Positions 1-64,000 of a stretch of DNA of 64,000 nucleotides are shown here, piece after piece (position 1 is the stretch's first letter; the number at the start of each line of letters is the position of its first letter). The DNA comes from a virus. The position numbers and the translations under genes were made by a program. The stretch lies in the IMG/VR virus record IMGVR_UViG_3300049844_000277, positions 36,520-100,519 of that record; one strand, written 5' to 3'. A model generated the notes under the pieces. The model did no database searches and was not told the origin of the DNA. It worked only from the letters and a program-made list of their open reading frames with translations.

Positions 1-1203
1 AAACATTCCCGTAGACCCGAGTTGCTCAAGAAGCTGTGGGTGCTGTGCGAATAGGTCAAAAATATGACCTTGCATAGCTATAATACCGTCCAGCACGTGG
101 TCTGGAATCTGGGTTCCGGGCGCTAACCGCTCCACAATCATCTTAACAAATTCAGGCGTAGTGAGAATAACGCCAGCAGCGGACAGCGTAGAAAGCACCT
201 GCGCGACGGGATACTTAGATAAAGACTTTAGCGTATCGTCGTCGAACGACGGCATTCGCTGAACCGCGGGAAGAATCATATCGCGGTAACGCTGAATACC
301 GACGGCTTCCTGTTCAGACAAGGGCGACGTTTTGTGGTCAACTGCTACGCCTCGCACAATTTTATCAATGTCCGCGATTTTACGAATAGCAGCGCGCTTC
401 TCGTCCATCGCGTCTAGGTACTCACCGAGTTCAGCGGAGGTGCGTATGTTATACGCATTCTCTTCGGCTACTTTTTTGATCATATAGCCCGTGAGATCAG
501 CTGGCTTGGTTACAAAACTCAAATCGAAGAACTTTGGAGATGGATTGAGAGCTCCAGCGCGCAAGCCGCTAGCGGTTACTTGTCGCATTCCAAACTTTAG
601 GTGATCACAATACTGTTTACGTGTCGGAGCTTTGTGACCACAAACTGTGCAAACATCGTAGGCTATACGGGTTCCCATGCTTACAGCCGGATATTCTCCA
701 TCCGCGATCCGTTCCGCCAAATCCGGCGCGAGCTCATTCCTAAGTCCTAGGAGCAGCTCAACTCGATGCATTTGGGAGTTCCAAAATGCTTTGAGAATGT
801 CGCCGCAAGATTTCAGCGGATCTTTATTAAGATGGTGCCTATAGATCTTCCCGTGCGTCTCAAAACGCTTGTAATGATTCGGTAGAACTTCTTCTTGCGT
901 GACCCACGCGCCATCCGCCTGACAACAACCGCAAGTAGGTTTGAAACCGGTCTTGTAGGGGAACTCGTTGAAGCCGTCGCCATTACGGTTTAAATCGTAG
1001 GTTTCGTACGCTCCTAGCGCGATAACAAGAACAATGCTTGTTCCAGGTTTCGGCTCCACCGCTTTGATGTACTCAGACGCCTCGCTAGCCGTCTTAGTGA
1101 ACTTTTCACGCAAAGGTCTACCGTTGGCACCCCATAGAAGTACCGGTTGAACCGTTGCTTCGCCTGTAGCGAAGTGCGTGTCTAGTTCATAGATTTTCTT
1201 CAC
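1..1203 (-). CDS. Hypothetical protein, partial (C-terminus lies beyond the left window edge); zinc-finger-like Cys/His cluster
   Basis: The reverse strand stays open from 1203 (GTG that overlaps the downstream stop as GTGA) to position 1; it is not in the ORF track because it is truncated. My translation reads ...EYPAVSMGTRIAYDVCTVCGHKAPTRKQYCDHLKFGM..., showing CxxC...CxH spacing. Co-oriented and coupled with the next minus-strand genes. Confidence 0.45.
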   Translation of the reverse strand, partial: MKKIYELDTHFATGEATVQPVLLWGANGRPLREKFTKTASEASEYIKAVEPKPGTSIVLVIALGAYETYDLNRNGDGFNEFPYKTGFKPTCGCCQADGAWVTQEEVLPNHYKRFETHGKIYRHHLNKDPLKSCGDILKAFWNSQMHRVELLLGLRNELAPDLAERIADGEYPAVSMGTRIAYDVCTVCGHKAPTRKQYCDHLKFGMRQVTASGLRAGALNPSPKFFDLSFVTKPADLTGYMIKKVAEENAYNIRTSAELGEYLDAMDEKRAAIRKIADIDKIVRGVAVDHKTSPLSEQEAVGIQRYRDMILPAVQRMPSFDDDTLKSLSKYPVAQVLSTLSAAGVILTTPEFVKMIVERLAPGTQIPDHVLDGIIAMQGHIFDLFAQHPQLLEQLGSTGMF

Positions 1204-1658
1204 GCGAATAATCCTCGTAACAACTTTACCGCGTACTCCCGCCCTAGTAGCTGAACAGAACGGGTTGCGTCGTAATCGGCCCCAGACAATTTCTCAAGCT
1301 GCGCAGATAGCACATCATCAACGAGAGACGCGGCTGCCAGCTTGTGCATGAGCTCGTTAACGACAGTAGTATCCGAAGCTACCTTTTCACCAATTCCTTG
1401 GGCGGTGTTCCAAAGTTCCAAGAACGCCGTAACAGTATCCGATGACGCGCTCTTCACTGTCCCGAACAGATTATCGCACGTTGACGCCAATAGCTGCTGC
1501 GCTTCCGCTGACACTGAAGGGTCGTCACTCGCAGCCAGCTTCTCAAGCCCGGCCACGGTCTGTAGCGTCTTCCAGAACGTGGGGTAGTGCATAGCTACTC
1601 CTTGTCCGTTTCGGTCAGAGAAGTAAGCGCGCTCAGACCCTTCTGAATCTGACGCCAC
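1200..1658 (-). CDS. Hypothetical protein (152 aa)
   Basis: Intact ORF, co-oriented with neighbours, stop overlaps the next start (GTGA). No recognisable motifs. Confidence 0.45.
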   Translation of the reverse strand: MASDSEGSERAYFSDRNGQGVAMHYPTFWKTLQTVAGLEKLAASDDPSVSAEAQQLLASTCDNLFGTVKSASSDTVTAFLELWNTAQGIGEKVASDTTVVNELMHKLAAASLVDDVLSAQLEKLSGADYDATRSVQLLGREYAVKLLRGLFA

Positions 1659-1846
1659 TCCGCCAAACGCGTCATCATCTTCGCACCAATAATCTCAGAC
1701 GCCGTCTTTGCGTCTATCTCTTCCACGCCATACATTTTAGCCGCTATCTTGTTAAAGCCGAAACGACGTACCGCCTCGTGGAATTCAGGCGCGATAAACT
1801 CAGTTAAGTCTTGCATGTTAGTGCCCTCCGTACGTGGGCCGAGCAT
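1595..1846 (-). CDS. Hypothetical small protein (83 aa); true start probably downstream of the annotated one
   Basis: ORF in the minus-strand operon; its 5' end overlaps the flanking ORF, so boundaries are uncertain. Confidence 0.3.
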   Translation of the reverse strand: MLGPRTEGTNMQDLTEFIAPEFHEAVRRFGFNKIAAKMYGVEEIDAKTASEIIGAKMMTRLAEWRQIQKGLSALTSLTETDKE

Positions 1847-2825
1847 CCGCGATAGATCGCTCAGTATCCACTAAATTCTTGATAGTGGCATAATTTACGC
1901 CCGAGCCGCCAAGTACGGCTTCTCTAAGAAAAGACCTAACAGCATTAACATCTAAAGAAAGAGTAGGCGCGAATCTTACCATTGTACCGTAAGACTCTTT
2001 AAGCATCGACTTCGCCTCGGGATTACGCGAAATCGCGTCGCTTAGAACTGGGTCGGATTTGAGTAAAGTCTCGAATAGCGCTTTACGACGAGGTTCGACC
2101 ATAAAATGGTCTCTAAGCGCATCGAAACTCGTACCGATTCCGTGCGCCATTAAGCTAACCAGTGCTCCACCCGCTGACTGCCCTAAGCCTTTACCTAACC
2201 CTTCAACTACATTCTTTTGCGAAGATTCCCAGAACGTGGGTTCCGGCGGTAACGAACGTTTTACAGCACGGGACGCAGCTCTTGCGACAGCCGCTAAATC
2301 TTTTCTACGTTGTGCCCTTACTGCCGGAGGAATCTGGAAAGATGGTGTAGCTGCTTCCTTGGTCATCGAATGGAGCTCAGCTTTTTTCTCCAAAAACTTA
2401 TCCAGACTGGCGGTAATAACTCTCGTTGGATCCGCGTAAGCGTTCATGAGTTCTTCCTCATTTTGTCTCTGGGAAGCGTCAAAGGCTTTACCAAGTATAG
2501 GCGCTAAAAACGCAGTACCTATGGCGGCTCCAGCCAATCTAGGACGCTTGGAAAGAAAACCGTGTGCGCCCTGTAAACCTCGCGCTAAAACACCTGACTC
2601 GTTTGACGCAGGGGATAAAAATTTATCAATACCTCGACCAACGGTACCCGCTAAATTCTTAACACCTTCCGCGGTTCCCTTAGCGCTTTCAATAAGCGCA
2701 AGGCCACGACGTAGGTGTCCTCGTTGACCTTCGGGAAGCTCGGTGAGAACCTCGCGCGGATCTCTTCCGAGAGCCGTCTTCTCGAACAAAGCATCCACGT
2801 ATTCTTTAAAGAGTGCGTTATTCAC
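1818..2825 (-). CDS. Hypothetical protein (335 aa), Gly/Ala-rich, possible virion component
   Basis: Long intact ORF, tightly packed in the minus-strand block; no catalytic motifs recognised. Confidence 0.5.
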   Translation of the reverse strand: MNNALFKEYVDALFEKTALGRDPREVLTELPEGQRGHLRRGLALIESAKGTAEGVKNLAGTVGRGIDKFLSPASNESGVLARGLQGAHGFLSKRPRLAGAAIGTAFLAPILGKAFDASQRQNEEELMNAYADPTRVITASLDKFLEKKAELHSMTKEAATPSFQIPPAVRAQRRKDLAAVARAASRAVKRSLPPEPTFWESSQKNVVEGLGKGLGQSAGGALVSLMAHGIGTSFDALRDHFMVEPRRKALFETLLKSDPVLSDAISRNPEAKSMLKESYGTMVRFAPTLSLDVNAVRSFLREAVLGGSGVNYATIKNLVDTERSIADARPTYGGH

Positions 2826-2826
2826 G

Positions 2827-3639
2827 TCAGCGCCCTAGAGCAGGCATGTTTTTATCGACCCAAGCTAACGCCTTCGTCATTTTCTCGTAGGTCTGCCGCT
2901 CGGCGCACGCTTCCTTCAAGAGCTTCAGTTCCGGTGTTTCATCGGTCACCACGCGCTCTTGTAAAAAAGCTACCTTTTCAAAATCGGGCGGCGTGTGCTT
3001 GACGCGTAACTCCTCATACAAGAAAGCCATTTCCGCGGAAGCATCTGCGCCTAATTCTGCCCATGCGTTCTTTTCAAATTCGCTGAACTTGGGTCCGTAT
3101 CCCGGTGCTTTCTTGAATGTGCGAGCCAGGGAAGCCAATTTCTCCTCCCACTTTGCTCCGGCGGAAATCTTTTCAAGCTTAAACTCTGTAGCCAACTTTC
3201 GAAGATTCATTACAACAATATCTTCGCGGGCAGGTTTTTCAGTATACTCGGCAGTCTTCTCTTCTAGAGGTCCATCGAACTTCCGACCCAAACGCTTTTC
3301 CCGCATCATGTCGGGAACTTCGTTAGCTAGCTTATCGTTATGAACGCTGGCCGGACGAGGAGGCTCATTAGCCGTATTTAGTAGATTTCGAATTACGGTC
3401 TCAGGATCCCCTGTATCGAATTCAATCATACGGTCAGGGGCTCCTTCTTTCGCCTTGAACATGTTTTGAAAAACATAAACATTGGCCAGGCGAACAAGCG
3501 TTCGAATCTCGTCCGGATTTAGCTTGTGCTCTGAAGCAAACTTTTCGCAGAGTTCGTTAAGACTCTTTTTCGATACGAGATGCTGCTCTGCGATTCCCTG
3601 CGCATTCTTAATAAACTCATTCTCAGACCAGCGTGGCAT
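2827..3639 (-). CDS. Hypothetical protein (270 aa)
   Basis: Intact ORF, 1-nt spacing to the downstream gene, same strand as the structural block. Confidence 0.5.
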   Translation of the reverse strand: MPRWSENEFIKNAQGIAEQHLVSKKSLNELCEKFASEHKLNPDEIRTLVRLANVYVFQNMFKAKEGAPDRMIEFDTGDPETVIRNLLNTANEPPRPASVHNDKLANEVPDMMREKRLGRKFDGPLEEKTAEYTEKPAREDIVVMNLRKLATEFKLEKISAGAKWEEKLASLARTFKKAPGYGPKFSEFEKNAWAELGADASAEMAFLYEELRVKHTPPDFEKVAFLQERVVTDETPELKLLKEACAERQTYEKMTKALAWVDKNMPALGR

Positions 3640-3701
3640 TGGAAAGCTCCTTGCGAAGTTGTGTCCAGCGCCACGCTGAGTAGAAGAAGTCGGCCATGGC
3701 G

Positions 3702-4394
3702 TTAGTGCAGAATATCATCGAGCGGAACGGGAGCTTTTTCAACTGGGATTGTTTCGTCCTTACCTTCCAAGGCAATCCGTAGCTCTTCGTAAGCTTGTTT
3801 CGCTTCTTGAGGCTCCATCTTCTCAAGAATCTCTGCGTTCTTGATAGCCGTGGTCCACCACTTCTGAGCCTCCTTGGCTACGCGACTTGTAAGGCTATTC
3901 CCCTTGTGCGACATTCCTCGATAAAAAGAATCGATCATCGTATGTCGAACAATGGTACGAGTATCCACGGCGTCGCGTCCGCCATACATCCAAACCAGAT
4001 AATCTGAGCCGACCATTACGCCCGTCTTCAACAGCTCTACTGCGTAAGGGTCTCCGTCATACATGGAAGCATAGCTAATTCTTTCCAACCGGTTTCTGAA
4101 AACCGTAACATCGAAAAAGAGGTACGTGTAAGTTAGTAAAACCGATACGGGAATACTAAGTACACGCGAAACCGTAGTCGGGTCTGCGTCAGACAAAATA
4201 AACGCATCCATGACTGCACGGTGATTGCTGTCTAAGTACAAGTCGTACGCGTACTCTACCGTCGGGCTCACTTCTCCTCGGTCAACTATGTACGCGTACA
4301 ATGACTTCTCTAACTCGCCTTCAGGCGCAGGCGCAGAAGTCTTTACCATTTCCAACACCGCCTCAAACCGATGGCGGGGAGATATCTGTCGCAT
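3702..4394 (-). CDS. Hypothetical protein (230 aa)
   Basis: Intact ORF in the same operon; no recognisable motifs. Confidence 0.5.
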   Translation of the reverse strand: MRQISPRHRFEAVLEMVKTSAPAPEGELEKSLYAYIVDRGEVSPTVEYAYDLYLDSNHRAVMDAFILSDADPTTVSRVLSIPVSVLLTYTYLFFDVTVFRNRLERISYASMYDGDPYAVELLKTGVMVGSDYLVWMYGGRDAVDTRTIVRHTMIDSFYRGMSHKGNSLTSRVAKEAQKWWTTAIKNAEILEKMEPQEAKQAYEELRIALEGKDETIPVEKAPVPLDDILH

Positions 4395-4396
4395 AA

Positions 4397-7180
4397 TTAC
4401 CCCCGATATACGCTAGGGTCGTTTTGATTTCGAAGAACCAGAGTATTCTGGTTAATCTTCAAAATTAAATCACCCATTCCGCGGAATGTCGAGCGCAGAT
4501 TATCTTCCAGGGAAACGTAAGCAATGTCTCCGACATCACCCTTAATTCGAGTCTCATCCATCCAAAGAGTGAGTAAAACCCGCCCTAAGTTATCCAGAGA
4601 TTTCTCAAGATTAGGGAGATAGCCGGCAACCATTTCCTTAATCGCCGGAGCTTGGGCCATTGATGCCAGCGCTGCAGCGTCAAACGTGCCCGCGTCGTTA
4701 AGCTGCCCCGCTTGCTCAATGAATTGCGGATTCACCTGAGACTGGACGGTATCCACCGAACCGTCATCCGCTGCCATCATAGCTTGCGGAGGCTGCTGCT
4801 GCGCCTGAGCATTAGGGTCAGCGGCCATTTGAGCATTAGGGTCCGCACCCATCTGCTGCTGCGGTGCAGCCATTCCTTGAACCGGCGCGCCTGCGCCCAT
4901 CATCGACGGGTCCATTGGACCACCCATCGCAGCTGCCGCTGCGGCGGGAGCAGCTCCGGCTCCCCCGCCACTAGCAATCATACTCGCCCGCTGCTGGATG
5001 GCTTGAACCATCTGCTGCATTTGCGTCAAAGCCTGCATCTGGCTTTGAATGTTCTGCATCTGTTCAGCGACCGCCATATCAACGGGCGACGGACCTTGCG
5101 GAGGCTGCATCTGCGCCATCTGCATCTGCTGCATCGCGGCCTCAGCGGGATCGGCTTGCTCAGGCTGCTTCTCGGCGGCGCTCTTAGCGCGGCTCCGGAA
5201 TCCGGATTCCATCTTAGCCATGCTGTTGAACCGCTCCCCTGCCTGACGTGATGTCTCGCTAGCGCCGGGCTTGGAGAGGCGGGCCGAGGGCTCTTGCATC
5301 TTGCGAAGAACCGCTGAATCAGCGCTGCGTACTTTTTCAGCGATTACTCGGGGATCCCTAATTGACGTACGGTTCTCAGCAACGCTCAGCCGAGCCGCCA
5401 CCTTCTCCAACTTCTCCGGCTCAATAATCCAGAAAGAATAGTTCCCCTTCTCCGCCGCTTGCTTCAGGGCAAACTCAGCGTCATCAACAGAGATGACCGC
5501 GTCCGTTGCCAGCTTACGCAACGCTGAAACGAAGTTTGGCGCGTACTCACCAGAGATATTGAAACCATTCTCTCCGGTGTACTTCGACACCTTCACCTTC
5601 TCCGCGCCTTCAGCCAACATAGCGTCGGTCGTCCAGCAGAAGATGCTCTTCGGCGTGGTGAGGAAATCGCGCTGCGTGAGCTCATTCTTGGTTGGAAACC
5701 AAACGAAGTTGCTCGGCAAATAGACAATGTCCCCGTGCGTAGGAATCATTAGCTTACTGCCAGGATATTTATCGTCAGTAACCAGCGTCTTCTTGCCCCA
5801 AGAACCAATCACATCGATCCGTCGACTACCCTCAAAATCAGAGGTAACTGAATCAATAGTAACCGGAGCCGTGGCAACAAACGATGCACCGCGACGCTGA
5901 ACAAAGATACCCTTCTGACCCTTGCGAGGACCTGCGGCAGACGCTTCACCAACAGCCTTCTTGAAGACCTCAGAGCCTTCAAGCTGACTCATCGCTACTT
6001 GCGTACCGAGAAGGTCCGTAGAATCTATGAGGTCGCCGTCTTCGGTAATACCGACGTAACGGTCAATATGAAACTCATCCCGATAGCCGTCCTTGCCAGG
6101 GACACGGTACCGCTCATTGTGGCCCTGCATCTCATTCGCAGGTGCTGCGTTTGAGGGACGGAAACGAATGTTACGCGAAGGAATTCGCTTACCTTCAGCA
6201 TCGCCGAATAGGTTGATGGGGTTCGCGATAACTAAAGCAACAACAGGCTTACCGTCGCGCTTCCATAACTTGTAAGCACCGGCATCCTTAGGCTCATGTA
6301 AATCAAGATACGGTTGAATCGCTACCGCGCGATTAACACGCTTACGGTCATCCTTGGCGTAATAGCCCTTTACCTTCACGCCTTGAAAAGCGGCGGGTGA
6401 CTTAGGCCCAAAGATGTCTTTGAATTCAGCGGACGTAGTCTTGTCGTCCGCGACATACAACGCGCCACCATGATTCTTGATTCCACCGCCGTAGTCAGCC
6501 GTTTTCAGCGCATCGACAAGCGGCTTTTCACCATAGAACCACACCGCTTGCTTGAGCAATCGGGGCCGCGTCTCAAGCATCTTGGCCGCAGCCTTCTTGA
6601 CGCGAGAGGGCGCATTGCTGAGGAAAGTTAAAAATGAAAGCTCAGGCTCAGTCTGATTTCGTGCTTCATCAAAGACACGACTCGCCTGCTTAACCGCACC
6701 AGAGACGTCCGAGGCATAGCTGTAACGTCCAGTCGTCGGAGGAACGACCGTATTACGAATGTCGACGTCCGTCGGCATCGTTGTGGGCGGAGTTACACCC
6801 TTGCCCATTTCACCCAGAGATTGCTTGTCCAACTCCTCCAACCAGTCTTTGGATAGTGGGACGAAGACATTCAGATTCTTGTAGTACAAAATGTCCAGCG
6901 GCTTAATCTGATTATCCGCCATCACAACAGGAACGTAGAGCGTCTGCCCTCGCCTAAGGATAACAAACGCGCCGACACCCGAGCCGTCATCGGGTGAAGT
7001 TTCCAGGACTTTGAATGTAACAACGTCCGGAGCAATATTGGGTAATTTCGAGAGGAGGACGTTGTACGCCATTTGGGAAAGACCTTGGTCGAACAAAGCT
7101 TTCGCTTGATCGCCGGTTCCTCCCAGCTGTCCCATCGCTTGCGTCCTAGGCGAAATCGCTGGCATGTCATCTCCCGACAA
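4397..7180 (-). CDS. Large virion-associated protein (927 aa) with Q/M/A-rich low-complexity linker; possible portal or internal virion protein
   Basis: 927-aa ORF. About 650 aa of globular sequence, then a roughly 150-aa low-complexity MQQMQMAQMQPPQ...AAPQQQMGADPNAQ tract, then a conserved-looking C-terminal domain. Position inside the morphogenesis-like block. Confidence 0.5.
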   Translation of the reverse strand: MSGDDMPAISPRTQAMGQLGGTGDQAKALFDQGLSQMAYNVLLSKLPNIAPDVVTFKVLETSPDDGSGVGAFVILRRGQTLYVPVVMADNQIKPLDILYYKNLNVFVPLSKDWLEELDKQSLGEMGKGVTPPTTMPTDVDIRNTVVPPTTGRYSYASDVSGAVKQASRVFDEARNQTEPELSFLTFLSNAPSRVKKAAAKMLETRPRLLKQAVWFYGEKPLVDALKTADYGGGIKNHGGALYVADDKTTSAEFKDIFGPKSPAAFQGVKVKGYYAKDDRKRVNRAVAIQPYLDLHEPKDAGAYKLWKRDGKPVVALVIANPINLFGDAEGKRIPSRNIRFRPSNAAPANEMQGHNERYRVPGKDGYRDEFHIDRYVGITEDGDLIDSTDLLGTQVAMSQLEGSEVFKKAVGEASAAGPRKGQKGIFVQRRGASFVATAPVTIDSVTSDFEGSRRIDVIGSWGKKTLVTDDKYPGSKLMIPTHGDIVYLPSNFVWFPTKNELTQRDFLTTPKSIFCWTTDAMLAEGAEKVKVSKYTGENGFNISGEYAPNFVSALRKLATDAVISVDDAEFALKQAAEKGNYSFWIIEPEKLEKVAARLSVAENRTSIRDPRVIAEKVRSADSAVLRKMQEPSARLSKPGASETSRQAGERFNSMAKMESGFRSRAKSAAEKQPEQADPAEAAMQQMQMAQMQPPQGPSPVDMAVAEQMQNIQSQMQALTQMQQMVQAIQQRASMIASGGGAGAAPAAAAAAMGGPMDPSMMGAGAPVQGMAAPQQQMGADPNAQMAADPNAQAQQQPPQAMMAADDGSVDTVQSQVNPQFIEQAGQLNDAGTFDAAALASMAQAPAIKEMVAGYLPNLEKSLDNLGRVLLTLWMDETRIKGDVGDIAYVSLEDNLRSTFRGMGDLILKINQNTLVLRNQNDPSVYRG

Positions 7181-7184
7181 AAAT

Positions 7185-7240
7185 CATTGTACTACGTAAA
7201 GCGAAACGGCCGCCGGTCCATTAGGACCCAGCGGCCGTCG
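7185..7240 (-). terminator. Putative intrinsic terminator between the 419-aa and 927-aa genes (minus strand)
   Basis: GC-rich imperfect hairpin cggccgccggtccattaggacccagcggccg (with an inner GGTCC-ATTA-GGACC hairpin), followed on the minus strand by the T-rich tttcgcttt...gatttttg. Confidence 0.3.
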
Positions 7241-7268
7241 TGGGCCCACTAACTGGGAGCGAAGGAAC

Positions 7269-8528
7269 TTAGCTCGCCGAAGCCGCGATTTCTCGAATGC
7301 GACCCAGAAGAGCGCTCTCCTTCTTCTGAGCCTTACCCGATTCGTCCTCGTGCTCAACTTCCTTCTTCATCTTCTTGCCCTTCTCAGACTTCGACTCGTC
7401 GCCCTTCATACCTTCCGCGCAAGCCGCCTCTGCTGCCTTCTTCTCCGCATGCAGATGGTTTAAGTACTCCTGCCTCGCGGTGTGGTCGTACCCAATCATC
7501 CGGCTGATAGCCGCAACCTTCTCGTCATCGCTCATCTCCGGAAGGTACGGACCCACGTCTTCCGCGGTCTTCTTAAAGAGGACCAGGAAAGCATCTTCCT
7601 CTGAAGTCTTGGAAGCTTCAATGACCGAGTTCGTCCCAGCGGGGCTGTTCTTAGGCGCCTTAGGGTGCGGCATCTCAGTGCCGACATGGTGCGTCTGAGG
7701 CTCCGAGATGTTGGCGTTACCCATTCCAACTAGGTACGCCCCCTGAGGACGATTCTTTGCGTCAAGCTTCGCCACTGAATCTACCGAGTCGGTAAGCTTG
7801 TTCTTGTCCTTACCGTCATGTAGTCCAACGAGCTTATTCGCAATCTTCTTAAGCTCGGCATCAAGCCCCGCCGCCTTCGCCGAACCGGCGTCCTTCGCTA
7901 CCGAATTCGTACCAGCAGGCGTATTCGCTGGACCCTTGGGATTCTTGCTCAAGTCACCAACGTGACCCTGCATAGACTCGAGCTCAGTCTTGCCCATGCC
8001 GTGGTGATACATTCCCTCGGGTCGTTGCTTTTGGTCTAACGCAGCAACCTCCCCATTATGTGCAGCTTGCGCGGGGTCATTACCCTTGTCGCCACCGTGC
8101 ATGAGAGCGCCGCCGGATGCTTGCTTAACCTCTTCCGCAGCCTTGGTCATACAGGCAACAGCCTCTTCGCCCGCAAGAGACTCGTAGTCCGCTTGAGCAG
8201 CGGTCTTCGTAACTTCAGCAGCAGCTTTTGCTACCTCGGGGCTGGGAGGAGGAAGCGGCATACCGCCCTCACCCGGAGGACCACCGGCAGCGCCGGCCTG
8301 CTCCATGAGCGCGTGAGCAATTTCCATGAGCTTATTCGCCACAGCGGCAAGCTCTTCCGGCGAATGACCGCCCTCAGGAGAAACTTCCGGCATTGGCGCG
8401 GCTACCGGAGAATCGGCGACAGCATCCGCCGCCTCATCCATGGCTTCCTTTGACGGAAACGCGATGATCCCCTGGCGAACCAGTTCGTGTGCAACTCCCC
8501 GTGCTGCGGCGCGCTTAAAGAGTCCCAT
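7269..8528 (-). CDS. Acidic Ala-rich protein with internal tandem repeat (419 aa); scaffold- or decoration-like, hypothetical
   Basis: Two repeat units: QRPEGMYHHGMGK...GHVGD...PKGPANTPAGTNSV and NRPQGAYLVGMGN...HHVG...PKAPKNSPAGTNSV. Helical, acidic composition; flanked by a terminator-like hairpin. Confidence 0.5.
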   Translation of the reverse strand: MGLFKRAAARGVAHELVRQGIIAFPSKEAMDEAADAVADSPVAAPMPEVSPEGGHSPEELAAVANKLMEIAHALMEQAGAAGGPPGEGGMPLPPPSPEVAKAAAEVTKTAAQADYESLAGEEAVACMTKAAEEVKQASGGALMHGGDKGNDPAQAAHNGEVAALDQKQRPEGMYHHGMGKTELESMQGHVGDLSKNPKGPANTPAGTNSVAKDAGSAKAAGLDAELKKIANKLVGLHDGKDKNKLTDSVDSVAKLDAKNRPQGAYLVGMGNANISEPQTHHVGTEMPHPKAPKNSPAGTNSVIEASKTSEEDAFLVLFKKTAEDVGPYLPEMSDDEKVAAISRMIGYDHTARQEYLNHLHAEKKAAEAACAEGMKGDESKSEKGKKMKKEVEHEDESGKAQKKESALLGRIREIAASAS

Positions 8529-8633
8529 GAAAGTTTGCTCCTTTTACTTTTACTTTGGCCGGAGTGTAGGCCAATGGTTGAGATTTAACAATCAATGTAG
8601 TCGGTCGGCGCCGCTACGTACAACTTAGGAGAA

Positions 8634-9083
8634 TCACCCGCCTGAAACAACTTCAGGCTTTGTATCGAACTTGCGCCCCAGTTCGCGCCCAAGAGTTCCT
8701 AACAACATACCACCGCCAAGCTGTCCCGCAAATCCGCCCAAAGGAGCCCCTAACAGAGACCCTGTTAAATTTCCAATAGCTTGTCCTACTACTTCTCCGC
8801 GATATTCAGACGGTGTCGCCTTAGTTTGTAGTGCTGTAAACACCAAAGGAAGCGTAAGAGTTCGCGAAAGATCTCCGCCTGTACGCGGTAAACCTTGCGT
8901 GTATAATCCTGTCTCTGGGTGAAAAAGTGTGCCGTGGTATATTTGCTTTGCGGCCTCTATCGGTCTTCCAATCGCTGAAATGCGTGCCGCCGTAAGAAAA
9001 TCACGAAACGCTCCCGCGCACTTAGTAGCCTCGAAATCTCGTAGTGCGTTTGACGCGCCTGCTATATACGCCCAGTCACGCAT
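8634..9083 (-). CDS. Hypothetical protein with Gly-rich C-terminus (149 aa)
   Basis: Intact ORF 3 nt downstream of the beta' C-terminal gene on the same strand; C-terminus is GxxGxxG-rich. Confidence 0.4.
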   Translation of the reverse strand: MRDWAYIAGASNALRDFEATKCAGAFRDFLTAARISAIGRPIEAAKQIYHGTLFHPETGLYTQGLPRTGGDLSRTLTLPLVFTALQTKATPSEYRGEVVGQAIGNLTGSLLGAPLGGFAGQLGGGMLLGTLGRELGRKFDTKPEVVSGG

Positions 9084-9085
9084 AA

Positions 9086-10885
9086 TTAGTAACGCCCTTC
9101 CGGACCCATCCCAAATTCAGCCCCATAAGCATAGGCGGGTACCGGATGCGTACTGTGTAAATCAGACGCAGCGCCGGTTCGTGCCCCCTGCAGAAGGGAA
9201 TCCTTTAGATATCGGTGAGCCAAGCGCGCCATCCAGTCAGGATGTAGCAGTGGATTACGTGCCATCGGACGCATCAAAAATTCTACCCGAGGTAATGTAG
9301 TGGCGACAGATACTTCCGAAATTTTATGCTCATTCAATTTCTGTATAACTGATGGTGTTAACGGAGTTCCGGCGGTGAAGTGAAGAACTTCTTTACCGAG
9401 TACACCACCCTCCGCCTGCTTCAACGGAACAGATTTACTGTGCCGTGCTGCGGCATCTCTATACGTTGAGTAAGGAATAACCTCGCCCTTTACCAACGTA
9501 GGATGCTCATCAGTATGCTCGAGAACTTTGACGTGGTTGAGGTCCGCGCGGGCAACCAACTCAAGGTGCCGCTTGTCGACATTGAGTCCTTGTCCATGAT
9601 AGATGTCGTGCAATGTGTCCACGAGGTACTGTCGTCCGACACCAAAGCCCTTGTGATGAATGAGCTCGTCTGGTTTCGGAATTCCTTCTGATAAGACATC
9701 CCCCGCCTCTACTTTCTGTCCCACATGAACTAAGATTTTTAAGTTTGGTCCGGCGTAATGTTGTAAAGCATCAACATGCACGTATGTTCCACCGTGCGGA
9801 GCTGGGATTATTTTTGTAATAGTACCTGCGTGCTCTGCTAGCGGTGCTTTATTAATGAAGGTCTGGGGGATTTCCAAAAGCTGACGGATACCAGACATCC
9901 CCTCTAACTTGGGGGATGTACCTTTGAGTAACCGCATACCGTGCTTAGCGCCGAGCGCCATTTGAGTCAACGGTTCGGAGATAGACTGGGCGGCACGGAC
10001 TCCGACGTTAACACCGATAGCGTGCGGACGTCCTCGCTCATCTAGACCCTGGCACTTACGACAGACGCCATCCTTGGTGACGCAGGTCATTGGTGAACGC
10101 ACGTACACTGTACTGACCTTTGCCTGAAGCTTAGACGCCACTTCTTTTGTAACTAAATCATTCCGATGAAATCCAGCCTGGTCTCGAGATAAATAGCGGT
10201 CAACAATATTTCCATCGGAACTATTCATTGCGAGACCGTTATCAGTTCCGCAATCGTCCTGGGTAATAACCAGCGGATACATATTGTTGGTCATCACCTT
10301 AGACATATCGCCAGGCTCTGCGATGGCCGTATAGGTTTGTACGATGTTATGTCGCGCTTCGTTTCCTGCGGCCCAATGGTCAGCAGCGGACAACCCTTCG
10401 GCGTAGGACTTACTGATTAGCCAGGGATTTATCTCCCCTTTGCTTGTCGTAGTCGCAACCGGGGACGCAATGGTTTTCATCAGCTGCGGAATATTGCCGC
10501 GCGCACCCGACAATGCCATCGAGGTCATAGAACCTGGATGCTTTTTGGTGTGCTCAAGCATCTTCTTTTGTACATCTAAAATAATCTTCTCTTTGGCGTC
10601 TCTATTGTCCGCGTTTTTAATTGCGGCGACAGCGGGCTGCATGATGCTGTCGCGTTCTTTGTACTCCGGCGTAATGTCATCCAACCCTACAGAGACACCT
10701 TCAAGCGTAGAGATGTCGTCCCCTAAGGTTTTTAGCTTAGAGACAATTTCTACGTATTCGGCAGGATCTTCCTTGGCCAAGTCCAACATTTTCTGTTGGA
10801 ACTCTTTTTTATTTAGTGTGCCCGTAATGTGATGCTTCCCGGGCAGCAGGCTATTGACCAGAAACCTACCTAACGGCTGAGCCAT
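9086..10885 (-). CDS. rpoC: DNA-directed RNA polymerase beta' subunit, C-terminal half (separate polypeptide)
   Basis: Translation contains the conserved beta' C-terminal blocks: GVSVGLDDI, MALSGARGN...QL (trigger-loop region), ITQDDCGTDNG, MTCVTKDGVCRKCQG, GVRAAQSISEPLTQMAL, and the terminal ...ARNPLLHPDWMARLAHRYLKDSLLQGARTG region. Confidence 0.85.
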   Translation of the reverse strand: MAQPLGRFLVNSLLPGKHHITGTLNKKEFQQKMLDLAKEDPAEYVEIVSKLKTLGDDISTLEGVSVGLDDITPEYKERDSIMQPAVAAIKNADNRDAKEKIILDVQKKMLEHTKKHPGSMTSMALSGARGNIPQLMKTIASPVATTTSKGEINPWLISKSYAEGLSAADHWAAGNEARHNIVQTYTAIAEPGDMSKVMTNNMYPLVITQDDCGTDNGLAMNSSDGNIVDRYLSRDQAGFHRNDLVTKEVASKLQAKVSTVYVRSPMTCVTKDGVCRKCQGLDERGRPHAIGVNVGVRAAQSISEPLTQMALGAKHGMRLLKGTSPKLEGMSGIRQLLEIPQTFINKAPLAEHAGTITKIIPAPHGGTYVHVDALQHYAGPNLKILVHVGQKVEAGDVLSEGIPKPDELIHHKGFGVGRQYLVDTLHDIYHGQGLNVDKRHLELVARADLNHVKVLEHTDEHPTLVKGEVIPYSTYRDAAARHSKSVPLKQAEGGVLGKEVLHFTAGTPLTPSVIQKLNEHKISEVSVATTLPRVEFLMRPMARNPLLHPDWMARLAHRYLKDSLLQGARTGAASDLHSTHPVPAYAYGAEFGMGPEGRY

Positions 10886-10891
10886 GGGAAT

Positions 10892-11308
10892 CTATCTCGC
10901 CCCGTATGGGTCATTAGGAGGCGGAGGTTGTTGAGGTTGAGACGGTGTCATGGCCTGCTGTATGCCCATCATAGCTAGGGGAATAGACGCTTGAATCGCC
11001 ATATCCCGCCCAAAACTTTTTAAACCTGATTTCCAACCACCTGGCTCTTGGGCTGGCGTTGCGGGGACCTCAGGTGTCTTTGGTACAGTGTCCGCAGACG
11101 TCACTGCCGGATTGGCGGTACCACCAAAAATAGGCGGCTTGCCTGCTGGCTGCTGTACCGGCGCTGCTGGCGATGTCTTCGGCGTAACAGGTTTGCCCTT
11201 CTGACCCTTCGCGAAGCGCAGCATCTGAACGGGCGCAGGCGCAGCCGTTTTCGTAAACGTCATCCACGCATCAGTAGTTCCCACAGAATAAAAGATATCG
11301 GCAATCAT
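10892..11308 (-). CDS. Hypothetical Pro/Ala-rich protein (138 aa) inside the split-rpoC locus
   Basis: ORF whose start overlaps the upstream stop (ATGA); low-complexity PA-rich sequence. Confidence 0.35.
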   Translation of the reverse strand: MIADIFYSVGTTDAWMTFTKTAAPAPVQMLRFAKGQKGKPVTPKTSPAAPVQQPAGKPPIFGGTANPAVTSADTVPKTPEVPATPAQEPGGWKSGLKSFGRDMAIQASIPLAMMGIQQAMTPSQPQQPPPPNDPYGAR

Positions 11309-11664
11309 ATCGCAGCTCCGTCCCGACCAATGCCGGAGTAATCATACGTAGGCGAGCCGCCGCTCCAAGGACTTGATACTCCGCCCCATCGTACGGGGTT
11401 CCCAAAACGCTCGCGACGTTTATCACGCTCAGGGGAAATCCCCGGGTCCATGTCCGTAAGATGCTTAGCTAACCGCTCCGCGGCTACGTTCATATCCCCG
11501 TGCGGAATAGCATGCTGCATGGCATGAGCGGCGGTTCTCACGCCGAAATCTTCTTCTGCGCGAATTCTACCTTCAGCGTAAGCTAAATTCGTCATACGAA
11601 AACCTAGGCTACTCTCGCCCACTACGCAATCGATTAGGTGTAACAGCGTTCTCTTTCCAACCAA
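11305..11664 (-). CDS. Hypothetical protein (119 aa) inside the split-rpoC locus
   Basis: Intact ORF, ATGA overlap with the downstream gene. Confidence 0.35.
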   Translation of the reverse strand: MVGKRTLLHLIDCVVGESSLGFRMTNLAYAEGRIRAEEDFGVRTAAHAMQHAIPHGDMNVAAERLAKHLTDMDPGISPERDKRRERFGNPVRWGGVSSPWSGGSPTYDYSGIGRDGAAI

Positions 11665-11750
11665 CTAAAGCTTCGCGCTTTTTAACGGCATCCTTTAGTT
11701 TCTGCGCTAATTCTTCAGCGGCGATGCGCTGTCCTTCCTCGTAAGCGTAC

Positions 11751-12380
11751 TTAAGTACCGGCTCCACGGGAACCTCCTTCACAGAACATCATTCGCCGTA
11801 GGTCATCAGCATGCTGCTGGTCAGTAAGGACCATTTGCTCCAGCATGACCTTAAGCGACAAATTATCTCCGGCCATGTCTGACAGATGTCGTAACTCTTC
11901 AATCAATTGCTTCTCAGTTTGTAGAAGAGTCATGAAAATCTGGTGGAGGTCACTCATGTTCGGGATGACACCTACCTTAGGAATAGGTTCTCCGCCTAAC
12001 GCCGTAATCTTCATTGCGAGATGGTAGGCGTCCATCCGCTCTTCTTTGATGTGCTCTTTAAAGTGGTCGTAGATAACATCTCTAAAGTGCGCACGAATAC
12101 GATCGCCATAATTCATATACATGAAGATGATGGTATATTTGTAGCGCAGCAACTTATTACACTGAGCCACTACCTTATCCTGGGCAACCGCGAAGAATCC
12201 TTCCTCGGCCGATACAGCAAGAGGATGAGCACCAGCAGATGCTGTGGCAAGCGGAGGCATGGCGAACATCTCCTCCGTGTGCGGGGATGACTCCATTGTG
12301 TCCGCCATTGGACTGCTAGGAACTGGAAGACTCGAGCCACTCTCAGCCATGGAAGTACCCACTTTGTAGCGCTGCGTCAT
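11751..12380 (-). CDS. Hypothetical helical protein (209 aa) immediately after the rpoB-rpoC fusion; weak ferritin-like E/H spacing
   Basis: Start ATG overlaps the fusion-gene stop (ATGA). Paired E...H residues (KEHIKEERMDAYH, EQMVLTDQQH), but no clean ExxH pairs. Confidence 0.35.
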   Translation of the reverse strand: MTQRYKVGTSMAESGSSLPVPSSPMADTMESSPHTEEMFAMPPLATASAGAHPLAVSAEEGFFAVAQDKVVAQCNKLLRYKYTIIFMYMNYGDRIRAHFRDVIYDHFKEHIKEERMDAYHLAMKITALGGEPIPKVGVIPNMSDLHQIFMTLLQTEKQLIEELRHLSDMAGDNLSLKVMLEQMVLTDQQHADDLRRMMFCEGGSRGAGT

Positions 12381-15300
12381 GTACCCACCTCAACTCGAGT
12401 ATTGAGCGTAATCTCCCCGCGCTTATAGGCGGCGAGAGCTTCTTCTCTATTTTTGAAATGGCGTACTTTATCGTTCGCGGAACTCTCGGCTTTGGACGCC
12501 AAATGTACCCCAAGCATAGCTTCCATTCGTGGCGCTACCATCAAGCTATCTTTTTCACGGTCCGAGAATAGAAGGTTTGAGAGAGTCATCCCCTTCACTT
12601 CATCTATCGCGGGCTTCAGTACGGGAACGTGGATTTGGAATGTGTCCCAAACTACGAGGCCGTCGTTGACCGCGAAAATTTGTGTGTCAGGAACAATAAG
12701 GTCATAGACGGTTTCTTTTCTTAATACCTCGACCGACTCTACTAGATCCCAGGTAATTCCAACGTTCTCAACGATCCTTGCCCAAGCATCGACATCTGGT
12801 GTTTTGGCCGTCCGGAAAAAATGCAACATACGCCGAGCGTTTTGCCTCGTAACGTATGGAGCCTCTTTTCGTTTAGATCGTAGCGTAGCCAATGATGCGC
12901 AGAACGAACTATCTTCCGCGCACGGACCAGTACGGCTGGAGGCGAGGGTCATTAGATTTTTAGGAACAGGAACAATATCCACCTGATCCACAAGTTCATC
13001 AGCTTCTAGGAGGTTCAAAGCCTCCAAAGATTTAGAGTTGTTCCAAATTCCTCTACGAAGCCAGGACACGTTACGCTGGAGGTCTACGGTACTAATAGGT
13101 ATCGTATAAGCTACAGCTTTTTGGAGACGTCCCTCCTTCGGATATGCTTCGCTCACAGAACACCGGACGCCGATAGTTTGTAACAAAAAACGTAATGAAG
13201 CTGCTAACGCAGCAGACGACGTGTGAAGGGCGGCCATCACTTGAAGTTTTGCCTTACCGGCGCTGACAGTGAGTGTACCGTCACCGTTCAACATTCCGAT
13301 GAGCACACCCCACCGAGCCTCCTCAGACCAGTCCCCAAACGCTGGCACGCGTTTCGAGAGACAAGAGCGTCCGGGTACCCTCTCATCTAAGTAACAAGTC
13401 TTGAACAGCTCAACGCACTTCTGCGCACCACTAAAGTGGTCTTTGATACTTTGTCCTGTTATTCCGTTAGATGCGTCGTGTACCTCACGATACGTATTTC
13501 GCTTAATGAGCTTACCCTCAAACGCATTCACCGCGGCAGCAAAGCGTTCACGGTGCACGTCACTAACTTTCGTGTACCCGAAATAATGATCGGTTTCACC
13601 CAGTAAGAAACCGTCGGACAAGAATGCGCCGACCATCCATCCAAACTCAAAATCCCCCTGTGACCCCGTTAACGGTAAATGCCGCACAACCGGAGCTAAC
13701 TTTCCAACGGAATCCGAGGGCGCTGTTGCTTCGATCTGACCTGTTTCATGGTTATAAATACACAACGACTCATTCGTCGACGCCGTAACGCTTAAACCAC
13801 GACGCATTTCTACTTTCGCCACTTCGCATCCGTCTTCAATCGTAAGTCCTGTCACCGGGGACATTACTGATTTACTTGCGGAGTGGTCGTAAGAAAGAAC
13901 GCGAAAACCCTCCGGAACGGCGTAACTGCGAGCACCATTCTTGTCGATACTATAGGGCTCCTCAGCGTGTGGAATCTCTTGAAGCTCCGCTTCCACCAGC
14001 GCCTGTACCGCTGAGGTCCAACAAACACGAGTCTCTGCCGCGAATTTCATGGCTGTCTCCTTGGCTTCATCGCCAAGGAGCGCTTTACAAGCCGCACCTT
14101 CTGCTGTCAACACAACTTTCGTCGAACCCAAGAAACAGTTTCCATCGTAATCCGCATTGAAGCCAAGCTCTGCGAACGGATTTACGCGAATCGTCTTCCC
14201 CGCAACAGGGACGGCGTGAGCGCCAATAAACCCGTACCGGTGGAGAGTCGGAGCGCGATTCACCATCACCGGACGCTCCTTAATCTCCGCCATCAACGCG
14301 TCGTGCGCTGCCGGATGTTTCTTTTCCAACATCTCTTTCGCTTGAATGGCTCCGAAGCCGCGACGGATAAGGCGTGAGATAATAAACTTCCCGTACATGC
14401 CCCAAAGCATGTCTATCGGAATACCTATCTCATCCATGCTCAGAGAGCCGTCTGGAGCTATGGTTCCGCGGCCGGAGATATCTTGCTGCCGCTTCATTAT
14501 TCGTTTTTGGAAAAAGGAACTGTTCCCCGATACGGAAGGTTTACCGTTACGGCGAACAACTACAGTACCATTAGGGACTGTCACACAATACACGGTTCCT
14601 TTGTACGGGTACGCCTCGGTAAAAGAGCCCGACTCAATGGTGACATCAGAAAACCCCCGCACAGAAAAAAGATAATGCGGGAGATGGTGATCCTTAACTG
14701 GCGGACAAATTCCTCTAAAAATAACTTGGTAACCTATTTTTGCAGCGAGATGCTGTAGGTCATCAATTAATTGTAAACTAGCGGTACCGGCGTGAGCACT
14801 CAGCGGTTTACGCCGATAATGGGTTTTCGGGTTTTTCACGTTCTTCGCTAACGAAGGGTGAAGGGTTCCATCTCCACGCAGATATCCGCGCAATAATCCC
14901 TCTAACATAGCAGAAGGCCACGCTAAAATATCTGAAGATAAGTGTTTACTCTCGCACCCACGCCCGCAATGATGCGTTAACCAATCCGCCAGTGAGCGTA
15001 ACCTAATAGTCCACCAGATTACCTGGTATCCATCTTTACGCGTATATGTTTTGCGTACAAAGGGAATATCCAATTTTTTAAAGCACAAATCCACCGCGCG
15101 AACGTGTGGAGACGTTGCGGCTTGACACAAAGAAACCTGGGTTCCTGTTGTGGAAATCCAACCTTCCGCAATCCACCAACCTACAAACTCCGCAAAGGCC
15201 AAAGGATCTGGAGTAAATGTTCCTACTAAATTAGCCGTACGCCGTTTTTTGTTATCCGTAGAAACTTCACACGTATCTCCCGCGAAAACCAACTCCGGAA

Positions 15301-18300
15301 AAGTACCCTCCCACTCCTCAGCGCTAACCATTACCCTCCGGCGGTCCGTGCCTATAAAAGTATCCGCGCGTACCTTTTCCCACGGAGTCCAGACATAGAG
15401 CGCCTTACCGTTACTTACGCGCTTACGGCGATACGAGACTACATGTTCGTGGTTAGGTGTTACACATAAATCAAGTTCACGGCTGCGCGTATGTATCAGA
15501 TCTCCGTCGAACGGCATGGATACTAACGCGGTCGGCTTCTGCCATTCAAATTCCCGGGTGTCTAAGTTAACCGTAGCGACACGAGTTTTTCCGGTGTACT
15601 TAGAAAAACGAACCCACCCTTTTTCTGTAAGAATATCTGTTTGATCATCGTAACATTTTGGCGTAGTTTTCCCGGTAATATGCTCGAGAAATCCCTTTAC
15701 GTTTCTCTTTTGGAGTTTGGGGTTATCTGATTCGTGCGTACCAATCACGGCGCCTACCGCGTGAAACAAGTTCTGACGAAGCTTCGCTTGTTCATCCGGC
15801 GGAAGAATTGGAGATTCAATTTGCTTCCGTAATGACTGATTATGAAGGATAGCGCTTTGGTACAGGTAGTTCGAATCACCTACTACGAGCTCAGAGCCAC
15901 TCTTCCCCGGAAGAATGGGTCGCATTATTGGAGGAAGAACAGGCAACTTGGATAGGACGTACGCATCTCCCGGCTTGAGCTCCTGCCGATTCAGCGCCTC
16001 AAGGAACTTCAACTGCTTTACTGCGTCATCTAGCTTCGTACCGGAGAGCGACTTAATAGAGTTACGGAGCTCCGCGATACGCGCCTTAACGTCGATAGCG
16101 TTAAGCTTTTTCTTTACCGCAGCGCCACCATTCGTATGGTGATACTGGTCAAAATCTTTCGCGGTCATCCCCAGCAAGCGACGGGCAGGGTCGGCGAATA
16201 CAGGATTTACAACGGGCTCGGCGAGCTCAATGTGGCTCCACCGTGTTCCAGTGGTACCGCCAGTAACCGCGGGGTCAAACAATCCCCCACGTTCAGCGGC
16301 CAAATCTTTAGCGCGTACTAACTTCTCATTTTGTACTTCGCCAGATGACATCCGTAGAATGTCTTTATCGGTAAGCGGAGAGAGCGTGCTGATACTTCCA
16401 CGCGAATCAACTTTGACCCCTGCGCCATGCAGCATACCGATGAACTTGTCATAAACGAACGACGACTTGAGTGGAGGGAGAGGCAGTCCCAGCTGAATCG
16501 CCCGCCAGAACTCATCGTTCTTCTGGCTCTTAATAGCCGCCGTCTCTCGAAGCACGTTCCGCGCATTATGTGCAACGAGGGCATTGAACTCCATTTTACC
16601 GACGGCTTTCGCGCCTTCGTCACCGCCCTTAATTGGCTGCTGATTAACGTCGTACGCACCCGTACCGCGCGCGGCGTAGTTGGTCTCCGTGGTCTTAAAC
16701 AAGCGAAGTACGTATTGCGGCCCAACCAGGATTCCCGGAATCTTTTTACCCGACACAGGGTCTATCAGCGTTTCCTTGTCCTTGACCTTGTGCTCCTTCA
16801 GTAAATCCTTTGCCCACTGTACGTTGTCACGCCCTGAAAAGTTTTCAACGACAATAGGTTTACCGATTTTCTTGGCAACCTTAGCGACACACGTCTCTAG
16901 TATTTGCGACGGATTGATTCGGGAAATTACGCCAGCCGAGGTATACAAAACCTCAATCGGCTTACCCGTCTCATCTTGAAGCATCTTGTGATCGGGAACA
17001 ATAAGGGAAACAACGCCCTTGTTTCCGTGGCGTCCTGTGTTTCCGCACCATACTGATTTACCATTTCTGCGAACATACAAAACATGTCCAGGAACAGTTA
17101 CACAGTAAACTGGTGATTTGTACGAATCTACAAAACATTCCACCTGACCCTTCTGTCGTTTGATATGTCCATGATTCACAGTAGGTGTTAATTTCGAATT
17201 AATAATTCGTACCTGCCAATAATCACGACACCAAAAATCTTTACCTTTGATTGTTTGATACCCTTCAGCTTTCGCTAACGACACATTAGCAGCTTTACCA
17301 ATATGTAGTGCGAGACGCTGAACATCATCCGCCAAACGTTTGGATGTTGTTTTGTAGCATATCGGTTGGCCATTTTTAGTATGACCGTCACCCCACATCA
17401 ACCAGTTGAATAGCGTCTCTTGATCCGCTCGAGACCAAGCGAACACCTCAAGCGGGATAAATTTCTCGTAAGACTTACCGAACTGTTTAAAGTACTGCCA
17501 ATATTGCTTGGAATGAATACGAACCTTATCACCTGTGTCCGTGAATAAAATCCCTTCCTCACGAAGAAACTTTTCTAACTGTTTTCGATTTGGCTGATTA
17601 ATTTGCGTAATCTCTATGCCGTAAGTACCGGATTCTTCAATCGTAATGAGATTACCTTCAGATAAAAACGCACCGAGAAGAGCGGCTAAGGTTTTAGTCG
17701 GAAGCGCTTTATCATCTAAAACACGTAAACCCCGGCCCCCTTGTCCCGCGCGCACAGTTATCGAGTCAAATACAAACGACTCAGGAGAGTGCCCCACCCA
17801 AATCCCATCCTTCTTATAACTGACCCTTTTTCCTGCGATTTCATACGCCGGTAAAAGTTGGAAAGATTTCTCGTTGCGCGGTTGAACGTACATATGATGT
17901 CCGTCGGTCACAAACAAATCTACCTGTTGTGATTCGATGCGGTACATCCGTCCGCCTTCTGGATACGAATGAATTGCGTCGGGCTCTAGGTACTCGATAT
18001 TTTCGCCATTCTGTAACGTACAAATCTTATCCGTAATACGTACATCCGCTATCGGTTTCCACCCTTCCCACGTGAGAACCTCAGTCTCTGCATCATAACA
18101 GAGCTTGTCTCCGACGCGCATCGGCTCACGGGTCTTAACCGTTACAACGACACGCTTGTCCGTCACATAAACATCCATGACTTCACCTTCGAAGTCGTGG
18201 TCCCACGTACGAACAAGTTCCCGATACGGCGTAACTAACGTCTTCTTTAGGTTACCGAGAAGCGCATCAGACGCCGAAAGTTTACCTCGTGTGACTCCAG

Positions 18301-20887
18301 CGATGAGTATGTCGTGAGGCATAACCTTCATGCCCTTCTTCACGACACCATTGGGGTCAAGCTTACGATACTGCTCTGCGGTATACTTCGACCCGTAGTA
18401 CTGCTGATGGATATCCCTGCCAACCTTGGAGTCGCGATCTACTTCAACAACTTCCTTGTACATATGCTCTGACGTTAACTTCTCGGCGGCGCCAGAGGAG
18501 ATAACGACGGCATCGTTGGAGTTCATTCCGTAATACGGAACGTACCCTACCGTCATATTCGTACCGAGAGCGAAGGAACCGTTGCGGGTAAAATTAGACT
18601 CCGCGAGCGGCTGATCCGCTTCTACCTTATCACCAGGCTTCACCAGAATGTCGTGATGAAGGTGTGTCTTAGATGCGAACGGAAAATTATTCTCGTATGG
18701 AACCCGAATCAAATCTTTCTCAGCAGCTACCTTTTCCCGATTACGCTCGGAGAGGTAGTCCTCTTTAAACTCATCCCAGGTATACTCATCCATGGAACCG
18801 TAGCCCCAAGGAGGACCGTGCTTCTCGTAAGCGCTTTTAGCGGCCTCTTTGGAATCGAAGCCAAGCATGCACTTGTCTTCGTCGTGAGACCCATCCTTCT
18901 TGCGCTGATGTACGACGTAAACATTATCGAAAGAACCATCTTCCTTCAGATAAACGTCGACCGTTTCACCGTCGTCGCCGACGGTCTTAGGAATGTGTCC
19001 GTAGGCCACGGACATCTTCTTTTCCCACTTCTCTCCTTCGGCGTTAGTGCCGGTACGAATATCTCCCGGTTCAAGCTCAATCTTAACGAGCACACCTTGA
19101 ACAGTCTTTTGACGCTTGACCGCCCCGCCTCGTTTCTCGAAAGCGCTCTTCTCGCTTAAGAAATCTTCAGCGTGCTTCTTTCCGCTAGGGTCGATGTAGA
19201 TGTATTGCCCATCAACCTTCACTACTTTGCCCGCTACAGGTGCCGTAGGAAGAACCAGCCCCGCGAGCTCCTTCTCCCAGCTTGAATGCTCAACACCCTT
19301 CTCAGTCAACTTATTGGCGGCTGATTGTACAAGAGGTGCTTCGCGATGAACGAGAGGAAGGGCTTGTGTTTGAACCTTACCACCCATGATGGCACGGTTC
19401 CCCTGCATCGACTCAAGGAACGGGACAAGGTTAGTTGCCGGAGAATACAACTGAGCCACGTCGTACAACTGGTGAGTCACCTTTGCCGCTGGTACGTGCT
19501 CCAACTGCCCTTTGTTCATTGCGGTGACCATTCCCGTAAGCTTTTGCTTAGGGAACGCCACGACCGCCTCGGACATTTGAGCCGCAGACAGCATCTCATA
19601 CTTACCGGACTTAATGTTCTTAGCTGCGGTGTAGAGATTTCCCGTAGCATCCCGGTGCGCCATCATCGCCGTGCGAATATCAATACCAGCGCGGAAGGAC
19701 TCAGACGTACGAACGGGGTCCAGTATCCCTAGATGACTCGAATGAATAGTACGCGCTTCAGCGGGAATCGCGCGCTCATTCGGAATACCTCCTTCGCCGA
19801 GAGATGTAACACGCACAGCGTGGTCGATGGCCTCCATCGGGTTGATGTGCGTGGGAATCGAGCTCAGTTGTGAACCCGTAAGAAAACTTCGGATGCCGGG
19901 CGAAAAGGGCGACGAAGGAAGAATCGCACGGAGTTCAGTCTTATGTGTTGCGCGACCCTTTACCTTATTTGCCAGGGCACGTGCATCCAGCGTTATACGT
20001 TCCTTGATAAAATCGTCTACCGAATGATACGTCTTGAAACGTAAAGCGTCACGATCATCAGTATCCGCATTATCCCGGTACACCTGTAATAGCCGCTTCG
20101 ACGCAACGAGTAGTGCCTGCGGCGTAACCGATGAAAAAGCGTGCCCCAAGGTTTGTTGGTTAACCTCGGGATCCATAGACGTAACAGCGTAAGCTGCTCG
20201 AATAGCATCAAGCTGTGTCTCAGGATTAGTCGCAGCACGTTTAGCCGGATGCACTACTTTCTCGTAAAGCTTATTCAAATGCTTATCGTGCTTACCTTCG
20301 AAAGCCGCCTCATTTTGATGAGCGACATCCGAGCCCCAATGAGTAGAAATATCAGCGTGCGGAACGCCTAATTTTCGAAGTACGGGGTAAAGCGGAATAG
20401 ATGTCGTCCCATACTCGATGTATGGATGTCCTTGGGCAGGGTCTAACGAAAGTCGAAAATTGGTTCCCTTCGACAAGTTAAAGGCGGCCTCTAGTTCCTC
20501 ATTTCCACGTCGCCGCGTATAGACGCCAGGCTTGAGCCGAAGTTGATTTGATACGTTGTACTCGTTACCGTCCAAAATAAAAGTATGCCGTCCTGTGAAA
20601 TAAGGAAGACTCAATAACGTAAAGTTCTTAACTTTCTCAACTTCTTTACCGGAAGCATCACGTAGTGTGACGGTTCCTTTTATCGGCTCAGAAAGAGAAC
20701 CACCGCTCAATAGCGCGTGCTTTTGATCGTTTGGGCCAAAGTCCTTTTCATGGACCTTCAGGTCACTGACCTCAATACTCTTATCCCGCAATGTCAGTGG
20801 AAAAGCGTTTCGCAACGCATCGAGCGCCTTTGCACGAATTTGAACTCGACGGGACTCGGCATCGGTAAGCACGGGAGTGAGCGACAT
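12377..20887 (-). CDS. rpoBC: Fused DNA-directed RNA polymerase beta subunit plus beta' N-terminal half (2836 aa), interrupted by three LAGLIDADG inteins
   Basis: Beta motifs: N-terminal GTFILDGNEYNVSNQLRLKPGVY; VTSLGEGGIPNERAIPAEARTIHSSHLGILDPVRTSESFRAGIDI; FLESMQGNRAIMGGKVQTQALP; NMTVGYVPYYGMNSNDAVVIS; MRVGDKL/TGRHGNKGVVS split by an intein; LETCVAKVAKKIG; GTGAYDVNQQPIKGGD...GKMEFNALVAH. From about aa 1500 come beta' motifs: GHIELAEPVVNPVF; LPVLPPIMRPILP; SNYLYQSAI; NRAPTLHRYGFIGAHAVPVAGKTIRVNP; NADYDGN/TFQIHVP split by an intein. The ORF ends about 90 aa after the catalytic loop. Confidence 0.9.
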   Translation of the reverse strand: MSLTPVLTDAESRRVQIRAKALDALRNAFPLTLRDKSIEVSDLKVHEKDFGPNDQKHALLSGGSLSEPIKGTVTLRDASGKEVEKVKNFTLLSLPYFTGRHTFILDGNEYNVSNQLRLKPGVYTRRRGNEELEAAFNLSKGTNFRLSLDPAQGHPYIEYGTTSIPLYPVLRKLGVPHADISTHWGSDVAHQNEAAFEGKHDKHLNKLYEKVVHPAKRAATNPETQLDAIRAAYAVTSMDPEVNQQTLGHAFSSVTPQALLVASKRLLQVYRDNADTDDRDALRFKTYHSVDDFIKERITLDARALANKVKGRATHKTELRAILPSSPFSPGIRSFLTGSQLSSIPTHINPMEAIDHAVRVTSLGEGGIPNERAIPAEARTIHSSHLGILDPVRTSESFRAGIDIRTAMMAHRDATGNLYTAAKNIKSGKYEMLSAAQMSEAVVAFPKQKLTGMVTAMNKGQLEHVPAAKVTHQLYDVAQLYSPATNLVPFLESMQGNRAIMGGKVQTQALPLVHREAPLVQSAANKLTEKGVEHSSWEKELAGLVLPTAPVAGKVVKVDGQYIYIDPSGKKHAEDFLSEKSAFEKRGGAVKRQKTVQGVLVKIELEPGDIRTGTNAEGEKWEKKMSVAYGHIPKTVGDDGETVDVYLKEDGSFDNVYVVHQRKKDGSHDEDKCMLGFDSKEAAKSAYEKHGPPWGYGSMDEYTWDEFKEDYLSERNREKVAAEKDLIRVPYENNFPFASKTHLHHDILVKPGDKVEADQPLAESNFTRNGSFALGTNMTVGYVPYYGMNSNDAVVISSGAAEKLTSEHMYKEVVEVDRDSKVGRDIHQQYYGSKYTAEQYRKLDPNGVVKKGMKVMPHDILIAGVTRGKLSASDALLGNLKKTLVTPYRELVRTWDHDFEGEVMDVYVTDKRVVVTVKTREPMRVGDKLCYDAETEVLTWEGWKPIADVRITDKICTLQNGENIEYLEPDAIHSYPEGGRMYRIESQQVDLFVTDGHHMYVQPRNEKSFQLLPAYEIAGKRVSYKKDGIWVGHSPESFVFDSITVRAGQGGRGLRVLDDKALPTKTLAALLGAFLSEGNLITIEESGTYGIEITQINQPNRKQLEKFLREEGILFTDTGDKVRIHSKQYWQYFKQFGKSYEKFIPLEVFAWSRADQETLFNWLMWGDGHTKNGQPICYKTTSKRLADDVQRLALHIGKAANVSLAKAEGYQTIKGKDFWCRDYWQVRIINSKLTPTVNHGHIKRQKGQVECFVDSYKSPVYCVTVPGHVLYVRRNGKSVWCGNTGRHGNKGVVSLIVPDHKMLQDETGKPIEVLYTSAGVISRINPSQILETCVAKVAKKIGKPIVVENFSGRDNVQWAKDLLKEHKVKDKETLIDPVSGKKIPGILVGPQYVLRLFKTTETNYAARGTGAYDVNQQPIKGGDEGAKAVGKMEFNALVAHNARNVLRETAAIKSQKNDEFWRAIQLGLPLPPLKSSFVYDKFIGMLHGAGVKVDSRGSISTLSPLTDKDILRMSSGEVQNEKLVRAKDLAAERGGLFDPAVTGGTTGTRWSHIELAEPVVNPVFADPARRLLGMTAKDFDQYHHTNGGAAVKKKLNAIDVKARIAELRNSIKSLSGTKLDDAVKQLKFLEALNRQELKPGDAYVLSKLPVLPPIMRPILPGKSGSELVVGDSNYLYQSAILHNQSLRKQIESPILPPDEQAKLRQNLFHAVGAVIGTHESDNPKLQKRNVKGFLEHITGKTTPKCYDDQTDILTEKGWVRFSKYTGKTRVATVNLDTREFEWQKPTALVSMPFDGDLIHTRSRELDLCVTPNHEHVVSYRRKRVSNGKALYVWTPWEKVRADTFIGTDRRRVMVSAEEWEGTFPELVFAGDTCEVSTDNKKRRTANLVGTFTPDPLAFAEFVGWWIAEGWISTTGTQVSLCQAATSPHVRAVDLCFKKLDIPFVRKTYTRKDGYQVIWWTIRLRSLADWLTHHCGRGCESKHLSSDILAWPSAMLEGLLRGYLRGDGTLHPSLAKNVKNPKTHYRRKPLSAHAGTASLQLIDDLQHLAAKIGYQVIFRGICPPVKDHHLPHYLFSVRGFSDVTIESGSFTEAYPYKGTVYCVTVPNGTVVVRRNGKPSVSGNSSFFQKRIMKRQQDISGRGTIAPDGSLSMDEIGIPIDMLWGMYGKFIISRLIRRGFGAIQAKEMLEKKHPAAHDALMAEIKERPVMVNRAPTLHRYGFIGAHAVPVAGKTIRVNPFAELGFNADYDGNCFLGSTKVVLTAEGAACKALLGDEAKETAMKFAAETRVCWTSAVQALVEAELQEIPHAEEPYSIDKNGARSYAVPEGFRVLSYDHSASKSVMSPVTGLTIEDGCEVAKVEMRRGLSVTASTNESLCIYNHETGQIEATAPSDSVGKLAPVVRHLPLTGSQGDFEFGWMVGAFLSDGFLLGETDHYFGYTKVSDVHRERFAAAVNAFEGKLIKRNTYREVHDASNGITGQSIKDHFSGAQKCVELFKTCYLDERVPGRSCLSKRVPAFGDWSEEARWGVLIGMLNGDGTLTVSAGKAKLQVMAALHTSSAALAASLRFLLQTIGVRCSVSEAYPKEGRLQKAVAYTIPISTVDLQRNVSWLRRGIWNNSKSLEALNLLEADELVDQVDIVPVPKNLMTLASSRTGPCAEDSSFCASLATLRSKRKEAPYVTRQNARRMLHFFRTAKTPDVDAWARIVENVGITWDLVESVEVLRKETVYDLIVPDTQIFAVNDGLVVWDTFQIHVPVLKPAIDEVKGMTLSNLLFSDREKDSLMVAPRMEAMLGVHLASKAESSANDKVRHFKNREEALAAYKRGEITLNTRVEVGT
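12644..14137 (-). mobile_element. Intein 3 (about 498 aa, LAGLIDADG type) inserted in the catalytic NADFDGD Mg-binding loop of beta'
   Basis: Sequence NADYDGN-CFLGSTKVVL...FGWMVGAFLSDGFLLG...WGVLIGMLNGDGTLT...VYDLIVPDTQIFAVNDGLVVWD-TFQIHVPV. The flanks align with the bacterial NADFDGDQMAVHVP. The C-terminal residue appears to be Asp with Thr at +1; the exact boundary is uncertain. Confidence 0.7.
14522..15655 (-). mobile_element. Intein 2 (378 aa, LAGLIDADG type) in RNAP beta' N-terminal region
   Basis: Starts CYDDQTDILTEKGW. Motifs FVGWWIAEGW and LLRGYLRGDGTL. Ends YCVTVPNGTVVVRRNGKPSVSGN followed by Ser. Excision gives ...ITGKTTPK-SSFFQKRIMKRQQDISGRGTI, aligning with the bacterial [24 protein letters not shown]. 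Confidence 0.75.
17039..18100 (-). mobile_element. Intein 1 (354 aa, LAGLIDADG homing-endonuclease type) in RNAP beta between GDKL and TGRHGNKG
   Basis: Starts CYDAETEVLTWEGW (block A-like). LAGLIDADG-like motifs LLGAFLSEGNL and FNWLMWGDGHT. Ends ...YCVTVPGHVLYVRRNGKSVWCGN followed by Thr. Excising it restores GDKL-TGRHGNKGV, matching the bacterial GDKMAGRHGNKGV. Boundaries verified on the DNA. Confidence 0.8.
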
Positions 20888-21053
20888 GTTCGTAAGTATA
20901 GACCCTTATTTTGGTATCAGTATATGAGTCACATGCTGTGGCTCATAGAGGGAAGTACCATCACCACCACCAGAGGGGAAGTACAGTGAAAGTGGCAAGG
21001 GTACAGAAGAGGGGTGTAGTAAAAGTAACAACGAGAAAGGAAGTGAGGGCGAG

Positions 21054-21725
21054 ATGTTCCGACAGGAACTAAAGCTCCCCCTCCCCCCAATCCCGTTGCT
21101 ACGGGAAGCGCTCATCTGCGCCGTGGATGACCCTCGAAGATGGGGACAGCCAGGAACTCCGGGTGAAACAATGCCCGAAGCCAAGCAGATGAACATTCTC
21201 GCAGAAATCGCCGCCGACCTCTGCAGGGGTACGCGGTGTTTCTTCTGCGGGAGACAGCAACCGGAGACTCCTCTCGAGGATGTATACCGGTTCAATCCCA
21301 ACACCCCGCTGTGCGAATGTCTTACGCCGTATAGGCGTATGGCGTTCGATTACATCGAGGGATGGGATTGTGAGGAAGGGAAGAAGTCCATCCTCACGCA
21401 AGTGGAGAAGGGAACGATGGACCCGCAGACAAAAGTCTATCAGTATATCTGTAAGTGCGGGACGTTGGCGGTAGTCACCGCTAAAACGCTCGCGAGTGGG
21501 TTGCGAACCTATCAAAAGCACAAGAGACGTAACTTGTGCGATAGGTGCTACAAAGAGCAGGGTAGAAAGCTGGCCGCAGCTATGGTTATGGCTGCGAGGT
21601 CCAAGCATGGGGCGGAGCAAGGTCCGCATGCTAAAATTAATAAAACACCCACCCTACTGAAACCATCAGTAGATACCACAAACATAGTTGTAAATGCACC
21701 GGGGGTAGTAATCCCTCAGTGCTAG
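21054..21725 (+). CDS. Cys-rich hypothetical protein (223 aa) with several CxxC pairs (zinc-ribbon-like)
   Basis: CFFCGRQ, CECLTPY, CKCGT, CDRCYKEQ. Sits in the gap between two minus-strand genes; preferred over the antisense 176-aa ORF. Confidence 0.35.
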   Translation: MFRQELKLPLPPIPLLREALICAVDDPRRWGQPGTPGETMPEAKQMNILAEIAADLCRGTRCFFCGRQQPETPLEDVYRFNPNTPLCECLTPYRRMAFDYIEGWDCEEGKKSILTQVEKGTMDPQTKVYQYICKCGTLAVVTAKTLASGLRTYQKHKRRNLCDRCYKEQGRKLAAAMVMAARSKHGAEQGPHAKINKTPTLLKPSVDTTNIVVNAPGVVIPQC

Positions 21726-21845
21726 AAGGGACCGGTACTTGAACATCAAGTACGTCGCTTTGGTCGCCCTGATTCTGCTCGGGGTTTAAGGCCAAGGCAG
21801 CTCTCTCGTGGGAGGTATCTCTCACGAGAGAGTCTTGGTCTTGTT

Positions 21846-22343
21846 TCAAATATCAGGCTCTGGCGCAGTCCCGTCTACGCGAGGTTCCGGCTTCTTTTTT
21901 TTCGTCGGAATCTTCTCATACCAGCGTAACGAGATAATTACAGAACCATCCTTCTGCGGAATCTCTTGCTCCGAACCAAAGAGCATCTTACCCGCCAGAA
22001 TCGCATTGATTGTCTCTTCGTACTCAGGACGAGTTACGTGCGGGCACTCGTAATCGCCTGTGTCCGGTAAATTCGCTGCGCCAGAAGCGAAATCATTTCC
22101 GCAGCGGGAGCACGATTCCCATGGGCGGAAAATAGTAAACACTTTACGATGAATCTTGAAGTCATACGCCGTAACTCCGGCTATACCATCGGCCTCTGTA
22201 TCTATGACGCGATGCTTGTCGTTAAATGGTAACGGAAAACCATCTGGAAGGTCTCTTCCACGCTCATCAGGCTCAGATGGCCCCTGCATCGCGGCGCTGA
22301 GTACAGATGCGAAGTCAGAACCTACTTCAGCTTTTAACGGCAT
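21846..22343 (-). CDS. Hypothetical protein (165 aa), acidic, with CSRC...C motif
   Basis: Intact ORF directly downstream of the portal-like gene on the same strand. Confidence 0.45.
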   Translation of the reverse strand: MPLKAEVGSDFASVLSAAMQGPSEPDERGRDLPDGFPLPFNDKHRVIDTEADGIAGVTAYDFKIHRKVFTIFRPWESCSRCGNDFASGAANLPDTGDYECPHVTRPEYEETINAILAGKMLFGSEQEIPQKDGSVIISLRWYEKIPTKKKKPEPRVDGTAPEPDI

Positions 22344-22362
22344 TAATCACTCCCGAAGATAT

Positions 22363-25300
22363 TTATACAGGCTGATTTTGTTGCGCCATTTGCGCCTTCG
22401 CCTGCTGTCCTTGTTGGTTCTGAAGATCTTCCAGGCGTTGAATGACAACCGCATGCATCACAGCGTCTTCCTTACTTAAGCTATCCAACTGTGAACGCCT
22501 AGAACCAACATCCAGCCCCATGAGCTGCTGCACTATCTGGTCAGCCTGCGCGATGACCGCCTGCTGGTCGTAGTTGAGCCCAGGAGTACCTTGAGCCTGT
22601 AGCTGAACCTGCTGGGACAAGTTATTCTGTAGTTTTCGTAGCTCATTCTGGACGCGCTGATTGTGCCGCGCCTCATCAAGAGTTTCTTGTAGACGCTTCT
22701 CTCGTTCTGCGTCCAAATCAATGTCGAGTCGCTCTAGTATGGTAGTCATTGAGACGTACGAGGGACCCGCTTGCCCGGTAGCCATGCTGAGCAGTAATTG
22801 TTTAGACTCAGTGTCATCGACCATCTTCAAAGGCGTAAGTTTCGCCTCTATCTTCTCCCAGCCAAGATACCGGGACATCTGGTCGCTGTACCACTGTAGT
22901 AGGTCATTCATATCATCCGCGTGCCCTTGCGTTTGATTCTGAATGAGCCGGAGAGTTGCCTCCATGCCTGCTTTAGTTAGTCCACCGTAGAGGAACTCCT
23001 GCGGAATACCTAACGCAGCCATAATGCTCTTCTCAGCTTCTTGAAGCTCACCGAGCGTTAACATCGCCCGTCCATCGCCACCAAGATTGGATACACCAAG
23101 AGCTACTGGTGCCATCATTATGTGTAAGGGGTCACGTCGCCAGCGACGAATATTTTGTTTCATTTCATCTTGCCAACGCGCAAGAGAAATCATTTGCGTA
23201 AAATCTTGCTGTCCGTTTTGTGCGGGATGCAAGATACGCATTGGCACGACGTGCTCCAGCGCGATCGAATTTTTAGTAGCCCCACCCGCGATACAAAACG
23301 TGGAATCCTCCGCGATCTTGAAGTCAATGTATTGTTCCTCTTCCGACTCCTCTACCACGCTCACTCTCGCCGCAAAATAATCTTTCCAGAAAAAGCCACT
23401 CTTGCCGATGGTAATCTCTTCCGCATCCTCCCAATTCCATAGCGCGTAAAGCCGCTCTTGGGACGCACCGCTAACCCGTACGTGGTAACTCGGTCCGTTT
23501 GGGGTAATAACACGCCCATCAGCAAGCGCGTGAATCGGGGTAATGTGCTCACGAATCGTCGCAATACATCCTACGTGAAGGAGCATACGGTAAACATCAT
23601 ACGCAAGGCCCGCACTGGAGGTGGCGAGAGTATCTTGCCCTTCCCGCGTGTGACCATCCGCCTCCCAGAGACCTTTCAAGAATGCGAGCTTTACAGAATC
23701 CGGCGCATGAAATACTTCCGAAGGAACGCGCTTAACGCGCGCGGTTCCCGGAACCATGCCCTTGATGAGAGCCTTCACAATCACATCACACAAGGTAACC
23801 ATGCTACAGTTACCTCTCTGATTGTATCCACCGCACTCCAAGCCAAACTCTCGCCGAATTGCTTCCCGGAGGGGCTCTTCCGTCTTACTGCCCATCGCAA
23901 TCATAACGGTACGCTGGTTACAGGAACCATTTCCAACGTAATGCCCGAGGATATACGCGAAGTCCTCTGTCATCGGGCGCGTCGCGGGGAGGCGTTTTGG
24001 AACGGACCCTTCTTTCAGCTTCCTACGCGCAATCTTCCCAGGGACTCCCTTCACATGCTCACCGGCGCTCTCCGCCTCAAACGCCTGCGCGGAGGGTAAT
24101 GACATCGCGCTGTAAACGTAATTCTCGGTGTTCGCGAAACCGGTGTACTTAGCAACATCTACCTGCTGCGGCTCCGACGGAATTGTCCGGGGGTAGAGGA
24201 TATAATCACCCTTCTCGAACTGTTCCGCGGGACACATCACCTCTTCGTACAAATGCGGATTCTGAAGAATCTCCGACGACGTCTGCTTGTCTTTCGTATC
24301 CGACCGACGTGCGTCGCTTGTCCGTCGAAGGGTAAGGATGGGATGGTGCGGGGAAAATACCCCGCTGAGATGCCGAAGCCCCGAAAGCGTAATACGGCAT
24401 CCGATTTCATCATCCTTCGCATCCCGATACCACTTCTGCTCGACTGGACGCCACCGCCCGAGGTGTGTTCTCACCAAGTCGCCAACACGTACATCATCCG
24501 CGGGCACGAGACCGGTAGACGTCTCAATGAGTGTATCGAGACTGACGCACTCGTTCGCCTTCCTTAGCGTCATGGTGTAGAGGAAGAGCTTGATTGTCGA
24601 CGCAAGCGGAGGAAATCCCCACTGCTGGTCAATACCCGAAGGACTTGGAACCTTGATATGAAAAAGAGCGTCCTTCTCAAAACGAAACGTCTTGTTGTCT
24701 CGAATGTTTTCCAAGAACTCCATAGGCATCGAATTAATAAGATGCTTTGACCCCGATTTAACTTGGTCCTTAACGTCCTGCGGGATGTTATAGTAGTATA
24801 CAGATTGTCCCGTAATCGGATTGTAATCTATATCCATTAGCTTGGGATCCCACCGAATAATATGGACCCGGCTAGCAGCTAGAATCTTACGGTCAACGAC
24901 TGTACCACGCACATCTCGCTTGCAATGCAGGCAGTGGTAGGTGAAAGCCAGCGATTTCAGCTCAAACTTGTAATCAGTGTGCTGAATAGCAACGAGTTGC
25001 TGACAACTAGGACACTTCAGACTACGAACGAACGGCTTATAAATTGATGTAAAATGATTGCCATATATGTGCTTATCGAGCGACGCCATGAGAAGCGCAC
25101 TCTTAATCTTCAAAGTTTTTTCAAAAAGACGGCGATAGTTGCGCCGGAGTGCTTCATTCGATGTTCCGTACTCGAGGTCAGTTACGACGAGCTCTCCAAA
25201 TTTACGCAGAGCCGCGTAAACATGTGCACTATTATACATCAAATATTCGCACCATTTAAAGAGATCTTTTAGCTTTCTTGGTACAAAACCCGTTAGGAAG

Positions 25301-25374
25301 TCATGTGCAGGGTTTGGGTGTGAAGCCGCCCGGTCAAAAACGGACATTGTATCAGTGTTAGGAAGGTCAGCCAT
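22363..25374 (-). CDS. Putative portal / head-tail connector-like protein containing an intein (1003 aa precursor, about 576 aa spliced)
   Basis: Extein has the Q-rich C-terminal tail typical of portals (QQVQLQAQ...QQAKAQMAQQNQPV), and the gene sits first in the structural operon. N-extein has a CPSC...HCLHC zinc ribbon. The portal assignment is tentative. Confidence 0.45.
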   Translation of the reverse strand: MADLPNTDTMSVFDRAASHPNPAHDFLTGFVPRKLKDLFKWCEYLMYNSAHVYAALRKFGELVVTDLEYGTSNEALRRNYRRLFEKTLKIKSALLMASLDKHIYGNHFTSIYKPFVRSLKCPSCQQLVAIQHTDYKFELKSLAFTYHCLHCKRDVRGTVVDRKILAASRVHIIRWDPKLMDIDYNPITGQSVYYYNIPQDVKDQVKSGSKHLINSMPMEFLENIRDNKTFRFEKDALFHIKVPSPSGIDQQWGFPPLASTIKLFLYTMTLRKANECVSLDTLIETSTGLVPADDVRVGDLVRTHLGRWRPVEQKWYRDAKDDEIGCRITLSGLRHLSGVFSPHHPILTLRRTSDARRSDTKDKQTSSEILQNPHLYEEVMCPAEQFEKGDYILYPRTIPSEPQQVDVAKYTGFANTENYVYSAMSLPSAQAFEAESAGEHVKGVPGKIARRKLKEGSVPKRLPATRPMTEDFAYILGHYVGNGSCNQRTVMIAMGSKTEEPLREAIRREFGLECGGYNQRGNCSMVTLCDVIVKALIKGMVPGTARVKRVPSEVFHAPDSVKLAFLKGLWEADGHTREGQDTLATSSAGLAYDVYRMLLHVGCIATIREHITPIHALADGRVITPNGPSYHVRVSGASQERLYALWNWEDAEEITIGKSGFFWKDYFAARVSVVEESEEEQYIDFKIAEDSTFCIAGGATKNSIALEHVVPMRILHPAQNGQQDFTQMISLARWQDEMKQNIRRWRRDPLHIMMAPVALGVSNLGGDGRAMLTLGELQEAEKSIMAALGIPQEFLYGGLTKAGMEATLRLIQNQTQGHADDMNDLLQWYSDQMSRYLGWEKIEAKLTPLKMVDDTESKQLLLSMATGQAGPSYVSMTTILERLDIDLDAEREKRLQETLDEARHNQRVQNELRKLQNNLSQQVQLQAQGTPGLNYDQQAVIAQADQIVQQLMGLDVGSRRSQLDSLSKEDAVMHAVVIQRLEDLQNQQGQQAKAQMAQQNQPV
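23269..24549 (-). mobile_element. Intein (427 aa, LAGLIDADG type) in portal-like protein
   Basis: Starts CVSLDTLIETSTG (classic block A). Motifs ILGHYVGNGS and FLKGLWEADGHT. Ends YIDFKIAEDSTFCIAGGATKN followed by Ser. Boundaries verified on the DNA. Confidence 0.75.
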
Positions 25375-25430
25375 TTGCGGCCCTCAGTCGTTCTTGTTTA
25401 CGCATCCTCAGTATAGCCTTTGGAGAAGGC

Positions 25431-27488
25431 ATGCCGGAAATTTCCCTCGAACAAATAAACGGAACCGCCGTATTCACTTCGGCGGGTATGCTTCCGGGTC
25501 TAGAACGCGTTCACGCAGGAATGCTGGATGTAGATAAAAAACGCTGGTGGTTTCCAGCGTATCCTCCGTTCGGACTTCTAGCAATTAACGACCTAAAAAA
25601 AATCATAAAAGGAGTCTCGTTCTCGAAAGAAGCGATACAACAAATTGACTTCTTGGAATCCGTCCCAGAGAGATTAACAAAACGTACCCTACCAGAGGGC
25701 TTTCAATTTATCACGCAGCCGTTCGAGCACCAGATTGACGTTCTCACACACGCGCTTCACTATCCGCGCTTCGCCCTCTATCTCGATCCGGGAACCGGTA
25801 AAAGCAAGATAATGGTTGACCTCAAACGCTGCTTCCCGGACGAGCGTATGTTGGTCATCACACCCAAAGTTACTGTAGTCAATTGGGTTAGAGAAGCAGC
25901 TCAACATTCTGGAAATACTCTTAAAGCCGTAGCGCTTCAAGGTACTCCAGAACAAAAAAGAGATATCATTCGAAGGTATAAGGAGTACGATATAATCATA
26001 GCATCTTATGGAACAGCAAGGAACTTGGGATATCCCCGACTGTATCCTGAAACCTTAAAAGCGTTGAAGGCGGCTACGGAAGCAGGAACCCCTCTCACAG
26101 AGAGCGGCCTTGCAACGTTGGTAAGGGGGATTCGTTTTATTTCGGATCCAGGTAGACAATTTGATTTAGCTTTGGCGTGGGCACTCGGTGCTCCAATAGC
26201 ACGAGTATGTGCGTGGGCTGAGGAAGAATCAAAAAAAGAACCACAGTGGTTGAAAGATATTGACTTCAAAATAATAGTAGCGGACGAAAGTCAAAACCTT
26301 AACAATACGTCAGCTGACCAAACAAAAGCCGCACTAGCGTTATCTAAGCAAGCGCCGCGAAGATATTTGATGTCAGGTACTCCAACTCTCGGAGACCCGC
26401 GACATCTCTACGCGCAGATGAAGTTTCTTTCGCCGGCCATCATTCCGGAAAACTGGTTACAGTTTTCAGATATGTTCTTAGTGCGAAGCACCTACAACAA
26501 AAAAATCGTAACAGGGTTCAAGAATATAAATATCCTGAACGAGCGCGTAAACAGAGTAGCAATTCGTAAGACAAAAGAGGAGTGTCTCGATCTTCCTCCG
26601 AGAACAATCATCGACGTTCCGGTGGACTTGTCGAACGAGCAGAAAAAGCTTTACAACAAGATGGTCGAAGAGATGCAGATTGATTTGCAGGATTTCTTCG
26701 ACTCAGAAAGTACTTTAGCTGTACAAAATGCTGCGGTTCTCTTGAACAAGTTGGCACAAGTTACGTCGGGTTTTATCATCGACAGCCAGCGTAAAACTGA
26801 CCTCTGCGACACCTGTATTCACCTAGTAAAGTGCGTCGATTCAAACATCCAGCCATATACAGAACGTTGCCAGGTTGTACAAAAGAGTCCGCCTGGAAGT
26901 GTGAATCTTCTTAAAGAAAACCCAAAGCTAACTATCCTCGACGGACTGCTGGATGAAATCTTAGTGAATGAAACCTCAAAAGTAATTATTTGGGGCCAAT
27001 ATCACGCCGAACTCGATTCAATAGAGGAGCTATTACAAAAGAAGAAAATTACTCTGGTGCGTGGTGGAGAAGGGAATATTCAGAAGAGAATAGATACGTT
27101 CAACCTCGACCCAGACTGTCGCGTATACCTCAGTCACGTAGCAACTGGTGTAGGTATTACTCTGAACTCTGCCGCGTACATGATTTTTTATGCGCTCCCT
27201 TGGTCACTGGGACATTATCTTCAAGCTATCGACCGAAACTTCAGAGCCGGACAGAAGATGAAGACCGTCGTATATAGGTTGATCGCCGCAGATACTGTAG
27301 ATTACTTCAAAGCATTAGCGCTCTCTGAGAAAAAAGATTTGAGCGCTATGTTGACCAATAAGATCGCGTGCGCTACGTGCACTCACGCGCAGAAATGCCT
27401 GCAAAACAATATTGAGGTATTTGAACCTGGCTGCATATATCAACGAAACGTCAAACGTACTATAGCGAAGGCGAGGGTACTCGAATGA
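25431..27488 (+). CDS. SNF2-family (Rad54-like) DNA helicase/translocase with inserted Cys cluster
   Basis: Walker A LDPGTGKS; motif II VADESQNL; motif III LMSGTPTLG; C-terminal helicase motifs GVGITLNSAAYMIFY and QAIDRNFRAGQK. Insert CDTCIHLVKC. Confidence 0.85.
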   Translation: MPEISLEQINGTAVFTSAGMLPGLERVHAGMLDVDKKRWWFPAYPPFGLLAINDLKKIIKGVSFSKEAIQQIDFLESVPERLTKRTLPEGFQFITQPFEHQIDVLTHALHYPRFALYLDPGTGKSKIMVDLKRCFPDERMLVITPKVTVVNWVREAAQHSGNTLKAVALQGTPEQKRDIIRRYKEYDIIIASYGTARNLGYPRLYPETLKALKAATEAGTPLTESGLATLVRGIRFISDPGRQFDLALAWALGAPIARVCAWAEEESKKEPQWLKDIDFKIIVADESQNLNNTSADQTKAALALSKQAPRRYLMSGTPTLGDPRHLYAQMKFLSPAIIPENWLQFSDMFLVRSTYNKKIVTGFKNINILNERVNRVAIRKTKEECLDLPPRTIIDVPVDLSNEQKKLYNKMVEEMQIDLQDFFDSESTLAVQNAAVLLNKLAQVTSGFIIDSQRKTDLCDTCIHLVKCVDSNIQPYTERCQVVQKSPPGSVNLLKENPKLTILDGLLDEILVNETSKVIIWGQYHAELDSIEELLQKKKITLVRGGEGNIQKRIDTFNLDPDCRVYLSHVATGVGITLNSAAYMIFYALPWSLGHYLQAIDRNFRAGQKMKTVVYRLIAADTVDYFKALALSEKKDLSAMLTNKIACATCTHAQKCLQNNIEVFEPGCIYQRNVKRTIAKARVLE

Positions 27489-27931
27489 GATTAATCCTAG
27501 AAAAAAACGAAATCGTCGCCATCTTGGGAAAACATTTCGACGTTGAACTAGACCCCGAAAAAGTAATCATCAAAACAGACCCGCTAGAAATCGAAGTAAG
27601 CGGAATTCCCATGACCGACGCACAACCACGAGAAGAAACGAATGTTGTAACGCTAAGGTCTGGACCAGGAACATATTCAGCGGTGAAGAGCTCTGCGGTG
27701 GATCCAACGGACATCGTCAAAAAGCGAGATGACCCCGACGCTACGACGGAACCGCCTACACCAGGAGACGATGACTTGGGCGGTCCGGGACAAGACTTAC
27801 ACCCGGCAGCAGTCCTTGCGGCATCAAAAGCTCTCGAGCGACAACTCGAACAAGAGAATCCCCTCCTTAAGAGACGAGCCGGACGAGGAACCTCTCGCGC
27901 ACCTGAAGGATTTGAAAACGAGATTACGTGA
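27485..27931 (+). CDS. Hypothetical acidic protein (148 aa)
   Basis: ORF with start/stop overlaps to both neighbours (translational coupling). Confidence 0.45.
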   Translation: MRLILEKNEIVAILGKHFDVELDPEKVIIKTDPLEIEVSGIPMTDAQPREETNVVTLRSGPGTYSAVKSSAVDPTDIVKKRDDPDATTEPPTPGDDDLGGPGQDLHPAAVLAASKALERQLEQENPLLKRRAGRGTSRAPEGFENEIT

Positions 27932-28833
27932 TGACCAAAGGCAACGTTCTGGAACAACCTCACGCGACGGGCCCGAAACCCTCACGTACACAAAAACTGT
28001 TACATCAATTAAACGTTAAGGAAGACTTTCTAGACCTTAAGCTACCCAAAGGTTTTTTCTCAAACTCGCAGTACAACAGCTGGCTAATTTGCGGTCGAGC
28101 ATACGAGTTTAAGTACGTAGAGCAAGTTCCTACGCCTGAGTACGCCTCAACAAGCCGTGGAAACGCTGTGCACGCGGGCGTAGAGCACATGCTTCGAGCG
28201 AAGCTCGCTAGCAAGCACACGACAGTAGAGGAAGGTAGAGAAGTAGTAAGTAAGGTATTCGACGAAAAAGCAAAAGGCGTTGTTGATTGGGGCGAAGAAG
28301 AACCCGGTAAGATTAAAGACGTAGCCATACGACTATTTAACACCTACGCAACATACGGATTACCGAAGGTCAATCCCATAGGGATCGAAGAAGGATTCGC
28401 GAAAAAAGTAGGTGACGTACCGATGGTTGGGTGGGTAGATTTAATCGACGAACAACCCGCCGTAGTAACCGCCAACATGGCGGAAGAGGATGCCGCACTA
28501 GCTCCAACACGCTTAATCACCGCAGACCTAAAAACCGGAAAAGCGAAATGGAGCGAAAAGGAAGTAGCACTTGACCCACAGCTGACTCTGTACTCATACG
28601 TAGTCGGAACACCTTATGTGCGTGTCGACCAACTCATCGACCACAAAAAGGCACCGACATTTCTTCAAGCTAACAGCACAAGAACTCCCCGAGATGCTGA
28701 AATTTTGGTAGAGCACGTCAACGAAGTAGCTGACTTCGTAAGAAAAGGAATCTTCCCAAAAACACACATTGATAATTGGGCATGCGACTCCGGGCATTGT
28801 TCGTTCTGGGATCTGTGTAGAGGAAAAAGATAA
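27928..28833 (+). CDS. PD-(D/E)XK nuclease of the RecB/Cas4 family (301 aa) with C-terminal Cys cluster
   Basis: GWVDLIDEQ...ITADLKTGK (DxKTG signature of RecB-family nuclease domains) and C-terminal CDSGHCSFWDLC. Confidence 0.7.
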   Translation: MMTKGNVLEQPHATGPKPSRTQKLLHQLNVKEDFLDLKLPKGFFSNSQYNSWLICGRAYEFKYVEQVPTPEYASTSRGNAVHAGVEHMLRAKLASKHTTVEEGREVVSKVFDEKAKGVVDWGEEEPGKIKDVAIRLFNTYATYGLPKVNPIGIEEGFAKKVGDVPMVGWVDLIDEQPAVVTANMAEEDAALAPTRLITADLKTGKAKWSEKEVALDPQLTLYSYVVGTPYVRVDQLIDHKKAPTFLQANSTRTPRDAEILVEHVNEVADFVRKGIFPKTHIDNWACDSGHCSFWDLCRGKR

Positions 28834-28836
28834 GAG

Positions 28837-29439
28837 ATGTACTGTGCTACATGTAATACTGACTTACCAGAATCCGCGTTCGGAGATAGAGCAGAAACAG
28901 CCTCTGGAAAACGATATTATTGTCGAAAATGCGGAACCAAGAAAAACGTACACTGGCGAAAAAAGAAAGCGGCAGAAGGTTTCTGCTATTCATGCGGTAA
29001 GCGAAAACCTCTTAAAAATAAAACACGGTGTAGGCGTTGCATAGCAATAGCGAAAAAAAGATATCTTGAGAAAACACCTGAAATGCACGCGGAAGCGAAC
29101 CTGAAACAACGAACCAGGTTGGCCGCATTAAAACGGGAAGTTTACGCCGCGTACGGCGGTTATCGCTGCGCCTGTTGTGGTGAAAAACACGAAGAATTCT
29201 TGAGTATTGATCACATAGAAGGAAACGGTAAGCAGCACCGGAAGGAAGTAGGCAGTGGGGGACGCGGTAGTGCGTTGTACAGGTGGCTAAAGAAAAATAA
29301 TTTTCCACCGGGGTTCCAGATTCTGTGCATGAACTGTAACTTTGCGATAGGACACTACGAATCGTGCCCACACAACCCCACGGTAAAAAGAGTAGTTAAA
29401 CGCAGAAGAACCAGGGAACACACATGGCCATCAAGATGA
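28837..29439 (+). CDS. HNH endonuclease with N-terminal zinc ribbons
   Basis: CACCGEKHEEFLSIDHIEGNGKQHRK...ILCMNCNFAIGH (Cys/His-box with HNH spacing); N-terminal CxxC...CxxC ribbons. Confidence 0.7.
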   Translation: MYCATCNTDLPESAFGDRAETASGKRYYCRKCGTKKNVHWRKKKAAEGFCYSCGKRKPLKNKTRCRRCIAIAKKRYLEKTPEMHAEANLKQRTRLAALKREVYAAYGGYRCACCGEKHEEFLSIDHIEGNGKQHRKEVGSGGRGSALYRWLKKNNFPPGFQILCMNCNFAIGHYESCPHNPTVKRVVKRRRTREHTWPSR

Positions 29440-29789
29440 GCATGAAGTGTACTCGTTGTCACCGCGAAGACATCCTCGAGCTGGAGACGCTCGCGGAAGC
29501 CACTGCTCTGGAGGAGCACCAGAAGCGTAAGGCGGTTGTGCTGAAGAAGCTCAAGGACTTCGTAGGAAGTCTTCCCGCAGAAGACCTCCCGGATTTCTTC
29601 GCGGTCCTAGGGGACAAGGTTCTGATTCACGACTACCTGTGCGACCCACAGGATGACTCAAAGCGCTCCTGCGCTAGTCGCGTAAGTGACTTGCTCGCGG
29701 GTGTGAACGAACTCGGCGAGCGTAAGCCGAGAACGAAGAAGGAAAAGGAAAAGGAAAAGGAAAAGGAAAAGACTCCGCAAGCGGCGTAA
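29424..29789 (+). CDS. Hypothetical protein with C-terminal (EK)n repeat (121 aa)
   Basis: ORF ending ...RKPRTKKEKEKEKEKEKTPQAA, encoded by a GGAAAA hexamer tract. Confidence 0.4.
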   Translation: MAIKMSMKCTRCHREDILELETLAEATALEEHQKRKAVVLKKLKDFVGSLPAEDLPDFFAVLGDKVLIHDYLCDPQDDSKRSCASRVSDLLAGVNELGERKPRTKKEKEKEKEKEKTPQAA

Positions 29790-29793
29790 GCGT

Positions 29794-30003
29794 ATGAAAG
29801 AGAGGATCCCTGTGCCGGATACTGAAAAATATGGCGTTGAAGAAGTAGAAAACGCGGAAAAGCTGGCGGAGGAAAACCTAAATACGTGTCCTCGATGCCG
29901 GAGTAAACTTCGTCCGCGCGACGTCACAGGGATCCTCTTGTGTTTGAAATGTGGTACCTTACCTTTTGAGGCTACGGACCATGGCACTCCGAAGTCTCGC
30001 TAA
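29794..30003 (+). CDS. Small zinc-ribbon protein (69 aa)
   Basis: CPRCRSKL...CLKCG four-Cys ribbon. Confidence 0.4.
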   Translation: MKERIPVPDTEKYGVEEVENAEKLAEENLNTCPRCRSKLRPRDVTGILLCLKCGTLPFEATDHGTPKSR

Positions 30004-30275
30004 AAATTCGGCTAGAGTTCAGCGAAAACTAGCCGCGCAGCAGCATCTCATCTACAAGCTCAAAGCCATACGAGCTTTATGGGTTACAGCCCATAATACG
30101 CCGCAGGCGATTGAGAAAATGGAACGAGAGTTTCTTTTTCTTGTAGGTGAGATAGTGGAAGGTACCCCTGTAGAAAAACTTGTTATGATCAACATAAACA
30201 AGTCAGCCTTTCTACGGGAATTTAACGACGGATAGCGTTCCCATTCAGCTAAAACACCGTACATGGAGGAGCCAC

Positions 30276-31250
30276 ATGGCTGCCGCCGAAAAACCTGTAT
30301 TGCCTACGTGGACCAAACCGAACCTCGTGACTATTGAACCAACACCGAGGAACCCTCCGAAGCTCATTGAACTCGCGGTCAAGGATATCCTCACGAAAGC
30401 GGGAGACAATATCCGAACAGGAGAACTTCCCGATATTGAAGAGCTTGCCAAGAGTATCAAAGCCGAAGGATTGCTAGAACCAATCATCGTTACTGCCGCA
30501 GAGACGCCGGGAAAGTACTCGGTGATTGCAGGGCACCGCCGACTGACCGCCGTTCGAAGCTTGGGCGAAGAATCTGTCCCTGCGTTGGTAGTAGATGCGG
30601 ATAGCAATCGACGCATCAAGCTAGCGCTCATCGAAAACATCCAACGAAAGGACATGGCTCCGTTGGATAAAGCGAAGGCGTTCGCGAAGCTCATCAAAAA
30701 TACAGGGCTGGAGCAGCAGCAAGTGGCTCAGGCTATCGGAGTTGCCCCAGGATACGTCTCACAATATTTGACTCTCCTCGCGCTACCGGAATCAGCTATC
30801 TCTGCGCTTCGAGATGAAACGCTTTCATTCACACAAGCGCGAGTTCTTTGCCGACTACTTCCGCACATAAAAGAAATCGACGCCCTAGTACTCGAAGCCT
30901 CCAACCTTACCGCTGCCGCGATGGAGACAAAGGTTGCGCATATCCTTGGGACGCTCAAAGCATCGAAAGCTGAAGCTGAAGCTGAAGCCGATGCTGAAGA
31001 TGATAAGGTAAACCCTGAGGATGCGGACGGACGTCCGAAGAAGAAGAGAGTAGCTAAGACCGTGGTACCCGATAAAGCAGTCGAGTATTACGCCGAAGCG
31101 GACTTCCATCCGCTCAAGAAAGAAGACATTCGGGAACTGATGGTCAGCTACAAGCGAAAAGAAGTAAACGCTGAGAGCGAGAAAAAGAGAGAAGAGTATC
31201 GCCTGATTCTCAAGGGAATCACGTTAGCAGCGGATCTTCGTCTTAAGTGA
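30276..31250 (+). CDS. parB: ParB/Spo0J-like partition or nuclease-domain protein
   Basis: ParB-box IAGHRRLTAVRSLG; LIENIQRKDMAPLDKAKAF; HTH GLEQQQVAQAIGVAPGYVSQYLTLL. Confidence 0.8.
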   Translation: MAAAEKPVLPTWTKPNLVTIEPTPRNPPKLIELAVKDILTKAGDNIRTGELPDIEELAKSIKAEGLLEPIIVTAAETPGKYSVIAGHRRLTAVRSLGEESVPALVVDADSNRRIKLALIENIQRKDMAPLDKAKAFAKLIKNTGLEQQQVAQAIGVAPGYVSQYLTLLALPESAISALRDETLSFTQARVLCRLLPHIKEIDALVLEASNLTAAAMETKVAHILGTLKASKAEAEAEADAEDDKVNPEDADGRPKKKRVAKTVVPDKAVEYYAEADFHPLKKEDIRELMVSYKRKEVNAESEKKREEYRLILKGITLAADLRLK

Positions 31251-31259
31251 AGAGATTCA

Positions 31260-32093
31260 CTACTCAAGAAAAACATCTTGAGACGTTTCTACTTGATTTG
31301 CCAATAAGTATGTCTTGATTTGCGCGAGAGTGTCCTTCTTAATCTGCCGGACACGTTCAGAAGATAAATCTACTCTTCTGGAAATCTGCCGGAGATTTTT
31401 AGGCTCTTCTCTCGCGCCGTAATACGCCAGGACAATATATTTATCTCGTTCGCGTAGAGATAAGTTATCTAACGCACGACGTAACATAGTAAGGCCGTAC
31501 GTATTCACTAAATCACGTTCTAAGCTCACATCGCAGTGTCCAGCTACGTCAATAGCGCCAACAGCATCCAACGTAACGTGCGGCTGCTCTACATCAACAC
31601 CGCCACCACTCTTACGTTGCGCTCTTAACGCTTTCTGCTTATGGGCAGGGACACGAATAATTCCTTGACTATCTAACTCCTCTAGTATTTTCTCGCGAAC
31701 CCACCACGCAGCGTATGTAAGAAACTTAGTATTGCGTGAGGTATCAAAACGATCCGCCGCGACTAGAAGTCCTACGTTACCGGCGGATATCAGTGACGTC
31801 AATAGTTCGTTGTCGAACTTTGGTCCCTTAGTGCGATAAGCATATTCTTTCGCTACTTTCACAACAAAGCGAAGGGCTCCCGAAATAAGTCGATCACGCG
31901 CTTTAAAGTTTCGCGGAGTATTACACCTAGGACATCGGGTAGCTGAAGATCCCAAGCTATACGAAGACCTGCACGCAGAACAAGTGCGGTAGGCCTTTAC
32001 TAGATCGCGTTCCTCTCGTTGAGGAATGAATTCATTACCACGTAAATCAGCGAAATAAGCCGAGACTACACGGTCATTGTCCATTGGGTTCAT
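31260..32093 (-). CDS. Sigma-70 family RNA polymerase sigma factor with N-terminal zinc-ribbon insertion
   Basis: Region 2.2 GNVGLLVAADRFD; region 2.3/2.4 FLTYAAWWVREKILEEL; region 4 LSLRERDKYIVLAYYG...LRQISRRVDLSSERVRQIKKDTLAQIK. Inserted CSACRSS...CPRCN. Confidence 0.8.
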   Translation of the reverse strand: MNPMDNDRVVSAYFADLRGNEFIPQREERDLVKAYRTCSACRSSYSLGSSATRCPRCNTPRNFKARDRLISGALRFVVKVAKEYAYRTKGPKFDNELLTSLISAGNVGLLVAADRFDTSRNTKFLTYAAWWVREKILEELDSQGIIRVPAHKQKALRAQRKSGGGVDVEQPHVTLDAVGAIDVAGHCDVSLERDLVNTYGLTMLRRALDNLSLRERDKYIVLAYYGAREEPKNLRQISRRVDLSSERVRQIKKDTLAQIKTYLLANQVETSQDVFLE

Positions 32094-32206
32094 TTTTAAA
32101 CGATCCTCGTTTTAGTGCTGGAAATAGTCAGAAGCTGGGAGTAAGGTGCCCGAGCAATCAACGCAACGAAACCAACAACTAATCCACAAATCAAGAAAGC
32201 ATAACA

Positions 32207-33250
32207 ATGGCTAAGAACAAAGACGTGACCCCCGCCGCGGAACCGGCCGTAATCGTTAATCCGCCGAACGCGACTTCCGCTATCGTCAAAACTGAAGAAA
32301 GCGGGTCTTCGGAGTTCGCTGCGCGCAAAGCTTTGGCCATGCGACTACCCGAAGCCATTCGACCTCGGGCCATGATGTTGAAGCGTCCTACGCCGAATGA
32401 GCTCATGGAGATTGTCATGAACCTTCCTGAGAATAGCCAGGAAGCGATGATGACTCTGGTGGCCAAGACTAACCCAGAGAAGCAGGGGTTGCACACCTCG
32501 TCTAGCGGCTTCGAGCCAACCGCGTTGAAGGTTTACCACGGTACCGGTAACGACCCCATTAGACCCCGACAAACGCTCCCAGGTCAATTCTACTCCGCGG
32601 ACTCTCGGGTTATCGGTGAGAAGTTCAACGCCGTTCCTCTGGCAATCTATGAGGGACACATCCTATGGCCAGAGAAGACCAAGGATTCCAACGAGAGTAA
32701 AGCACCTATCTGCGTTTCAGTCGACCGTAGGATGGGGAGCAAATACGGAAACTGCGACGCTTGTCCGCTTCACCCAAACCTTCGTCCGTATGCGCAGGGT
32801 GGGTGCATGCGAGAAATAACTGTGTACCTCCTCGACCAAGACATGACGTCCATCTACGAGCTCAAGTTCAGTAAGACGAGCGAGGGTGCCGGTAAGGCGC
32901 TCATGGGTGTCATGAAGAAGTCCAACTTCCTCTGGGAGCGCTGGTTTACCTTCGAGGCGAAGGAGCGAGTCGACAAGGGTAACAAGTGGTACATCATTCA
33001 GTCTAGTCCTGTTGCCGATGCTACAAAGGCAATCACGGATACGAAGTTCCATCCGCTATTCAACGCGCTCTCAAAGGTCATTGACGCGGACATCTACTAC
33101 ACGCAGATGGCGAACATCTATGACCGCGCTCGTAACAGTCCTGACTCGAGTGAATCGGTGGTAAACGCCACCCCGGTCGTAGCGTTCGATGAGAAGGCGT
33201 TTCTGAAGAGCGATACCGACGCCGTCCCGGATTACTCCAAGAACGTCTAA
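32207..33250 (+). CDS. Hypothetical protein (347 aa)
   Basis: Long intact ORF in the replication module; CDACPLHP...GGCM Cys motif; no assignable family. Confidence 0.5.
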   Translation: MAKNKDVTPAAEPAVIVNPPNATSAIVKTEESGSSEFAARKALAMRLPEAIRPRAMMLKRPTPNELMEIVMNLPENSQEAMMTLVAKTNPEKQGLHTSSSGFEPTALKVYHGTGNDPIRPRQTLPGQFYSADSRVIGEKFNAVPLAIYEGHILWPEKTKDSNESKAPICVSVDRRMGSKYGNCDACPLHPNLRPYAQGGCMREITVYLLDQDMTSIYELKFSKTSEGAGKALMGVMKKSNFLWERWFTFEAKERVDKGNKWYIIQSSPVADATKAITDTKFHPLFNALSKVIDADIYYTQMANIYDRARNSPDSSESVVNATPVVAFDEKAFLKSDTDAVPDYSKNV

Positions 33251-33288
33251 GCAATTATCGTCGTAACTAACAGGAGGGCGGGGCTCAT

Positions 33289-34128
33289 TTGAGCTCCGCT
33301 CTACCTGTCTGTGTCATTACAAAGGACGCGCACATGTCTTTACCCCTGCCCGAGTACGTACTGAAAGGCATGCCGTGGTCCATCTCTAAGGCGGGGGTAG
33401 TATCTAAGTGCTCCCAGCAATACGAATACAAATACGGCCCGCTAAGAAGAACGTACATTGAAGAAACGTCTTCTTCTGAGGAGAGCCGTATCGGAATCGC
33501 AGTACACCAAGCACTAGAGTTCAGCTTAGACAGGATTCCTGTAAAGCAAGCCTTCCAATTCGCCGCCGACAAGAATGAGCTCACGACTAACGAAGTAGAA
33601 AAGATCAAAAGTTTCTACGACCAAGTCACTCGCTTCGTCGCGTTCATCGAACGCTTTAAGGCAAAGTACGGAGTAAAGCCACAAAACGTACTCATCGAAT
33701 ACCGGATGGGGTTATCTCCGGAGTTCAAGCATACGTCATTCAACGATGACAGCGGACTATTCCGGGGCGTAATAGATTTGATGATGATAACCGAACAAGG
33801 TGACGCGGTAATCATCGACCACAAAACCGGAAAACAAAAAGAGATGTCGATGTACGAGGACCAGTGCAAAGCTTACTGCATCCTTGCTTTAGCCCTGCGC
33901 CCTGAACTCAAGGGAGTTCAAACAGCGATCAACTTCGTACAAACCGACCAGGTTAAGTGGAACTCCCGAGTAACCGCGGAAACTATCCGTGAAAAGTACT
34001 ACCCATGGCTCGTCGATTTCCTAACGCAAGCCTGTGCTGCGCTACAGAATCCTCCCCAGCCTAATGAGGGTTGGTGGTGTGGCTGGTGTGGATACAAAGA
34101 TACGTACTGCCCCAAATTCAAAAAATAA
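33289..34128 (+). CDS. Second PD-(D/E)XK RecB/Cas4-like nuclease (279 aa) with C-terminal Cys cluster
   Basis: GVIDLMMITEQGDAVIIDHKTGK (DxKTG signature) and C-terminal WWCGWCGYKDTYC. Confidence 0.65.
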   Translation: MSSALPVCVITKDAHMSLPLPEYVLKGMPWSISKAGVVSKCSQQYEYKYGPLRRTYIEETSSSEESRIGIAVHQALEFSLDRIPVKQAFQFAADKNELTTNEVEKIKSFYDQVTRFVAFIERFKAKYGVKPQNVLIEYRMGLSPEFKHTSFNDDSGLFRGVIDLMMITEQGDAVIIDHKTGKQKEMSMYEDQCKAYCILALALRPELKGVQTAINFVQTDQVKWNSRVTAETIREKYYPWLVDFLTQACAALQNPPQPNEGWWCGWCGYKDTYCPKFKK

Positions 34129-34143
34129 CCGCACGAGCTACTC

Positions 34144-37100
34144 GTGCCCACAACCCGAGGAGCTCTCATGGAGAAGCCCGCAGAAATCTGCAGCGGATGT
34201 CCTCGAGAAATCGAGACAGAGACCCATCCCTACGGTTATGTTGAATCGTGGATTGATTCAAACGCCGAACTCATCATCATAGCGGAAGCTCCTGTCTGCG
34301 ATCGCCACGGTAACGTTCCTAGCTCTTTCGACGATGACAGCGGTAAAATCATTCGAACCGCCGTATCCGAGCTACGTAACTTACCTTCGCACAGTAAGCT
34401 AGCGGTCTCGTATACGTACGCAGTACTCTGTACAAGCAACCAGGGCGACAAAGACCCCGAAAAAGCCGTACTGCAACGGTGCCGTACGCTGCTCCAAGCT
34501 GACTTACGTCGCGCAAACAAGAACGCCGTCCTGCTGGTAATGGGTATGTCTGCCCTTCGCGCACTAGAAATAAAAGCCGCGAAGTTGAAGGACATGCAGG
34601 GGCGATTACTCCAAAAGCAGAAAATTGGAGAAGGTGATGACGCTCCGATATTCGATGTCGTCGTAACCGTCTCGACAAAACAGTTGTTCGCGATGCCGGG
34701 AATCTACACGACGTTCGTAGCGGACCTGCGACGAGCTGCGGACGCTGCGAGCGCAGGTGGATTAACACACGTTACCCCACTCGAAAAACTAACCGAAAAA
34801 TACGTAATCCCGAAAACAATCGAAGAAGTACGCCAAATCTGTCGCGAAATACTGAATTATCAAGAAGGTAAAGTATCTGCAGATAACTGGCCTATCTCTG
34901 TAGACACCGAGACAAACACCAAGTTTCCACACCGAGAAAACTTGAAAGTATTGGCGGTGTCCTTCGCATGGGCGGAGGGTAAAGCTACTGCAATTCCATT
35001 AGAGCACCCCACTACACCCTACGCGTACCAAGACGCGATACCGTACGTACGCGAAGTCTTAGCGAGCAAGAAGCCGAAGTTCCTTCATAATGCTAAGTTC
35101 GACCTTAAAGTCTTCATGAAAGCGGGCTGGCCGATTAACGGGTTCGCTTGGGATAGCATGCTAGGGGAACATGCTCTCGAAGAAGATAAAAAGGGACAGT
35201 ACGGATTAAAGCAGTTGACCCGTACTTTCTTCCCGGAATTCGCGACATACGCCGACTCTCTTCAAGAAATGCTCACGCACGAAGAGGGCGACTCGCAGCT
35301 CGACAACCTGAGGAAAGCGCCAAAAGCTTCAACTTCGAAAGATGGGGGATTTGAAAGTATCCCACTTCCCACGCTATTGCTTTATGCGGCAGTCGATGCA
35401 GATATGACACGGCGGCTAGTGTTACTGCAGGAAAAAAGAATTACCGACGAGCAGAACAGAGTAATCGTAGAAACGAATATAACGAAGAGAGAGCAGGCGC
35501 TGGCGATTTCGGCGAGGAAGAAAATACGGCTGAGAATTGCGCCGCTACATAGTGAGACGGAGATGTTGAAGAAGTACATGGTGCTCTACCCCGTCCCAGA
35601 ACTCTGTTCCGCTGATAAGCCGGTAAGACAACTAGTACTGAACAACGTATTCCCCGTTACCCCAGCTCTCGCGAGAATGGAGTTTAAGGGCATACGGATA
35701 GACAGACCGTACCTAACTACGTTGCGTGAAGCGTTGGGAAAAGTCGTCACAGAAACCGCTGCAGAGCTACAGGATATGGCGGGCAGAGAGATAACTCTCA
35801 ATAGTCCGGCAGAGATAGCTGAAATCCTGTTCAACAGCGGGTTTATACATCCAACAACTCACGCCCCCACGACTTATCCCCTCACAGGCATCGGTAAGAC
35901 AAAAACGGGACAGATACAAACCACCGAGAAAGTGATGCAGTACTTGGTGGCGAAGTATCAGTGCCCCTTTGCAGCTAAAAAACTAATCTACGCCAAGGCA
36001 TATAAAGCGAAAAATACGTTCTGTCAGAATGTGTGGGATCTCTCGGAGCTCGACGGGTATCTACACACGAACTACAACCAGCACGGCACAAATTCGGGTA
36101 GACTGTCCTGTGTCGCGGGAGAAACCGTACTAGATACTAATTACGGAAAAATCGAGATACAGAATCTCGATCTGGAGAAGATGCCGGGGATTACCATCCA
36201 GACCCACGAACTCCGCGAACAACCGATTCTACGTAAAATAGAAAAAGGCATTGAAGAAATGTTCGAGGTCGAACTCGAAGACGGGCGCACCATCACCGTG
36301 ACTAAAAAACATCGCTTCTTGACGCCGACGGGGTGGAAACGACTCGAGGAACTGTCAGAAAATGCCGAAATACTCTGCGCCGCCTCCGTGGGTAGTGGAC
36401 CAAATATGCGACTCGTTACAACCCGGATAAAAAGCATACGTCCCGTAGGTCCTAAGAAAGTCTGGGACCTCACAGTAGCGGTCGATCACTCTTACATCGC
36501 CCACGGATTTGTTAACAAAAATTCCAACGATGAAAACATGCAAAACATCCCCAAGAAATTGGCGGGTGTTAACATTAAGAAAGTGTTCCTCCCGGACGAT
36601 GATTCGTATGTCTTCGTCAACGCTGATGCGAAGGGTGCCGAAGTACGAATCCTAACCGCCTACTGCCGAGACCAAGCGCTCATACAATCGCTCAACGCGG
36701 GGCAGGACACGCATTGTTTCATCGCGTCCAAGATTGTTGAAATCGTACGTCAGAGTCCTGGTGCAACGGCGGTTCTCGGAAGCATGAATCTAAGCGATGA
36801 GTATCCTCTGACGTACGAAGACTTCGCGGCTAGAGACAAGCTAAAAGAAACCAATAGTAAGTACGGGGCGATGCTCGACAAATTCAGAACCGCTGTCAAA
36901 CGCGTAGTGTTCGGTATTCTGTACGGCGCCGGTCCTCAGAAAATTGCGGAAACTATTGGTATCAGTCTAGAGCAAGCACAACAGCTCATTCACACTCTGT
37001 TCGCTTTGTTTCCGTCCATCAAGACGTACATGGCGCAGACAAAGTGGGAACTACAACAATTTAATTTAGTCGAAACGTTCTTCGGTAGACGCCGTAGATT

Positions 37101-37527
37101 TAGTGTATCGGGAGCGCCGAAGTATCAAATAGGGAGAGCTGAACGTCAGACAGTTAATTTTAAAATCCAAAGCACAAGCTCTGATATCGTAATGGGACGA
37201 TTACTAGCAATCGAAGAACCTCTCAAAGATTTGGGAGGTAGACTTCTATTGACAGTGCACGACAGCCTTGGGTTTCAAATCAAGAAAAAATATATCCGAC
37301 AGCTACCTGATTTCATTTATACGTATTTGGAGAAGGGTGCAGCAGACGCCCATCCATGGCTCCCAGTCGCATTTAAATGGGACTACGAAGTTGGGTCATC
37401 ATACGGCGAACTCAAATCACTGGAATCCTACCTTGCCAACACGAAAATAGAGGAATACTCGAACGATGCCTACGTCGCCGAGGCTTTCACAGAAGAAGAC
37501 GCAAGAACCTCCCTCTCCGAACCCTGA
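34144..37527 (+). CDS. polA: Family A DNA polymerase (Pol I-like) with N-terminal UDG-like domain and 3'-5' exonuclease domain, carrying a mini-intein
   Basis: UDG family-4-like ELIIIAEAPVCDRHG...FDDDSGKIIRTAV. Exo I SVDTETNT; Exo II FLHNAKFDLKVF; Exo III LLLYAAVDAD. Motif A NADAKGAEVRIL; motif B KRVVFGILYGAG; motif C LTVHDSLGF. GRLS/SNDENMQNIP split by the intein. Confidence 0.9.
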   Translation: MPTTRGALMEKPAEICSGCPREIETETHPYGYVESWIDSNAELIIIAEAPVCDRHGNVPSSFDDDSGKIIRTAVSELRNLPSHSKLAVSYTYAVLCTSNQGDKDPEKAVLQRCRTLLQADLRRANKNAVLLVMGMSALRALEIKAAKLKDMQGRLLQKQKIGEGDDAPIFDVVVTVSTKQLFAMPGIYTTFVADLRRAADAASAGGLTHVTPLEKLTEKYVIPKTIEEVRQICREILNYQEGKVSADNWPISVDTETNTKFPHRENLKVLAVSFAWAEGKATAIPLEHPTTPYAYQDAIPYVREVLASKKPKFLHNAKFDLKVFMKAGWPINGFAWDSMLGEHALEEDKKGQYGLKQLTRTFFPEFATYADSLQEMLTHEEGDSQLDNLRKAPKASTSKDGGFESIPLPTLLLYAAVDADMTRRLVLLQEKRITDEQNRVIVETNITKREQALAISARKKIRLRIAPLHSETEMLKKYMVLYPVPELCSADKPVRQLVLNNVFPVTPALARMEFKGIRIDRPYLTTLREALGKVVTETAAELQDMAGREITLNSPAEIAEILFNSGFIHPTTHAPTTYPLTGIGKTKTGQIQTTEKVMQYLVAKYQCPFAAKKLIYAKAYKAKNTFCQNVWDLSELDGYLHTNYNQHGTNSGRLSCVAGETVLDTNYGKIEIQNLDLEKMPGITIQTHELREQPILRKIEKGIEEMFEVELEDGRTITVTKKHRFLTPTGWKRLEELSENAEILCAASVGSGPNMRLVTTRIKSIRPVGPKKVWDLTVAVDHSYIAHGFVNKNSNDENMQNIPKKLAGVNIKKVFLPDDDSYVFVNADAKGAEVRILTAYCRDQALIQSLNAGQDTHCFIASKIVEIVRQSPGATAVLGSMNLSDEYPLTYEDFAARDKLKETNSKYGAMLDKFRTAVKRVVFGILYGAGPQKIAETIGISLEQAQQLIHTLFALFPSIKTYMAQTKWELQQFNLVETFFGRRRRFSVSGAPKYQIGRAERQTVNFKIQSTSSDIVMGRLLAIEEPLKDLGGRLLLTVHDSLGFQIKKKYIRQLPDFIYTYLEKGAADAHPWLPVAFKWDYEVGSSYGELKSLESYLANTKIEEYSNDAYVAEAFTEEDARTSLSEP
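36109..36522 (+). mobile_element. Mini-intein (138 aa, no endonuclease domain) in the PolA GRLSS-NPNLQNIP motif
   Basis: CVAGETVLDTNYGKIEI...KKVWDLTVAVDHSYIAHGFVNKN followed by Ser. Excision restores TNSGRLS-SNDENMQNIP, matching the family-A consensus. Boundaries verified on the DNA. Confidence 0.8.
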
Positions 37528-37792
37528 TGTGGTAGTGCACACGCCTCTAGCGCTACACACCAAGAACCTCAAAGAAGCTGTAGGTACCCTCGTCATCTTT
37601 TACCTCGTAAACAACGGAAGACCTCTTCGAGGAATTTTGTTGGAATATGACGATGAGACAGTAGTTATCGCTCCTAAAACTACAATTCCCCGCGAAAAGA
37701 TAGTAGCCTTCTATCAGGCCAAAAATGCTCCTCCCAAAAACAAAGAAGTTCCAAGATCTTCTGTTCGTCGATACAGAAACGACGGGACTTGA
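37466..37792 (+). CDS. Hypothetical small protein; annotated start overlaps polA, a GTG at about 37529 is more likely
   Basis: ORF running between polA and the exonuclease gene; ends uncertain. Confidence 0.25.
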   Translation: MPTSPRLSQKKTQEPPSPNPDVVVHTPLALHTKNLKEAVGTLVIFYLVNNGRPLRGILLEYDDETVVIAPKTTIPREKIVAFYQAKNAPPKNKEVPRSSVRRYRNDGT

Positions 37793-38297
37793 CCCTACTA
37801 AGCATGAGATACTCGAGGTCGCGGCGATACGTACAACGCCTGATGCGAAGCAGGTGCTGACGACGTATCACGCGAAAATAAAGCCACTACGTATCGAAAC
37901 CGCGGAACCAAAGGCTCTTGAGATAAACAAGTATTCCGCGGAGGAGTGGACCTTTGACAAGTGCGTCAATCCTGAGGTTGTGGTAAGAGCCCTAATGGCT
38001 ATGTCGCACAATACGGTGCTAGTAGGGCACAACGTATCGTTCGATGAGGGATTTCTTACGGCTTTATTGCGTCAATTCTACGCGACAGTTCCGTGGGGAT
38101 ACCATAAGATCGATACAGTCGCACTCGCGTGGCCCCTATTCATGTACACTCCCGCTGAAGGAGTGAGCTTAGAAAAGGTTTGTAGATATCTCGGTACTAC
38201 AAACAAACCTGAGCATCGAGCAATGAACGATGCCCTCGCGTGCAGGGATGTGTATTTAAGTCTGATGTCTCGTTGGGAAAAAGCTTGTGAAGCGTAA
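37725..38297 (+). CDS. DnaQ-like (DEDDh) 3'-5' exonuclease
   Basis: Exo I LFVDTETTGLDP; Exo II LVGHNVSFDEGFL; Exo III HRAMNDALACRDVY. Confidence 0.85.
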   Translation: MLLPKTKKFQDLLFVDTETTGLDPTKHEILEVAAIRTTPDAKQVLTTYHAKIKPLRIETAEPKALEINKYSAEEWTFDKCVNPEVVVRALMAMSHNTVLVGHNVSFDEGFLTALLRQFYATVPWGYHKIDTVALAWPLFMYTPAEGVSLEKVCRYLGTTNKPEHRAMNDALACRDVYLSLMSRWEKACEA

Positions 38298-38793
38298 CCT
38301 GTAGATACGTAAAATCTTTGTTCCAGTACATCTGGAGTCAGCGTAGCGCTGACATGCTTCCCAGAGCTCTTAGTTTGGTAGCCTAGCTAACAAATATAAG
38401 GTCAATGGCCGCCGGGGAAAAATGAACTCCCTGAACCCCACCGAGCTCGAGCAAACAATAAATATATAGTAGAACATAGAAAGATCTTTCCTGCCCGGTA
38501 CCATTTCGGAGTCAGCGTAGTGCTGACATATGGCCCGATGTTAGCGCGAAGCCTAGCTTCAAGCTAAGAGAAGGTCATTATGGGCCGCCTCCGCCTCAAG
38601 GGCAATATCCTTAAGTATGTGGCGCCTATATTGGACATTCCGCGGAATCATAGAACTAAGAGGAAAGACGTAGGGAGCGTAGGGATTCGAGCTGTAAACA
38701 CAGCGCCCGCGTAGTGCGGGCAGCCGTAAGCTGTTCAGATAAGCTATGAGATAAGCTTGAAATCAACCATATCCTCACTGAATGAGGAATCCC
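38298..38793. repeat. About 500-bp noncoding region with two copies of a roughly 90-bp hairpin-containing repeat and further hairpins
   Basis: GGAGTCAGCGTAGCGCTGACAT at about 38333 and GGAGTCAGCGTAGTGCTGACAT at about 38509 (7-bp stem, TAG loop). Each is followed by related ...agcctagct...aaggtcaatggccgcc segments. Also GCCCGCGTAGTGCGGGC (about 38703) and TCCTCACTGAATGAGGA (about 38773) hairpins. Lies between convergent genes. Confidence 0.6.
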
Positions 38794-40398
38794 TTACGCG
38801 TAGAATTTCAGGTCATTAGACACAAGCTTATGTGCAAACCATCCGAACAGTTGTGCATGAAGACAATCGTCAGGTAATTGGGGACTGTGTCGCCAAACCT
38901 TTTTACCTGACGACGTAACTTCTTCATAGACGTTCAGAATATCTTTAATCGCTTCACGTGATTCTTCTCGTGGCGGATATACAACCGAACCCCGCTTCAG
39001 AAACATGAGATAGTTATCAATCATCGTCGTGCGGTCAGCGAGATACCTGTCCAAGCCATTGTGCTTTATCGGCTGACCTAACGCTCCGTACTGCATCATG
39101 TGCACGCGGTGAGCGCCTAGACGGTCTCGTAGCGTCGCATTAGGTAGTGCGCCTTCGCCAGCGTCACCGATGACCATCGCAACAGCGTAATGCTGGCAAA
39201 TCGCAGCGATATTCTCGACATCTGCGACGGCGTTGCTTCCTGGGTAAATTCGGAAGTAGAGCGTACGTAACTTCTGTGTTGCGGGATGAAAGCCCCACAC
39301 CCATAGGACCGTACGGCTAACGCCCGTCGTTCCGCCGCCCGACCAATCAACGCCGGCAACAGTAATCGAACAGCCTTCCAAATTTTTACCTGGCGTAGGG
39401 GATATCTGGGGGCCTGTGCACAGTGCTTCGAGCTCCTCCAGTGAAATAAGTCTACGACCTACGGCATCTGATACACCCAAGACCTCATTGCGGAACTTAG
39501 CCGCGGAAAACATGTCATGGTCACGGAGGATATCATCCCAACGCGCCTGAGCGTCCTCGACTGCACTCGGCTTTTCGGGCGTATTTTTTACACACGACGG
39601 GATGTTCAGCGGCATAATCAATTGAGAAATGTGAAAGCCTTTAATGGAGTGTTTTCCAGTACCCTTGTCGGCAATACGCATATCGATCCACTGCCCTGCG
39701 CGGGGATTTAAAACCTTCCCACAATTAAGACAAATGGGGCCGTGTTTACCGAGAGACTTCTCACTAATAACGAAGTTGTATTTACTACACCCCTCGCACT
39801 TCATCACCCATTCGCTCTGAGAAGACTGATCCCACAAAAATTGAATGGAGTTCTCCATAGTTTTCGGAGTTCCGGCGTAAGTTTCGAACCGGTACGCGGA
39901 ATTCTTCATACACGCCAAAATTACGGGAATGACACTGTCGTATAATACGTCCTGTACTTCGTCAAACAAACAACGGTCAGCGGAAAAACCACGCGCACGA
40001 TCCGCGTCATCGGTCGCGTACGTGAACCCGTTCTCTGACCCGTTCGTATACGACCGATGTAATACGCGATCCGCGTGATCTGGAGATAAGAAGTATTTCT
40101 TAATCAACGGCGAATACGACAATGTTTTACCAACACGCGTGTTAGAGAACAAGAGAGTTTGCTCGCGTGAAGGACTGGAATAGTAACTCTTGAAAAATGG
40201 GCGAGAAACAGATTCAGATATAATAAAGTTAGCCAGAGATGTGCTTTTACTGACCTGACGCGCAGTCATCAGAAGCGTCGATTTATAACCTCCGTCATAT
40301 ATCGATTTGAAAAATGGATAGTCTGTAAGACTAAAGGGAGCGCCGTCTAGCCATAATAGACGCTCAGCCACTTCCGAAAGACGTTTACTTCCAATCAC
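38794..40398 (-). CDS. terL: Terminase large subunit (ATPase plus RNaseH-like nuclease) with zinc-ribbon insert
   Basis: Walker A LLMTARQVSKST; Walker B CLFDEVQDV; YAGTPK coupling motif; CEGCSKYNF...CLNCGK ribbon; nuclease-domain GVDWSGGG...MVIGDAGEG. Confidence 0.85.
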   Translation of the reverse strand: MIGSKRLSEVAERLLWLDGAPFSLTDYPFFKSIYDGGYKSTLLMTARQVSKSTSLANFIISESVSRPFFKSYYSSPSREQTLLFSNTRVGKTLSYSPLIKKYFLSPDHADRVLHRSYTNGSENGFTYATDDADRARGFSADRCLFDEVQDVLYDSVIPVILACMKNSAYRFETYAGTPKTMENSIQFLWDQSSQSEWVMKCEGCSKYNFVISEKSLGKHGPICLNCGKVLNPRAGQWIDMRIADKGTGKHSIKGFHISQLIMPLNIPSCVKNTPEKPSAVEDAQARWDDILRDHDMFSAAKFRNEVLGVSDAVGRRLISLEELEALCTGPQISPTPGKNLEGCSITVAGVDWSGGGTTGVSRTVLWVWGFHPATQKLRTLYFRIYPGSNAVADVENIAAICQHYAVAMVIGDAGEGALPNATLRDRLGAHRVHMMQYGALGQPIKHNGLDRYLADRTTMIDNYLMFLKRGSVVYPPREESREAIKDILNVYEEVTSSGKKVWRHSPQLPDDCLHAQLFGWFAHKLVSNDLKFYA

Positions 40399-40426
40399 AA
40401 GTTAAACCGTGGTAGGAAATGATTAA

Positions 40427-40627
40427 ATGAGCAACGTTGGACAGGAAAAAACTGTACAAGGCGAAAATTATTGGGACCGCTGCGTTATGCCACGGATTAC
40501 TCCGTACGAAGGATCGACTCTAAGCGTAGCATATAAGTGTTTCGAACTAGCCTGTAGAATCACACGATCCTTTCAACGCAAAAACATTCTTAGCGATAGT
40601 AGCGAATACGTAAGGGTCCTCGTGTAG
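40427..40627 (+). pseudogene. 66-codon ORF whose first 27 residues resemble the N-terminus of the MoxR-like gene at 41213; probable duplicated 5' gene fragment
   Basis: MSNVGQEKTVQGENYWDRCVMPRITPYEG versus MSNTAQNSVATTESYWDKYGIPRVTLHEA (12 of 27 identical, no gaps). The 3' end is overlapped by the antisense EndoVII gene. Confidence 0.35.
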
Positions 40628-41185
40628 TAAGCCGAAAGCAGCATTACAATTACCGTGCGCTAACCCCCGAACAACGCCTGTAGTGTGGTCATGGTCAATT
40701 TTCGGAACCTCAAAAAGAGGGCGATCGCATAACCAACAACGTCCCGACTGAGCGATAAGTAACGTATGCCATCGGGAAAGAGTTAGTCCGTAGGTGTGAC
40801 GTGCACGGTGTCCTGGATTAGCGAGACGCCACGCTTTTGTACGCGCTTTCGCCGTTGCCGAATTAGCACGGTAGTACGCAGCTTGATACTCTCTAATCTT
40901 ATCGCGGTTACTAGCGTAATATTTCGAAGCACGAGCCTTTACTTTCTGCGGATTAGCTTTACGGTAGTCAGCTCTTTGTAATCGGATCTCTTCCGCGTGC
41001 TCCTCCCTATAATTCTTACTGTACTTCTTAATCCGAGGCGCATTCTTCTTACTATATTTTTTCTGCTGTGCGCGAATTTCCTCACGATGCGCGTAATAGT
41101 ACTGAGCCGCCAATATTCTCGAGCAGGGCGCGCATCGCCCATCTTTGCGTTTCTCCGTACTCCCACACTTGTTACATTTTCCCAT
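40547..41185 (-). CDS. Recombination endonuclease VII family protein (T4 gp49-like, HNH-related) with basic repetitive N-terminal region
   Basis: CWLCDRPL...IDHDHTTGVVRGLAHGNCNAAFG (EndoVII zinc/His-Me signature). N-terminus has repeated KYSKKN/KYYASN basic units and a CNKCG...CAPC ribbon. Confidence 0.7.
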   Translation of the reverse strand: MGKCNKCGSTEKRKDGRCAPCSRILAAQYYYAHREEIRAQQKKYSKKNAPRIKKYSKNYREEHAEEIRLQRADYRKANPQKVKARASKYYASNRDKIREYQAAYYRANSATAKARTKAWRLANPGHRARHTYGLTLSRWHTLLIAQSGRCWLCDRPLFEVPKIDHDHTTGVVRGLAHGNCNAAFGLLHEDPYVFATIAKNVFALKGSCDSTG

Positions 41186-41212
41186 TTACACAATATACAC
41201 TAGAGCAAACAT

Positions 41213-42496
41213 ATGAGCAATACCGCGCAAAACAGCGTAGCCACCACAGAAAGTTATTGGGATAAGTACGGGATTCCTAGAGTAACACTTCACGAAGCCC
41301 TTGCACAAATTGAACTCTCCATTATCTACAATCAAACAAGAGGAGTTTTTTGTTTAATCTCAGAAGCTGGAGAAGGAAAATCGCAAGGAATTCACCAACT
41401 AGCTCGAAAACACCGAAGGCGTGTGGTGGACATCCGAACATCGCAATTTTCTATGATTGGCGCAGGTGTTCCCCAGAGAGCAGACGAAACAGGGCACTTC
41501 AAAATCGCCATCCCAAATGATTACCCGAAACCGGGAGAAAAGTGCCTACTAGTATTCGATGAAATCAACCAAGGGCAACAACACGCCGTAGCGCTATTTT
41601 TCAAACTATTGGAAGATCGAGGAATCTACGACTACACACTCCCCAACGATTGCATCATCGTTGCTTTGATGAACCCCTCGACCGCGAACTACTCAGTCAC
41701 TAAAATTGAAACTAATTCAGCTTTTAACAGACGACTACAAAAACTCTACGTATACAACACTTTCTCCGATTGGAAGAAGCACGCACAAACAAACGACTTC
41801 CACTACACAGATGGGCTTCAGAAGCCCTGCCATCCGATGGTTGTACGGTTGCTCACAGCTACTCCCGCCATGCTGTATACCGCCAAGGATAGAGACGGGA
41901 ATAAGCAGTATGCCTGTCCCGCAACCTGGCAGACCGTATCTCTGTCGCTCTACAACCTCGCCGATGCGGGCGTGGACCTCACAAGTGAGCGAGCGGAGAA
42001 TCGAATCGCCGCGTCTATCAATATCGTCAACGCGCGGATGCTCGTGGAGTTCATCAAGAACAACGAGATACTCATCGGCCCGGAAGAAGTTCTGTTCAAG
42101 TACAAGCCGAAGAGCAAGCTTCGAGAGCGAGTGCTCGAAATACAAAAGGAGCCCGGCGGTACGTACACGCAGCTCGTAGAAGATGTCGCGCAATACATCT
42201 TCCGCGAGAGACCGGAAGCCGAAGTCATCGCGCCCAACCTCGTTCAGTTCTGGCACGATATGCCGGTCGAACAAGCGCAGCCGTTCTACCAAATGCTAGA
42301 TGCTGCCTGTCAGGCACACGGCGGTATCAAGGAGCCCAAGAACGTTCAGTACATGCAGGCGCTCACCACCGCGAATCGTCAGTATCCGCTGTGGAAAGAA
42401 ATCAACGACAGAATCAACCGCATTCACGACGAGGTCGAGAAGAAGATTCATGGGCGAGGGGTCGGGAAAGACCCCATGCTCAGTGCTCAAATGTAG
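41213..42496 (+). CDS. MoxR-like AAA+ ATPase
   Basis: Walker A SEAGEGKSQ; Walker B plus MoxR signature LLVFDEINQGQQHAVALFFKLLEDRG; downstream sensor-like region. Confidence 0.7.
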   Translation: MSNTAQNSVATTESYWDKYGIPRVTLHEALAQIELSIIYNQTRGVFCLISEAGEGKSQGIHQLARKHRRRVVDIRTSQFSMIGAGVPQRADETGHFKIAIPNDYPKPGEKCLLVFDEINQGQQHAVALFFKLLEDRGIYDYTLPNDCIIVALMNPSTANYSVTKIETNSAFNRRLQKLYVYNTFSDWKKHAQTNDFHYTDGLQKPCHPMVVRLLTATPAMLYTAKDRDGNKQYACPATWQTVSLSLYNLADAGVDLTSERAENRIAASINIVNARMLVEFIKNNEILIGPEEVLFKYKPKSKLRERVLEIQKEPGGTYTQLVEDVAQYIFRERPEAEVIAPNLVQFWHDMPVEQAQPFYQMLDAACQAHGGIKEPKNVQYMQALTTANRQYPLWKEINDRINRIHDEVEKKIHGRGVGKDPMLSAQM

Positions 42497-43223
42497 CGAG
42501 CTCTCGACGCAGATGCTTGGTTCTATCTTCGACGTAACGCCAAGCAACAGCTAACCGGCCAAGCTGCGCCCCCAAGGCGGAAATATCGAACGTACGTGCT
42601 TTTCGTTCGAGCTCCTCCTTGGGGAGCGCTTGCCAAGCCGCTTCGGTTTCTTTTTGAAGCACTAAGGAATCCGCGCTCAATTTACTCGTCAACTCTTCCA
42701 ACGCGAATCCCAAGCCGACGGGTGGAAGTACTAGTCCCTCGTCGAAGAGAGATACACCGACGTACGCAGCGACGCTCTCGTCATATTCAGGTCGAGTAGA
42801 TTCACCATCAGTCAGCGCAAACAAGAGCTCCGCCTCAAAAGCGGCCCACGCCATCTGCGCTGAATCACACTTCGGCACGTCGTTCGGACTTACCATCTCC
42901 TGCGTCAAGGCGTGCGTCGTTGCGCCGAATACGCGGTAATCCCAGTAAAAGCTGGGAGTCAGCGCGAGCGCAACACCCGCCATTAATTTATCTCGATTCG
43001 AGGTGTGGATGGGTAGTTCGTGCCATAGCGTTTCAGGCTCGTAAGCCGTGAAATGTGGACCCAGTAAATAACGGGCTGATACAAGTAAGGCTGTTGCAGA
43101 CGTATCTGCGTTTTGTAGCAACTCTTTAGCGGTCTGCTCGTGTACGGACGTAGGGATGCGGAAATATGCCGCATAGGCTTCCTTTACTGCGAGACGTTGT
43201 AGCTCAGAAAGCGTCATCGACAA
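42480..43223 (-). CDS. Hypothetical protein (247 aa)
   Basis: Intact ORF, antisense to the flanking MoxR and VWA genes. Confidence 0.45.
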   Translation of the reverse strand: MSMTLSELQRLAVKEAYAAYFRIPTSVHEQTAKELLQNADTSATALLVSARYLLGPHFTAYEPETLWHELPIHTSNRDKLMAGVALALTPSFYWDYRVFGATTHALTQEMVSPNDVPKCDSAQMAWAAFEAELLFALTDGESTRPEYDESVAAYVGVSLFDEGLVLPPVGLGFALEELTSKLSADSLVLQKETEAAWQALPKEELERKARTFDISALGAQLGRLAVAWRYVEDRTKHLRRELATFEH

Positions 43224-44239
43224 TGCGCCCTCAACTGAAGCTTCAAATCCAGAGGAAGCGTATCGACTACAACAGCAAGCTTGGATTGGTCAACTTCACC
43301 CCCGGGTGCTACCTCATCTCGAAGTTCCTTGCCGCCTAAATCTTCCCAGAAAGAAGCGGGAAGCGCTGCTATCTTCTTCATCGGAACAAACGTACCACCC
43401 AAATCAACAGAATGGGCCGCCTGCTTTTCCGTATTGAACACCGTCCTCACGGCATCCGGAAGATTTCGGTCGTAGTGCTTATCTAAACCTGACTGCTCGT
43501 CGAGCTCCGCGAGAACCGACGCAAACTTCATCAAGCCTTTTCGATCAAAAATTTCTACAGGCTTCTGCTTCAAGCCGTCCGCCAAAGTTTGATACGCTAG
43601 CTTAAATACCTTCGCATCTTCGGGAAGCTTGTTTGCACGGGCCTCAACCCAATCCCGCGCGGTCTTCGTATTCGAGACTACGAGTCCCGCGAGTTGTAGG
43701 ACCTCAGGGCGGAGCTCGACGTTAAGCTCATCTGCTCGCTTCACCAACTCCGCGCAGGCCGAGACACGGTGCTCCATATCCAACTTGGGCAAGGACTCTA
43801 CCAGTTCTTCTTGTGCCCGCTTACACTGCTCAGGATTCGTCACACGAAACAGCCTAAGAGTTGGTAAAAGATATTGATTATCCTCCGAAGCTACCTTCGC
43901 CGTCTCCTCTTGGAAGATAGATTCAGGAACGGCGTATACCTCTAACGCCTGCGCGATATTCGCGCGTACCTCCTCAGGAAGCTCCGAAGCTACCTTTGAG
44001 TACGCGTAGCTCAGCATGGCGTGCTCAGGTGTATGAAGAGGAAATTTTCGCTCCGACGGCCAAGCAAAGGCCGAATCGGGAAGCGCATCAGCTTCACTCG
44101 GCTCTATCGTCGCCTGCTTAACAAACTCCTCCATAGCAGGCATACGGTTGATCTGCCGGTACAAGGTACCAAATGCGGTATCGGAAAATTGGTCAATCGC
44201 TGACATTGTTGACCTCTGCAAGAGAAGACGTCGCGTCAA
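43214..44239 (-). CDS. Hypothetical protein (341 aa)
   Basis: Intact ORF overlapping the previous gene by 10 nt on the same strand. Confidence 0.45.
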   Translation of the reverse strand: MTRRLLLQRSTMSAIDQFSDTAFGTLYRQINRMPAMEEFVKQATIEPSEADALPDSAFAWPSERKFPLHTPEHAMLSYAYSKVASELPEEVRANIAQALEVYAVPESIFQEETAKVASEDNQYLLPTLRLFRVTNPEQCKRAQEELVESLPKLDMEHRVSACAELVKRADELNVELRPEVLQLAGLVVSNTKTARDWVEARANKLPEDAKVFKLAYQTLADGLKQKPVEIFDRKGLMKFASVLAELDEQSGLDKHYDRNLPDAVRTVFNTEKQAAHSVDLGGTFVPMKKIAALPASFWEDLGGKELRDEVAPGGEVDQSKLAVVVDTLPLDLKLQLRAHCR

Positions 44240-44251
44240 GAGTATAGGCGG

Positions 44252-45946
44252 ATGTTGGGAAGTGAGCCAGCATACTTCTTAAAGGATATCCAAAAAATGT
44301 CAAACCAGCCTGAACAAGAAAATGCACTCCAGAAATCGATGGTTTTCTGGGTGTCCCGCCGAGGAGCCTCTAACTACTGGGCCTCGGTCGTGAATGGAAT
44401 GAATAAGAGGTTCTCTAACGACGAAGGAACAATGTCGGTGCAGCTCACAGAGAACTGGAAATATATCCTCACCTGCCATCTTCCAGCGTTCGAATCGTGG
44501 TCGCCGAGAATGCGACTACTTGCTCTCGTTCACGAATGCGCTCACGTAGTTCTTCAGCACATTCCCCGGCTGTTCAAGATGTTGGCCAATTGTACAGACC
44601 CGTTCGTACGCACAGCCATCACATCGACGTTCAACTTCGCAGCAGACTTCGCGGCGAATGACGCAATCGTTCGACTTGAAGACGGATTCACAGAAGCGCA
44701 CAAAGCCTTCATGCACGTCAGTCCAGACGGAAAGCCGATTCCTCTCTCCAAAGAAGAAGAGGAGAAACTTCCCGGTGAATGGCCATTTCTTTTGCCAGAA
44801 GAATTTGGACTACCTCGTGGAAAGACAATGGAAGAGTACTTCGTGCTCATCCTCAAGGACCTCCCGAAGTTCAAACAACACGTCGAGGAGATGATGAAAA
44901 ACCTCGAACGTATTCTGAGTGAAATGGGGGAAGACTCCGAAGGAGAAGGAGAGGGAGAATCAGAGGATGGAAGTGGCGGCCAGGGAAAATCTCCCTCCCG
45001 TCGAAACATTCCACCTAAAGGGATTCCCGGCATTCCCGACGAAATCGTCAAGCACGCTCTCAACTCACCAGAGACCTTCGAGATGTTGCAGAAGGCCTTT
45101 GATAAGATTTCCAGTAAAGCACACAAGCAGTGGAACGAAAAAGCAAAGGAGATGACACCTGAGGAAGCAATCTCTGCGGGCAATAAGCTCAAGAAGCACG
45201 CGCAGACGATGGTCAGGGCCGCGAATGACCGCGTAAAGAGAGACCGCGGATTCATGCCCGGCGGAGTCCAGAAGATAATTGACGCGCTGATGGAGCCGGA
45301 CCAGATTCCCTGGGATTCAATTCTTCGAGACATCATTCACGGAGCAATAAGCGCTCGCGTTCAAGAGGAGATGGTCTCTCCGAATCTGTCTCTCATCAAC
45401 GAAGACTACTTGGAGCCGTGGCCTGGGCAAACATTGGAATTTGGCTTCAACATCACCTGGATGACCGATACCTCTGGTTCGATGGGTGATAGTGAATACG
45501 CGCGGGCGTGTAACTGCATGAACTCGCTGCTTGCGCAGAACAAGTTCGTATCCGTCACATACTGCGAGTGTGACGCCATCATGCAAAAGGAGGTGAAAGT
45601 CACAAACATCGAACCGCTCACAGAGGAATACTTGAGCGAGCTCCGTACACGCCGAGGATATGGAGGAACTGTCTATACGCCGTTCTTCAAGCGCGTAATG
45701 GGTGCGGATGAACCTCGGGATTGGATTGATGGCGCACCACGACTAGAGGATGCGCATCCCAAACCGGACTTAATGGTAATCTGCACGGATGGTGGCGTTC
45801 GTCTCATGGGAGAATGCTTCCCGAAGTATCGGCCAGAATGTCCCATCATCTGGTTGTTGATGCCAGGCTGCCATGCTACGACCGGAATGGATGATGTCGC
45901 GCCGGACCGGTTGATTCAGATGTATAAAATGCGGGAGGAGGAGTAG
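44252..45946 (+). CDS. MoxR-associated protein: putative HExxH metallopeptidase domain plus von Willebrand factor A (MIDAS) domain
   Basis: LALVHECAHVVLQH (HExxH); FNITWMTDTSGSMGDSE (DxSxS MIDAS motif); acidic linker EDSEGEGEGESEDGSGG. Confidence 0.65.
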   Translation: MLGSEPAYFLKDIQKMSNQPEQENALQKSMVFWVSRRGASNYWASVVNGMNKRFSNDEGTMSVQLTENWKYILTCHLPAFESWSPRMRLLALVHECAHVVLQHIPRLFKMLANCTDPFVRTAITSTFNFAADFAANDAIVRLEDGFTEAHKAFMHVSPDGKPIPLSKEEEEKLPGEWPFLLPEEFGLPRGKTMEEYFVLILKDLPKFKQHVEEMMKNLERILSEMGEDSEGEGEGESEDGSGGQGKSPSRRNIPPKGIPGIPDEIVKHALNSPETFEMLQKAFDKISSKAHKQWNEKAKEMTPEEAISAGNKLKKHAQTMVRAANDRVKRDRGFMPGGVQKIIDALMEPDQIPWDSILRDIIHGAISARVQEEMVSPNLSLINEDYLEPWPGQTLEFGFNITWMTDTSGSMGDSEYARACNCMNSLLAQNKFVSVTYCECDAIMQKEVKVTNIEPLTEEYLSELRTRRGYGGTVYTPFFKRVMGADEPRDWIDGAPRLEDAHPKPDLMVICTDGGVRLMGECFPKYRPECPIIWLLMPGCHATTGMDDVAPDRLIQMYKMREEE

Positions 45947-45958
45947 AATAGGCGCACT

Positions 45959-46264
45959 ATGCCAACCGTCACTCCTCCAATAACTGATGACTCGGATTGC
46001 AGGGGCTACAAAGTACGATTCAACGAATCTTGGGAAGGGTCTATCTACAAAGCGAACCGTCATTGCTGGATGGCTACGCTAACCAAGAAACAGAAGAATC
46101 GCGCGCTTGTCATTCGTCCCGGAAAAAATTTTCCAAATCCTACGGAAGCGAAGAAATGGTGTGAAGAACAATTTGAACTAGAAGAAAAATCAGCGGTCCC
46201 ATACGAACAAAAACTTCGAGACGTACTCGTCGCAATCCGTAAACAAATAGAAGAAACCCTATAA
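45959..46264 (+). CDS. Hypothetical protein (101 aa)
   Basis: Intact ORF, same strand, short spacing. Confidence 0.4.
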   Translation: MPTVTPPITDDSDCRGYKVRFNESWEGSIYKANRHCWMATLTKKQKNRALVIRPGKNFPNPTEAKKWCEEQFELEEKSAVPYEQKLRDVLVAIRKQIEETL

Positions 46265-46265
46265 C

Positions 46266-46652
46266 ATGTCGCTATACAACTCGCTTTTCGGCCAAGAAAC
46301 TCTGGCCCCAGTTCTCCTAAACGCGCTGAACCTGTCTCGAGAAACCGTCGGAAGATATCGAGACTGTTATCTGGCGAAGGGGGAAGACTTAGGAATGCGC
46401 ATCATCGTATTCACGCGAAACGGTGGCGGTAATCGTGAAGACTACGAAGAAGTAACTCGCTATCTTCAAGCACATCCCCTGTACGTTCGCGACTGGGATG
46501 AAGAGTACGATTGTACTTACGCGTCGTACGAGTTTCGCGTACCAGAGTCGCTAGCCAAGGCCTTGGAAAAATTTGATGAGGAAGAACTCATGCCGCAGTA
46601 CGCACCGATGGAAAAATTCAAAGCGGTAATTGAGAAGCTCAACAGTCAGTAA
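46266..46652 (+). CDS. Hypothetical protein (128 aa)
   Basis: Intact ORF followed by a CT-rich tract and a strong terminator. Confidence 0.45.
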   Translation: MSLYNSLFGQETLAPVLLNALNLSRETVGRYRDCYLAKGEDLGMRIIVFTRNGGGNREDYEEVTRYLQAHPLYVRDWDEEYDCTYASYEFRVPESLAKALEKFDEEELMPQYAPMEKFKAVIEKLNSQ

Positions 46653-46684
46653 CAGTCCTCCTCCCCCTCCCCTTCCCCCTCTAG

Positions 46685-46721
46685 GGCTTCTACGTACGCG
46701 TAGGAGCCCTTTCTTTTTCTT
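46685..46721 (+). terminator. Rho-independent terminator
   Basis: GGGCTTCTACG-TA-CGTAGGAGCCC (11-bp stem with one G-U pair), immediately followed by TTTCTTTTTCTT. Confidence 0.7.
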
Positions 46722-46728
46722 AGGTACC

Positions 46729-47331
46729 ATGGACCTCTACTGTCTTCGTGTTCGTAGGAACATCGCTGGACGTAAATTTCCCTTCGATAGAGTGTATCTC
46801 GCGAAATACGGGGATCACGTTATATTCAAAAGATTATTCAGGTATGCCTTCATCCTTCCCGTTGAAGGCGTACTAAAGGAAACGCTGTACTGTCTCCCCA
46901 TTGAAGACAGCATGACGCACGCATTCGACAGAGTAGAAACGCCTGAGAAAATTCCAGATGTAGAGTGGAAGACGCTCATCGACTCGACGGACTGGGTACT
47001 CGCGGTACCGATTCTATCGAAGTACGTGACCGCTAACATGCCGAGATATATTATTGCCAAGTCCACGGTGCCCCGAAGAGACAAGAAAAACTCTAACGCG
47101 TGCGCAAACCCGTTTCCAAACATGACGTACTTGCAGACACCCGAGCAAAACATTCGGCCAATATGTGTCGCATGTCCGAACTTTATCCAGCATCAGAACG
47201 GTCACTGCGAACTTGGAGATAAGCTCTGCTACGACTCTCTTTCCCTGGGAATCCGAAATCACTTTGAAGAAGGCATGATGGTTCCTCCTGCCCCGGAAAA
47301 AGAACAAGTGACTGAGGAGGGGAACGACTAA
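46729..47331 (+). CDS. Cys-rich hypothetical protein (about 200 aa), first gene of the RT operon
   Basis: ATG at 46729 after the terminator (the track ORF begins earlier, at 46630, inside the CT tract). CVACPNF...HCELGDKLC. Stop overlaps the RT start (TAATG). Confidence 0.5.
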   Translation: MDLYCLRVRRNIAGRKFPFDRVYLAKYGDHVIFKRLFRYAFILPVEGVLKETLYCLPIEDSMTHAFDRVETPEKIPDVEWKTLIDSTDWVLAVPILSKYVTANMPRYIIAKSTVPRRDKKNSNACANPFPNMTYLQTPEQNIRPICVACPNFIQHQNGHCELGDKLCYDSLSLGIRNHFEEGMMVPPAPEKEQVTEEGND

Positions 47332-48467
47332 TGCCTGTCTACAAACAAAATTTCCTTGAGCGAATTGAAGTACGCGAGCCACTCATCAAAGGCGTACCCC
47401 TTATCGTCGATGACTGGAGTCTGGCATTCCAGCTAGGTTTTACGGGTAAGACCGCGTGGTACATCATCCATGAACGCGCCAGTATGTACCGGGAGTTCAT
47501 GCTGAAAAAGAAGTCTGGGGGTCTCCGTAGAACGTTTGATCCAACTAACCTCCTGCGCATTTTCCAGAAACAACTACGCGCACGCATTCTGTTCCCGCTC
47601 GTATCTCGCCTAGGTCCGCACGTAGCCGCGTATCAGGTCGGTAAGAGCACGCTTGATGCGGCAAACTGGCACCTGCGCGAGTGTAAAATCTGCGACGACA
47701 CGACCCGTCCCGGCACGAGTCCTGTGAAACATGAGTGTCCTCGACGGGGTGTGAAGTTCAAAATGGATTTGAAGGATTTCTTTCTATCGACTCGTCGGTC
47801 CTGGATACGACAGTATTTCCACGAAGTCGTCGGATACAATCACTACGTCTCGTCGATTCTGGGGCACCTACTGACGACGAGTTATAAAGATGAGCGGAGA
47901 AAAGACAGGAACGGCGTTCCGCCAGGCGCATTAACAGCTGGCGATATTTGTAATCTCATCTGTGATTGGAAGATAGATCAACCGCTTATGGCGGCACTAC
48001 CCACAGGCTGGAAGTACACACGGTACGCCGATGACTTGTATTTCTCGTACGACGCACCCCTTCCATCAAAAGAAGTAAACAAGATAATCCGACTAGCCTC
48101 GGACACCATCACCGGCTCCGGTTACCGGGTAAATTGGAAAAAGCTCCAAGTGCAACACTGGAGCCGGCCCCAGCGAGTACTAGGTATCAATATCAACAGA
48201 AAACTAAACATCCCTGCGACTGAGTACCGTCGAATGCACATGATTCTGTATAAAGCAAAGAAGCATGGATTCCAGGCGCAACTTACGTGGGCAAAGAAAG
48301 CCGATGTTCCGGAACTTCACGCCTGGATAACCGGCAAACTGAATTACTACGCGCGATTCGCACCAGATAAAACCAATAAACTACAACGGCTTTATCAAGA
48401 AGCGAAGGACGCGAATCCAAGCGAAGAGGCCGCGGTGTTCAACTTTGGAACCGGTGCAAACCCATGA
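47331..48467 (+). CDS. Reverse transcriptase (RT domain motifs 1-7 plus thumb GxxNYY), 378 aa, no endonuclease or maturase extension
   Basis: Motif 1 KKKSGGLRRTFDP; motif 2 AAYQVGKSTLDAA; motif A KFKMDLKDFFLS; motif B' GVPPGALTAGDICNLICDW; motif C TRYADDLYFS; motif 6 YRVNWKK; motif 7 RVLGININ; thumb WITGKLNYYARF. Insert CKICDD...HEC between motifs 2 and A. Confidence 0.8.
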   Translation: MPVYKQNFLERIEVREPLIKGVPLIVDDWSLAFQLGFTGKTAWYIIHERASMYREFMLKKKSGGLRRTFDPTNLLRIFQKQLRARILFPLVSRLGPHVAAYQVGKSTLDAANWHLRECKICDDTTRPGTSPVKHECPRRGVKFKMDLKDFFLSTRRSWIRQYFHEVVGYNHYVSSILGHLLTTSYKDERRKDRNGVPPGALTAGDICNLICDWKIDQPLMAALPTGWKYTRYADDLYFSYDAPLPSKEVNKIIRLASDTITGSGYRVNWKKLQVQHWSRPQRVLGININRKLNIPATEYRRMHMILYKAKKHGFQAQLTWAKKADVPELHAWITGKLNYYARFAPDKTNKLQRLYQEAKDANPSEEAAVFNFGTGANP

Positions 48468-49840
48468 ACATGTACACGGTTTGCCACGCGTACGATGCAC
48501 GTAACGCAAGGTCAGATGCACTTGCGCTTTTGTTCAATACTCCCGACACTAAAAAAATAGCAGGAATCCCTGAGCTCTCCGAAATATATCCCAACGGATA
48601 TTTCGTCACTAGTATCTCCGACATAAAATCAGGAGACCCCTACAGACACTCATACTACCAAAGACAAAGATACTCCCACAATCCTGCTCCTTACACGATG
48701 GTATCCATTTTCGCTACGTACCCCCGTCCAGATGAGGCAAAACTAAACAGCGAAGATATTTGCTTCTTCGTAAATGGAAAAACATATCAGGTTAATCTAC
48801 GTACCCGCTACAACCACTGCCTGTCGTTGTTCAAAGCGGTAGGTTGTGCGCAATGCCCTGATAACGGGCTCCCCTGCGTATCCCAGGAAGCCGAAGAGCT
48901 AATCGAGCTTGATAAGAAACTCACCGACGCCGAAAGGCCTGTGTATTTCAACGAGACAGCGTTCTCGAACAATACCGAGTTCTTGAACGATATCGACGAC
49001 ATAGAGTTCTTAAAGTACCTACAAAGAAAGCACCCGTCCCTCGGTGACTTCAAACTTGTCAAACCCGGATCAACAAGTCCACGTTCGTTCCATAGTACTT
49101 TCCGCCCGTACTGGGACCACGACTTTTCGCTAGTTCCACGTAATGAAAAAGAAAAGTCAGACGCGGCATCTCGAGCAGCACGGACACGTAAGTTCAAGAA
49201 GGAAGAATGTCCTCAGTGCGTCATCAAAGATAGCTGCTCGAATGCATCCCGGTGTGATGGTAGATATCCGCCACAGGAGACGATTATCAAGCAGGCGAAT
49301 GCGGAGCTTACTGCGGCGATAGCCGGGTCGATACTTCCCGAGTGGGCGATATGGGAAGTTGCTCGAGGCGCGGGACAAACAGCAAAACATTCCAGGTGGC
49401 ACATCATGCTCACCGGAATACTATTAGACCGATATGGAAATGGGTCTCTCCGCGCTACAGTTCACCGCGCAAAAACAGACATCGATGAGTACAAAAGACT
49501 CAATACGTACGAAGAAATCGCTGAAGTATTTAACTTAGCGAAAACGGAAAAAGATGTGCCGCCCGAGCGTGGACCACTGAGGAGCTTTGAGCTCCGCGCA
49601 GTTTGGTGGTTGGCGCTTCTTGCTCGCTCAACCGCTCGAAGGGCTACAGGTTGGGGAGGTTCCCGGTACGTCGTAAGTATCGGTGTAGATGAGAAGACCG
49701 GTATCTCGCTCGAATGGACAAACGGGCGAGATATATCCCACTGGCACAGCAACAATCTACGTAAGATTGAAGATGTATCGAGGTGCCTCACGCCGAATAG
49801 TTTGTACGGCGTAGCTAAGGAACAATTCGTTCAGCGGTAG
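48464..49840 (+). CDS. RT-associated hypothetical protein (458 aa)
   Basis: Start overlaps the RT stop (ATGA). Contains a CPQCVIKDSCSNASRCDG cluster; no recognisable catalytic motifs. Confidence 0.55.
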   Translation: MNMYTVCHAYDARNARSDALALLFNTPDTKKIAGIPELSEIYPNGYFVTSISDIKSGDPYRHSYYQRQRYSHNPAPYTMVSIFATYPRPDEAKLNSEDICFFVNGKTYQVNLRTRYNHCLSLFKAVGCAQCPDNGLPCVSQEAEELIELDKKLTDAERPVYFNETAFSNNTEFLNDIDDIEFLKYLQRKHPSLGDFKLVKPGSTSPRSFHSTFRPYWDHDFSLVPRNEKEKSDAASRAARTRKFKKEECPQCVIKDSCSNASRCDGRYPPQETIIKQANAELTAAIAGSILPEWAIWEVARGAGQTAKHSRWHIMLTGILLDRYGNGSLRATVHRAKTDIDEYKRLNTYEEIAEVFNLAKTEKDVPPERGPLRSFELRAVWWLALLARSTARRATGWGGSRYVVSIGVDEKTGISLEWTNGRDISHWHSNNLRKIEDVSRCLTPNSLYGVAKEQFVQR

Positions 49841-50918
49841 GACACACTTCCTGGTACGCAAGGAAGGCTTCTGTATCTGCGAGGAGGGCGGCCGACTGAG
49901 CTTCGTCGGCTGCTCTCTTCGCTGTCGCCGCTTCGGCGGCAGCCGTATCTGCGTCTTTCTTTTTTTGGCTCGTAATGGACACTTCACCGAGCTTATTAGT
50001 ACAGGTGAGCGCCATATCGCTTCTAAACGCTTCGAGGACTGACTGTCCGTTCGTAACTTCATCCACGACCGCTGCATCCATGGCAGTCTTAGCGGCGTCC
50101 CAGATGGCTTTCGCGCTGGTGTAGGCGCTCTTTGCGGCGTCGTAGGTAGCATTATCTGCGGTACCTGCTCGATAGGCGTCGGCCACACTAACGAACGTAG
50201 TAACTGCGTTGGTGTAGGTAACCGACGCTGAAATAAAGTTGTTGACGCTTGCCCGGTACGTGCTAATAGCCGTGTTCCCGGAGTTGAAGCGCCCCAGCAT
50301 CGCGCTACACTTCTGGCTCTCACTTAACGCCGTGACGTTGTCTTCGTTCGCCGCTGAAGCTGCGGCTGCGGTTACGGTAGCGTCCGTCGTTGCTTCGGCT
50401 GCCGTCACTTTGCTAGCCAGGTACTCGGCGTGCGCCGTAGTGTACTCGGACTCCCGTTCCGCAACGATGCCCGCGGTGAGGGGCATTGAAATCGTCGAGT
50501 AGTCTGGCGGCGAGGTAAGAGGCGCCAAAAACTGCTCGTTGTAGGTATGCCAATCGGCAATCAGATTGTCGACACGTTGTTGAATGAGAAGCTTGGCGCT
50601 CGAGGCCGTAGCAATGTCATCATAAACAACCGTGAAGTTCGTGCTGAGATAAAGGGTCTGATTTAAGCCGACCGCCGTTTCTCGGCCTAAGGACAGCGTC
50701 GTCAAATCAGCTACGTTAGCGACGCGAAGAAAAGTATCTGACTTTGGATCAACTGAGTTAACTATCTGATGGACAAAAATATTTGACGTGTACGGAGAAG
50801 GCCCGTATAGGGGGAGATCTCCTGCCTCGACCGAGTCGATGCTCGAATCAATCTTGAAGCGTTGAATACTAGCTTCGTCGAGAAATACAGTGCAACGTTG
50901 TCCAAGAGTGGTAGGCAT
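49815..50918 (-). CDS. Ala/Thr-rich structural-like protein (367 aa), possible tail fibre or adhesin component
   Basis: Composition and repeats (AAKSAYTSAKAIWDAAKTAMDAA) typical of fibrous virion proteins; convergent with the RT operon. Confidence 0.4.
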   Translation of the reverse strand: MPTTLGQRCTVFLDEASIQRFKIDSSIDSVEAGDLPLYGPSPYTSNIFVHQIVNSVDPKSDTFLRVANVADLTTLSLGRETAVGLNQTLYLSTNFTVVYDDIATASSAKLLIQQRVDNLIADWHTYNEQFLAPLTSPPDYSTISMPLTAGIVAERESEYTTAHAEYLASKVTAAEATTDATVTAAAASAANEDNVTALSESQKCSAMLGRFNSGNTAISTYRASVNNFISASVTYTNAVTTFVSVADAYRAGTADNATYDAAKSAYTSAKAIWDAAKTAMDAAVVDEVTNGQSVLEAFRSDMALTCTNKLGEVSITSQKKKDADTAAAEAATAKRAADEAQSAALLADTEAFLAYQEVCPTAERIVP

Positions 50919-50945
50919 TTTTTGTTTTTCTTGTTTCCCTTGTTC

Positions 50946-51395
50946 TTACGGCACCGTAACGGCGGTAGTGCCAATCACGAACGAGGTCGCGATTATATCA
51001 TACTCTTGCGCCAAGCTCGTCAAGCGTGACTCGATGGTCGCCGCAAAGTCGATAGCCTGATTCGCCGCAGTATACAACTGGGTAACAGTGTTTTGTCGGT
51101 AAAAGGGAATGGCGGGCGTTGCTACGTCGGGATACGTCTGCACGTCAAGCACGGTGGCTATATGGTCATAGAGGCCGTCGCTGTACCGGTACACAAACAC
51201 AGCGTCATCGATATTAACCGTACTGGTGACCGTAGCCGCAACGCTGTATTGCGCCGGTGGACCAGTAATCGTCGACTGAACCAGATTGTACGTGATGCTA
51301 GTAGCGGCCATGGTGCTCCCAGTATAGGCCGCACATCTATCCATGTCTAAACAACTTCGAATCGGCCTTTGGGATGTGCAGAAGACCATCCCCAT
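50946..51395 (-). CDS. Hypothetical structural-like protein (149 aa), Thr/Val-rich
   Basis: Intact ORF upstream of the 367-aa gene on the same strand. Confidence 0.4.
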   Translation of the reverse strand: MGMVFCTSQRPIRSCLDMDRCAAYTGSTMAATSITYNLVQSTITGPPAQYSVAATVTSTVNIDDAVFVYRYSDGLYDHIATVLDVQTYPDVATPAIPFYRQNTVTQLYTAANQAIDFAATIESRLTSLAQEYDIIATSFVIGTTAVTVP

Positions 51396-51427
51396 TCTCT
51401 ATTTCTACCGTGTAAACCCCCGAACTG

Positions 51428-51937
51428 TTGATGACGACAAACTCAGATTATTGGCTGAGATGGGCAAGCGCCCAAGGAGCTACGATGCCGGCACACTCCC
51501 GAGGTCAAAGTCAAAGTCAAATCCAAAACCCAAATCTGGACGTGTTTCTAGAAGGTGACGTATATACGACGAATTGTCGATGCTCTGATTGTGGGAACAA
51601 TCACAGGAAAACAGAAAGAAAAGAATATTACTGGGCCACGGTCTCGAACTGCCACCGTGAATTAGCTCGAGCAGCAGAGGTTTACACGGCGGTCTGGGAG
51701 CCGAACACGGCGGGGTCTACCGTCGCAAAGCAGCTCATCGTTCCGCTGACCATCGGCCTCGCGGAGCTTGAAGTTCATCCTGAAAAATTTGAGAGCATCG
51801 CTCGTCGAAGCGTGTGTGCTCCGTACGGGGGATATCAATCCTTCGTGCATTTCATCCAAGGCTATCTGCAAGCGTGCATCGAGTACCCTGACGCCACCGT
51901 GCGGGTATCTACGCATAATTGGGGGCTACGTGATTGA
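51428..51937 (+). CDS. Hypothetical protein (169 aa) with CRCSDCGNNH motif
   Basis: Intact ORF; its stop overlaps a GTG that probably starts the next gene. Confidence 0.4.
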   Translation: MMTTNSDYWLRWASAQGATMPAHSRGQSQSQIQNPNLDVFLEGDVYTTNCRCSDCGNNHRKTERKEYYWATVSNCHRELARAAEVYTAVWEPNTAGSTVAKQLIVPLTIGLAELEVHPEKFESIARRSVCAPYGGYQSFVHFIQGYLQACIEYPDATVRVSTHNWGLRD

Positions 51938-52250
51938 TCTAATCGAGCAGCTAACTCGGCAGAAGGAGTTCTCTCTTAGGACCTTTGGGCCCGGCGATTC
52001 ACGCGAGAGATTCGCTGGATTGCGGGAGCATATTGAGAAGGAACTGAGAGAGCTGGAGTCCGCCCCGTACGACTTGGAAGAGTGGATAGACATCATCTTG
52101 TTGGCGCTGGACGGCGCATGGAGGACCGGCGCAAGTCCAGCAGAGATAATCGCAATGCTCCAATACAAGCAACGAAAGAACGAAGAAAGAAAGTGGCCCC
52201 GCTGGCAAGACGTTTCGTTTGAGCGAGCGATGGAACACATCAAGGACTAA
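51929..52250 (+). CDS. MazG-like all-alpha NTP pyrophosphohydrolase (probable GTG start; track ORF 51768..52250)
   Basis: RERFAGLREHIEKELRELESA...YDLEEWIDIILLALDGAWRTGASPAEI resembles the MazG/HisE EExxE...EExxD helical motif pair. GTG at 51929 overlaps the upstream stop (GTGATTGA). Confidence 0.35.
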
Positions 52251-52499
52251 CTGCGTAGTATCCCTCCCCACGACTATGTCTGACTGCTCTTCTTCTTCCC
52301 TTCCCTCCCCTTCTTCCCTTCCCTCTTCTTCTTCCCCTTCTTTTGACGCCGACATTCTGGCCGATGCCGAATCACGCGAGTACAACGAGTTCCTTCGCCG
52401 CGCTTACCTCCGCCGACGAATAGATAAACCTGGCTCTCGGTTAATCGGATACGGCGGCATGCCGAAGAATGACCAGCAAGCGAGATTCGGGCCCGCGAT

Positions 52500-53651
52500 T
52501 TGGGAGTTTACGCCGGAGATCGCCAATATGGCGGCGCGGTATGCTTCTTATGTGCAGGGTCGGTACCTCCGATATCTCCGCGTCCGTCTTCCCCCACGAC
52601 ATCGGGAGTCATAGTCACAATGGAACGTGCGTACGGCGTAGCAATTGCCTCCATCTATTTGGAGAAGCTGAAGTATCACGTCTTTCCTATTCGGCAGATA
52701 CTCGGAATAACGACTGGAGAACCCCGCTGTGACTGTACGGATGAAACGTGTCCGAACGTCGGAAAACATCCGCGAGTAGCGTGGTCTAAGAATACTGCGA
52801 CCGCGTCTGCTTGGGAACGTTGGCCAAATGACGGCTTTGGAATCGCAACAGGTGCGCGTTCGGGTATTTGGGTCTTGGATGTCGACCCGAAGAATAACGG
52901 TCCGGAGACACTACGGGTGCTCGAGCAGGCTCCAGGGCACGCTCCATTACCCAGGACAATAACCGTAAAGACGGGCTCGGGAGGGGAACATTACTACTTC
53001 CGATATCCTGGTCCGAATTACCGTAACACCGCCGGTGCGCTCGGGTTGGGACTAGACACGCGTGGTGACGGTGGATTCGTCGTTGGGCCTGGGTCACTGC
53101 ACAAGAGCGGGCGACGGTACACGTGGAAGCATGGGCCCGCCGATGCGCCGCTCGCCGATCCGCCTGAGTGGTTGCTCAAGTTGGTGAAGCAAACAGCCAA
53201 ATACCGGCGAGACGTGAACGTTGAAAAACAAGGGCTGCACACAGCACCTGTCCCACGCGCAGAGGCGGAATATCTTCTCGAAATAATGTTGGACCCGGAC
53301 TGCAGGCTAACGCAGTGGATGCGCACGTCTCCCGACGACGTCAGCCGAGAAACGTGGCGAGGATTTGCGACAAACCTCGCTTGCGCTGTAGTCGATCATC
53401 CTGAGTTGATCGAAAAAGCCTGCGAAGCGTTCCACGAAATCTCGTCCGGATATTCGCGCTATAAGGTTTCTGAAACGGAGCGAGTATTTAGAGATTCCGT
53501 AACAGTTGCACGGGTTTACGGCCCAATGTCGTTCGAGCACATGGTGAGGTCAGGAATGCCCTCAGAGCACGCTATTCCTCCCCACGCAAAAAACTTGTTG
53601 CACTCCGCGCAGTTGGAGATGCGGAGAAAAAGGCCTCGCAAGTCGGATTGA
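52500..53651 (+). CDS. Archaeo-eukaryotic-type primase (Prim-Pol N-terminal domain) protein; true start possibly the Met at about 52620
   Basis: AEP motif I GIWVLDVDPKN; motif II TGSGGEHYYFRYPG; motif III GLDTRGDGGFVVGPGSLH. The N-terminal 40 codons of the track ORF lie in a CT-rich tract. Confidence 0.7.
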   Translation: MGVYAGDRQYGGAVCFLCAGSVPPISPRPSSPTTSGVIVTMERAYGVAIASIYLEKLKYHVFPIRQILGITTGEPRCDCTDETCPNVGKHPRVAWSKNTATASAWERWPNDGFGIATGARSGIWVLDVDPKNNGPETLRVLEQAPGHAPLPRTITVKTGSGGEHYYFRYPGPNYRNTAGALGLGLDTRGDGGFVVGPGSLHKSGRRYTWKHGPADAPLADPPEWLLKLVKQTAKYRRDVNVEKQGLHTAPVPRAEAEYLLEIMLDPDCRLTQWMRTSPDDVSRETWRGFATNLACAVVDHPELIEKACEAFHEISSGYSRYKVSETERVFRDSVTVARVYGPMSFEHMVRSGMPSEHAIPPHAKNLLHSAQLEMRRKRPRKSD

Positions 53652-53826
53652 AAAGTGGAATCCTCTCCGCTTCACACTTCACGCTTCGCGTCCGCGGCGC
53701 CTTCGAAAAACCTCGCCACACCCTTGCCGTCCGAACACATAAGCGGGTCTTCCCGTACCCACTCAGTCAAAGACGGCAAGGATGTGACGTAGGCGCCCCA
53801 CCATCCCCCACGGAAAGAGGAGCATA

Positions 53827-55728
53827 ATGCTGCTGCCTAGTCCTGCTGAGGTCAAAGAACTAATCGTCTCTGCAGCCTTTCAAAGCGATGCGTTCATCGT
53901 GGCAAAAGGCGAAAAGACGCAAACAATGAAGGATATAGAAGCTGAAAAAGCGGCCCACGCAATGGCGGCCCGTCAGTCTAGTGGTCTACCACAAAGTACA
54001 AACGCACTTCAAACTTCGCCAAACCCGGACCCTGCGCCACCTCCCGTAGTGGAGAAGTTGGCCGGGGTTCTTAAGTTCCTAATCCAGAATGACCCCGTAC
54101 TGCTAGCAAAAACGAAGATTGAATTCAAAAAGCATTTCACAGGAGTCCTGACAAAGGGAAAGCTCATCTTAGAGCCTCTTTGTGACTCCCTCTTCGATTC
54201 AGCATCGGCCGAAGACATCACCTACAAAGAATTACGTAAGTTGGGAATGCATCGGGGCGGGCAGATACCCGGCGTGGAGACGTTGGGCCGGTGGATTCGA
54301 AGTGAAGCGTATAGCCAGTGCGTACCCAACGGACCACTGACCGATGACTACGTCTCCTTAATAGTCTTACTCACGCTCGACCCTGAGCTTCTAAAGGGCA
54401 AGCTGGAGTGGGACGATATGAACAAGGCTATTACGATTAACAGAGAACCTATTGATTTAGCAAAGACAGTAAGTCGAATCCGTACGCAGATAGGGGATAC
54501 TTACTCTCAGGAAGTCGGACGCTTACGTAAAATGCGTCGAATCGTCCCCTCACATCAATCTGTAGAGCAAGCCCTGGAAGCCCTGGCGAAGGAAAATCCG
54601 TTCCACGCAACGAAAGAATGGATGGACGCGCTCCCTGCGTGGGACGGCGTCGACCGCATGCTTCCGCTCCTAAAGGCTATCAGAGGCTGGGTGGATACGT
54701 CTGCCATTGACATGCCGCAACATATAAAAGAAGAGCACGAAAGGATAAACAACCTAGCGCTGAAACAGCTAACCAAAACACTCATCGGCACGGTAGCTAG
54801 AACATACGAGCCCGGGTGTCAGATGGACACGATGTTAGTGTTAAAATCCAAGCAGGGGACCAAGAAATCCACATTATTCCGCGTACTGGCACCAGCAGGT
54901 AGGTTCTCGGCATCGCACGGTGAATTCGGGACTAAAGACTCCCGAATGGTATACACGAAGAATACCTGGGTAGAGATTGCGGAACTGAGTGGGATGCAAC
55001 GCAAAGAAATACAAACAATCAAAGCTGAAATCAGTGACCGCAGTGATGACTTCCGACCACCGTACGCTAAAGCTATCATCAATAACCCTAGGTGGTGCGT
55101 GCTCGTAGGGTCTACGAACGACGATAAGTTCCTGAAAGACCAGTCGGGGTCGCGTCGATTCTGGATTATCGTCATAGGAGACGACACGAAGGCGGATATG
55201 GTCTTCGTGGAGAACAATAAGCCACAGCTATGGGCACAGGCGGTGGCTCTCTATAAGGCTGCCCCTATGTGCCAGGACTGCCTCGCGCGGGCCGATGGGG
55301 AGACCCGCTGCCCGACGCACCGCTGGTGGCTTACCGACGAGGAGGACAGCTTCAGAGAGAAGTACAACGAGAACTTCACGGAAGTGGAACCCTACGTAGA
55401 GGCGCTCAGGGACTGGATGAGCAGCGCAATCTCGGACCGTCGTTCGTCGAAACAGGGGCTACACACGGCGGTAAAAAATACCGACCACATGACGGTCGCG
55501 CAATTTCTTCAGGAGGTCATTATGCTACCGCCAGAGAAGGTTTTTGATCGAATCCAGCAGGATAGAATGGCCCGAGCACTCAAAATTTGCGGATACACTA
55601 AAAAACACACAGAACACGGAAATATTTGGATAAGTCCAGGAATGCGCAATAGACCAGATTTGAAATTAGTCGCTAAAGAAAAAACAGAGGCGGTATCGGA
55701 GAATTTGACAAAAACGTCGGAACAATGA
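53827..55728 (+). CDS. Primase-associated SF3 helicase (P4/D5/VirE-like P-loop NTPase)
   Basis: Walker A VLKSKQGTKKST; Walker B region WCVLVGSTND; signature GSRRFWIIVIG as in P4-alpha/VirE proteins. Confidence 0.7.
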   Translation: MLLPSPAEVKELIVSAAFQSDAFIVAKGEKTQTMKDIEAEKAAHAMAARQSSGLPQSTNALQTSPNPDPAPPPVVEKLAGVLKFLIQNDPVLLAKTKIEFKKHFTGVLTKGKLILEPLCDSLFDSASAEDITYKELRKLGMHRGGQIPGVETLGRWIRSEAYSQCVPNGPLTDDYVSLIVLLTLDPELLKGKLEWDDMNKAITINREPIDLAKTVSRIRTQIGDTYSQEVGRLRKMRRIVPSHQSVEQALEALAKENPFHATKEWMDALPAWDGVDRMLPLLKAIRGWVDTSAIDMPQHIKEEHERINNLALKQLTKTLIGTVARTYEPGCQMDTMLVLKSKQGTKKSTLFRVLAPAGRFSASHGEFGTKDSRMVYTKNTWVEIAELSGMQRKEIQTIKAEISDRSDDFRPPYAKAIINNPRWCVLVGSTNDDKFLKDQSGSRRFWIIVIGDDTKADMVFVENNKPQLWAQAVALYKAAPMCQDCLARADGETRCPTHRWWLTDEEDSFREKYNENFTEVEPYVEALRDWMSSAISDRRSSKQGLHTAVKNTDHMTVAQFLQEVIMLPPEKVFDRIQQDRMARALKICGYTKKHTEHGNIWISPGMRNRPDLKLVAKEKTEAVSENLTKTSEQ

Positions 55729-56436
55729 ACTTATTAAAAAACAATAGGTGTAAGCAAGTTTCGGGCCAACAAACTTTTTCAAAAATTCCTGAAAGGGGCG
55801 TTCAGCCGCAAATGTCCGTAATTACTAAAACTCGAAGAAAAACCTGAACAGGCTGAATGCCCTGACATGGTGCTTCTTATATAAGCATGGAGTAACAGGG
55901 GTATTACTGACCCACCCTGGGTCATTTTTGACGGACACTGGGTATAAAGTTCAGAAACATATTCAGGGTATTCAGGTATTCAGTTATCCAATAAAATCAA
56001 GTACTTAGAACGAAAAATGGCTGAATACCCCCTGAATATCCCCCCCTATGGCACCAGAATTGCTTGTGCGGTCAAAATCGAACTTTCTGGGCTATTTTCT
56101 GGGCTATTATTTTGTTCAGTATTCCTTTTAACCAAATGCCCGAACTGGCGAACATTGATCACGTGCCATCCCGCGCGCCCAACATTGATCCCGTGCTGTC
56201 CGAGCCGACCCTCAGCGGGGTCAAGCTCCCGTGCTGTCCGCGCCAGCCTCCGGCCGGCCCCGCTTCCGCAAGGGAAACCTTCCCGACGTCCCGACGAAGA
56301 CTATACCCTAGCCTAGCCTTATCCTCCACCCCCGTCCCCACTCTCGCTGTAGCCGTAGATTTCCTGGCAAGTCTCGCCAAAGGCCTCCAGCGGGCCGTAG
56401 GACCGACGAACCGGCGTAACCCGGTCCGACCCCTTG

Positions 56437-56482
56437 CCCGACCCCCGAACGTCGCTCCTGCGCCCGCCTAGGCCCCTTCCCG
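56437..56482. repeat. Direct repeat copy 1 (46 bp, GC-rich)
   Basis: cccgacccccgaacgtcgctcctgcgcccgcctaggccccttcccg. Confidence 0.8.
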
Positions 56483-56562
56483 CCGGTCCGCCGAATCCGC
56501 CTCAAACCGCCCTGAGTGGCCTCCAGGCGCTCAAACGCCCCAGACCCGACCCAAGACCCTAC

Positions 56563-56608
56563 CCGACCCCCGAACGTCGCTCCTGCGCCCGCCTAGGCCC
56601 CTTCCCGG
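56563..56608. repeat. Direct repeat copy 2 (46 bp, identical)
   Basis: The same 46-mer, 126 bp downstream of copy 1. Confidence 0.8.
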
Positions 56609-56888
56609 CCTAGACTCGAGGGGAACTCTCGCCGGGAGAAGACCCTTGAAGCCCCTACCCGCCCTGACGCTTCGCGACGTCCTCAAGAACGAAATTGAAA
56701 ACGATCGACGGAACGTCGAACAGATTTCCGTCTCTCGCCAGGATTCAGTTAACCGTTCAATCGCCATATGTGCGCGCCGGTACATCGAAGCGCTGGACTT
56801 TGGCGATGAAACGTTGTTGTTTGATGCCGAAGATAATTTGCGGCTTGCGCTTGATAACGTTCGTTCTTGATTATTCGCTTACTTCAAA

Positions 56889-57446
56889 ATGTTATTTCTC
56901 GGAGTCGATCAATCACTACGCAGCTCCGGAGTGGCTGTCATTTCCGAGGAACAAGAATCTGTCTATCTTGGGCGTATAGCCCCTGCTAAGCTTTCAGATG
57001 CACCAAGGTTGGCTGCAATAAGAGACGCATTACAGACACTCATTACTACAACACCAGACATCCGCTTTGCCGCGCTAGAAGGGTACGCGTATGACGTTGG
57101 CGCTGGTAGAGTGTTTGAGCTGGGTGAAGTTGGCGCTGTTGTTAAGTTGGCGCTTTATGACGCTAAAATCCCGTTTATCGTCGTTCCGCCGGCCTCTCTA
57201 AAGCAATTCGTAGCTGACCACGGCAACGCCAATAAGACGCAAATGCGGATATCTGTATTACGTCGTTGGGGTTATGACATTACCCAGGACGACGAATGTG
57301 ATGCCTTTGGTTTGGCGCAAGTCGCTAGAGCTGTACACCTTAACAAGGGCACGACTCGCTCCGAACTCGAAGTACTGAAGAAGCTACGTACAACAGACAA
57401 GAAGGTTTCTTTAGTCAGCTTCAAGACCCGATTCCCTTCCATCTAA
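56889..57446 (+). CDS. RuvC-like Holliday junction resolvase
   Basis: N-terminal LFLGVDQSLRSSGVAVI (RuvC motif I hhGIDPG..tGhAV-like); catalytic-acid region ...ALEGYAY; C-terminal DDECDAFGLAQVA (RuvC DAADAL-like). Confidence 0.65.
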   Translation: MLFLGVDQSLRSSGVAVISEEQESVYLGRIAPAKLSDAPRLAAIRDALQTLITTTPDIRFAALEGYAYDVGAGRVFELGEVGAVVKLALYDAKIPFIVVPPASLKQFVADHGNANKTQMRISVLRRWGYDITQDDECDAFGLAQVARAVHLNKGTTRSELEVLKKLRTTDKKVSLVSFKTRFPSI

Positions 57447-57458
57447 GAGAATAAGAAT

Positions 57459-57659
57459 ATGCGTTGCTCCAACTGCGAATCCCCGATGAAGGATGTCGAC
57501 GGTATGACTGTTCGGCTTAATAAGGACAATACAGCCCTCACGCATCTCTGCGGTGAGTGTATCTCAGGAGTTTTGACGCTTAAGATTGTCTTGTCCCGTC
57601 AGCGGGCGCAGGATTCGTTTACGTTTTCTGGTTATTTGCCGGTAGCGTCGGAGAGGTGA
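57459..57659 (+). CDS. Small zinc-ribbon protein (66 aa)
   Basis: CSNC...CGEC pairs. Confidence 0.35.
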   Translation: MRCSNCESPMKDVDGMTVRLNKDNTALTHLCGECISGVLTLKIVLSRQRAQDSFTFSGYLPVASER

Positions 57660-57886
57660 GTGAGAGTGAGGAGCTTATGAGCAAGAGACGTTGCATCGAG
57701 TGCGAAGAAATAATTCCACCGGATTCTCTTTTTTACCGAGTGACTCGCCCAGGAGACCAAGCCATTGAGAGCTGCTGTGCGCGATGTGTTCCGAGCTTAC
57801 GGGCTCGCGTGAAGGCCGCCAATGCTTTGTACGTGGAATTCGGTCGCGCCGATGAGGTGGCTCCTTTACCGCAGCCGGTGAACTGA
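57656..57886 (+). CDS. Small Cys-rich protein (76 aa)
   Basis: CIECEE...CCARC; start overlaps the upstream stop. Confidence 0.35.
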   Translation: MSESEELMSKRRCIECEEIIPPDSLFYRVTRPGDQAIESCCARCVPSLRARVKAANALYVEFGRADEVAPLPQPVN

Positions 57887-57889
57887 ACG

Positions 57890-58375
57890 ATGCCTCTTTT
57901 ACCGAGTACATTGTCGTCCGGACTCATAAAGCTCGACGACCCGAGTGGTCCCAATCCCAAGAACATCCCTGCGGTAGCGCAGGCTTGGTTTAATCTTTGG
58001 TGGGACTATGCGCAGAACATGACGTACTTGGTTCCTGGAGGCGGCGGACGGCCTCTCGTCGAAAGTTCGTTCAAATCAATTTTGATGGGCGGGCTTTCAC
58101 CGGTTCCTGTGCCGATAACTTTCTTTGTAGCTTTGGGCACAGCGATGTTGGCGGCGTGGGCGACGCTAGGAACTCCGGCGACTCTCACACCGCCGATTGT
58201 ATCCCTGATTCCGCAGCCCGTACCGTTTGCACCAGCGGGCGTCGCAATAGTTCCAATCGGGATGGCATCAAAAGATAAGAAGCTTCCTCGGGCGGCGCTA
58301 GCGACGCTCATTCATACGTGGACAATCACAGCGCAGGCCGTTGGTCCCAGCGGTCCTGTGGGGCCTATCTCGTAG
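57890..58375 (+). CDS. Hypothetical Pro/Gly-rich, possibly membrane-associated protein (161 aa)
   Basis: Hydrophobic stretch ITFFVALGTAMLAAWATLG; intact ORF. Confidence 0.35.
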   Translation: MPLLPSTLSSGLIKLDDPSGPNPKNIPAVAQAWFNLWWDYAQNMTYLVPGGGGRPLVESSFKSILMGGLSPVPVPITFFVALGTAMLAAWATLGTPATLTPPIVSLIPQPVPFAPAGVAIVPIGMASKDKKLPRAALATLIHTWTITAQAVGPSGPVGPIS

Positions 58376-58699
58376 GTGACCGGGATGATTATCAGTGAAC
58401 GCGACGGGTGGGTAAACCCACGCCACGCATCCGTTGTTTATGATTTGTTCTGCCGCAACTGCTGTTTACCACGCTCGAAGCACGTCGACGGTAAGTGCTT
58501 ATTTGATTCTACCTCTTTCGAGTTTGCATCTCTGGAGCGACAAATATCACTCGCTTGCGCGCAGATGTTTGAAGGTAGGCCGGCTACTGAGCGTACGCTG
58601 GATATAGTCCAGCAGTACGCAGCTTATTTGCGAAGGGATTTATGTCTCTTGGGGTTTACAGAAAAGAATCCAACTGGAATACAGTTTAAACATGTCTGA
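58376..58699 (+). CDS. Hypothetical protein (107 aa)
   Basis: Intact ORF contiguous with neighbours. Confidence 0.35.
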   Translation: MTGMIISERDGWVNPRHASVVYDLFCRNCCLPRSKHVDGKCLFDSTSFEFASLERQISLACAQMFEGRPATERTLDIVQQYAAYLRRDLCLLGFTEKNPTGIQFKHV

Positions 58700-58943
58700 T
58701 ACTTCCGATGCGGTTGCGTATTTTCGAGACCGAGAGAAATTTTTATTCAAGCGTAGTTTGAATGAACTCTTCTCCGAGCAGGAAGCAGTGTGGGAACGCC
58801 ACTCTCGCACACTCGACCGATTCAATAGATTGACCGACGTAACGGCGGTGACCAGTGAAAATACAGTAAATATGGTAGCGGTTGATGTGTCGGGGAAGGG
58901 AATCTATTCCTCGGATGTTGGGGTATTTTTTCTAAGTCGTTAA
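58692..58943 (+). CDS. Hypothetical protein (83 aa)
   Basis: Intact ORF; start overlaps the upstream stop. Confidence 0.3.
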   Translation: MSDTSDAVAYFRDREKFLFKRSLNELFSEQEAVWERHSRTLDRFNRLTDVTAVTSENTVNMVAVDVSGKGIYSSDVGVFFLSR

Positions 58944-58955
58944 AGGAGTCTTAAA

Positions 58956-59867
58956 ATGTCTGCTCAAATTGTTCCGTTTCAGTTCGAAGGCGAAGAAGAA
59001 GTTCGAGTCATCATGAAGAACGGAGAGCCGTGGTTCGTTGCTTCAGACCTGTGTCGGGTCCTGGACATCAAGGACGTCTCCGTCGCCGTACGTAACTTCC
59101 CGGAATCACTGATTGGTCGGTGTTTAACACCGACGAGCGCGGGGGAGCGAGAAGCCATTACCCTCAGCGAAGCCGGCATGTGGCGGCTGGTCATGCGCTC
59201 CGACAAGCCCAAGGCCCTCGAGCTCCAACAGTGGCTTTCGGAGCACGTACTTCCGAGTATTCGTAAGACCGGTGTGTACTTTGCCGGGATTTCTCCTGAA
59301 TCGCTGAAAAGCCAGCGCGTTCAGCACGCTATTCAGCTCGTACACCTCACTGCTGAATTCGAGTTAGCACAGGAGCAACTTAACGAACATACCCGGCAAC
59401 TGATTCGGCAGAATCAGGCTCTCAATAAGCATGAACAACAGTTGAAGACCCTCGAAGAGACAACGGCCATCATCGACGACTACGTCACCATTAAGGGAGC
59501 CGCAAAGAAGCTCGGGGTACGCATCGATTCAACTCTCGCTGGAATGATGGGTAAAGTCGCAGCGACCCGAACTAAGCAGCGGGGGTTACTCATTCGAGAT
59601 GTTGCTGATTTACAACACGGAACAGTGCACGCATATCCTCGAGAAATCGCGGAAGAGGCAGTGCTGTTTGTAACGGCGAATGAACCACAGCGGCTCATCG
59701 AAAAACAAGAAGCCGCAGCGAAGAGGGAAGCGAAGAAGCTTGAGCAGATGAAGGAGGAAGCTAGCGCAGTTCCTACTTCTAACGGAGCGTCGAAGCATAG
59801 GCTCCAATTTATCGATCTTCCGGATGACGCATTTTTGAAGGAAGATGATAAGTCGACCATACAATGA
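58956..59867 (+). CDS. Bro-N domain protein (phage antirepressor-like) with C-terminal coiled-coil region
   Basis: VPFQFEGEEEVRVIMKNGEPWFVASDLCRVLDI...ITLSEAGMWRLVMRSDKPKALELQQWLSEHVLPSIRKTGVY matches the Bro-N signature. Confidence 0.7.
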   Translation: MSAQIVPFQFEGEEEVRVIMKNGEPWFVASDLCRVLDIKDVSVAVRNFPESLIGRCLTPTSAGEREAITLSEAGMWRLVMRSDKPKALELQQWLSEHVLPSIRKTGVYFAGISPESLKSQRVQHAIQLVHLTAEFELAQEQLNEHTRQLIRQNQALNKHEQQLKTLEETTAIIDDYVTIKGAAKKLGVRIDSTLAGMMGKVAATRTKQRGLLIRDVADLQHGTVHAYPREIAEEAVLFVTANEPQRLIEKQEAAAKREAKKLEQMKEEASAVPTSNGASKHRLQFIDLPDDAFLKEDDKSTIQ

Positions 59868-59946
59868 GCTAGGAACGCCCGTGCCTATTTCGGCGGATCT
59901 CGATGTTGAATAGTTCTGAAGAGACGATTATTTTACGGGGAATCTA

Positions 59947-60339
59947 GTGAGTATTAAGGAACAGTTAAAGAAGTACACAAAGGCGCATCACCGGTTGGAA
60001 TGGTTAGCCCGGGTTGAGGTTATACAGGAAGAGGCAGCTAAGGACGCGTATGGAGCTGCGGAGGAGATTCGTACTCGTCAGTTAGAAGTAATAACCCATT
60101 TGCTAAAGGCTGAATCTAGTAGCAAGCTCATTACGGAGCTGAAGCAGATTCGCGAACAGCGCGCGAATGACGATGATTGCGCGGATGAGACGGGAATGGA
60201 GACGTTGTGGGAGTTGGTTACGCATGGGGCTGCAGGACTTCATCACGATTTGGATTTCTCCAATAGGCGGAAACTGGACGCGTATGTTCGCGTTCTCAAC
60301 GGGATTCTTCGTATGGCTACGAAGGGGTCTGAGTACTGA
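59947..60339 (+). CDS. Hypothetical helical protein (130 aa)
   Basis: Intact ORF between the two Bro-N genes. Confidence 0.4.
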   Translation: MSIKEQLKKYTKAHHRLEWLARVEVIQEEAAKDAYGAAEEIRTRQLEVITHLLKAESSSKLITELKQIREQRANDDDCADETGMETLWELVTHGAAGLHHDLDFSNRRKLDAYVRVLNGILRMATKGSEY

Positions 60340-60376
60340 GTTCCCGGGAATCACTTTTTATTGAAAGGAGTTTTAC

Positions 60377-60691
60377 GTGGCTCTATCGACCGCATCACAC
60401 CAGTTTCAGGATTTGGGCGAGGTACGTACGGTGGTTAAGCAGGGAGAACCGTGGTTTGTCGCGGAAGATTTGTGTCAGATGCTGGGGGTAGAGGATGTTC
60501 CAGGAGCTGTTGCGCTCATTCCACGTGTTTTAAGGGAGACTGTGGAGGTTGAGACTTTAGATGGGCCGGAGCAGGCGGTGGTTCTTCGTGAATCTGGTAT
60601 GCATTTATTGGTGCAAAGAGCCAATTCGATTAATTCACTGCCCCTTCGTACGTGGTTGAAAGAAACCATTATTCCGAGCATTGAAGTGTGA
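60377..60691 (+). CDS. Second, short Bro-N domain protein (104 aa)
   Basis: HQFQDLGEVRTVVKQGEPWFVAEDLCQMLGV...VLRESGMHLLVQRANSINSLPLRTWLKETIIPSIEV. Confidence 0.65.
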   Translation: MALSTASHQFQDLGEVRTVVKQGEPWFVAEDLCQMLGVEDVPGAVALIPRVLRETVEVETLDGPEQAVVLRESGMHLLVQRANSINSLPLRTWLKETIIPSIEV

Positions 60692-60972
60692 GCAAAGAAC
60701 AGCAGCTCCAGGGAATTACGCCGTACGTACTTAGATTGAGCGCTCACTACGCTGCGTTGGGCATCGGTACGTATTACCCAAAGGGCTATAGCCAGTTCGA
60801 TCGTGTTGAAGTAGGTGTCAAGCAACCTTGGCAACCAGGCAAGCTCTTCACCGAGTCTTGTCTGATTCTCGAGGTTGCTTTTTTTAGCTCTAACGAGATG
60901 CTTCGCTACGTGGAGTTCGCACTGACGCCGGCTGGGTTTGGTGGGCGGCCGATCGTCAAAGAGATTAAGTGA
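60688..60972 (+). CDS. Hypothetical protein (94 aa)
   Basis: Intact ORF; start overlaps the upstream stop. Confidence 0.3.
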   Translation: MSKEQQLQGITPYVLRLSAHYAALGIGTYYPKGYSQFDRVEVGVKQPWQPGKLFTESCLILEVAFFSSNEMLRYVEFALTPAGFGGRPIVKEIK

Positions 60973-60979
60973 GTTATCG

Positions 60980-61396
60980 CTATAATCCGAACACGCTACT
61001 CGCCGCATCATATCCTTGTCGGTAAGCAGCAGGGTCTCCCGCCTTCTTCACCTCTTCGTAGAGCCCGCGGACCTTCTTGTCGCTCTTGTTCGCCTCGTCG
61101 TGCGCGGTCTCGTAGTTCATCCCACGGTTCTTCATCAGACGATGCTCGATGGCCTCGTGAATGACCGTTGAGACGCGGTCCTTAGGGGAGAGGTTCTTCT
61201 CCACCCACATCTCGCCTTTCGGGATGTACGAGTACCGCGAAGGGTTCCCGCCCATCGTGAAGTCGGTGTCGATGTCGTCCCGGACCTTCGTTCCGTCCAC
61301 CGTCTTTATTTTTAGCTCGTCGGGGCCTGAACGGGGCGCAGTGTCGCGGCGTTTTTCATCTGCTATTTTGGTGAGGTTCGTTGTTCTCGTAACCAT
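60980..61396 (-). CDS. Hypothetical protein (138 aa) with HEAIEH motif
   Basis: Intact minus-strand ORF; VIHEAIEHRLM resembles, but is not, a canonical HExxH motif. Confidence 0.35.
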   Translation of the reverse strand: MVTRTTNLTKIADEKRRDTAPRSGPDELKIKTVDGTKVRDDIDTDFTMGGNPSRYSYIPKGEMWVEKNLSPKDRVSTVIHEAIEHRLMKNRGMNYETAHDEANKSDKKVRGLYEEVKKAGDPAAYRQGYDAASSVFGL

Positions 61397-61561
61397 TTCT
61401 TAGTTTAGTTCATTTTGAGTAGGCTTAATTCCTTGGCGACTGTTACGGAATATCCTGAAATTCTTGTCCGGTACCCGCGACGTTGACAACTTCATGCCGC
61501 TGCCCGGTTAGGTTTGTGATGGATAGTCGTACCATGTAGAGAGTATAGCTATACTCCCTCC

Positions 61562-62122
61562 ATGCGCGTCGCCATCTATGATAAAAATCCAGGGTATGGT
61601 CTGTGGCAACACTTCCTCGCCTTAACCTGGCGCATCGGCTGCTGCATCCACTGGGTGTTCGGTAAGCTTGATGCGTATTACGGCGCATCATCGTGGGATG
61701 ATGCTTTTAAGTGGCTTGAGTCGAGGCCGGGGATGCTCACATCAGTTCAGTATTGGGGGCACGGAAGTCCCGGCACGGCGTGGCTTGCCGGGAAGCCGAT
61801 CGACGTCACCCAATTTAAACGTATCCAACATAAAGTAGTTCCGGCTACCGTCCTTTGGTTTCGTACGTGTTCGACGTTTCAAGGCGAGAGCGGACACACG
61901 GTATCGAAGTACCTGACTAACCTGCTAGGCTGTACCGTAGCCGCGCATACTCGAATCATCGGCGTATTTCAGGGCGGCTTACACACTCGACGTCCCGGCG
62001 AAGAACCAAGTTGGCCTGTGACGGAAGGCGAATTCCCGAATTCCAAATTGGCGCAGCTAGGACTTAAGTGGGGCAACAACACTGTCCTGTGCTTGGCGGC
62101 GAGAATTCCTAAGGGTTGGTAA
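61562..62122 (+). CDS. Hypothetical protein (186 aa)
   Basis: Intact ORF preceded by the 12-bp palindrome GTATAGCTATAC about 15 nt upstream. Confidence 0.4.
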   Translation: MRVAIYDKNPGYGLWQHFLALTWRIGCCIHWVFGKLDAYYGASSWDDAFKWLESRPGMLTSVQYWGHGSPGTAWLAGKPIDVTQFKRIQHKVVPATVLWFRTCSTFQGESGHTVSKYLTNLLGCTVAAHTRIIGVFQGGLHTRRPGEEPSWPVTEGEFPNSKLAQLGLKWGNNTVLCLAARIPKGW

Positions 62123-62183
62123 TAGTCTCGACTTCACTAAACCGTCTGCTTCACCAGCGCGGTAGACCTTGGGGTTTAGTGAA

Positions 62184-62256
62184 CTCCCCGAGTAGGACTC
62201 GAACCTACGACCTAGCGATTAACAGTCGCTCGCTCCACCAGCTGAGCTATCGGGGA
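62184..62256 (-). tRNA. tRNA-Asn (anticodon GTT)
   Basis: Reverse complement folds as: acceptor TCCCCGA/TCGGGGA; D arm GCTC-AGCTGGTG-GAGC; anticodon stem AGCGA/TCGCT with loop CTGTTAA; variable loop AGGTC; T arm GTAGG-TTCGAGT-CCTAC; discriminator G. No encoded CCA. Confidence 0.85.
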
Positions 62257-62261
62257 AGATG

Positions 62262-62459
62262 TTACTCTTTTTCTTTTTTAGCTTTTTCGCGGGAGATAAT
62301 CAGATTCGACGACATCGGAGTTAGTCCGTGTTTGGCGGCGAGCTTCTCTCTTACGTCTTTTGCCGCATCCATGAAACTCTTGAGAAGCTTGTTCTGCGTG
62401 AATCCATTCTTCTTTTGCAGGAATGTGATTTCCCAAGTGAACTTGACGATATCACTCAT
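62262..62459 (-). CDS. Small basic hypothetical protein (65 aa)
   Basis: Intact ORF directly upstream of the tRNA on the same strand. Confidence 0.3.
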   Translation of the reverse strand: MSDIVKFTWEITFLQKKNGFTQNKLLKSFMDAAKDVREKLAAKHGLTPMSSNLIISREKAKKEKE

Positions 62460-62466
62460 TTAGAGA

Positions 62467-62910
62467 TTACCGAGTAACGTAGACACCTAATACCACGCCC
62501 GCTATTACTCCGACGGCGAGGCCGACCCCGCCCGCGATGGCCCACGCTGGAAAAGGTCCGGGGCGTGCCTCTGCAGCGGTAGCGCGCGTCGTCTCAAGTG
62601 TGAGCAGGAAGTTCAGCCTCTCGTTATTTGATTGCAGAGTACTACACGCAGTCTTCTCGGCGTTCAGCGCTTCCTTAAGCTTGCTTACCGCTTTTTCGTG
62701 TTCTACTTTGATTTCGGCGTGCTTATTCTCCAGTTTAGTCAGCCTGTCTATTTCCAAATCCAGCGCAATCAACTTCCAAGCATCGTTGAACTCATAGCAC
62801 GCCTTATCGCCGCACATCTTCCACTTGGGGATGTACTTCAACTCGTTAGCATGCGCGGGTACAGAGAGACAGACGATGATAGTGATAGCGCCGAAGGGTC
62901 TACGGTTCAC
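62467..62910 (-). CDS. Lysis-associated membrane protein candidate: N-terminal signal peptide, coiled coil, C-terminal TM helix (unimolecular-spanin-like topology)
   Basis: MNRRPFGAITIIVCLSVPAHA signal (weak lipobox IIVC); central heptad-rich region; C-terminal WAIAGGVGLAVGVIAGVVLGVYVTR. Confidence 0.35.
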   Translation of the reverse strand: MNRRPFGAITIIVCLSVPAHANELKYIPKWKMCGDKACYEFNDAWKLIALDLEIDRLTKLENKHAEIKVEHEKAVSKLKEALNAEKTACSTLQSNNERLNFLLTLETTRATAAEARPGPFPAWAIAGGVGLAVGVIAGVVLGVYVTR

Positions 62911-63305
62911 AGCTTAACTCCCGCAAGCTTGTTGAGCGCCGTCCAGTCTTTATTTGCTACGGCTTGTAAGAGCTTCATCTGAGTTCGATGTTCTTCTTCG
63001 ATGAGATTGAGCTCTTCCTCTTTTCGCCGGACGGCTTTCAGAGATTCCTCGGCTACAACCTCGGCGACCATCCTTCGCTGCAGATTCGTCTCGACTTTCG
63101 CAGCAACGGCGGCCTGTTCAGCATCGAGCTTCCATCGATTGATTTCGTCTCGACGGATAGCCAATTCAGCGGCCCGCTTCTTAAGCAAACGATGAATCTG
63201 CACAACCATGACGGCAAGAAGTATTCCGCCTAGCAGTTTCCACCACCAGCTAGGCGGGTTCTTCACCTTCTTGGCGAGCTCGAGGATGCGGGATTTGATG
63301 GTCAC
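62907..63305 (-). CDS. i-spanin (Rz)-like type II membrane coiled-coil protein
   Basis: N-terminal TM WWWKLLGGILLAVMVV followed by a charged coiled-coil; stop overlaps the downstream start. Confidence 0.4.
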   Translation of the reverse strand: MTIKSRILELAKKVKNPPSWWWKLLGGILLAVMVVQIHRLLKKRAAELAIRRDEINRWKLDAEQAAVAAKVETNLQRRMVAEVVAEESLKAVRRKEEELNLIEEEHRTQMKLLQAVANKDWTALNKLAGVKL

Positions 63306-63323
63306 GGTTTGTTTACGTAGCTG

Positions 63324-63614
63324 TTAGGCGTCTACTGTCTCTGTTGTATCTTCTTTGGCTTCGTCGTTGGTTTCAGATTCGTCGTCGGCTTTTTCTTTAA
63401 TTTTTGGCAATACGTCGACTGTGAACGTTAGTGTCATAGGGATCGGCGTACTGTTGTTCGCATACTCGTCTACAAGCGTAGCGAGGAATACGAGCTTTAA
63501 TCTGCGTGTAGCATCCTCGGATGTGCTTCCCAAAGCCCACGCCCAGTTCAGTCCTGGGACGAAGGCTTTGTGTGTACCATCGAGCTGCTCTTCGATTCCG
63601 ATGCGGATTAGCAT
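63324..63614 (-). CDS. Small protein with HicB-like (UPF0150) N-terminal fold and acidic tail (96 aa)
   Basis: IRIGIEEQLDGTHKAFVPGLNWAWALGSTSEDATRRLKLVF resembles HicB/DUF1902 N-terminal domains; the tail is DDESETNDEAKEDTTETVDA. Confidence 0.3.
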   Translation of the reverse strand: MLIRIGIEEQLDGTHKAFVPGLNWAWALGSTSEDATRRLKLVFLATLVDEYANNSTPIPMTLTFTVDVLPKIKEKADDESETNDEAKEDTTETVDA

Positions 63615-63623
63615 TTAATAGGC

Positions 63624-64000
63624 TCAAGGAGGACTGATTGTGATCGTTCTCACTGTTCCACCGATTTTTATTTTGAGCGCGGAGCCGGTGACCCAGATGT
63701 CTCCGTCTTGTGGACTTCCTGGATCTCCTGTACGTGGTGCTATGCGTATAGTACCTCGGTTTGAGTTTATCGCAGAGAATATCGCCGCTAAGCCTGTATT
63801 TGCAATATTTTGACCATAGAAGCAGGTATGTGTACCGTTGTTACTCGTATTCGAATCAATGGAGGAGTAATAGCCTATATGCGCTGATGAGCCATTACTA
63901 GGATAGCTATAGGTGGAGAAAGCGTATCCGTCAGAACAAGATCCGATTACCGCGGCCGTCTCCGGGGAGTTTACAGTTGATGACGCGTAAATCCCGCTCG
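63624..64000 (-). CDS. Partial CDS (C-terminal about 125 aa; N-terminus beyond the right window edge), Ser/Thr/Gly-rich tail-fibre-like protein
   Basis: My reverse-strand translation is ...SGIYASSTVNSPETAAVIGSCSDGYAFSTYSYPSNGSSAHIGYY...RTGDPGSPQDGDIWVTGSALKIKIGGTVRTITISPP followed by a stop (TGA, complement of 63624-63626). Confidence 0.45.
   Translation of the reverse strand, partial: SGIYASSTVNSPETAAVIGSCSDGYAFSTYSYPSNGSSAHIGYYSSIDSNTSNNGTHTCFYGQNIANTGLAAIFSAINSNRGTIRIAPRTGDPGSPQDGDIWVTGSALKIKIGGTVRTITISPP

What the first reader, a model, noticed from the sequence alone, without database searches (positions are those of the whole stretch)
47331..49840. Stand-alone reverse transcriptase in a tightly coupled three-gene operon (Cys-rich protein, RT, 458-aa unknown) behind a strong terminator
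- The RT has all seven RT motifs plus a group-II/retron-like thumb (GKLNYYARF).
- It is only 378 aa, with no maturase, endonuclease or Avd-like partner.
- Its QGxxxSP-equivalent reads PGALTAG. This matches neither the retron/group II form (QGxxxSP) nor the DGR form (IGxxxSQ).
- A Cys/His insert (CKICDD...HEC) lies between motifs 2 and A.
- Start and stop codons overlap with both neighbours (TAATG, ATGA), so the three genes are presumably co-translated.
- The function is open: DGR-like mutagenesis, a retron-like or defence-type RT system carried by the phage, or a novel RT-dependent function.
- I could not find a template/variable repeat pair or an msr/msd-like structure by eye.
Basis: partly seen in the sequence, partly recalled or inferred. 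Interest (0 to 1): 0.8.

Follow-up and report, generated by a model that had tools for sequence, protein, structure and literature searches.

The report
Retron-like reverse transcriptase module in phages
A lineage of large uncultured phages always carries a retron-type reverse transcriptase between two unknown metal-binding proteins, with no recognisable template RNA beside it, so an enzyme family known from bacterial anti-phage defence looks like a standard phage gene whose job is unknown.

Summary
Window 47331-48467 encodes a 378-aa reverse transcriptase (RT) whose start and stop overlap a 200-aa Cys-rich gene (46729-47331) and a 458-aa gene (48464-49840).

It is not a diversity-generating retroelement (DGR): the 64-kb window has no template/variable repeat pair. 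It is not a group II intron: no intron RNA, no maturase.

The RT belongs to the retron clade. Its nearest bacterial relatives (≤32% identity) are type XIII retrons of the Mx162 kind. It fails the other retron tests:
- The VTG and NAxxH signatures are lost.
- A model of the type XIII non-coding RNA (ncRNA) finds 7 of 7 held-out bacterial loci but nothing in the window or 39 phage loci.
- Both partners are unrelated to type XIII accessory proteins and match no known family or fold.

The three genes stay together in 42 of 46 viral loci, at a fixed position in 130-196-kb phage contigs. RT divergence tracks the large terminase. This looks like a vertically inherited phage gene set, not defence cargo.

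Most likely it is a retron-derived cDNA-synthesising complex with an unidentified template. A tandem array of structured RNA-like units beside the terminase gene is an untested candidate. It is a new variant of a known kind and of high interest.

The parts
46683..46720 (+). Terminator-like hairpin (12-bp stem, 7 G-C pairs, 4-nt loop) plus a T-run. It lies 18 nt before the start of the up gene and follows a 30-nt polypyrimidine tract (46653-46682). It is lineage-specific, because most relatives have no gap here.
46729..47331 (+). 'up': a 200-aa protein. It has an N-terminal alpha/beta domain, a basic linker and a C-terminal four-Cys motif (C146, C149, C160, C167 invariant; YLQTPxxNIRPxCxACP). 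It has no known family or fold.
47331..48467 (+). Retron-clade reverse transcriptase, 378 aa. The catalytic YADD (residues 232-235, nt 48024-48035) is conserved. Motif 7 reads RVLG instead of the retron VTG. The thumb region includes GKLNYYARF.
47682..47738 (+). CxxC...HxC zinc-knuckle insert of the RT (C118, C121, H134, C136), lying between RT motif 2 and motif A. It is absent from bacterial type XIII RTs.
   Evidence: Invariant columns. Comparison with bacterial RTs.
47922..47942 (+). PGALTAG, the motif B equivalent of QGxxxSP. The Q-to-P change is found only in the window's subclade. The family consensus is PQGAxTSG.
48464..49840 (+). 'dn': a 458-aa protein. Across the whole family, only two four-Cys clusters are conserved: C119/C128/C131/C138 and C249-x2-C252-x5-C258-x5-C264. 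It has no known family or fold.
49848..49966 (+). Three hairpins (49848-49867, 49880-49921, 49922-49945) followed by a T-run (49953-49966). This is an intrinsic-terminator-like end of the operon. It lies inside the Ala/Lys-rich C-terminal coding region of the convergent gene 49815-50918.
   Evidence: The fold z-score is -4.26. It is the strongest local structure at this position in most of 27 loci. By my reading, a hairpin with differing stems plus a T-run follows dn in at least 17 of 27 loci.
44252..45946 (+). DUF2201 metallopeptidase-like plus VWA protein. It is the conserved co-directional upstream neighbour of the triad, with a median gap of 2 nt in relatives. In this window two small genes (45959-46264, 46266-46652) have been inserted after it.
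41213..42496 (+). MoxR-type AAA+ ATPase homologue (Pfam AAA_5 is seen on its relatives). It is the conserved syntenic partner of the VWA protein in the same block.
   Evidence: No Pfam hit was found on the window copy itself.

Best explanation
The three genes encode a retron-derived reverse-transcription complex that belongs to the standard gene set of a lineage of large (about 130-196 kb) uncultured dsDNA phages.

**How it probably works**
- The RT is the only enzyme. It keeps its polymerase active site.
- The two partners are non-enzymatic metal-binding (Cys4) proteins. They are made by coupled translation and most likely hold or deliver nucleic acid for the RT.
- The complex copies an RNA that is not encoded next to it into a small cDNA used for the phage's own benefit.
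- The RT descends from the same stock as type XIII retron RTs (the Mx162 group). It has since lost the retron-specific N-terminal extension and the VTG and NAxxH signatures, gained a zinc knuckle, and swapped both accessory proteins. Priming and template recognition probably differ from classical msDNA synthesis.

**Shown**
- Clade membership of the RT.
- Conservation of the active site.
- Strict three-gene linkage and fixed position in the genome.
- Divergence in step with the terminase.
- Absence of a TR/VR pair, intron RNA and type XIII ncRNA.

**Inferred**
- That the three proteins form a complex.
- That cDNA is made.
- That the phage benefits.
- What the template is. My leading candidate is the tandem structured units beside terL at 38313-38791.
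For: **RT identity**
- PADLOC's best hit is RT_XIII (1.6e-46), covering residues 21-363.
- A profile search of PDB gives retron Ec67 at 1.4e-28 and Ec86 at 1.3e-25, against ~1e-6 for group II RTs.
- The closest bacterial relatives (≤32% identity) lie in Myxococcota, Planctomycetota and Verrucomicrobiota. Those I examined carry the type XIII ncRNA and, in many, the SWIM and HEAT/ARM partner genes.

**Active enzyme**
- Motif A Asp and YADD are kept in at least 90% of 32 sequences spanning 34-78% identity.

**A linked unit**
- up, RT and dn are all present in 42 of 46 viral loci. Of the other four, three are cut by a contig end and one (L043) has the RT only.
- Overlapping starts and stops appear in independent gene calls.
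- The most distant dn-family members still sit in the triad.

**Standard phage gene set**
- The gene order is fixed: terL, MoxR, two genes, VWA-metallopeptidase, up, RT, dn, three structural-looking genes, then RNR.
- RT identity falls with TerL identity on the same contigs: TerL 83/83/68/55/54/51% against RT 74/71/49/39/36/34%.
- Apart from two phage-like whole contigs binned into MAGs (L045, L046), no family member was among the 80 best bacterial or archaeal genome hits.

**Partners are not enzymes**
- Across 47 diverse dn sequences only the eight Cys are conserved.
- There are no family or fold matches.

**Operon end**
- A hairpin plus T-run recurs after dn.

**Candidate template**
- The structured units at 38313-38791 have 10 of 21 predicted pairs with compensatory changes. 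Their layout is a closing helix, two small hairpins and one long variable hairpin, as in retron ncRNAs.
Against: - No template RNA is identified. The gene block has no conserved intergenic space.
- The type XIII ncRNA model finds nothing in the window or in 39 phage loci, and nothing in the terL-proximal units (≤3.3 bits).
- Loss of VTG and NAxxH could mean the protein no longer primes from RNA as retrons do. Region X and region Y are needed for msDNA synthesis and msr binding in Ec86 and Ec73 (PMC6868368).
- No experiment shows any cDNA.
- The partner structure models are of medium confidence only (pLDDT 77 and 68), so a known fold could have been missed.
- Two close homologues (P0035, P0037) have lost YADD. 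P0037 sits alone in another context, so non-catalytic uses of this protein do exist.
- The link between the RNA-like array and the RT rests only on shared genomes and on architecture.
Confidence: 0.5

Rival explanations
1. It is a defence or superinfection-exclusion system carried by the phage. In this reading it is a retron-type abortive-infection module in which up or dn is the effector, protecting the infected cell against competing phages.
For: All characterised retrons with accessory proteins act in anti-phage defence (PMC8632793, PMC7736814). Retron-class RTs seen in metagenomic viruses have been read this way (PMC10504277). The RT is retron-clade. A dead-RT homologue sits next to a SMODS gene and a recombinase in what looks like a variable, defence-type region (L144).
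Against: The triad has a fixed syntenic position and diverges in step with terL over RT identities of 34-74%. That is unlike the patchy distribution expected of accessory defence genes. Neither partner has a recognisable effector domain such as a nuclease, TIR, protease, ATPase or transmembrane segment. No ncRNA lies next to the RT. No PADLOC model matches the partners.
Confidence: 0.15
2. It is an anti-retron mimic. The phage RT uses the host's type XIII msr-msd RNA to keep supplying msDNA, or makes a decoy, so that the host retron's effector stays silent. This would explain why the phage needs no template of its own.
For: The nearest relatives are type XIII RTs of Myxococcota, Planctomycetota and Verrucomicrobiota. 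The phage has no ncRNA beside the RT. The RT lacks the N-terminal extension of the host enzymes.
Against: The two motifs tied to msr binding and initiation (VTG/region Y and NAxxH/region X) are lost (PMC6868368). Identity to host RTs is only ≤32%. Two dedicated, co-inherited partner families are not needed for simple mimicry. The host of these phages is unknown.
Confidence: 0.1
3. The RT fold serves here as a scaffold or nucleic-acid-binding subunit, for example in virion assembly together with the neighbouring MoxR/VWA chaperone pair. Polymerisation would not be the selected activity.
For: The triad lies in one co-directional block with the VWA-metallopeptidase gene and near MoxR and terL. 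Iyer et al. predicted that pair to aid virion assembly in jumbo phages (PMC7824862). Homologues without YADD exist.
Against: Motif A Asp and YADD are kept in at least 90% of family members across deep divergence. The RT is the best-conserved of the three proteins: 74% against 56% and 40% in L003. The YADD-less P0037 lies outside the triad (the context of P0035 was not examined).
Confidence: 0.06
4. It is an ordinary diversity-generating retroelement or a group II intron ORF.
For: Both are the usual reasons for finding an RT in a phage (own knowledge). The window's Q-to-P change in motif B is unusual.
Against: There is no TR/VR pair in 64 kb and no Avd-like gene. The RT scores far better against retron RTs than against group II RTs. 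Rfam finds no intron domains at gathering threshold or at E≤5. There is no maturase or endonuclease domain.
Confidence: 0.02

Closest known systems
Type XIII retrons (RT clade 10: Retron-Mxa1/Mx162, Mxa2/Mx65, Sau1/Sa163, Nex2/Ne144; Mestre et al. 2020)
   Same: They give the best RT profile match, over the full length, and are the nearest bacterial homologues. Both systems pair the RT with two accessory proteins, one of them Cys-rich. Type XIII is also largely vertically inherited (PMC7736814).
   Different: The phage RT lacks the ~170-aa N-terminal extension, reads (V/L)LG instead of VTG, has lost the N of NAxxH, and carries a CCHC insert. No type XIII msr-msd is present. The partners are unrelated to the SWIM/winged-helix and HEAT/ARM proteins (hhalign probability <1%). 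It lies in phage genomes, not in cellular chromosomes.
Structurally solved retron RTs (Ec67/Eco2, Ec86/Eco1)
   Same: They are the closest solved sequences (E 1.4e-28 and 1.3e-25). Motifs A to 7 align, including PQG and YADD.
   Different: At the position aligned to the solved RT's QEVTG the phage profile has QRlLG. Those retrons have an adjacent ncRNA and fused or adjacent effectors (Toprim, or NDT) (own knowledge and PMC7736814). None of this is present here.
Diversity-generating retroelements of phages (the Bordetella BPP-1 type)
   Same: Both are phage-encoded RTs with small accessory proteins.
   Different: This locus has no TR/VR pair, no Avd and no IGxxxSQ motif. The RT is not in the DGR clade.
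Retron-like RTs reported in other phages (Staphylococcus jumbo phages, Klebsiella P2-like phages)
   Same: They are phage-borne RTs with retron-type similarity.
   Different: They share under 30% identity over part of the length. INPHARED holds no member of this RT family.
MoxR AAA+ / VWA-metallopeptidase pair of jumbo phages (Iyer et al. 2021)
   Same: The same two-gene pair flanks the triad and is conserved with it.
   Different: It was described without any RT. A functional link to the triad is only suggested by the shared block and by the metal sites in all three triad proteins.

Membership tests
Retron (general) | RT belongs to the retron/retron-like RT clade | tested here: met
   All 25 best PADLOC hits shown are retron RT models. 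The best PDB hits are retron RTs. NCBIfam retron models are the best hits but fall below their curated cut-offs.
Retron (general) | Contiguous msr-msd ncRNA gene next to the RT (inverted repeats a1/a2, msr hairpins, long msd hairpin) | tested here: not met
   The block has no conserved intergenic space. Rfam finds nothing. No convincing inverted repeats flank the triad. The strongest local structure is the hairpin plus T-run after dn. An unlinked candidate array lies 8.5 kb away.
Retron (general) | VTG triplet in RT motif 7 (start of region Y) and NAxxH in region X | tested here: not met
   The phage clade has Q(R/K)xLG and xAxxH or AVxxH. The bacterial type XIII RTs in the same alignment have RQxVTG and TNAxxH. 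The definition of these motifs comes from PMC6868368 and PMC8632793.
Retron (general) | Production of branched msDNA | not testable with these tools
   This needs nucleic-acid extraction from cells that express the system.
Type XIII retron | Type XIII ncRNA (msr hairpin GCGGCGUUCCGCCGCGG, GUUGUUCGUUUGG, long msd hairpin, GGUGAACGACC) | tested here: not met
   Covariance model R1 was built from 30 bacterial loci. It finds 7 of 7 held-out bacterial loci (E 3.6e-13 to 2.3e-42) but nothing credible in the window or in 39 phage loci (only two fragments, ≤9.6 bits, E≥0.59).
Type XIII retron | Accessory proteins: a DEDE/winged-helix/SWIM protein and a HEAT/ARM-repeat protein | tested here: not met
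   Profile-profile comparison of up and dn against both bacterial partner clusters gives probability <1%. No PADLOC hit on either partner.
Type XIII retron | Extended N-terminus of the RT | tested here: not met
   The match starts at position 109 of the 469-position RT_XIII profile. The alignment shows the extension only in the bacterial RTs.
Diversity-generating retroelement | Template/variable repeat pair with A-specific mismatches | tested here: not met
   Self-BLAST of the whole window gives only one 64-nt repeat, and its mismatches are not A-biased. The repeat search of 44-51.5 kb finds none.
Diversity-generating retroelement | DGR-clade RT (I/LGxxxSQ) and an Avd accessory protein | tested here: not met
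   Motif B reads PQGAxTSG, or PPGALTAG in this window. No Avd-like hit was found.
Group II intron | Intron RNA domains flanking the ORF, and a maturase (X) or endonuclease domain | tested here: not met
   Rfam finds no intron family. Pfam finds RVT_1 only. The group II model TIGR04416 scores 37 bits against a cut-off of 300.
UG/Abi (DRT) defence RTs | RT belongs to the UG/Abi clade | tested here: not met
   All 25 PADLOC hits listed are retron RT models. Another 23 weaker hits were not shown.

The most novel reading that the evidence does not exclude
A whole lineage of large dsDNA phages runs a reverse-transcription step as part of its normal infection cycle.

In this reading, the up-RT-dn complex copies the tandem, retron-like structured RNAs encoded beside terL (window 38313-38791) into several small msDNA-like molecules. 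The phage then uses these, for example to neutralise host retron-type or nuclease defences, or to prime or mark its own DNA.

That would be a retron turned from a bacterial defence into a phage tool. It would have a dispersed, multi-copy template locus and two new metal-binding cofactors.
Probability: 0.15. Interest if true: 0.9.

Novelty: new variant of a known kind. Interest (0 to 1): 0.72.

Why it matters
Retrons are known as bacterial anti-phage systems. Here a retron-clade RT is instead a stable, vertically inherited gene of a phage lineage, with two partner protein families that match nothing known and no template RNA beside it.

If the enzyme makes cDNA for the phage, three things follow:
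- It would show the same molecular toolkit working on the other side of the arms race.
- It would add a new RT-cofactor architecture of possible use for DNA-writing tools.
- It would give a concrete system for asking how retron RTs change primer and template specificity once VTG and NAxxH are lost.

The work also supplies a working covariance model of the type XIII retron ncRNA, and a new family of structured phage elements to test.

Tried and rejected
- **DGR.** Self-BLAST and repeat search found no TR/VR pair.
- **Group II intron.** Rfam found only one tRNA at gathering threshold and only chance-level hits at E≤5 over 37-57 kb.
- **Type XIII ncRNA in the phage.**
  - Motif scan and covariance model R1 were negative.
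  - R1 with filters off on the terL gap was also negative.
  - Controls were positive.
- **Partners as diverged type XIII accessory proteins.** hhalign was negative.
- **Partner function from families.** Pfam, PADLOC, PHROGs and NCBIfam gave nothing. A Pfam scan of 47 diverse dn members gave only a weak Cys-motif match to DDE_Tnp_1_6.
- **Partner function from folds.**
  - The afdb50 library was not available.
- **A structured RNA hidden in the coding block.**
  - A sliding-window fold over 27 loci gave one consistent signal, just after dn.
  - I read it as an intrinsic terminator, because it lies in the convergent gene's Ala/Lys-rich coding end and is followed by a T-run.
  - I cannot fully separate RNA selection from codon palindromy there.
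- **Hairpin N6-7/UAR loop as a general promoter motif.** It clusters only at 38.3-38.8 kb in the window, and hairpins upstream of the VWA gene are not consistent between loci.
- **Collection scan for the RNA-like units.** My pattern had one base too many and recovered only a contig already known.
- **Known phages.** There was no DNA match and only <30% protein matches.
- **Literature.** No description of this module was found.


Full report
**1. What is in the window**

On the + strand lie three tightly joined genes.
- The first, which I call 'up', runs 46729-47331 (200 aa). The ORF list starts it at a TTG at 46630. The ATG at 46729 matches the conserved N-terminus MDLYCLRV and an independent gene call.
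- The RT runs 47331-48467 (378 aa).
- The third, 'dn', runs 48464-49840 (458 aa).
- The junctions are TAATG and ATGA.

Upstream, after a 30-nt polypyrimidine tract, sits a 12-bp hairpin with a T-run at 46683-46720. Downstream of dn are three hairpins and a T-run at 49848-49966.

The window is phage DNA.
- It carries a GpA-type large terminase at 38794-40398.
- It carries a family A DNA polymerase with an intein, an SNF2 helicase, a primase-polymerase and a VapE-type helicase.
- It carries a fragment of a multisubunit RNA polymerase beta-prime subunit.
- The RT's exact sequence is on record from a 167,875-bp JGI contig.

**2.

Every point checks out.
- Pfam RVT_1 covers the whole profile.
- Retron profiles extend through the thumb region.
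- No further domain is present.
- The Cys/His insert is real and invariant (C118, C121, H134, C136).
- No TR/VR pair exists anywhere in the 64 kb.

Two refinements apply.
- PGALTAG is a peculiarity of the window's closest relatives. The family consensus is PQGAxTSG.
- The upstream terminator is specific to this lineage (see section 4).

**3. What kind of RT**

PADLOC's best model is RT_XIII, at E 1.6e-46. It is the top hit and aligns residues 21-363, whereas most others start near residue 143. A profile of 32 family members finds retron Ec67 and Ec86 RTs as the best solved relatives (1e-28 and 1e-25). Group II intron RTs score around 1e-6. NCBIfam retron models are the best hits but lie far below their curated cut-offs.

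A scan of 185,579 species genomes finds only ≤32% identical relatives, apart from two phage-like whole contigs binned into MAGs (L045, L046). These relatives are in Myxococcota, Planctomycetota and Verrucomicrobiota.

I confirmed that these relatives are genuine type XIII retrons.
- Upstream of the RT they carry a conserved ~180-nt RNA with an msr hairpin and a long perfect msd hairpin.
- Their neighbours include a protein ending in a SWIM finger and a HEAT/ARM-like protein, as described by Mestre et al. (PMC7736814).

**4. A conserved phage module**

Iterative profile searches over the fetched loci find up, RT and dn together in 42 of 46 viral loci. Three of the others are cut by contig ends, and L043 has only the RT. 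Gene order around the triad is nearly invariant:
- terL (-)
- MoxR AAA+ (+)
- two genes (-)
- DUF2201 VWA-metallopeptidase (+)
- up, RT, dn (+)
- two paralogous Ala-rich genes and a DUF2793 gene (-)
- one gene (+), then ribonucleotide reductase

Further points support a linked, inherited unit.
- The median gap between the VWA gene and up is 2 nt. The ancestral unit is therefore four co-directional genes. The window has two extra small genes and a hairpin inserted.
- Contigs are 130-196 kb long.
- On shared contigs, TerL identity to the window is 83, 83, 68, 55, 54 and 51%, while RT identity is 74, 71, 49, 39, 36 and 34%. That is the pattern of vertical inheritance.
- The RT is better conserved than its partners: 74% against 56% and 40% in L003.
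- dn has 229 cluster representatives among 1.84 billion proteins. Its most distant members still lie in the same triad.
- No GenBank phage carries the family.

**5. Tests of retron membership**

Beyond clade membership, the phage RT fails every test.
- Aligned with ten bacterial type XIII RTs, it lacks their ~170-aa N-terminal extension.
- It has (V/L)LG where they have VTG.
- It has lost the Asn of NAxxH.
- It has gained the CCHC insert.
- VTG and NAxxH are the retron-specific signatures tied to msr binding and initiation (PMC6868368, PMC8632793).
- A covariance model of the type XIII ncRNA (R1) recovers all seven held-out bacterial loci, with E from 3.6e-13 to 2.3e-42. It finds nothing in the 64-kb window or in 39 phage loci.
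- Profile-profile comparison shows that up and dn are unrelated to the SWIM and HEAT/ARM partners.

**6. The partners**
- up has an N-terminal alpha/beta domain, a basic linker and an invariant CxxC-x10-C-x6-C motif.
- Across 47 diverse dn sequences, only eight cysteines in two clusters are conserved. No candidate catalytic residues stand out.
- The AF2 models reach pLDDT 77 for dn and 68 for up.
- No profile library names either protein.
- I therefore read both as metal-binding adaptors rather than enzymes. This is an inference.

**7. Search for a template**
- The block has no conserved non-coding space.
- A sliding fold scan over 27 loci gave one recurrent signal, immediately after the dn stop codon.
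- By my reading, at least 17 of 27 loci have there a hairpin with differing stems followed by a T-run.
- The signal lies inside the Ala/Lys-rich C-terminal coding part of the convergent gene.
- I read it as the operon's intrinsic terminator. Ala-codon palindromy may add to the signal.

**8. A candidate found elsewhere in the window**

The 496-nt convergent gap beside terL (38298-38793) folds unusually well (z = -4.24). It holds two clear units and one weak unit of a repeated structured element.

Each unit is built as follows:
- a closing helix
- a short CCGG hairpin
- a 7-bp hairpin with a UAG loop
- a long variable hairpin capped by AGC-CUA-GCU
- a variable tail of about 80 nt

Close relatives carry three to five units, and L132 carries more diverged ones. 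Ten of 21 predicted pairs show compensatory changes. This layout matches the general retron ncRNA plan (PMC6868368). The units are not homologous to the type XIII RNA. They are multi-copy and lie 8.5 kb from the RT. I found them only where the terL-downstream region could be read. L136 seems to have a diverged form. A distant phage has 20 tRNA genes at that spot. The link to the RT is therefore only a lead.

**9. Interpretation**

Five observations fit a retron-derived cDNA-synthesising complex that is part of the phage's own programme:
- the conserved active site
- strict three-gene linkage
- fixed genomic position
- vertical inheritance
- partners that carry nothing but metal sites

A defence cargo would be expected to be patchy and to carry an effector domain, and neither is seen. 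An anti-retron mimic that uses the host's ncRNA remains possible, but the lost msr-binding signatures argue against it. A purely structural role is argued against by the conserved YADD, although two YADD-less homologues exist. One of them, P0037, sits alone beside SMODS and recombinase genes.

**10. Novelty**

Literature searches found no description of this module. They turned up only passing counts of 'retron' RTs in metagenomic viruses (PMC10504277) and the MoxR/VWA pair in jumbo phages without any RT (PMC7824862). I class the module as a new variant of a known kind: a retron-clade RT with new partners, a new host (a phage) and no classical template.

Noticed in passing
window 38298-38793 (units at 38313-38418, 38485-38591, weak 38682-38791); L128 5936-6434, L129 5931-6423, L131 6266-6968, L132 ~5850-7200: A tandem array of structured RNA-like units sits in the convergent gap beside terL. 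Each unit has a closing helix, a CCGG hairpin, a 7-bp hairpin with a UAG or UAA loop, a long variable hairpin capped by AGCCUAGCU, and a variable tail. Ten of 21 predicted pairs have compensatory changes. There is no Rfam or tRNA match. It could be the RT's template, a set of sRNA genes, or REP-like elements.
   Followed up: partly
L144 6001-7104 (protein P0037); also P0035: Two homologues 56-57% identical to the window RT have lost the catalytic YADD (HEGS and HNDS) and the motif A Asp. P0037 stands alone, without up or dn, next to SMODS, DUF4357, a serine recombinase and a PD-(D/E)xK gene. It may be an exapted or decoy copy.
   Followed up: partly
L047-L124 (for example L058 5997-6175, L090 6122-6302); L106 5649-5829 and 5952-6132: The type XIII retron ncRNA is strikingly conserved across Myxococcota, Planctomycetota and Verrucomicrobiota, with 29 invariant positions in 30 sequences. 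No Rfam family reached its gathering score in the ten such loci I scanned. L106 carries two tandem copies with different msd stems.
   Followed up: partly
window 49815-50918 (-) overlapping 49848-49966: The operon's terminator-like hairpins are embedded in the C-terminal coding region of the convergent Ala-rich gene, which overlaps dn by 26 nt. The T-run encodes Lys-Lys on the other strand, and the arrangement recurs in many relatives.
   Followed up: partly
window 34144-37527 and 22363-25374: The family A DNA polymerase contains an intein (Intein_splicing, residues 678-793). A second 1003-aa protein carries Hint and LAGLIDADG domains, so it probably holds another intein.
   Followed up: no
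window 9086-10885 (-) and 12377-20887 (-): There is a fragment-like multisubunit RNA polymerase beta-prime homologue (Rpb1 domain 5) and a giant 2836-aa ORF. Both suggest a large phage with its own transcription machinery.
   Followed up: no
window 56419-56482 and 56544-56607: This is the only long direct repeat in the window: 64 nt, 89% identical, 125 nt apart, after a 335-nt structured gap (55729-56063, fold z = -3.3).
   Followed up: no
L045 (QMZE01000001.1, 'Archaeoglobales' MAG) and L046 (CAYTFY010000008.1, 'Gemmatimonadaceae' MAG): Two whole phage-like contigs (78,677 and 169,868 bp) that carry the triad are binned into MAGs. The first has the same length and coordinates as IMG/VR UViG 3300014914_000004. 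The host labels should not be trusted.
   Followed up: no
L141 6478-8626: A distant relative (TerL 31% identical) has 20 tRNA genes at the same terL-downstream position where the window has its structured units.
   Followed up: no
L001 3649-3665 and L016 4598-4614: A perfect hairpin AGGCGUG-UAA-CACGCCU lies in the short divergent region just upstream of the VWA-up-RT-dn genes. It has the same stem and loop type as the hairpin in the terL-proximal units.
   Followed up: partly
window 46653-46682: A 30-nt pure C/T tract (CAGTCCTCCTCCCCCTCCCCTTCCCCCTCT) sits directly before the hairpin upstream of the up gene.
   Followed up: no

Follow-up and report, generated by a model that had tools for sequence, protein, structure and literature searches.

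Does the DNA that follows the primase and helicase genes of a large uncultivated phage carry a replication origin, and if so, of what kind and over what extent? The question arises from positions 55729 to 56888 of a 64-kb window (the whole stretch of viral DNA analysed here, to which all coordinates refer), where an initial annotation made from the sequence alone had proposed an origin composed of AT-rich DNA with short iterons followed by a GC-rich island with long direct repeats. The genes on which the argument draws are the following:

30276–31250: ParB-like protein gene
38794–40398: terminase gene
52620–53651, + strand: Prim-Pol primase gene (pri), Pfam PF09250, E = 3.8e-36; start taken from the public gene call on contig L007
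53827–55728, + strand: VapE-like SF3 helicase gene (rep), SaPI Rep homologue, PF05272, E = 8e-55
56634–56638, + strand: ribosome-binding site GGGAG, 7 nt ahead of the TTG start of the 74-aa gene
56646–56870, + strand: conserved 74-aa gene, function unassigned; tblastn homologues in L016 and L017, also called on JGI contigs
56889–57446, + strand: RuvC-like Holliday junction resolvase gene, the right-hand neighbour, PF02075, E = 2.3e-8

The longest open reading frame of pri begins at 52500, and the public gene call begins at 52620. Beyond these genes, the window encodes a DNA polymerase A with an intein, an SNF2 helicase, a reverse transcriptase and RNA-polymerase-like proteins of the multisubunit type, some pieces of which lie within a 2836-aa ORF; the terminase listed above is the large subunit. 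A DNA search against the phage collection returned no match. Homologues of the helicase at 45–62% identity are found on contigs of 142–196 kb from environmental metagenomes, and the window phage and its relatives form a family of uncultivated jumbo phages with genomes of ~190 kb. A DGR template/variable repeat pair was looked for in connection with the nearby reverse transcriptase and was not found.

The right-hand end of the proposed origin turned out to be coding. By tblastn, the 74-aa gene is 49–52% identical to L016 8042–8257 and L017 3714–3956, each of which lies directly 5' of RuvC, and the context of its ribosome-binding site, CGCCGGGAG, is common to the window and its relatives. Since 56646–56870 is a real gene, the non-coding feature is limited to 55729–56645, and the last 243 nt of the interval, which consist of this gene and a short spacer before RuvC, have to be taken out of the proposed origin. 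The 74-aa gene is thus the first gene past the predicted origin. The AT-rich part, from the helicase stop codon to 56140, contains the following elements:

55789–55857: upstream set of TTCAG-core iterons at 55789 (−), 55801 (+), 55844 (−) and 55853 (−), with an equivalent set in relatives
55908–55929, + strand: terminator-like hairpin TGACCCA-CCC-TGGGTCA (55908–55924), then TTTTT
55950–55983, + strand: left iteron set, AAGTTCAG and three direct copies of (G)TATTCAG at 55960, 55969 and 55977
55984–56020: spacer of 37 nt, 73% AT, between the opposed iteron sets; contains AATCAAGTACTTAG
56021–56038, − strand: right iteron set, two inverted copies, CTGAATACC and CTGAATATCC
56084–56107, + strand: exact tandem of two TTTCTGGGCTAT units, standing where relatives have a conserved 70-nt element

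The 7-mer TATTCAG occurs five times within 80 nt, on the + strand at 55960, 55969 and 55977 and on the − strand at 56021 and 56032. There are only 13 occurrences in the entire 64-kb window, so that finding five in 80 nt has a Poisson probability of ~1e-9 after scanning, and no second cluster was seen in the window. The three direct and two inverted iterons of the initial annotation therefore hold for this 7-mer; for the exact unit that it gave, TATTCAGG, the count drops to two direct copies (55960, 55969) and one inverted copy (56031–56038). The tandem TTTCTGGGCTAT was found exactly as described. The AT-rich spacer is a candidate melting site, and the hairpin and T-run at 55908–55929 probably end the pri-rep transcript ahead of the core origin. 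A sigma-70 promoter scan of the region found none, which says little because the phage has RNA-polymerase-like genes of its own. One further sequence, CCGAACGTCG, was considered as a recurring promoter and rejected, as it is not enriched elsewhere in the window. Cumulative GC skew, which the initial annotation had proposed to examine over the whole genome, has across the 64-kb window a broad minimum at 49–57 kb that is confounded by gene orientation and by the GC island, and it is not decisive.

We read 16 related loci (L011, L012, L014–L017, L019, L020, L049–L051, L053, L054 and L057–L059) whose helicases are 37–62% identical to that of the window; the order pri-rep is common to them, L059 excepted. 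All 16 have a gene-free gap 3' of the helicase gene, which measures 350–670 nt where the next gene was called. The gaps follow a common layout, which the close relatives display most clearly; it is less fully developed in L012 and in L020 and L059, the most distant pair of loci. Repeat copies, mostly inverted, are followed by a hairpin and then the conserved GGTCATTTT; next come about three direct copies with a period of 8–10 nt, an AT-rich spacer with AATCAA.GGTTAG, which is the form in which AATCAAGTACTTAG of the window is kept in relatives, and finally two inverted copies. The relatives' hairpin ahead of GGTCATTTT, GTGTGGC-N6-GCCACAC, differs from that of the window.

The sequence of the repeated unit differs by lineage. 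Six types were found, given here as direct / inverted form, and within one genome the direct and inverted copies agree:

window, L054: GTATTCAG / CTGAATAC
L014, L015: GTAGTCAG / CTGACTAC
L012, L049: GT(A/G)TTCAC, including GTGTTCAC / GGTGAACAC
L016, L017, L050, L051, L057: GGTTCAG / CTGAACC
L019: CCTTCAC / GTGAAGG
L020: GGGGTAG / CTACCCC

A layout that is kept while its unit turns over in concert points to a cognate binding protein, and is the pattern to be expected of a binding site evolving together with its own protein.

To the right of the inverted iterons, the relatives carry a near-invariant 70-nt element (...ACATGnTCC.AC...AAAACGGGCTGTTTCGCCTTCCGGC.ACATGGGT...), and this is followed by a tail of 110–150 nt with 58–70% GC, mostly C-rich, which ends in a ribosome-binding site, in many cases CGCCGGGAG, followed by the first gene downstream. 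Profiles of the 70-nt element and of the tail find exactly one copy in each relative, left-out genomes included, and the tail profile reached E-values of 1e-8 in L054 and 5e-5 in L057 when these genomes were held out. RNAalifold, run on 11 relatives in an alignment that did not include the window, found no covariation and only a 3-bp invariant hairpin. This absence of conserved RNA structure in the element and tail suggests that the constraint is on the sequence itself, probably through a protein. The profile of the 70-nt element has no match in the window, which makes the origin of the window atypical on its right side, and a pattern search for the element in viral contigs found none.

Which protein would read the iterons is suggested by the neighboring gene. 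A profile built from 25 members of the helicase family, searched against the PDB, identified 7PDS, the SaPI1 initiator Rep1, with E = 5e-38. An AF2 model of the helicase (pLDDT 78) gave the same structure as best Foldseek match (E = 3e-15, TM 0.59–0.64 on the target), with an alignment of ~490 columns that takes in nearly the whole Rep1 chain; the next fold matches were Prim-Pol-associated SF3 helicases (NrS-1, poxvirus D5/E5 and ASFV). The helicase is thus a homolog of SaPI1 Rep1 in both sequence and fold. The C-terminus of the model comprises a helix at residues 557–563, a second helix at 575–587 and a beta hairpin at 591–602 (pLDDT 75–83), so that residues ~555–605 are predicted to form a winged-helix-like domain. 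At position 579 of the presumed recognition helix, basic residues go together with GGTTCAG iterons in 5/5 genomes. A specificity code at this one residue fitted the first 12 genomes and was rejected when L054 and L058 broke the pattern for the other iteron types. No simple rule linking residue and iteron was found, and that the helicase binds the iterons is a prediction drawn from its homology and from the position of its gene beside them.

The Reps of SaPIs are initiator-helicases that load themselves, and their genes have the primase gene on their 5' side and the ori immediately on their 3' side. The ori consists of 6–12 penta- or hexanucleotide iterons with an AT-rich centre, at least two iterons on each side and in opposite directions, and the iterons are bound by a winged-helix domain (WHD) in the Rep CTD (PMC9371898). 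PICIs of Gram-negative bacteria have the same pri-rep-ori organization (PMC6092414). In replicons of this class Rep is a hexameric SF3-type helicase, pri may also be fused to rep, each element has iterons of its own sequence that are matched to its Rep, Rep binds and melts the ori, and the pri-rep-ori segment drives autonomous replication. Those of these features that can be read from sequence are found at the locus studied here; the winged-helix domain, its binding of the iterons and the replication that would follow are predicted. Upstream of rep lies pri, with 176 nt from the end of pri to the start of the helicase gene, giving the order primase, initiator-helicase, ori. In 55729–56140 we count 11 copies of the 5-nt core TTCAG, where 1.13 would be expected, and five of them extend to TATTCAG; the number falls within the range of six to twelve. 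The first core copy begins 61 nt past the helicase stop codon and the core sets lie 222–310 nt past it, on the 3' side of rep, and three or four direct copies (55950–55983) face two inverted ones across the AT-rich spacer. The likeness extends to short iterons (5–7-nt core) in two opposed sets around an AT-rich centre, with a sequence that differs by lineage and agrees among the copies of one genome, and to a VapE-like SF3 helicase that has the fold of Rep1 and, at its C-terminus, a predicted winged-helix-like domain.

Because the helicase is a Rep1 homolog, and because the Rep1 origin lies 3' of rep with opposed iterons, we read 55729–56140 as a predicted SaPI/PICI-type pri-rep-ori origin in a jumbo phage, and the GC-rich island to its right as a non-coding, enlarged and duplicated version of the tail seen in relatives; we would put the probability of this reading at roughly two in three. 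The origin that had been proposed from the sequence alone is upheld in this form, as a prediction, for the AT-rich iteron part, borne by the layout across 16 loci, the turnover of the iterons and the Rep1 homology. Under this reading, the VapE-like helicase (53827–55728) would recognize the TTCAG-core iterons through its C-terminal winged-helix domain and would assemble on the three direct (55960–55983) and two inverted copies (56021–56038) in opposite orientations. It would then melt the 37-nt, 73% AT spacer and load itself, and the Prim-Pol (52620–53651) would prime, while the hairpin and T-run at 55908–55929 would insulate the origin from pri-rep transcription.

The locus also differs from known SaPI and PICI replicons in several ways. 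Its carrier is an apparently autonomous phage of ~190 kb instead of a satellite of 10–15 kb, and its helicase has an extra N-terminal region of ~180 residues and shares ~21% identity with Rep1. Relative to the SaPI ori, the window has an additional upstream iteron set and a hairpin; the relatives add the 70-nt element and GC tail, and the window adds the 505-nt island with its 46-nt repeats. To our knowledge, the 70-nt element, the GC tail and the island have no counterpart in descriptions of SaPI origins. Given relatives of 187–196 kb and genes for DNA polymerase A, terminase and RNA-polymerase-like proteins, the module is PICI-like and the element that carries it is not a PICI, a type of island marked by an integrase, helper dependence and small size.

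Three other replicons share parts of this arrangement. The alpha protein of P4 is a primase-helicase with a C-terminal DNA-binding domain that uses short octamer iterons, much like the helicase and iterons described here, where binding is predicted. The type I iterons of P4 are TGTTCACC, beside which the GTGTTCAC/GGTGAACAC iterons of several relatives can be set, and the P4 crr, with its directly repeated blocks, likewise resembles the window. P4 differs in that its primase and helicase are fused and its ori and crr lie kilobases apart, while the window has no second iteron cluster; between PICI Pri-Rep and P4 alpha, homology is distant only (PMC6092414). The pRN1 replicon of Sulfolobus, with ORF904, has an essential cis element just 3' of the gene for its replication protein, by a putative terminator (PMC4234260). 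ORF904 joins Prim-Pol and SF3 helicase, and the position of its cis element 3' of the replication gene is that of the window; the pRN1 element, however, is a 100-nt stem-loop and not a set of iterons, and no comparable conserved stem-loop was found in the window or its relatives. Iteron plasmid origins such as RK2 oriV combine their iterons with an AT-rich melting region and a GC-rich block nearby. The window has counterparts of all three, the melting region as a candidate, and differs in its predicted initiator, since Rep of the RK2 type has another fold and recruits host DnaB instead of being the helicase itself.

There remains the GC-rich part of the locus, which has these features:

56141–56645, + strand: C-rich GC island, non-coding, 505 nt, 68% GC, GC skew −0.29
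56437–56482, + strand: 46-nt perfect repeat, copy 1 (64-nt extended copy 56419–56482)
56562–56607, + strand: 46-nt perfect repeat, copy 2 (64-nt extended copy 56544–56607)

The island is the GC maximum among all 505-nt windows of the 64 kb (z = 4.9), in agreement with the ~500 bp of C-rich DNA above the window average that had been described. Its two 46-nt copies are perfect, as had also been reported, with a spacing of 125 nt from start to start and not 126; none would be expected by chance, the similarity continues over 64 nt at 89% identity, and the 46-mer is the sole repeat of at least 40 nt in the 64 kb. To the left of the 46-nt core, the flanks of the copies share GGCCTCCAG and are 56% identical, which is marginal (z = 1.9), and the right flanks are unrelated. 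The shorter duplications previously noted in the GC-rich part are present as well (AACATTGATCNCGTGC at 56151 and 56181, CCGTGCTGTCCG at 56191 and 56229), within degenerate short repeats of the left island at 56151/56181 and 56189/56227. L010, an independent JGI contig, matches 56234–57784 with 100% identity, both 46-mer copies included, and two k-mer-based Logan contigs from one sample each break 30 nt inside a 46-mer copy, which is how such assemblies should behave at a true repeat. The 46-mer duplication is therefore genuine and not an artefact of assembly.

What links this island to the relatives is its position and a faint similarity in sequence. Copy 2 ends 26 nt 5' of the ribosome-binding site of the 74-aa gene, which is where relatives have the tail motif, and when both strands of the window were searched with the tail profile, the two top matches were the 46-mers (E = 0.019 and 0.21); a second tail model gave E = 0.11 and 0.16. 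These are weak E-values obtained with high composition bias. The match is weak but consistent with the 46-mer being a duplicated form of the relatives' tail motif (CCGAACGTCGyyCC...GCGCCCGCC...GGCCCC), in which case the island would be a lineage-specific enlargement of their C-rich GC tail, with the shorter degenerate repeats filling the remainder. Three G-quadruplex motifs lie on the opposite strand of the island; the G-quadruplex was rejected as a conserved feature, as relatives have none. The function of the island is the weakest part of the whole account. It most likely serves the operon on its right, with the 74-aa gene and RuvC, as promoter or leader, it is perhaps a GC barrier that limits melting, and it may act directly in replication.

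Two other accounts of the island have to be considered. It could be foreign DNA, as had been suggested initially: an insertion from a high-GC host, or a small mobile element, whose ends are the 46-nt repeats or whose arrival caused the duplication. In composition it stands well apart from the remainder of the window, it occupies the place of two small genes that precede the 74-aa gene and RuvC in the syntenic L016 and L017, and the conserved 70-nt element is missing beside it. We nevertheless consider such an insertion quite improbable. DNA searches with the region or with the 46-mer drew a blank among phages, plasmids and viral contigs and in 185,579 species genomes. The island has neither inverted terminal repeats nor a transposase, and a GC- and C-rich tail that yields the 46-mers as top profile matches occupies the same place in relatives. 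Still less probable, to the point where we give it very little weight, is that the island is a gene, either for a protein (a proline-rich one, say) or for a structured non-coding RNA. Open frames of 59–135 aa do exist on both strands, yet no single frame crosses the whole island, the 46-mer copies, 125 nt apart, would be read in different frames, and the longest frame (135 aa) begins in sequence that aligns to non-coding DNA of the relatives. Pfam and PHROGs gave no match for the six island ORFs, and when the island was compared in six frames by tblastn with the relatives collected by that stage, the one match was to the 74-aa gene, which is separate from it; this also means that the island is not a recognizable pseudogene of the two L016/L017 genes at its place; no conserved protein, the finding named at the outset as one that would speak against an origin, came to light. 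As for RNA, an idea likewise raised at the start, the island folds no better than shuffled sequences on either strand (z = 0.0, 0.1), the best Rfam matches in the window and two relatives had E = 0.6–10, far under the gathering score, and the corresponding tract of the relatives has no covarying pairs.

The iterons, too, can be accounted for in other ways. As a transcriptional operator or promoter at an operon boundary, they would be bound by a phage regulator and not by the helicase. The region separates two co-directional gene blocks, with a terminator-like hairpin upstream and a ribosome-binding site and gene downstream, and the failure to find a simple code between helicase residues and iterons would suit an operator as well. 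An operator would not, however, typically comprise up to 11 copies that are spread over ~350 nt and flank an AT-rich centre in both orientations; in position and layout the cluster is an exact match to the defined SaPI/PICI ori, it neighbors a gene for a Rep1 homolog, and it accompanies the helicase gene even where, as in L059, the other genes differ. An operator is thus unlikely in our estimation, though less so than any of the accounts just given for the island. Repeats also make up partition (centromere-like) and packaging recognition sites, and the phage does encode a ParB-like protein and a terminase. The site lies 15–25 kb from the ParB-like and terminase genes, though, and in every relative it goes with the helicase gene. 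Phages commonly encode proteins with a ParB-like nuclease domain that play no part in partition. We therefore rate a partition or packaging site as highly improbable, on a par with a coding or structured-RNA island. None of these explanations fits as well as a SaPI/PICI-type origin.

A broader version of the origin reading would make Rep and the iteron ori the genome origin of the whole ~190 kb jumbo-phage family, with a second, hitherto undescribed component beside the melting site, formed by the 70-nt element and the C-rich GC tail. This component could be the start site of the Prim-Pol, or an R-loop or G-quadruplex priming site, and would have been remodelled in the window into the 505-nt island, with its duplicated 46-nt core and three opposite-strand G-quadruplex motifs. 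We regard this extension as doubtful, about as unlikely as the operator.

The pri-rep-ori module of SaPI/PICI type is itself already known, and what is modestly new here is its occurrence in jumbo phages instead of satellites, together with the extra conserved elements that flank it. For the island, the consequences are local: it is a curiosity at which k-mer-based assemblies break, and it ought to be left out of gene annotations. For the family, the analysis supplies a concrete predicted origin in uncultivated jumbo phages, with a candidate initiator, binding sites and melting site. The lineage-specific iterons, combined with a conserved helicase scaffold, form a natural data set for the evolution of initiator specificity. 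The SaPI/PICI-type origin organization had been described as exclusive to phage satellites, and its predicted presence in large, apparently autonomous phages bears on the question of where satellites obtained their replication modules.

Gene content to the right of the predicted origin varies strongly among the relatives, loci in which a related VapE-like helicase gene is followed by a gene-free gap with iterons. In several of these the first gene after the origin encodes a DUF4031 protein of 74-75 aa with the N-terminus MRYFSD, and in others a small CxxC zinc-finger protein is encoded first. Immediately to the right of the inverted iterons lies a 70-nt element, present in one copy per locus, whose sequence is near-invariant even though the helicases of the carrier phages are only 55-75% identical. 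Three loci serve as examples:

L012, 8208-8277, 70-nt element
L012, 8377-8601, DUF4031 protein gene
L049, 8177-8244, 70-nt element
L049, 8354-8581, DUF4031 protein gene
L051, 8224-8293, 70-nt element
L051, 8399-8623, DUF4031 protein gene

The element, a possible promoter or priming site, showed no conserved RNA structure among the relatives that carry it, and it was undetectable in the window and in the relatives L020 and L059.

The C-rich island beside the predicted origin holds 3 of the 4 canonical G-quadruplex motifs of the 64-kb window, with 2 of the 3 directly flanking the 46-mers:

56420-56446, minus strand, G-quadruplex motif
56545-56571, minus strand, G-quadruplex motif
56643-56664, minus strand, G-quadruplex motif

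Since the equivalent region of the relatives contains no G-quadruplex motifs, those of the island may be a mere by-product of its C-richness. The 46-mer repeat breaks up k-mer-based assemblies of this phage: two Logan contigs from sample SRR35532809, one ending at window position 56466 (L007) and the other starting at 56578 (L008), each stop 30 nt inside one copy.

Elsewhere, the window encodes the following:

9086-10885, minus strand, RNA polymerase Rpb1 domain 5 protein
12377-20887, minus strand, 2836-aa ORF with RNA polymerase beta-like pieces and many unrelated PHROG matches
22363-25374, minus strand, 1003-aa ORF with LAGLIDADG and Hint domains
34144-37527, plus strand, DNA polymerase A with an intein splicing domain
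47331-48467, plus strand, reverse transcriptase (RVT_1, E = 2.4e-14)
51930-52250, plus strand, dATP/dGTP pyrophosphohydrolase family (PF04447 on the public gene call), immediately upstream of Prim-Pol
58956-59867, plus strand, Bro-N domain genes, downstream of RuvC
62183-62257, minus strand, tRNA-Asn (GTT)

The mixture of matches in the 2836-aa ORF suggests inteins or fusions. The phage apparently has genes for a multisubunit RNA polymerase of its own, and host-type promoter scans are therefore of little use in the window. The reverse transcriptase gene has unannotated neighbours on either side. Since the whole 64-kb window contains no template/variable repeat pair of at least 40 nt, this gene does not appear to belong to a diversity-generating retroelement whose two repeats lie close by.

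A different gene context for the helicase is found in L059, a 13.8 kb Logan contig from SRR13959604, where a homologue with 47% identity has no Prim-Pol upstream and lies in a neighbourhood with an HTH regulator, DUF932 and peptidase C39. This homologue is nevertheless followed by iterons with a TTCA core, direct GTCCTTCA and inverted GTGAAGGA, and by GC-rich DNA. The rep-ori pair seems to travel as one unit.
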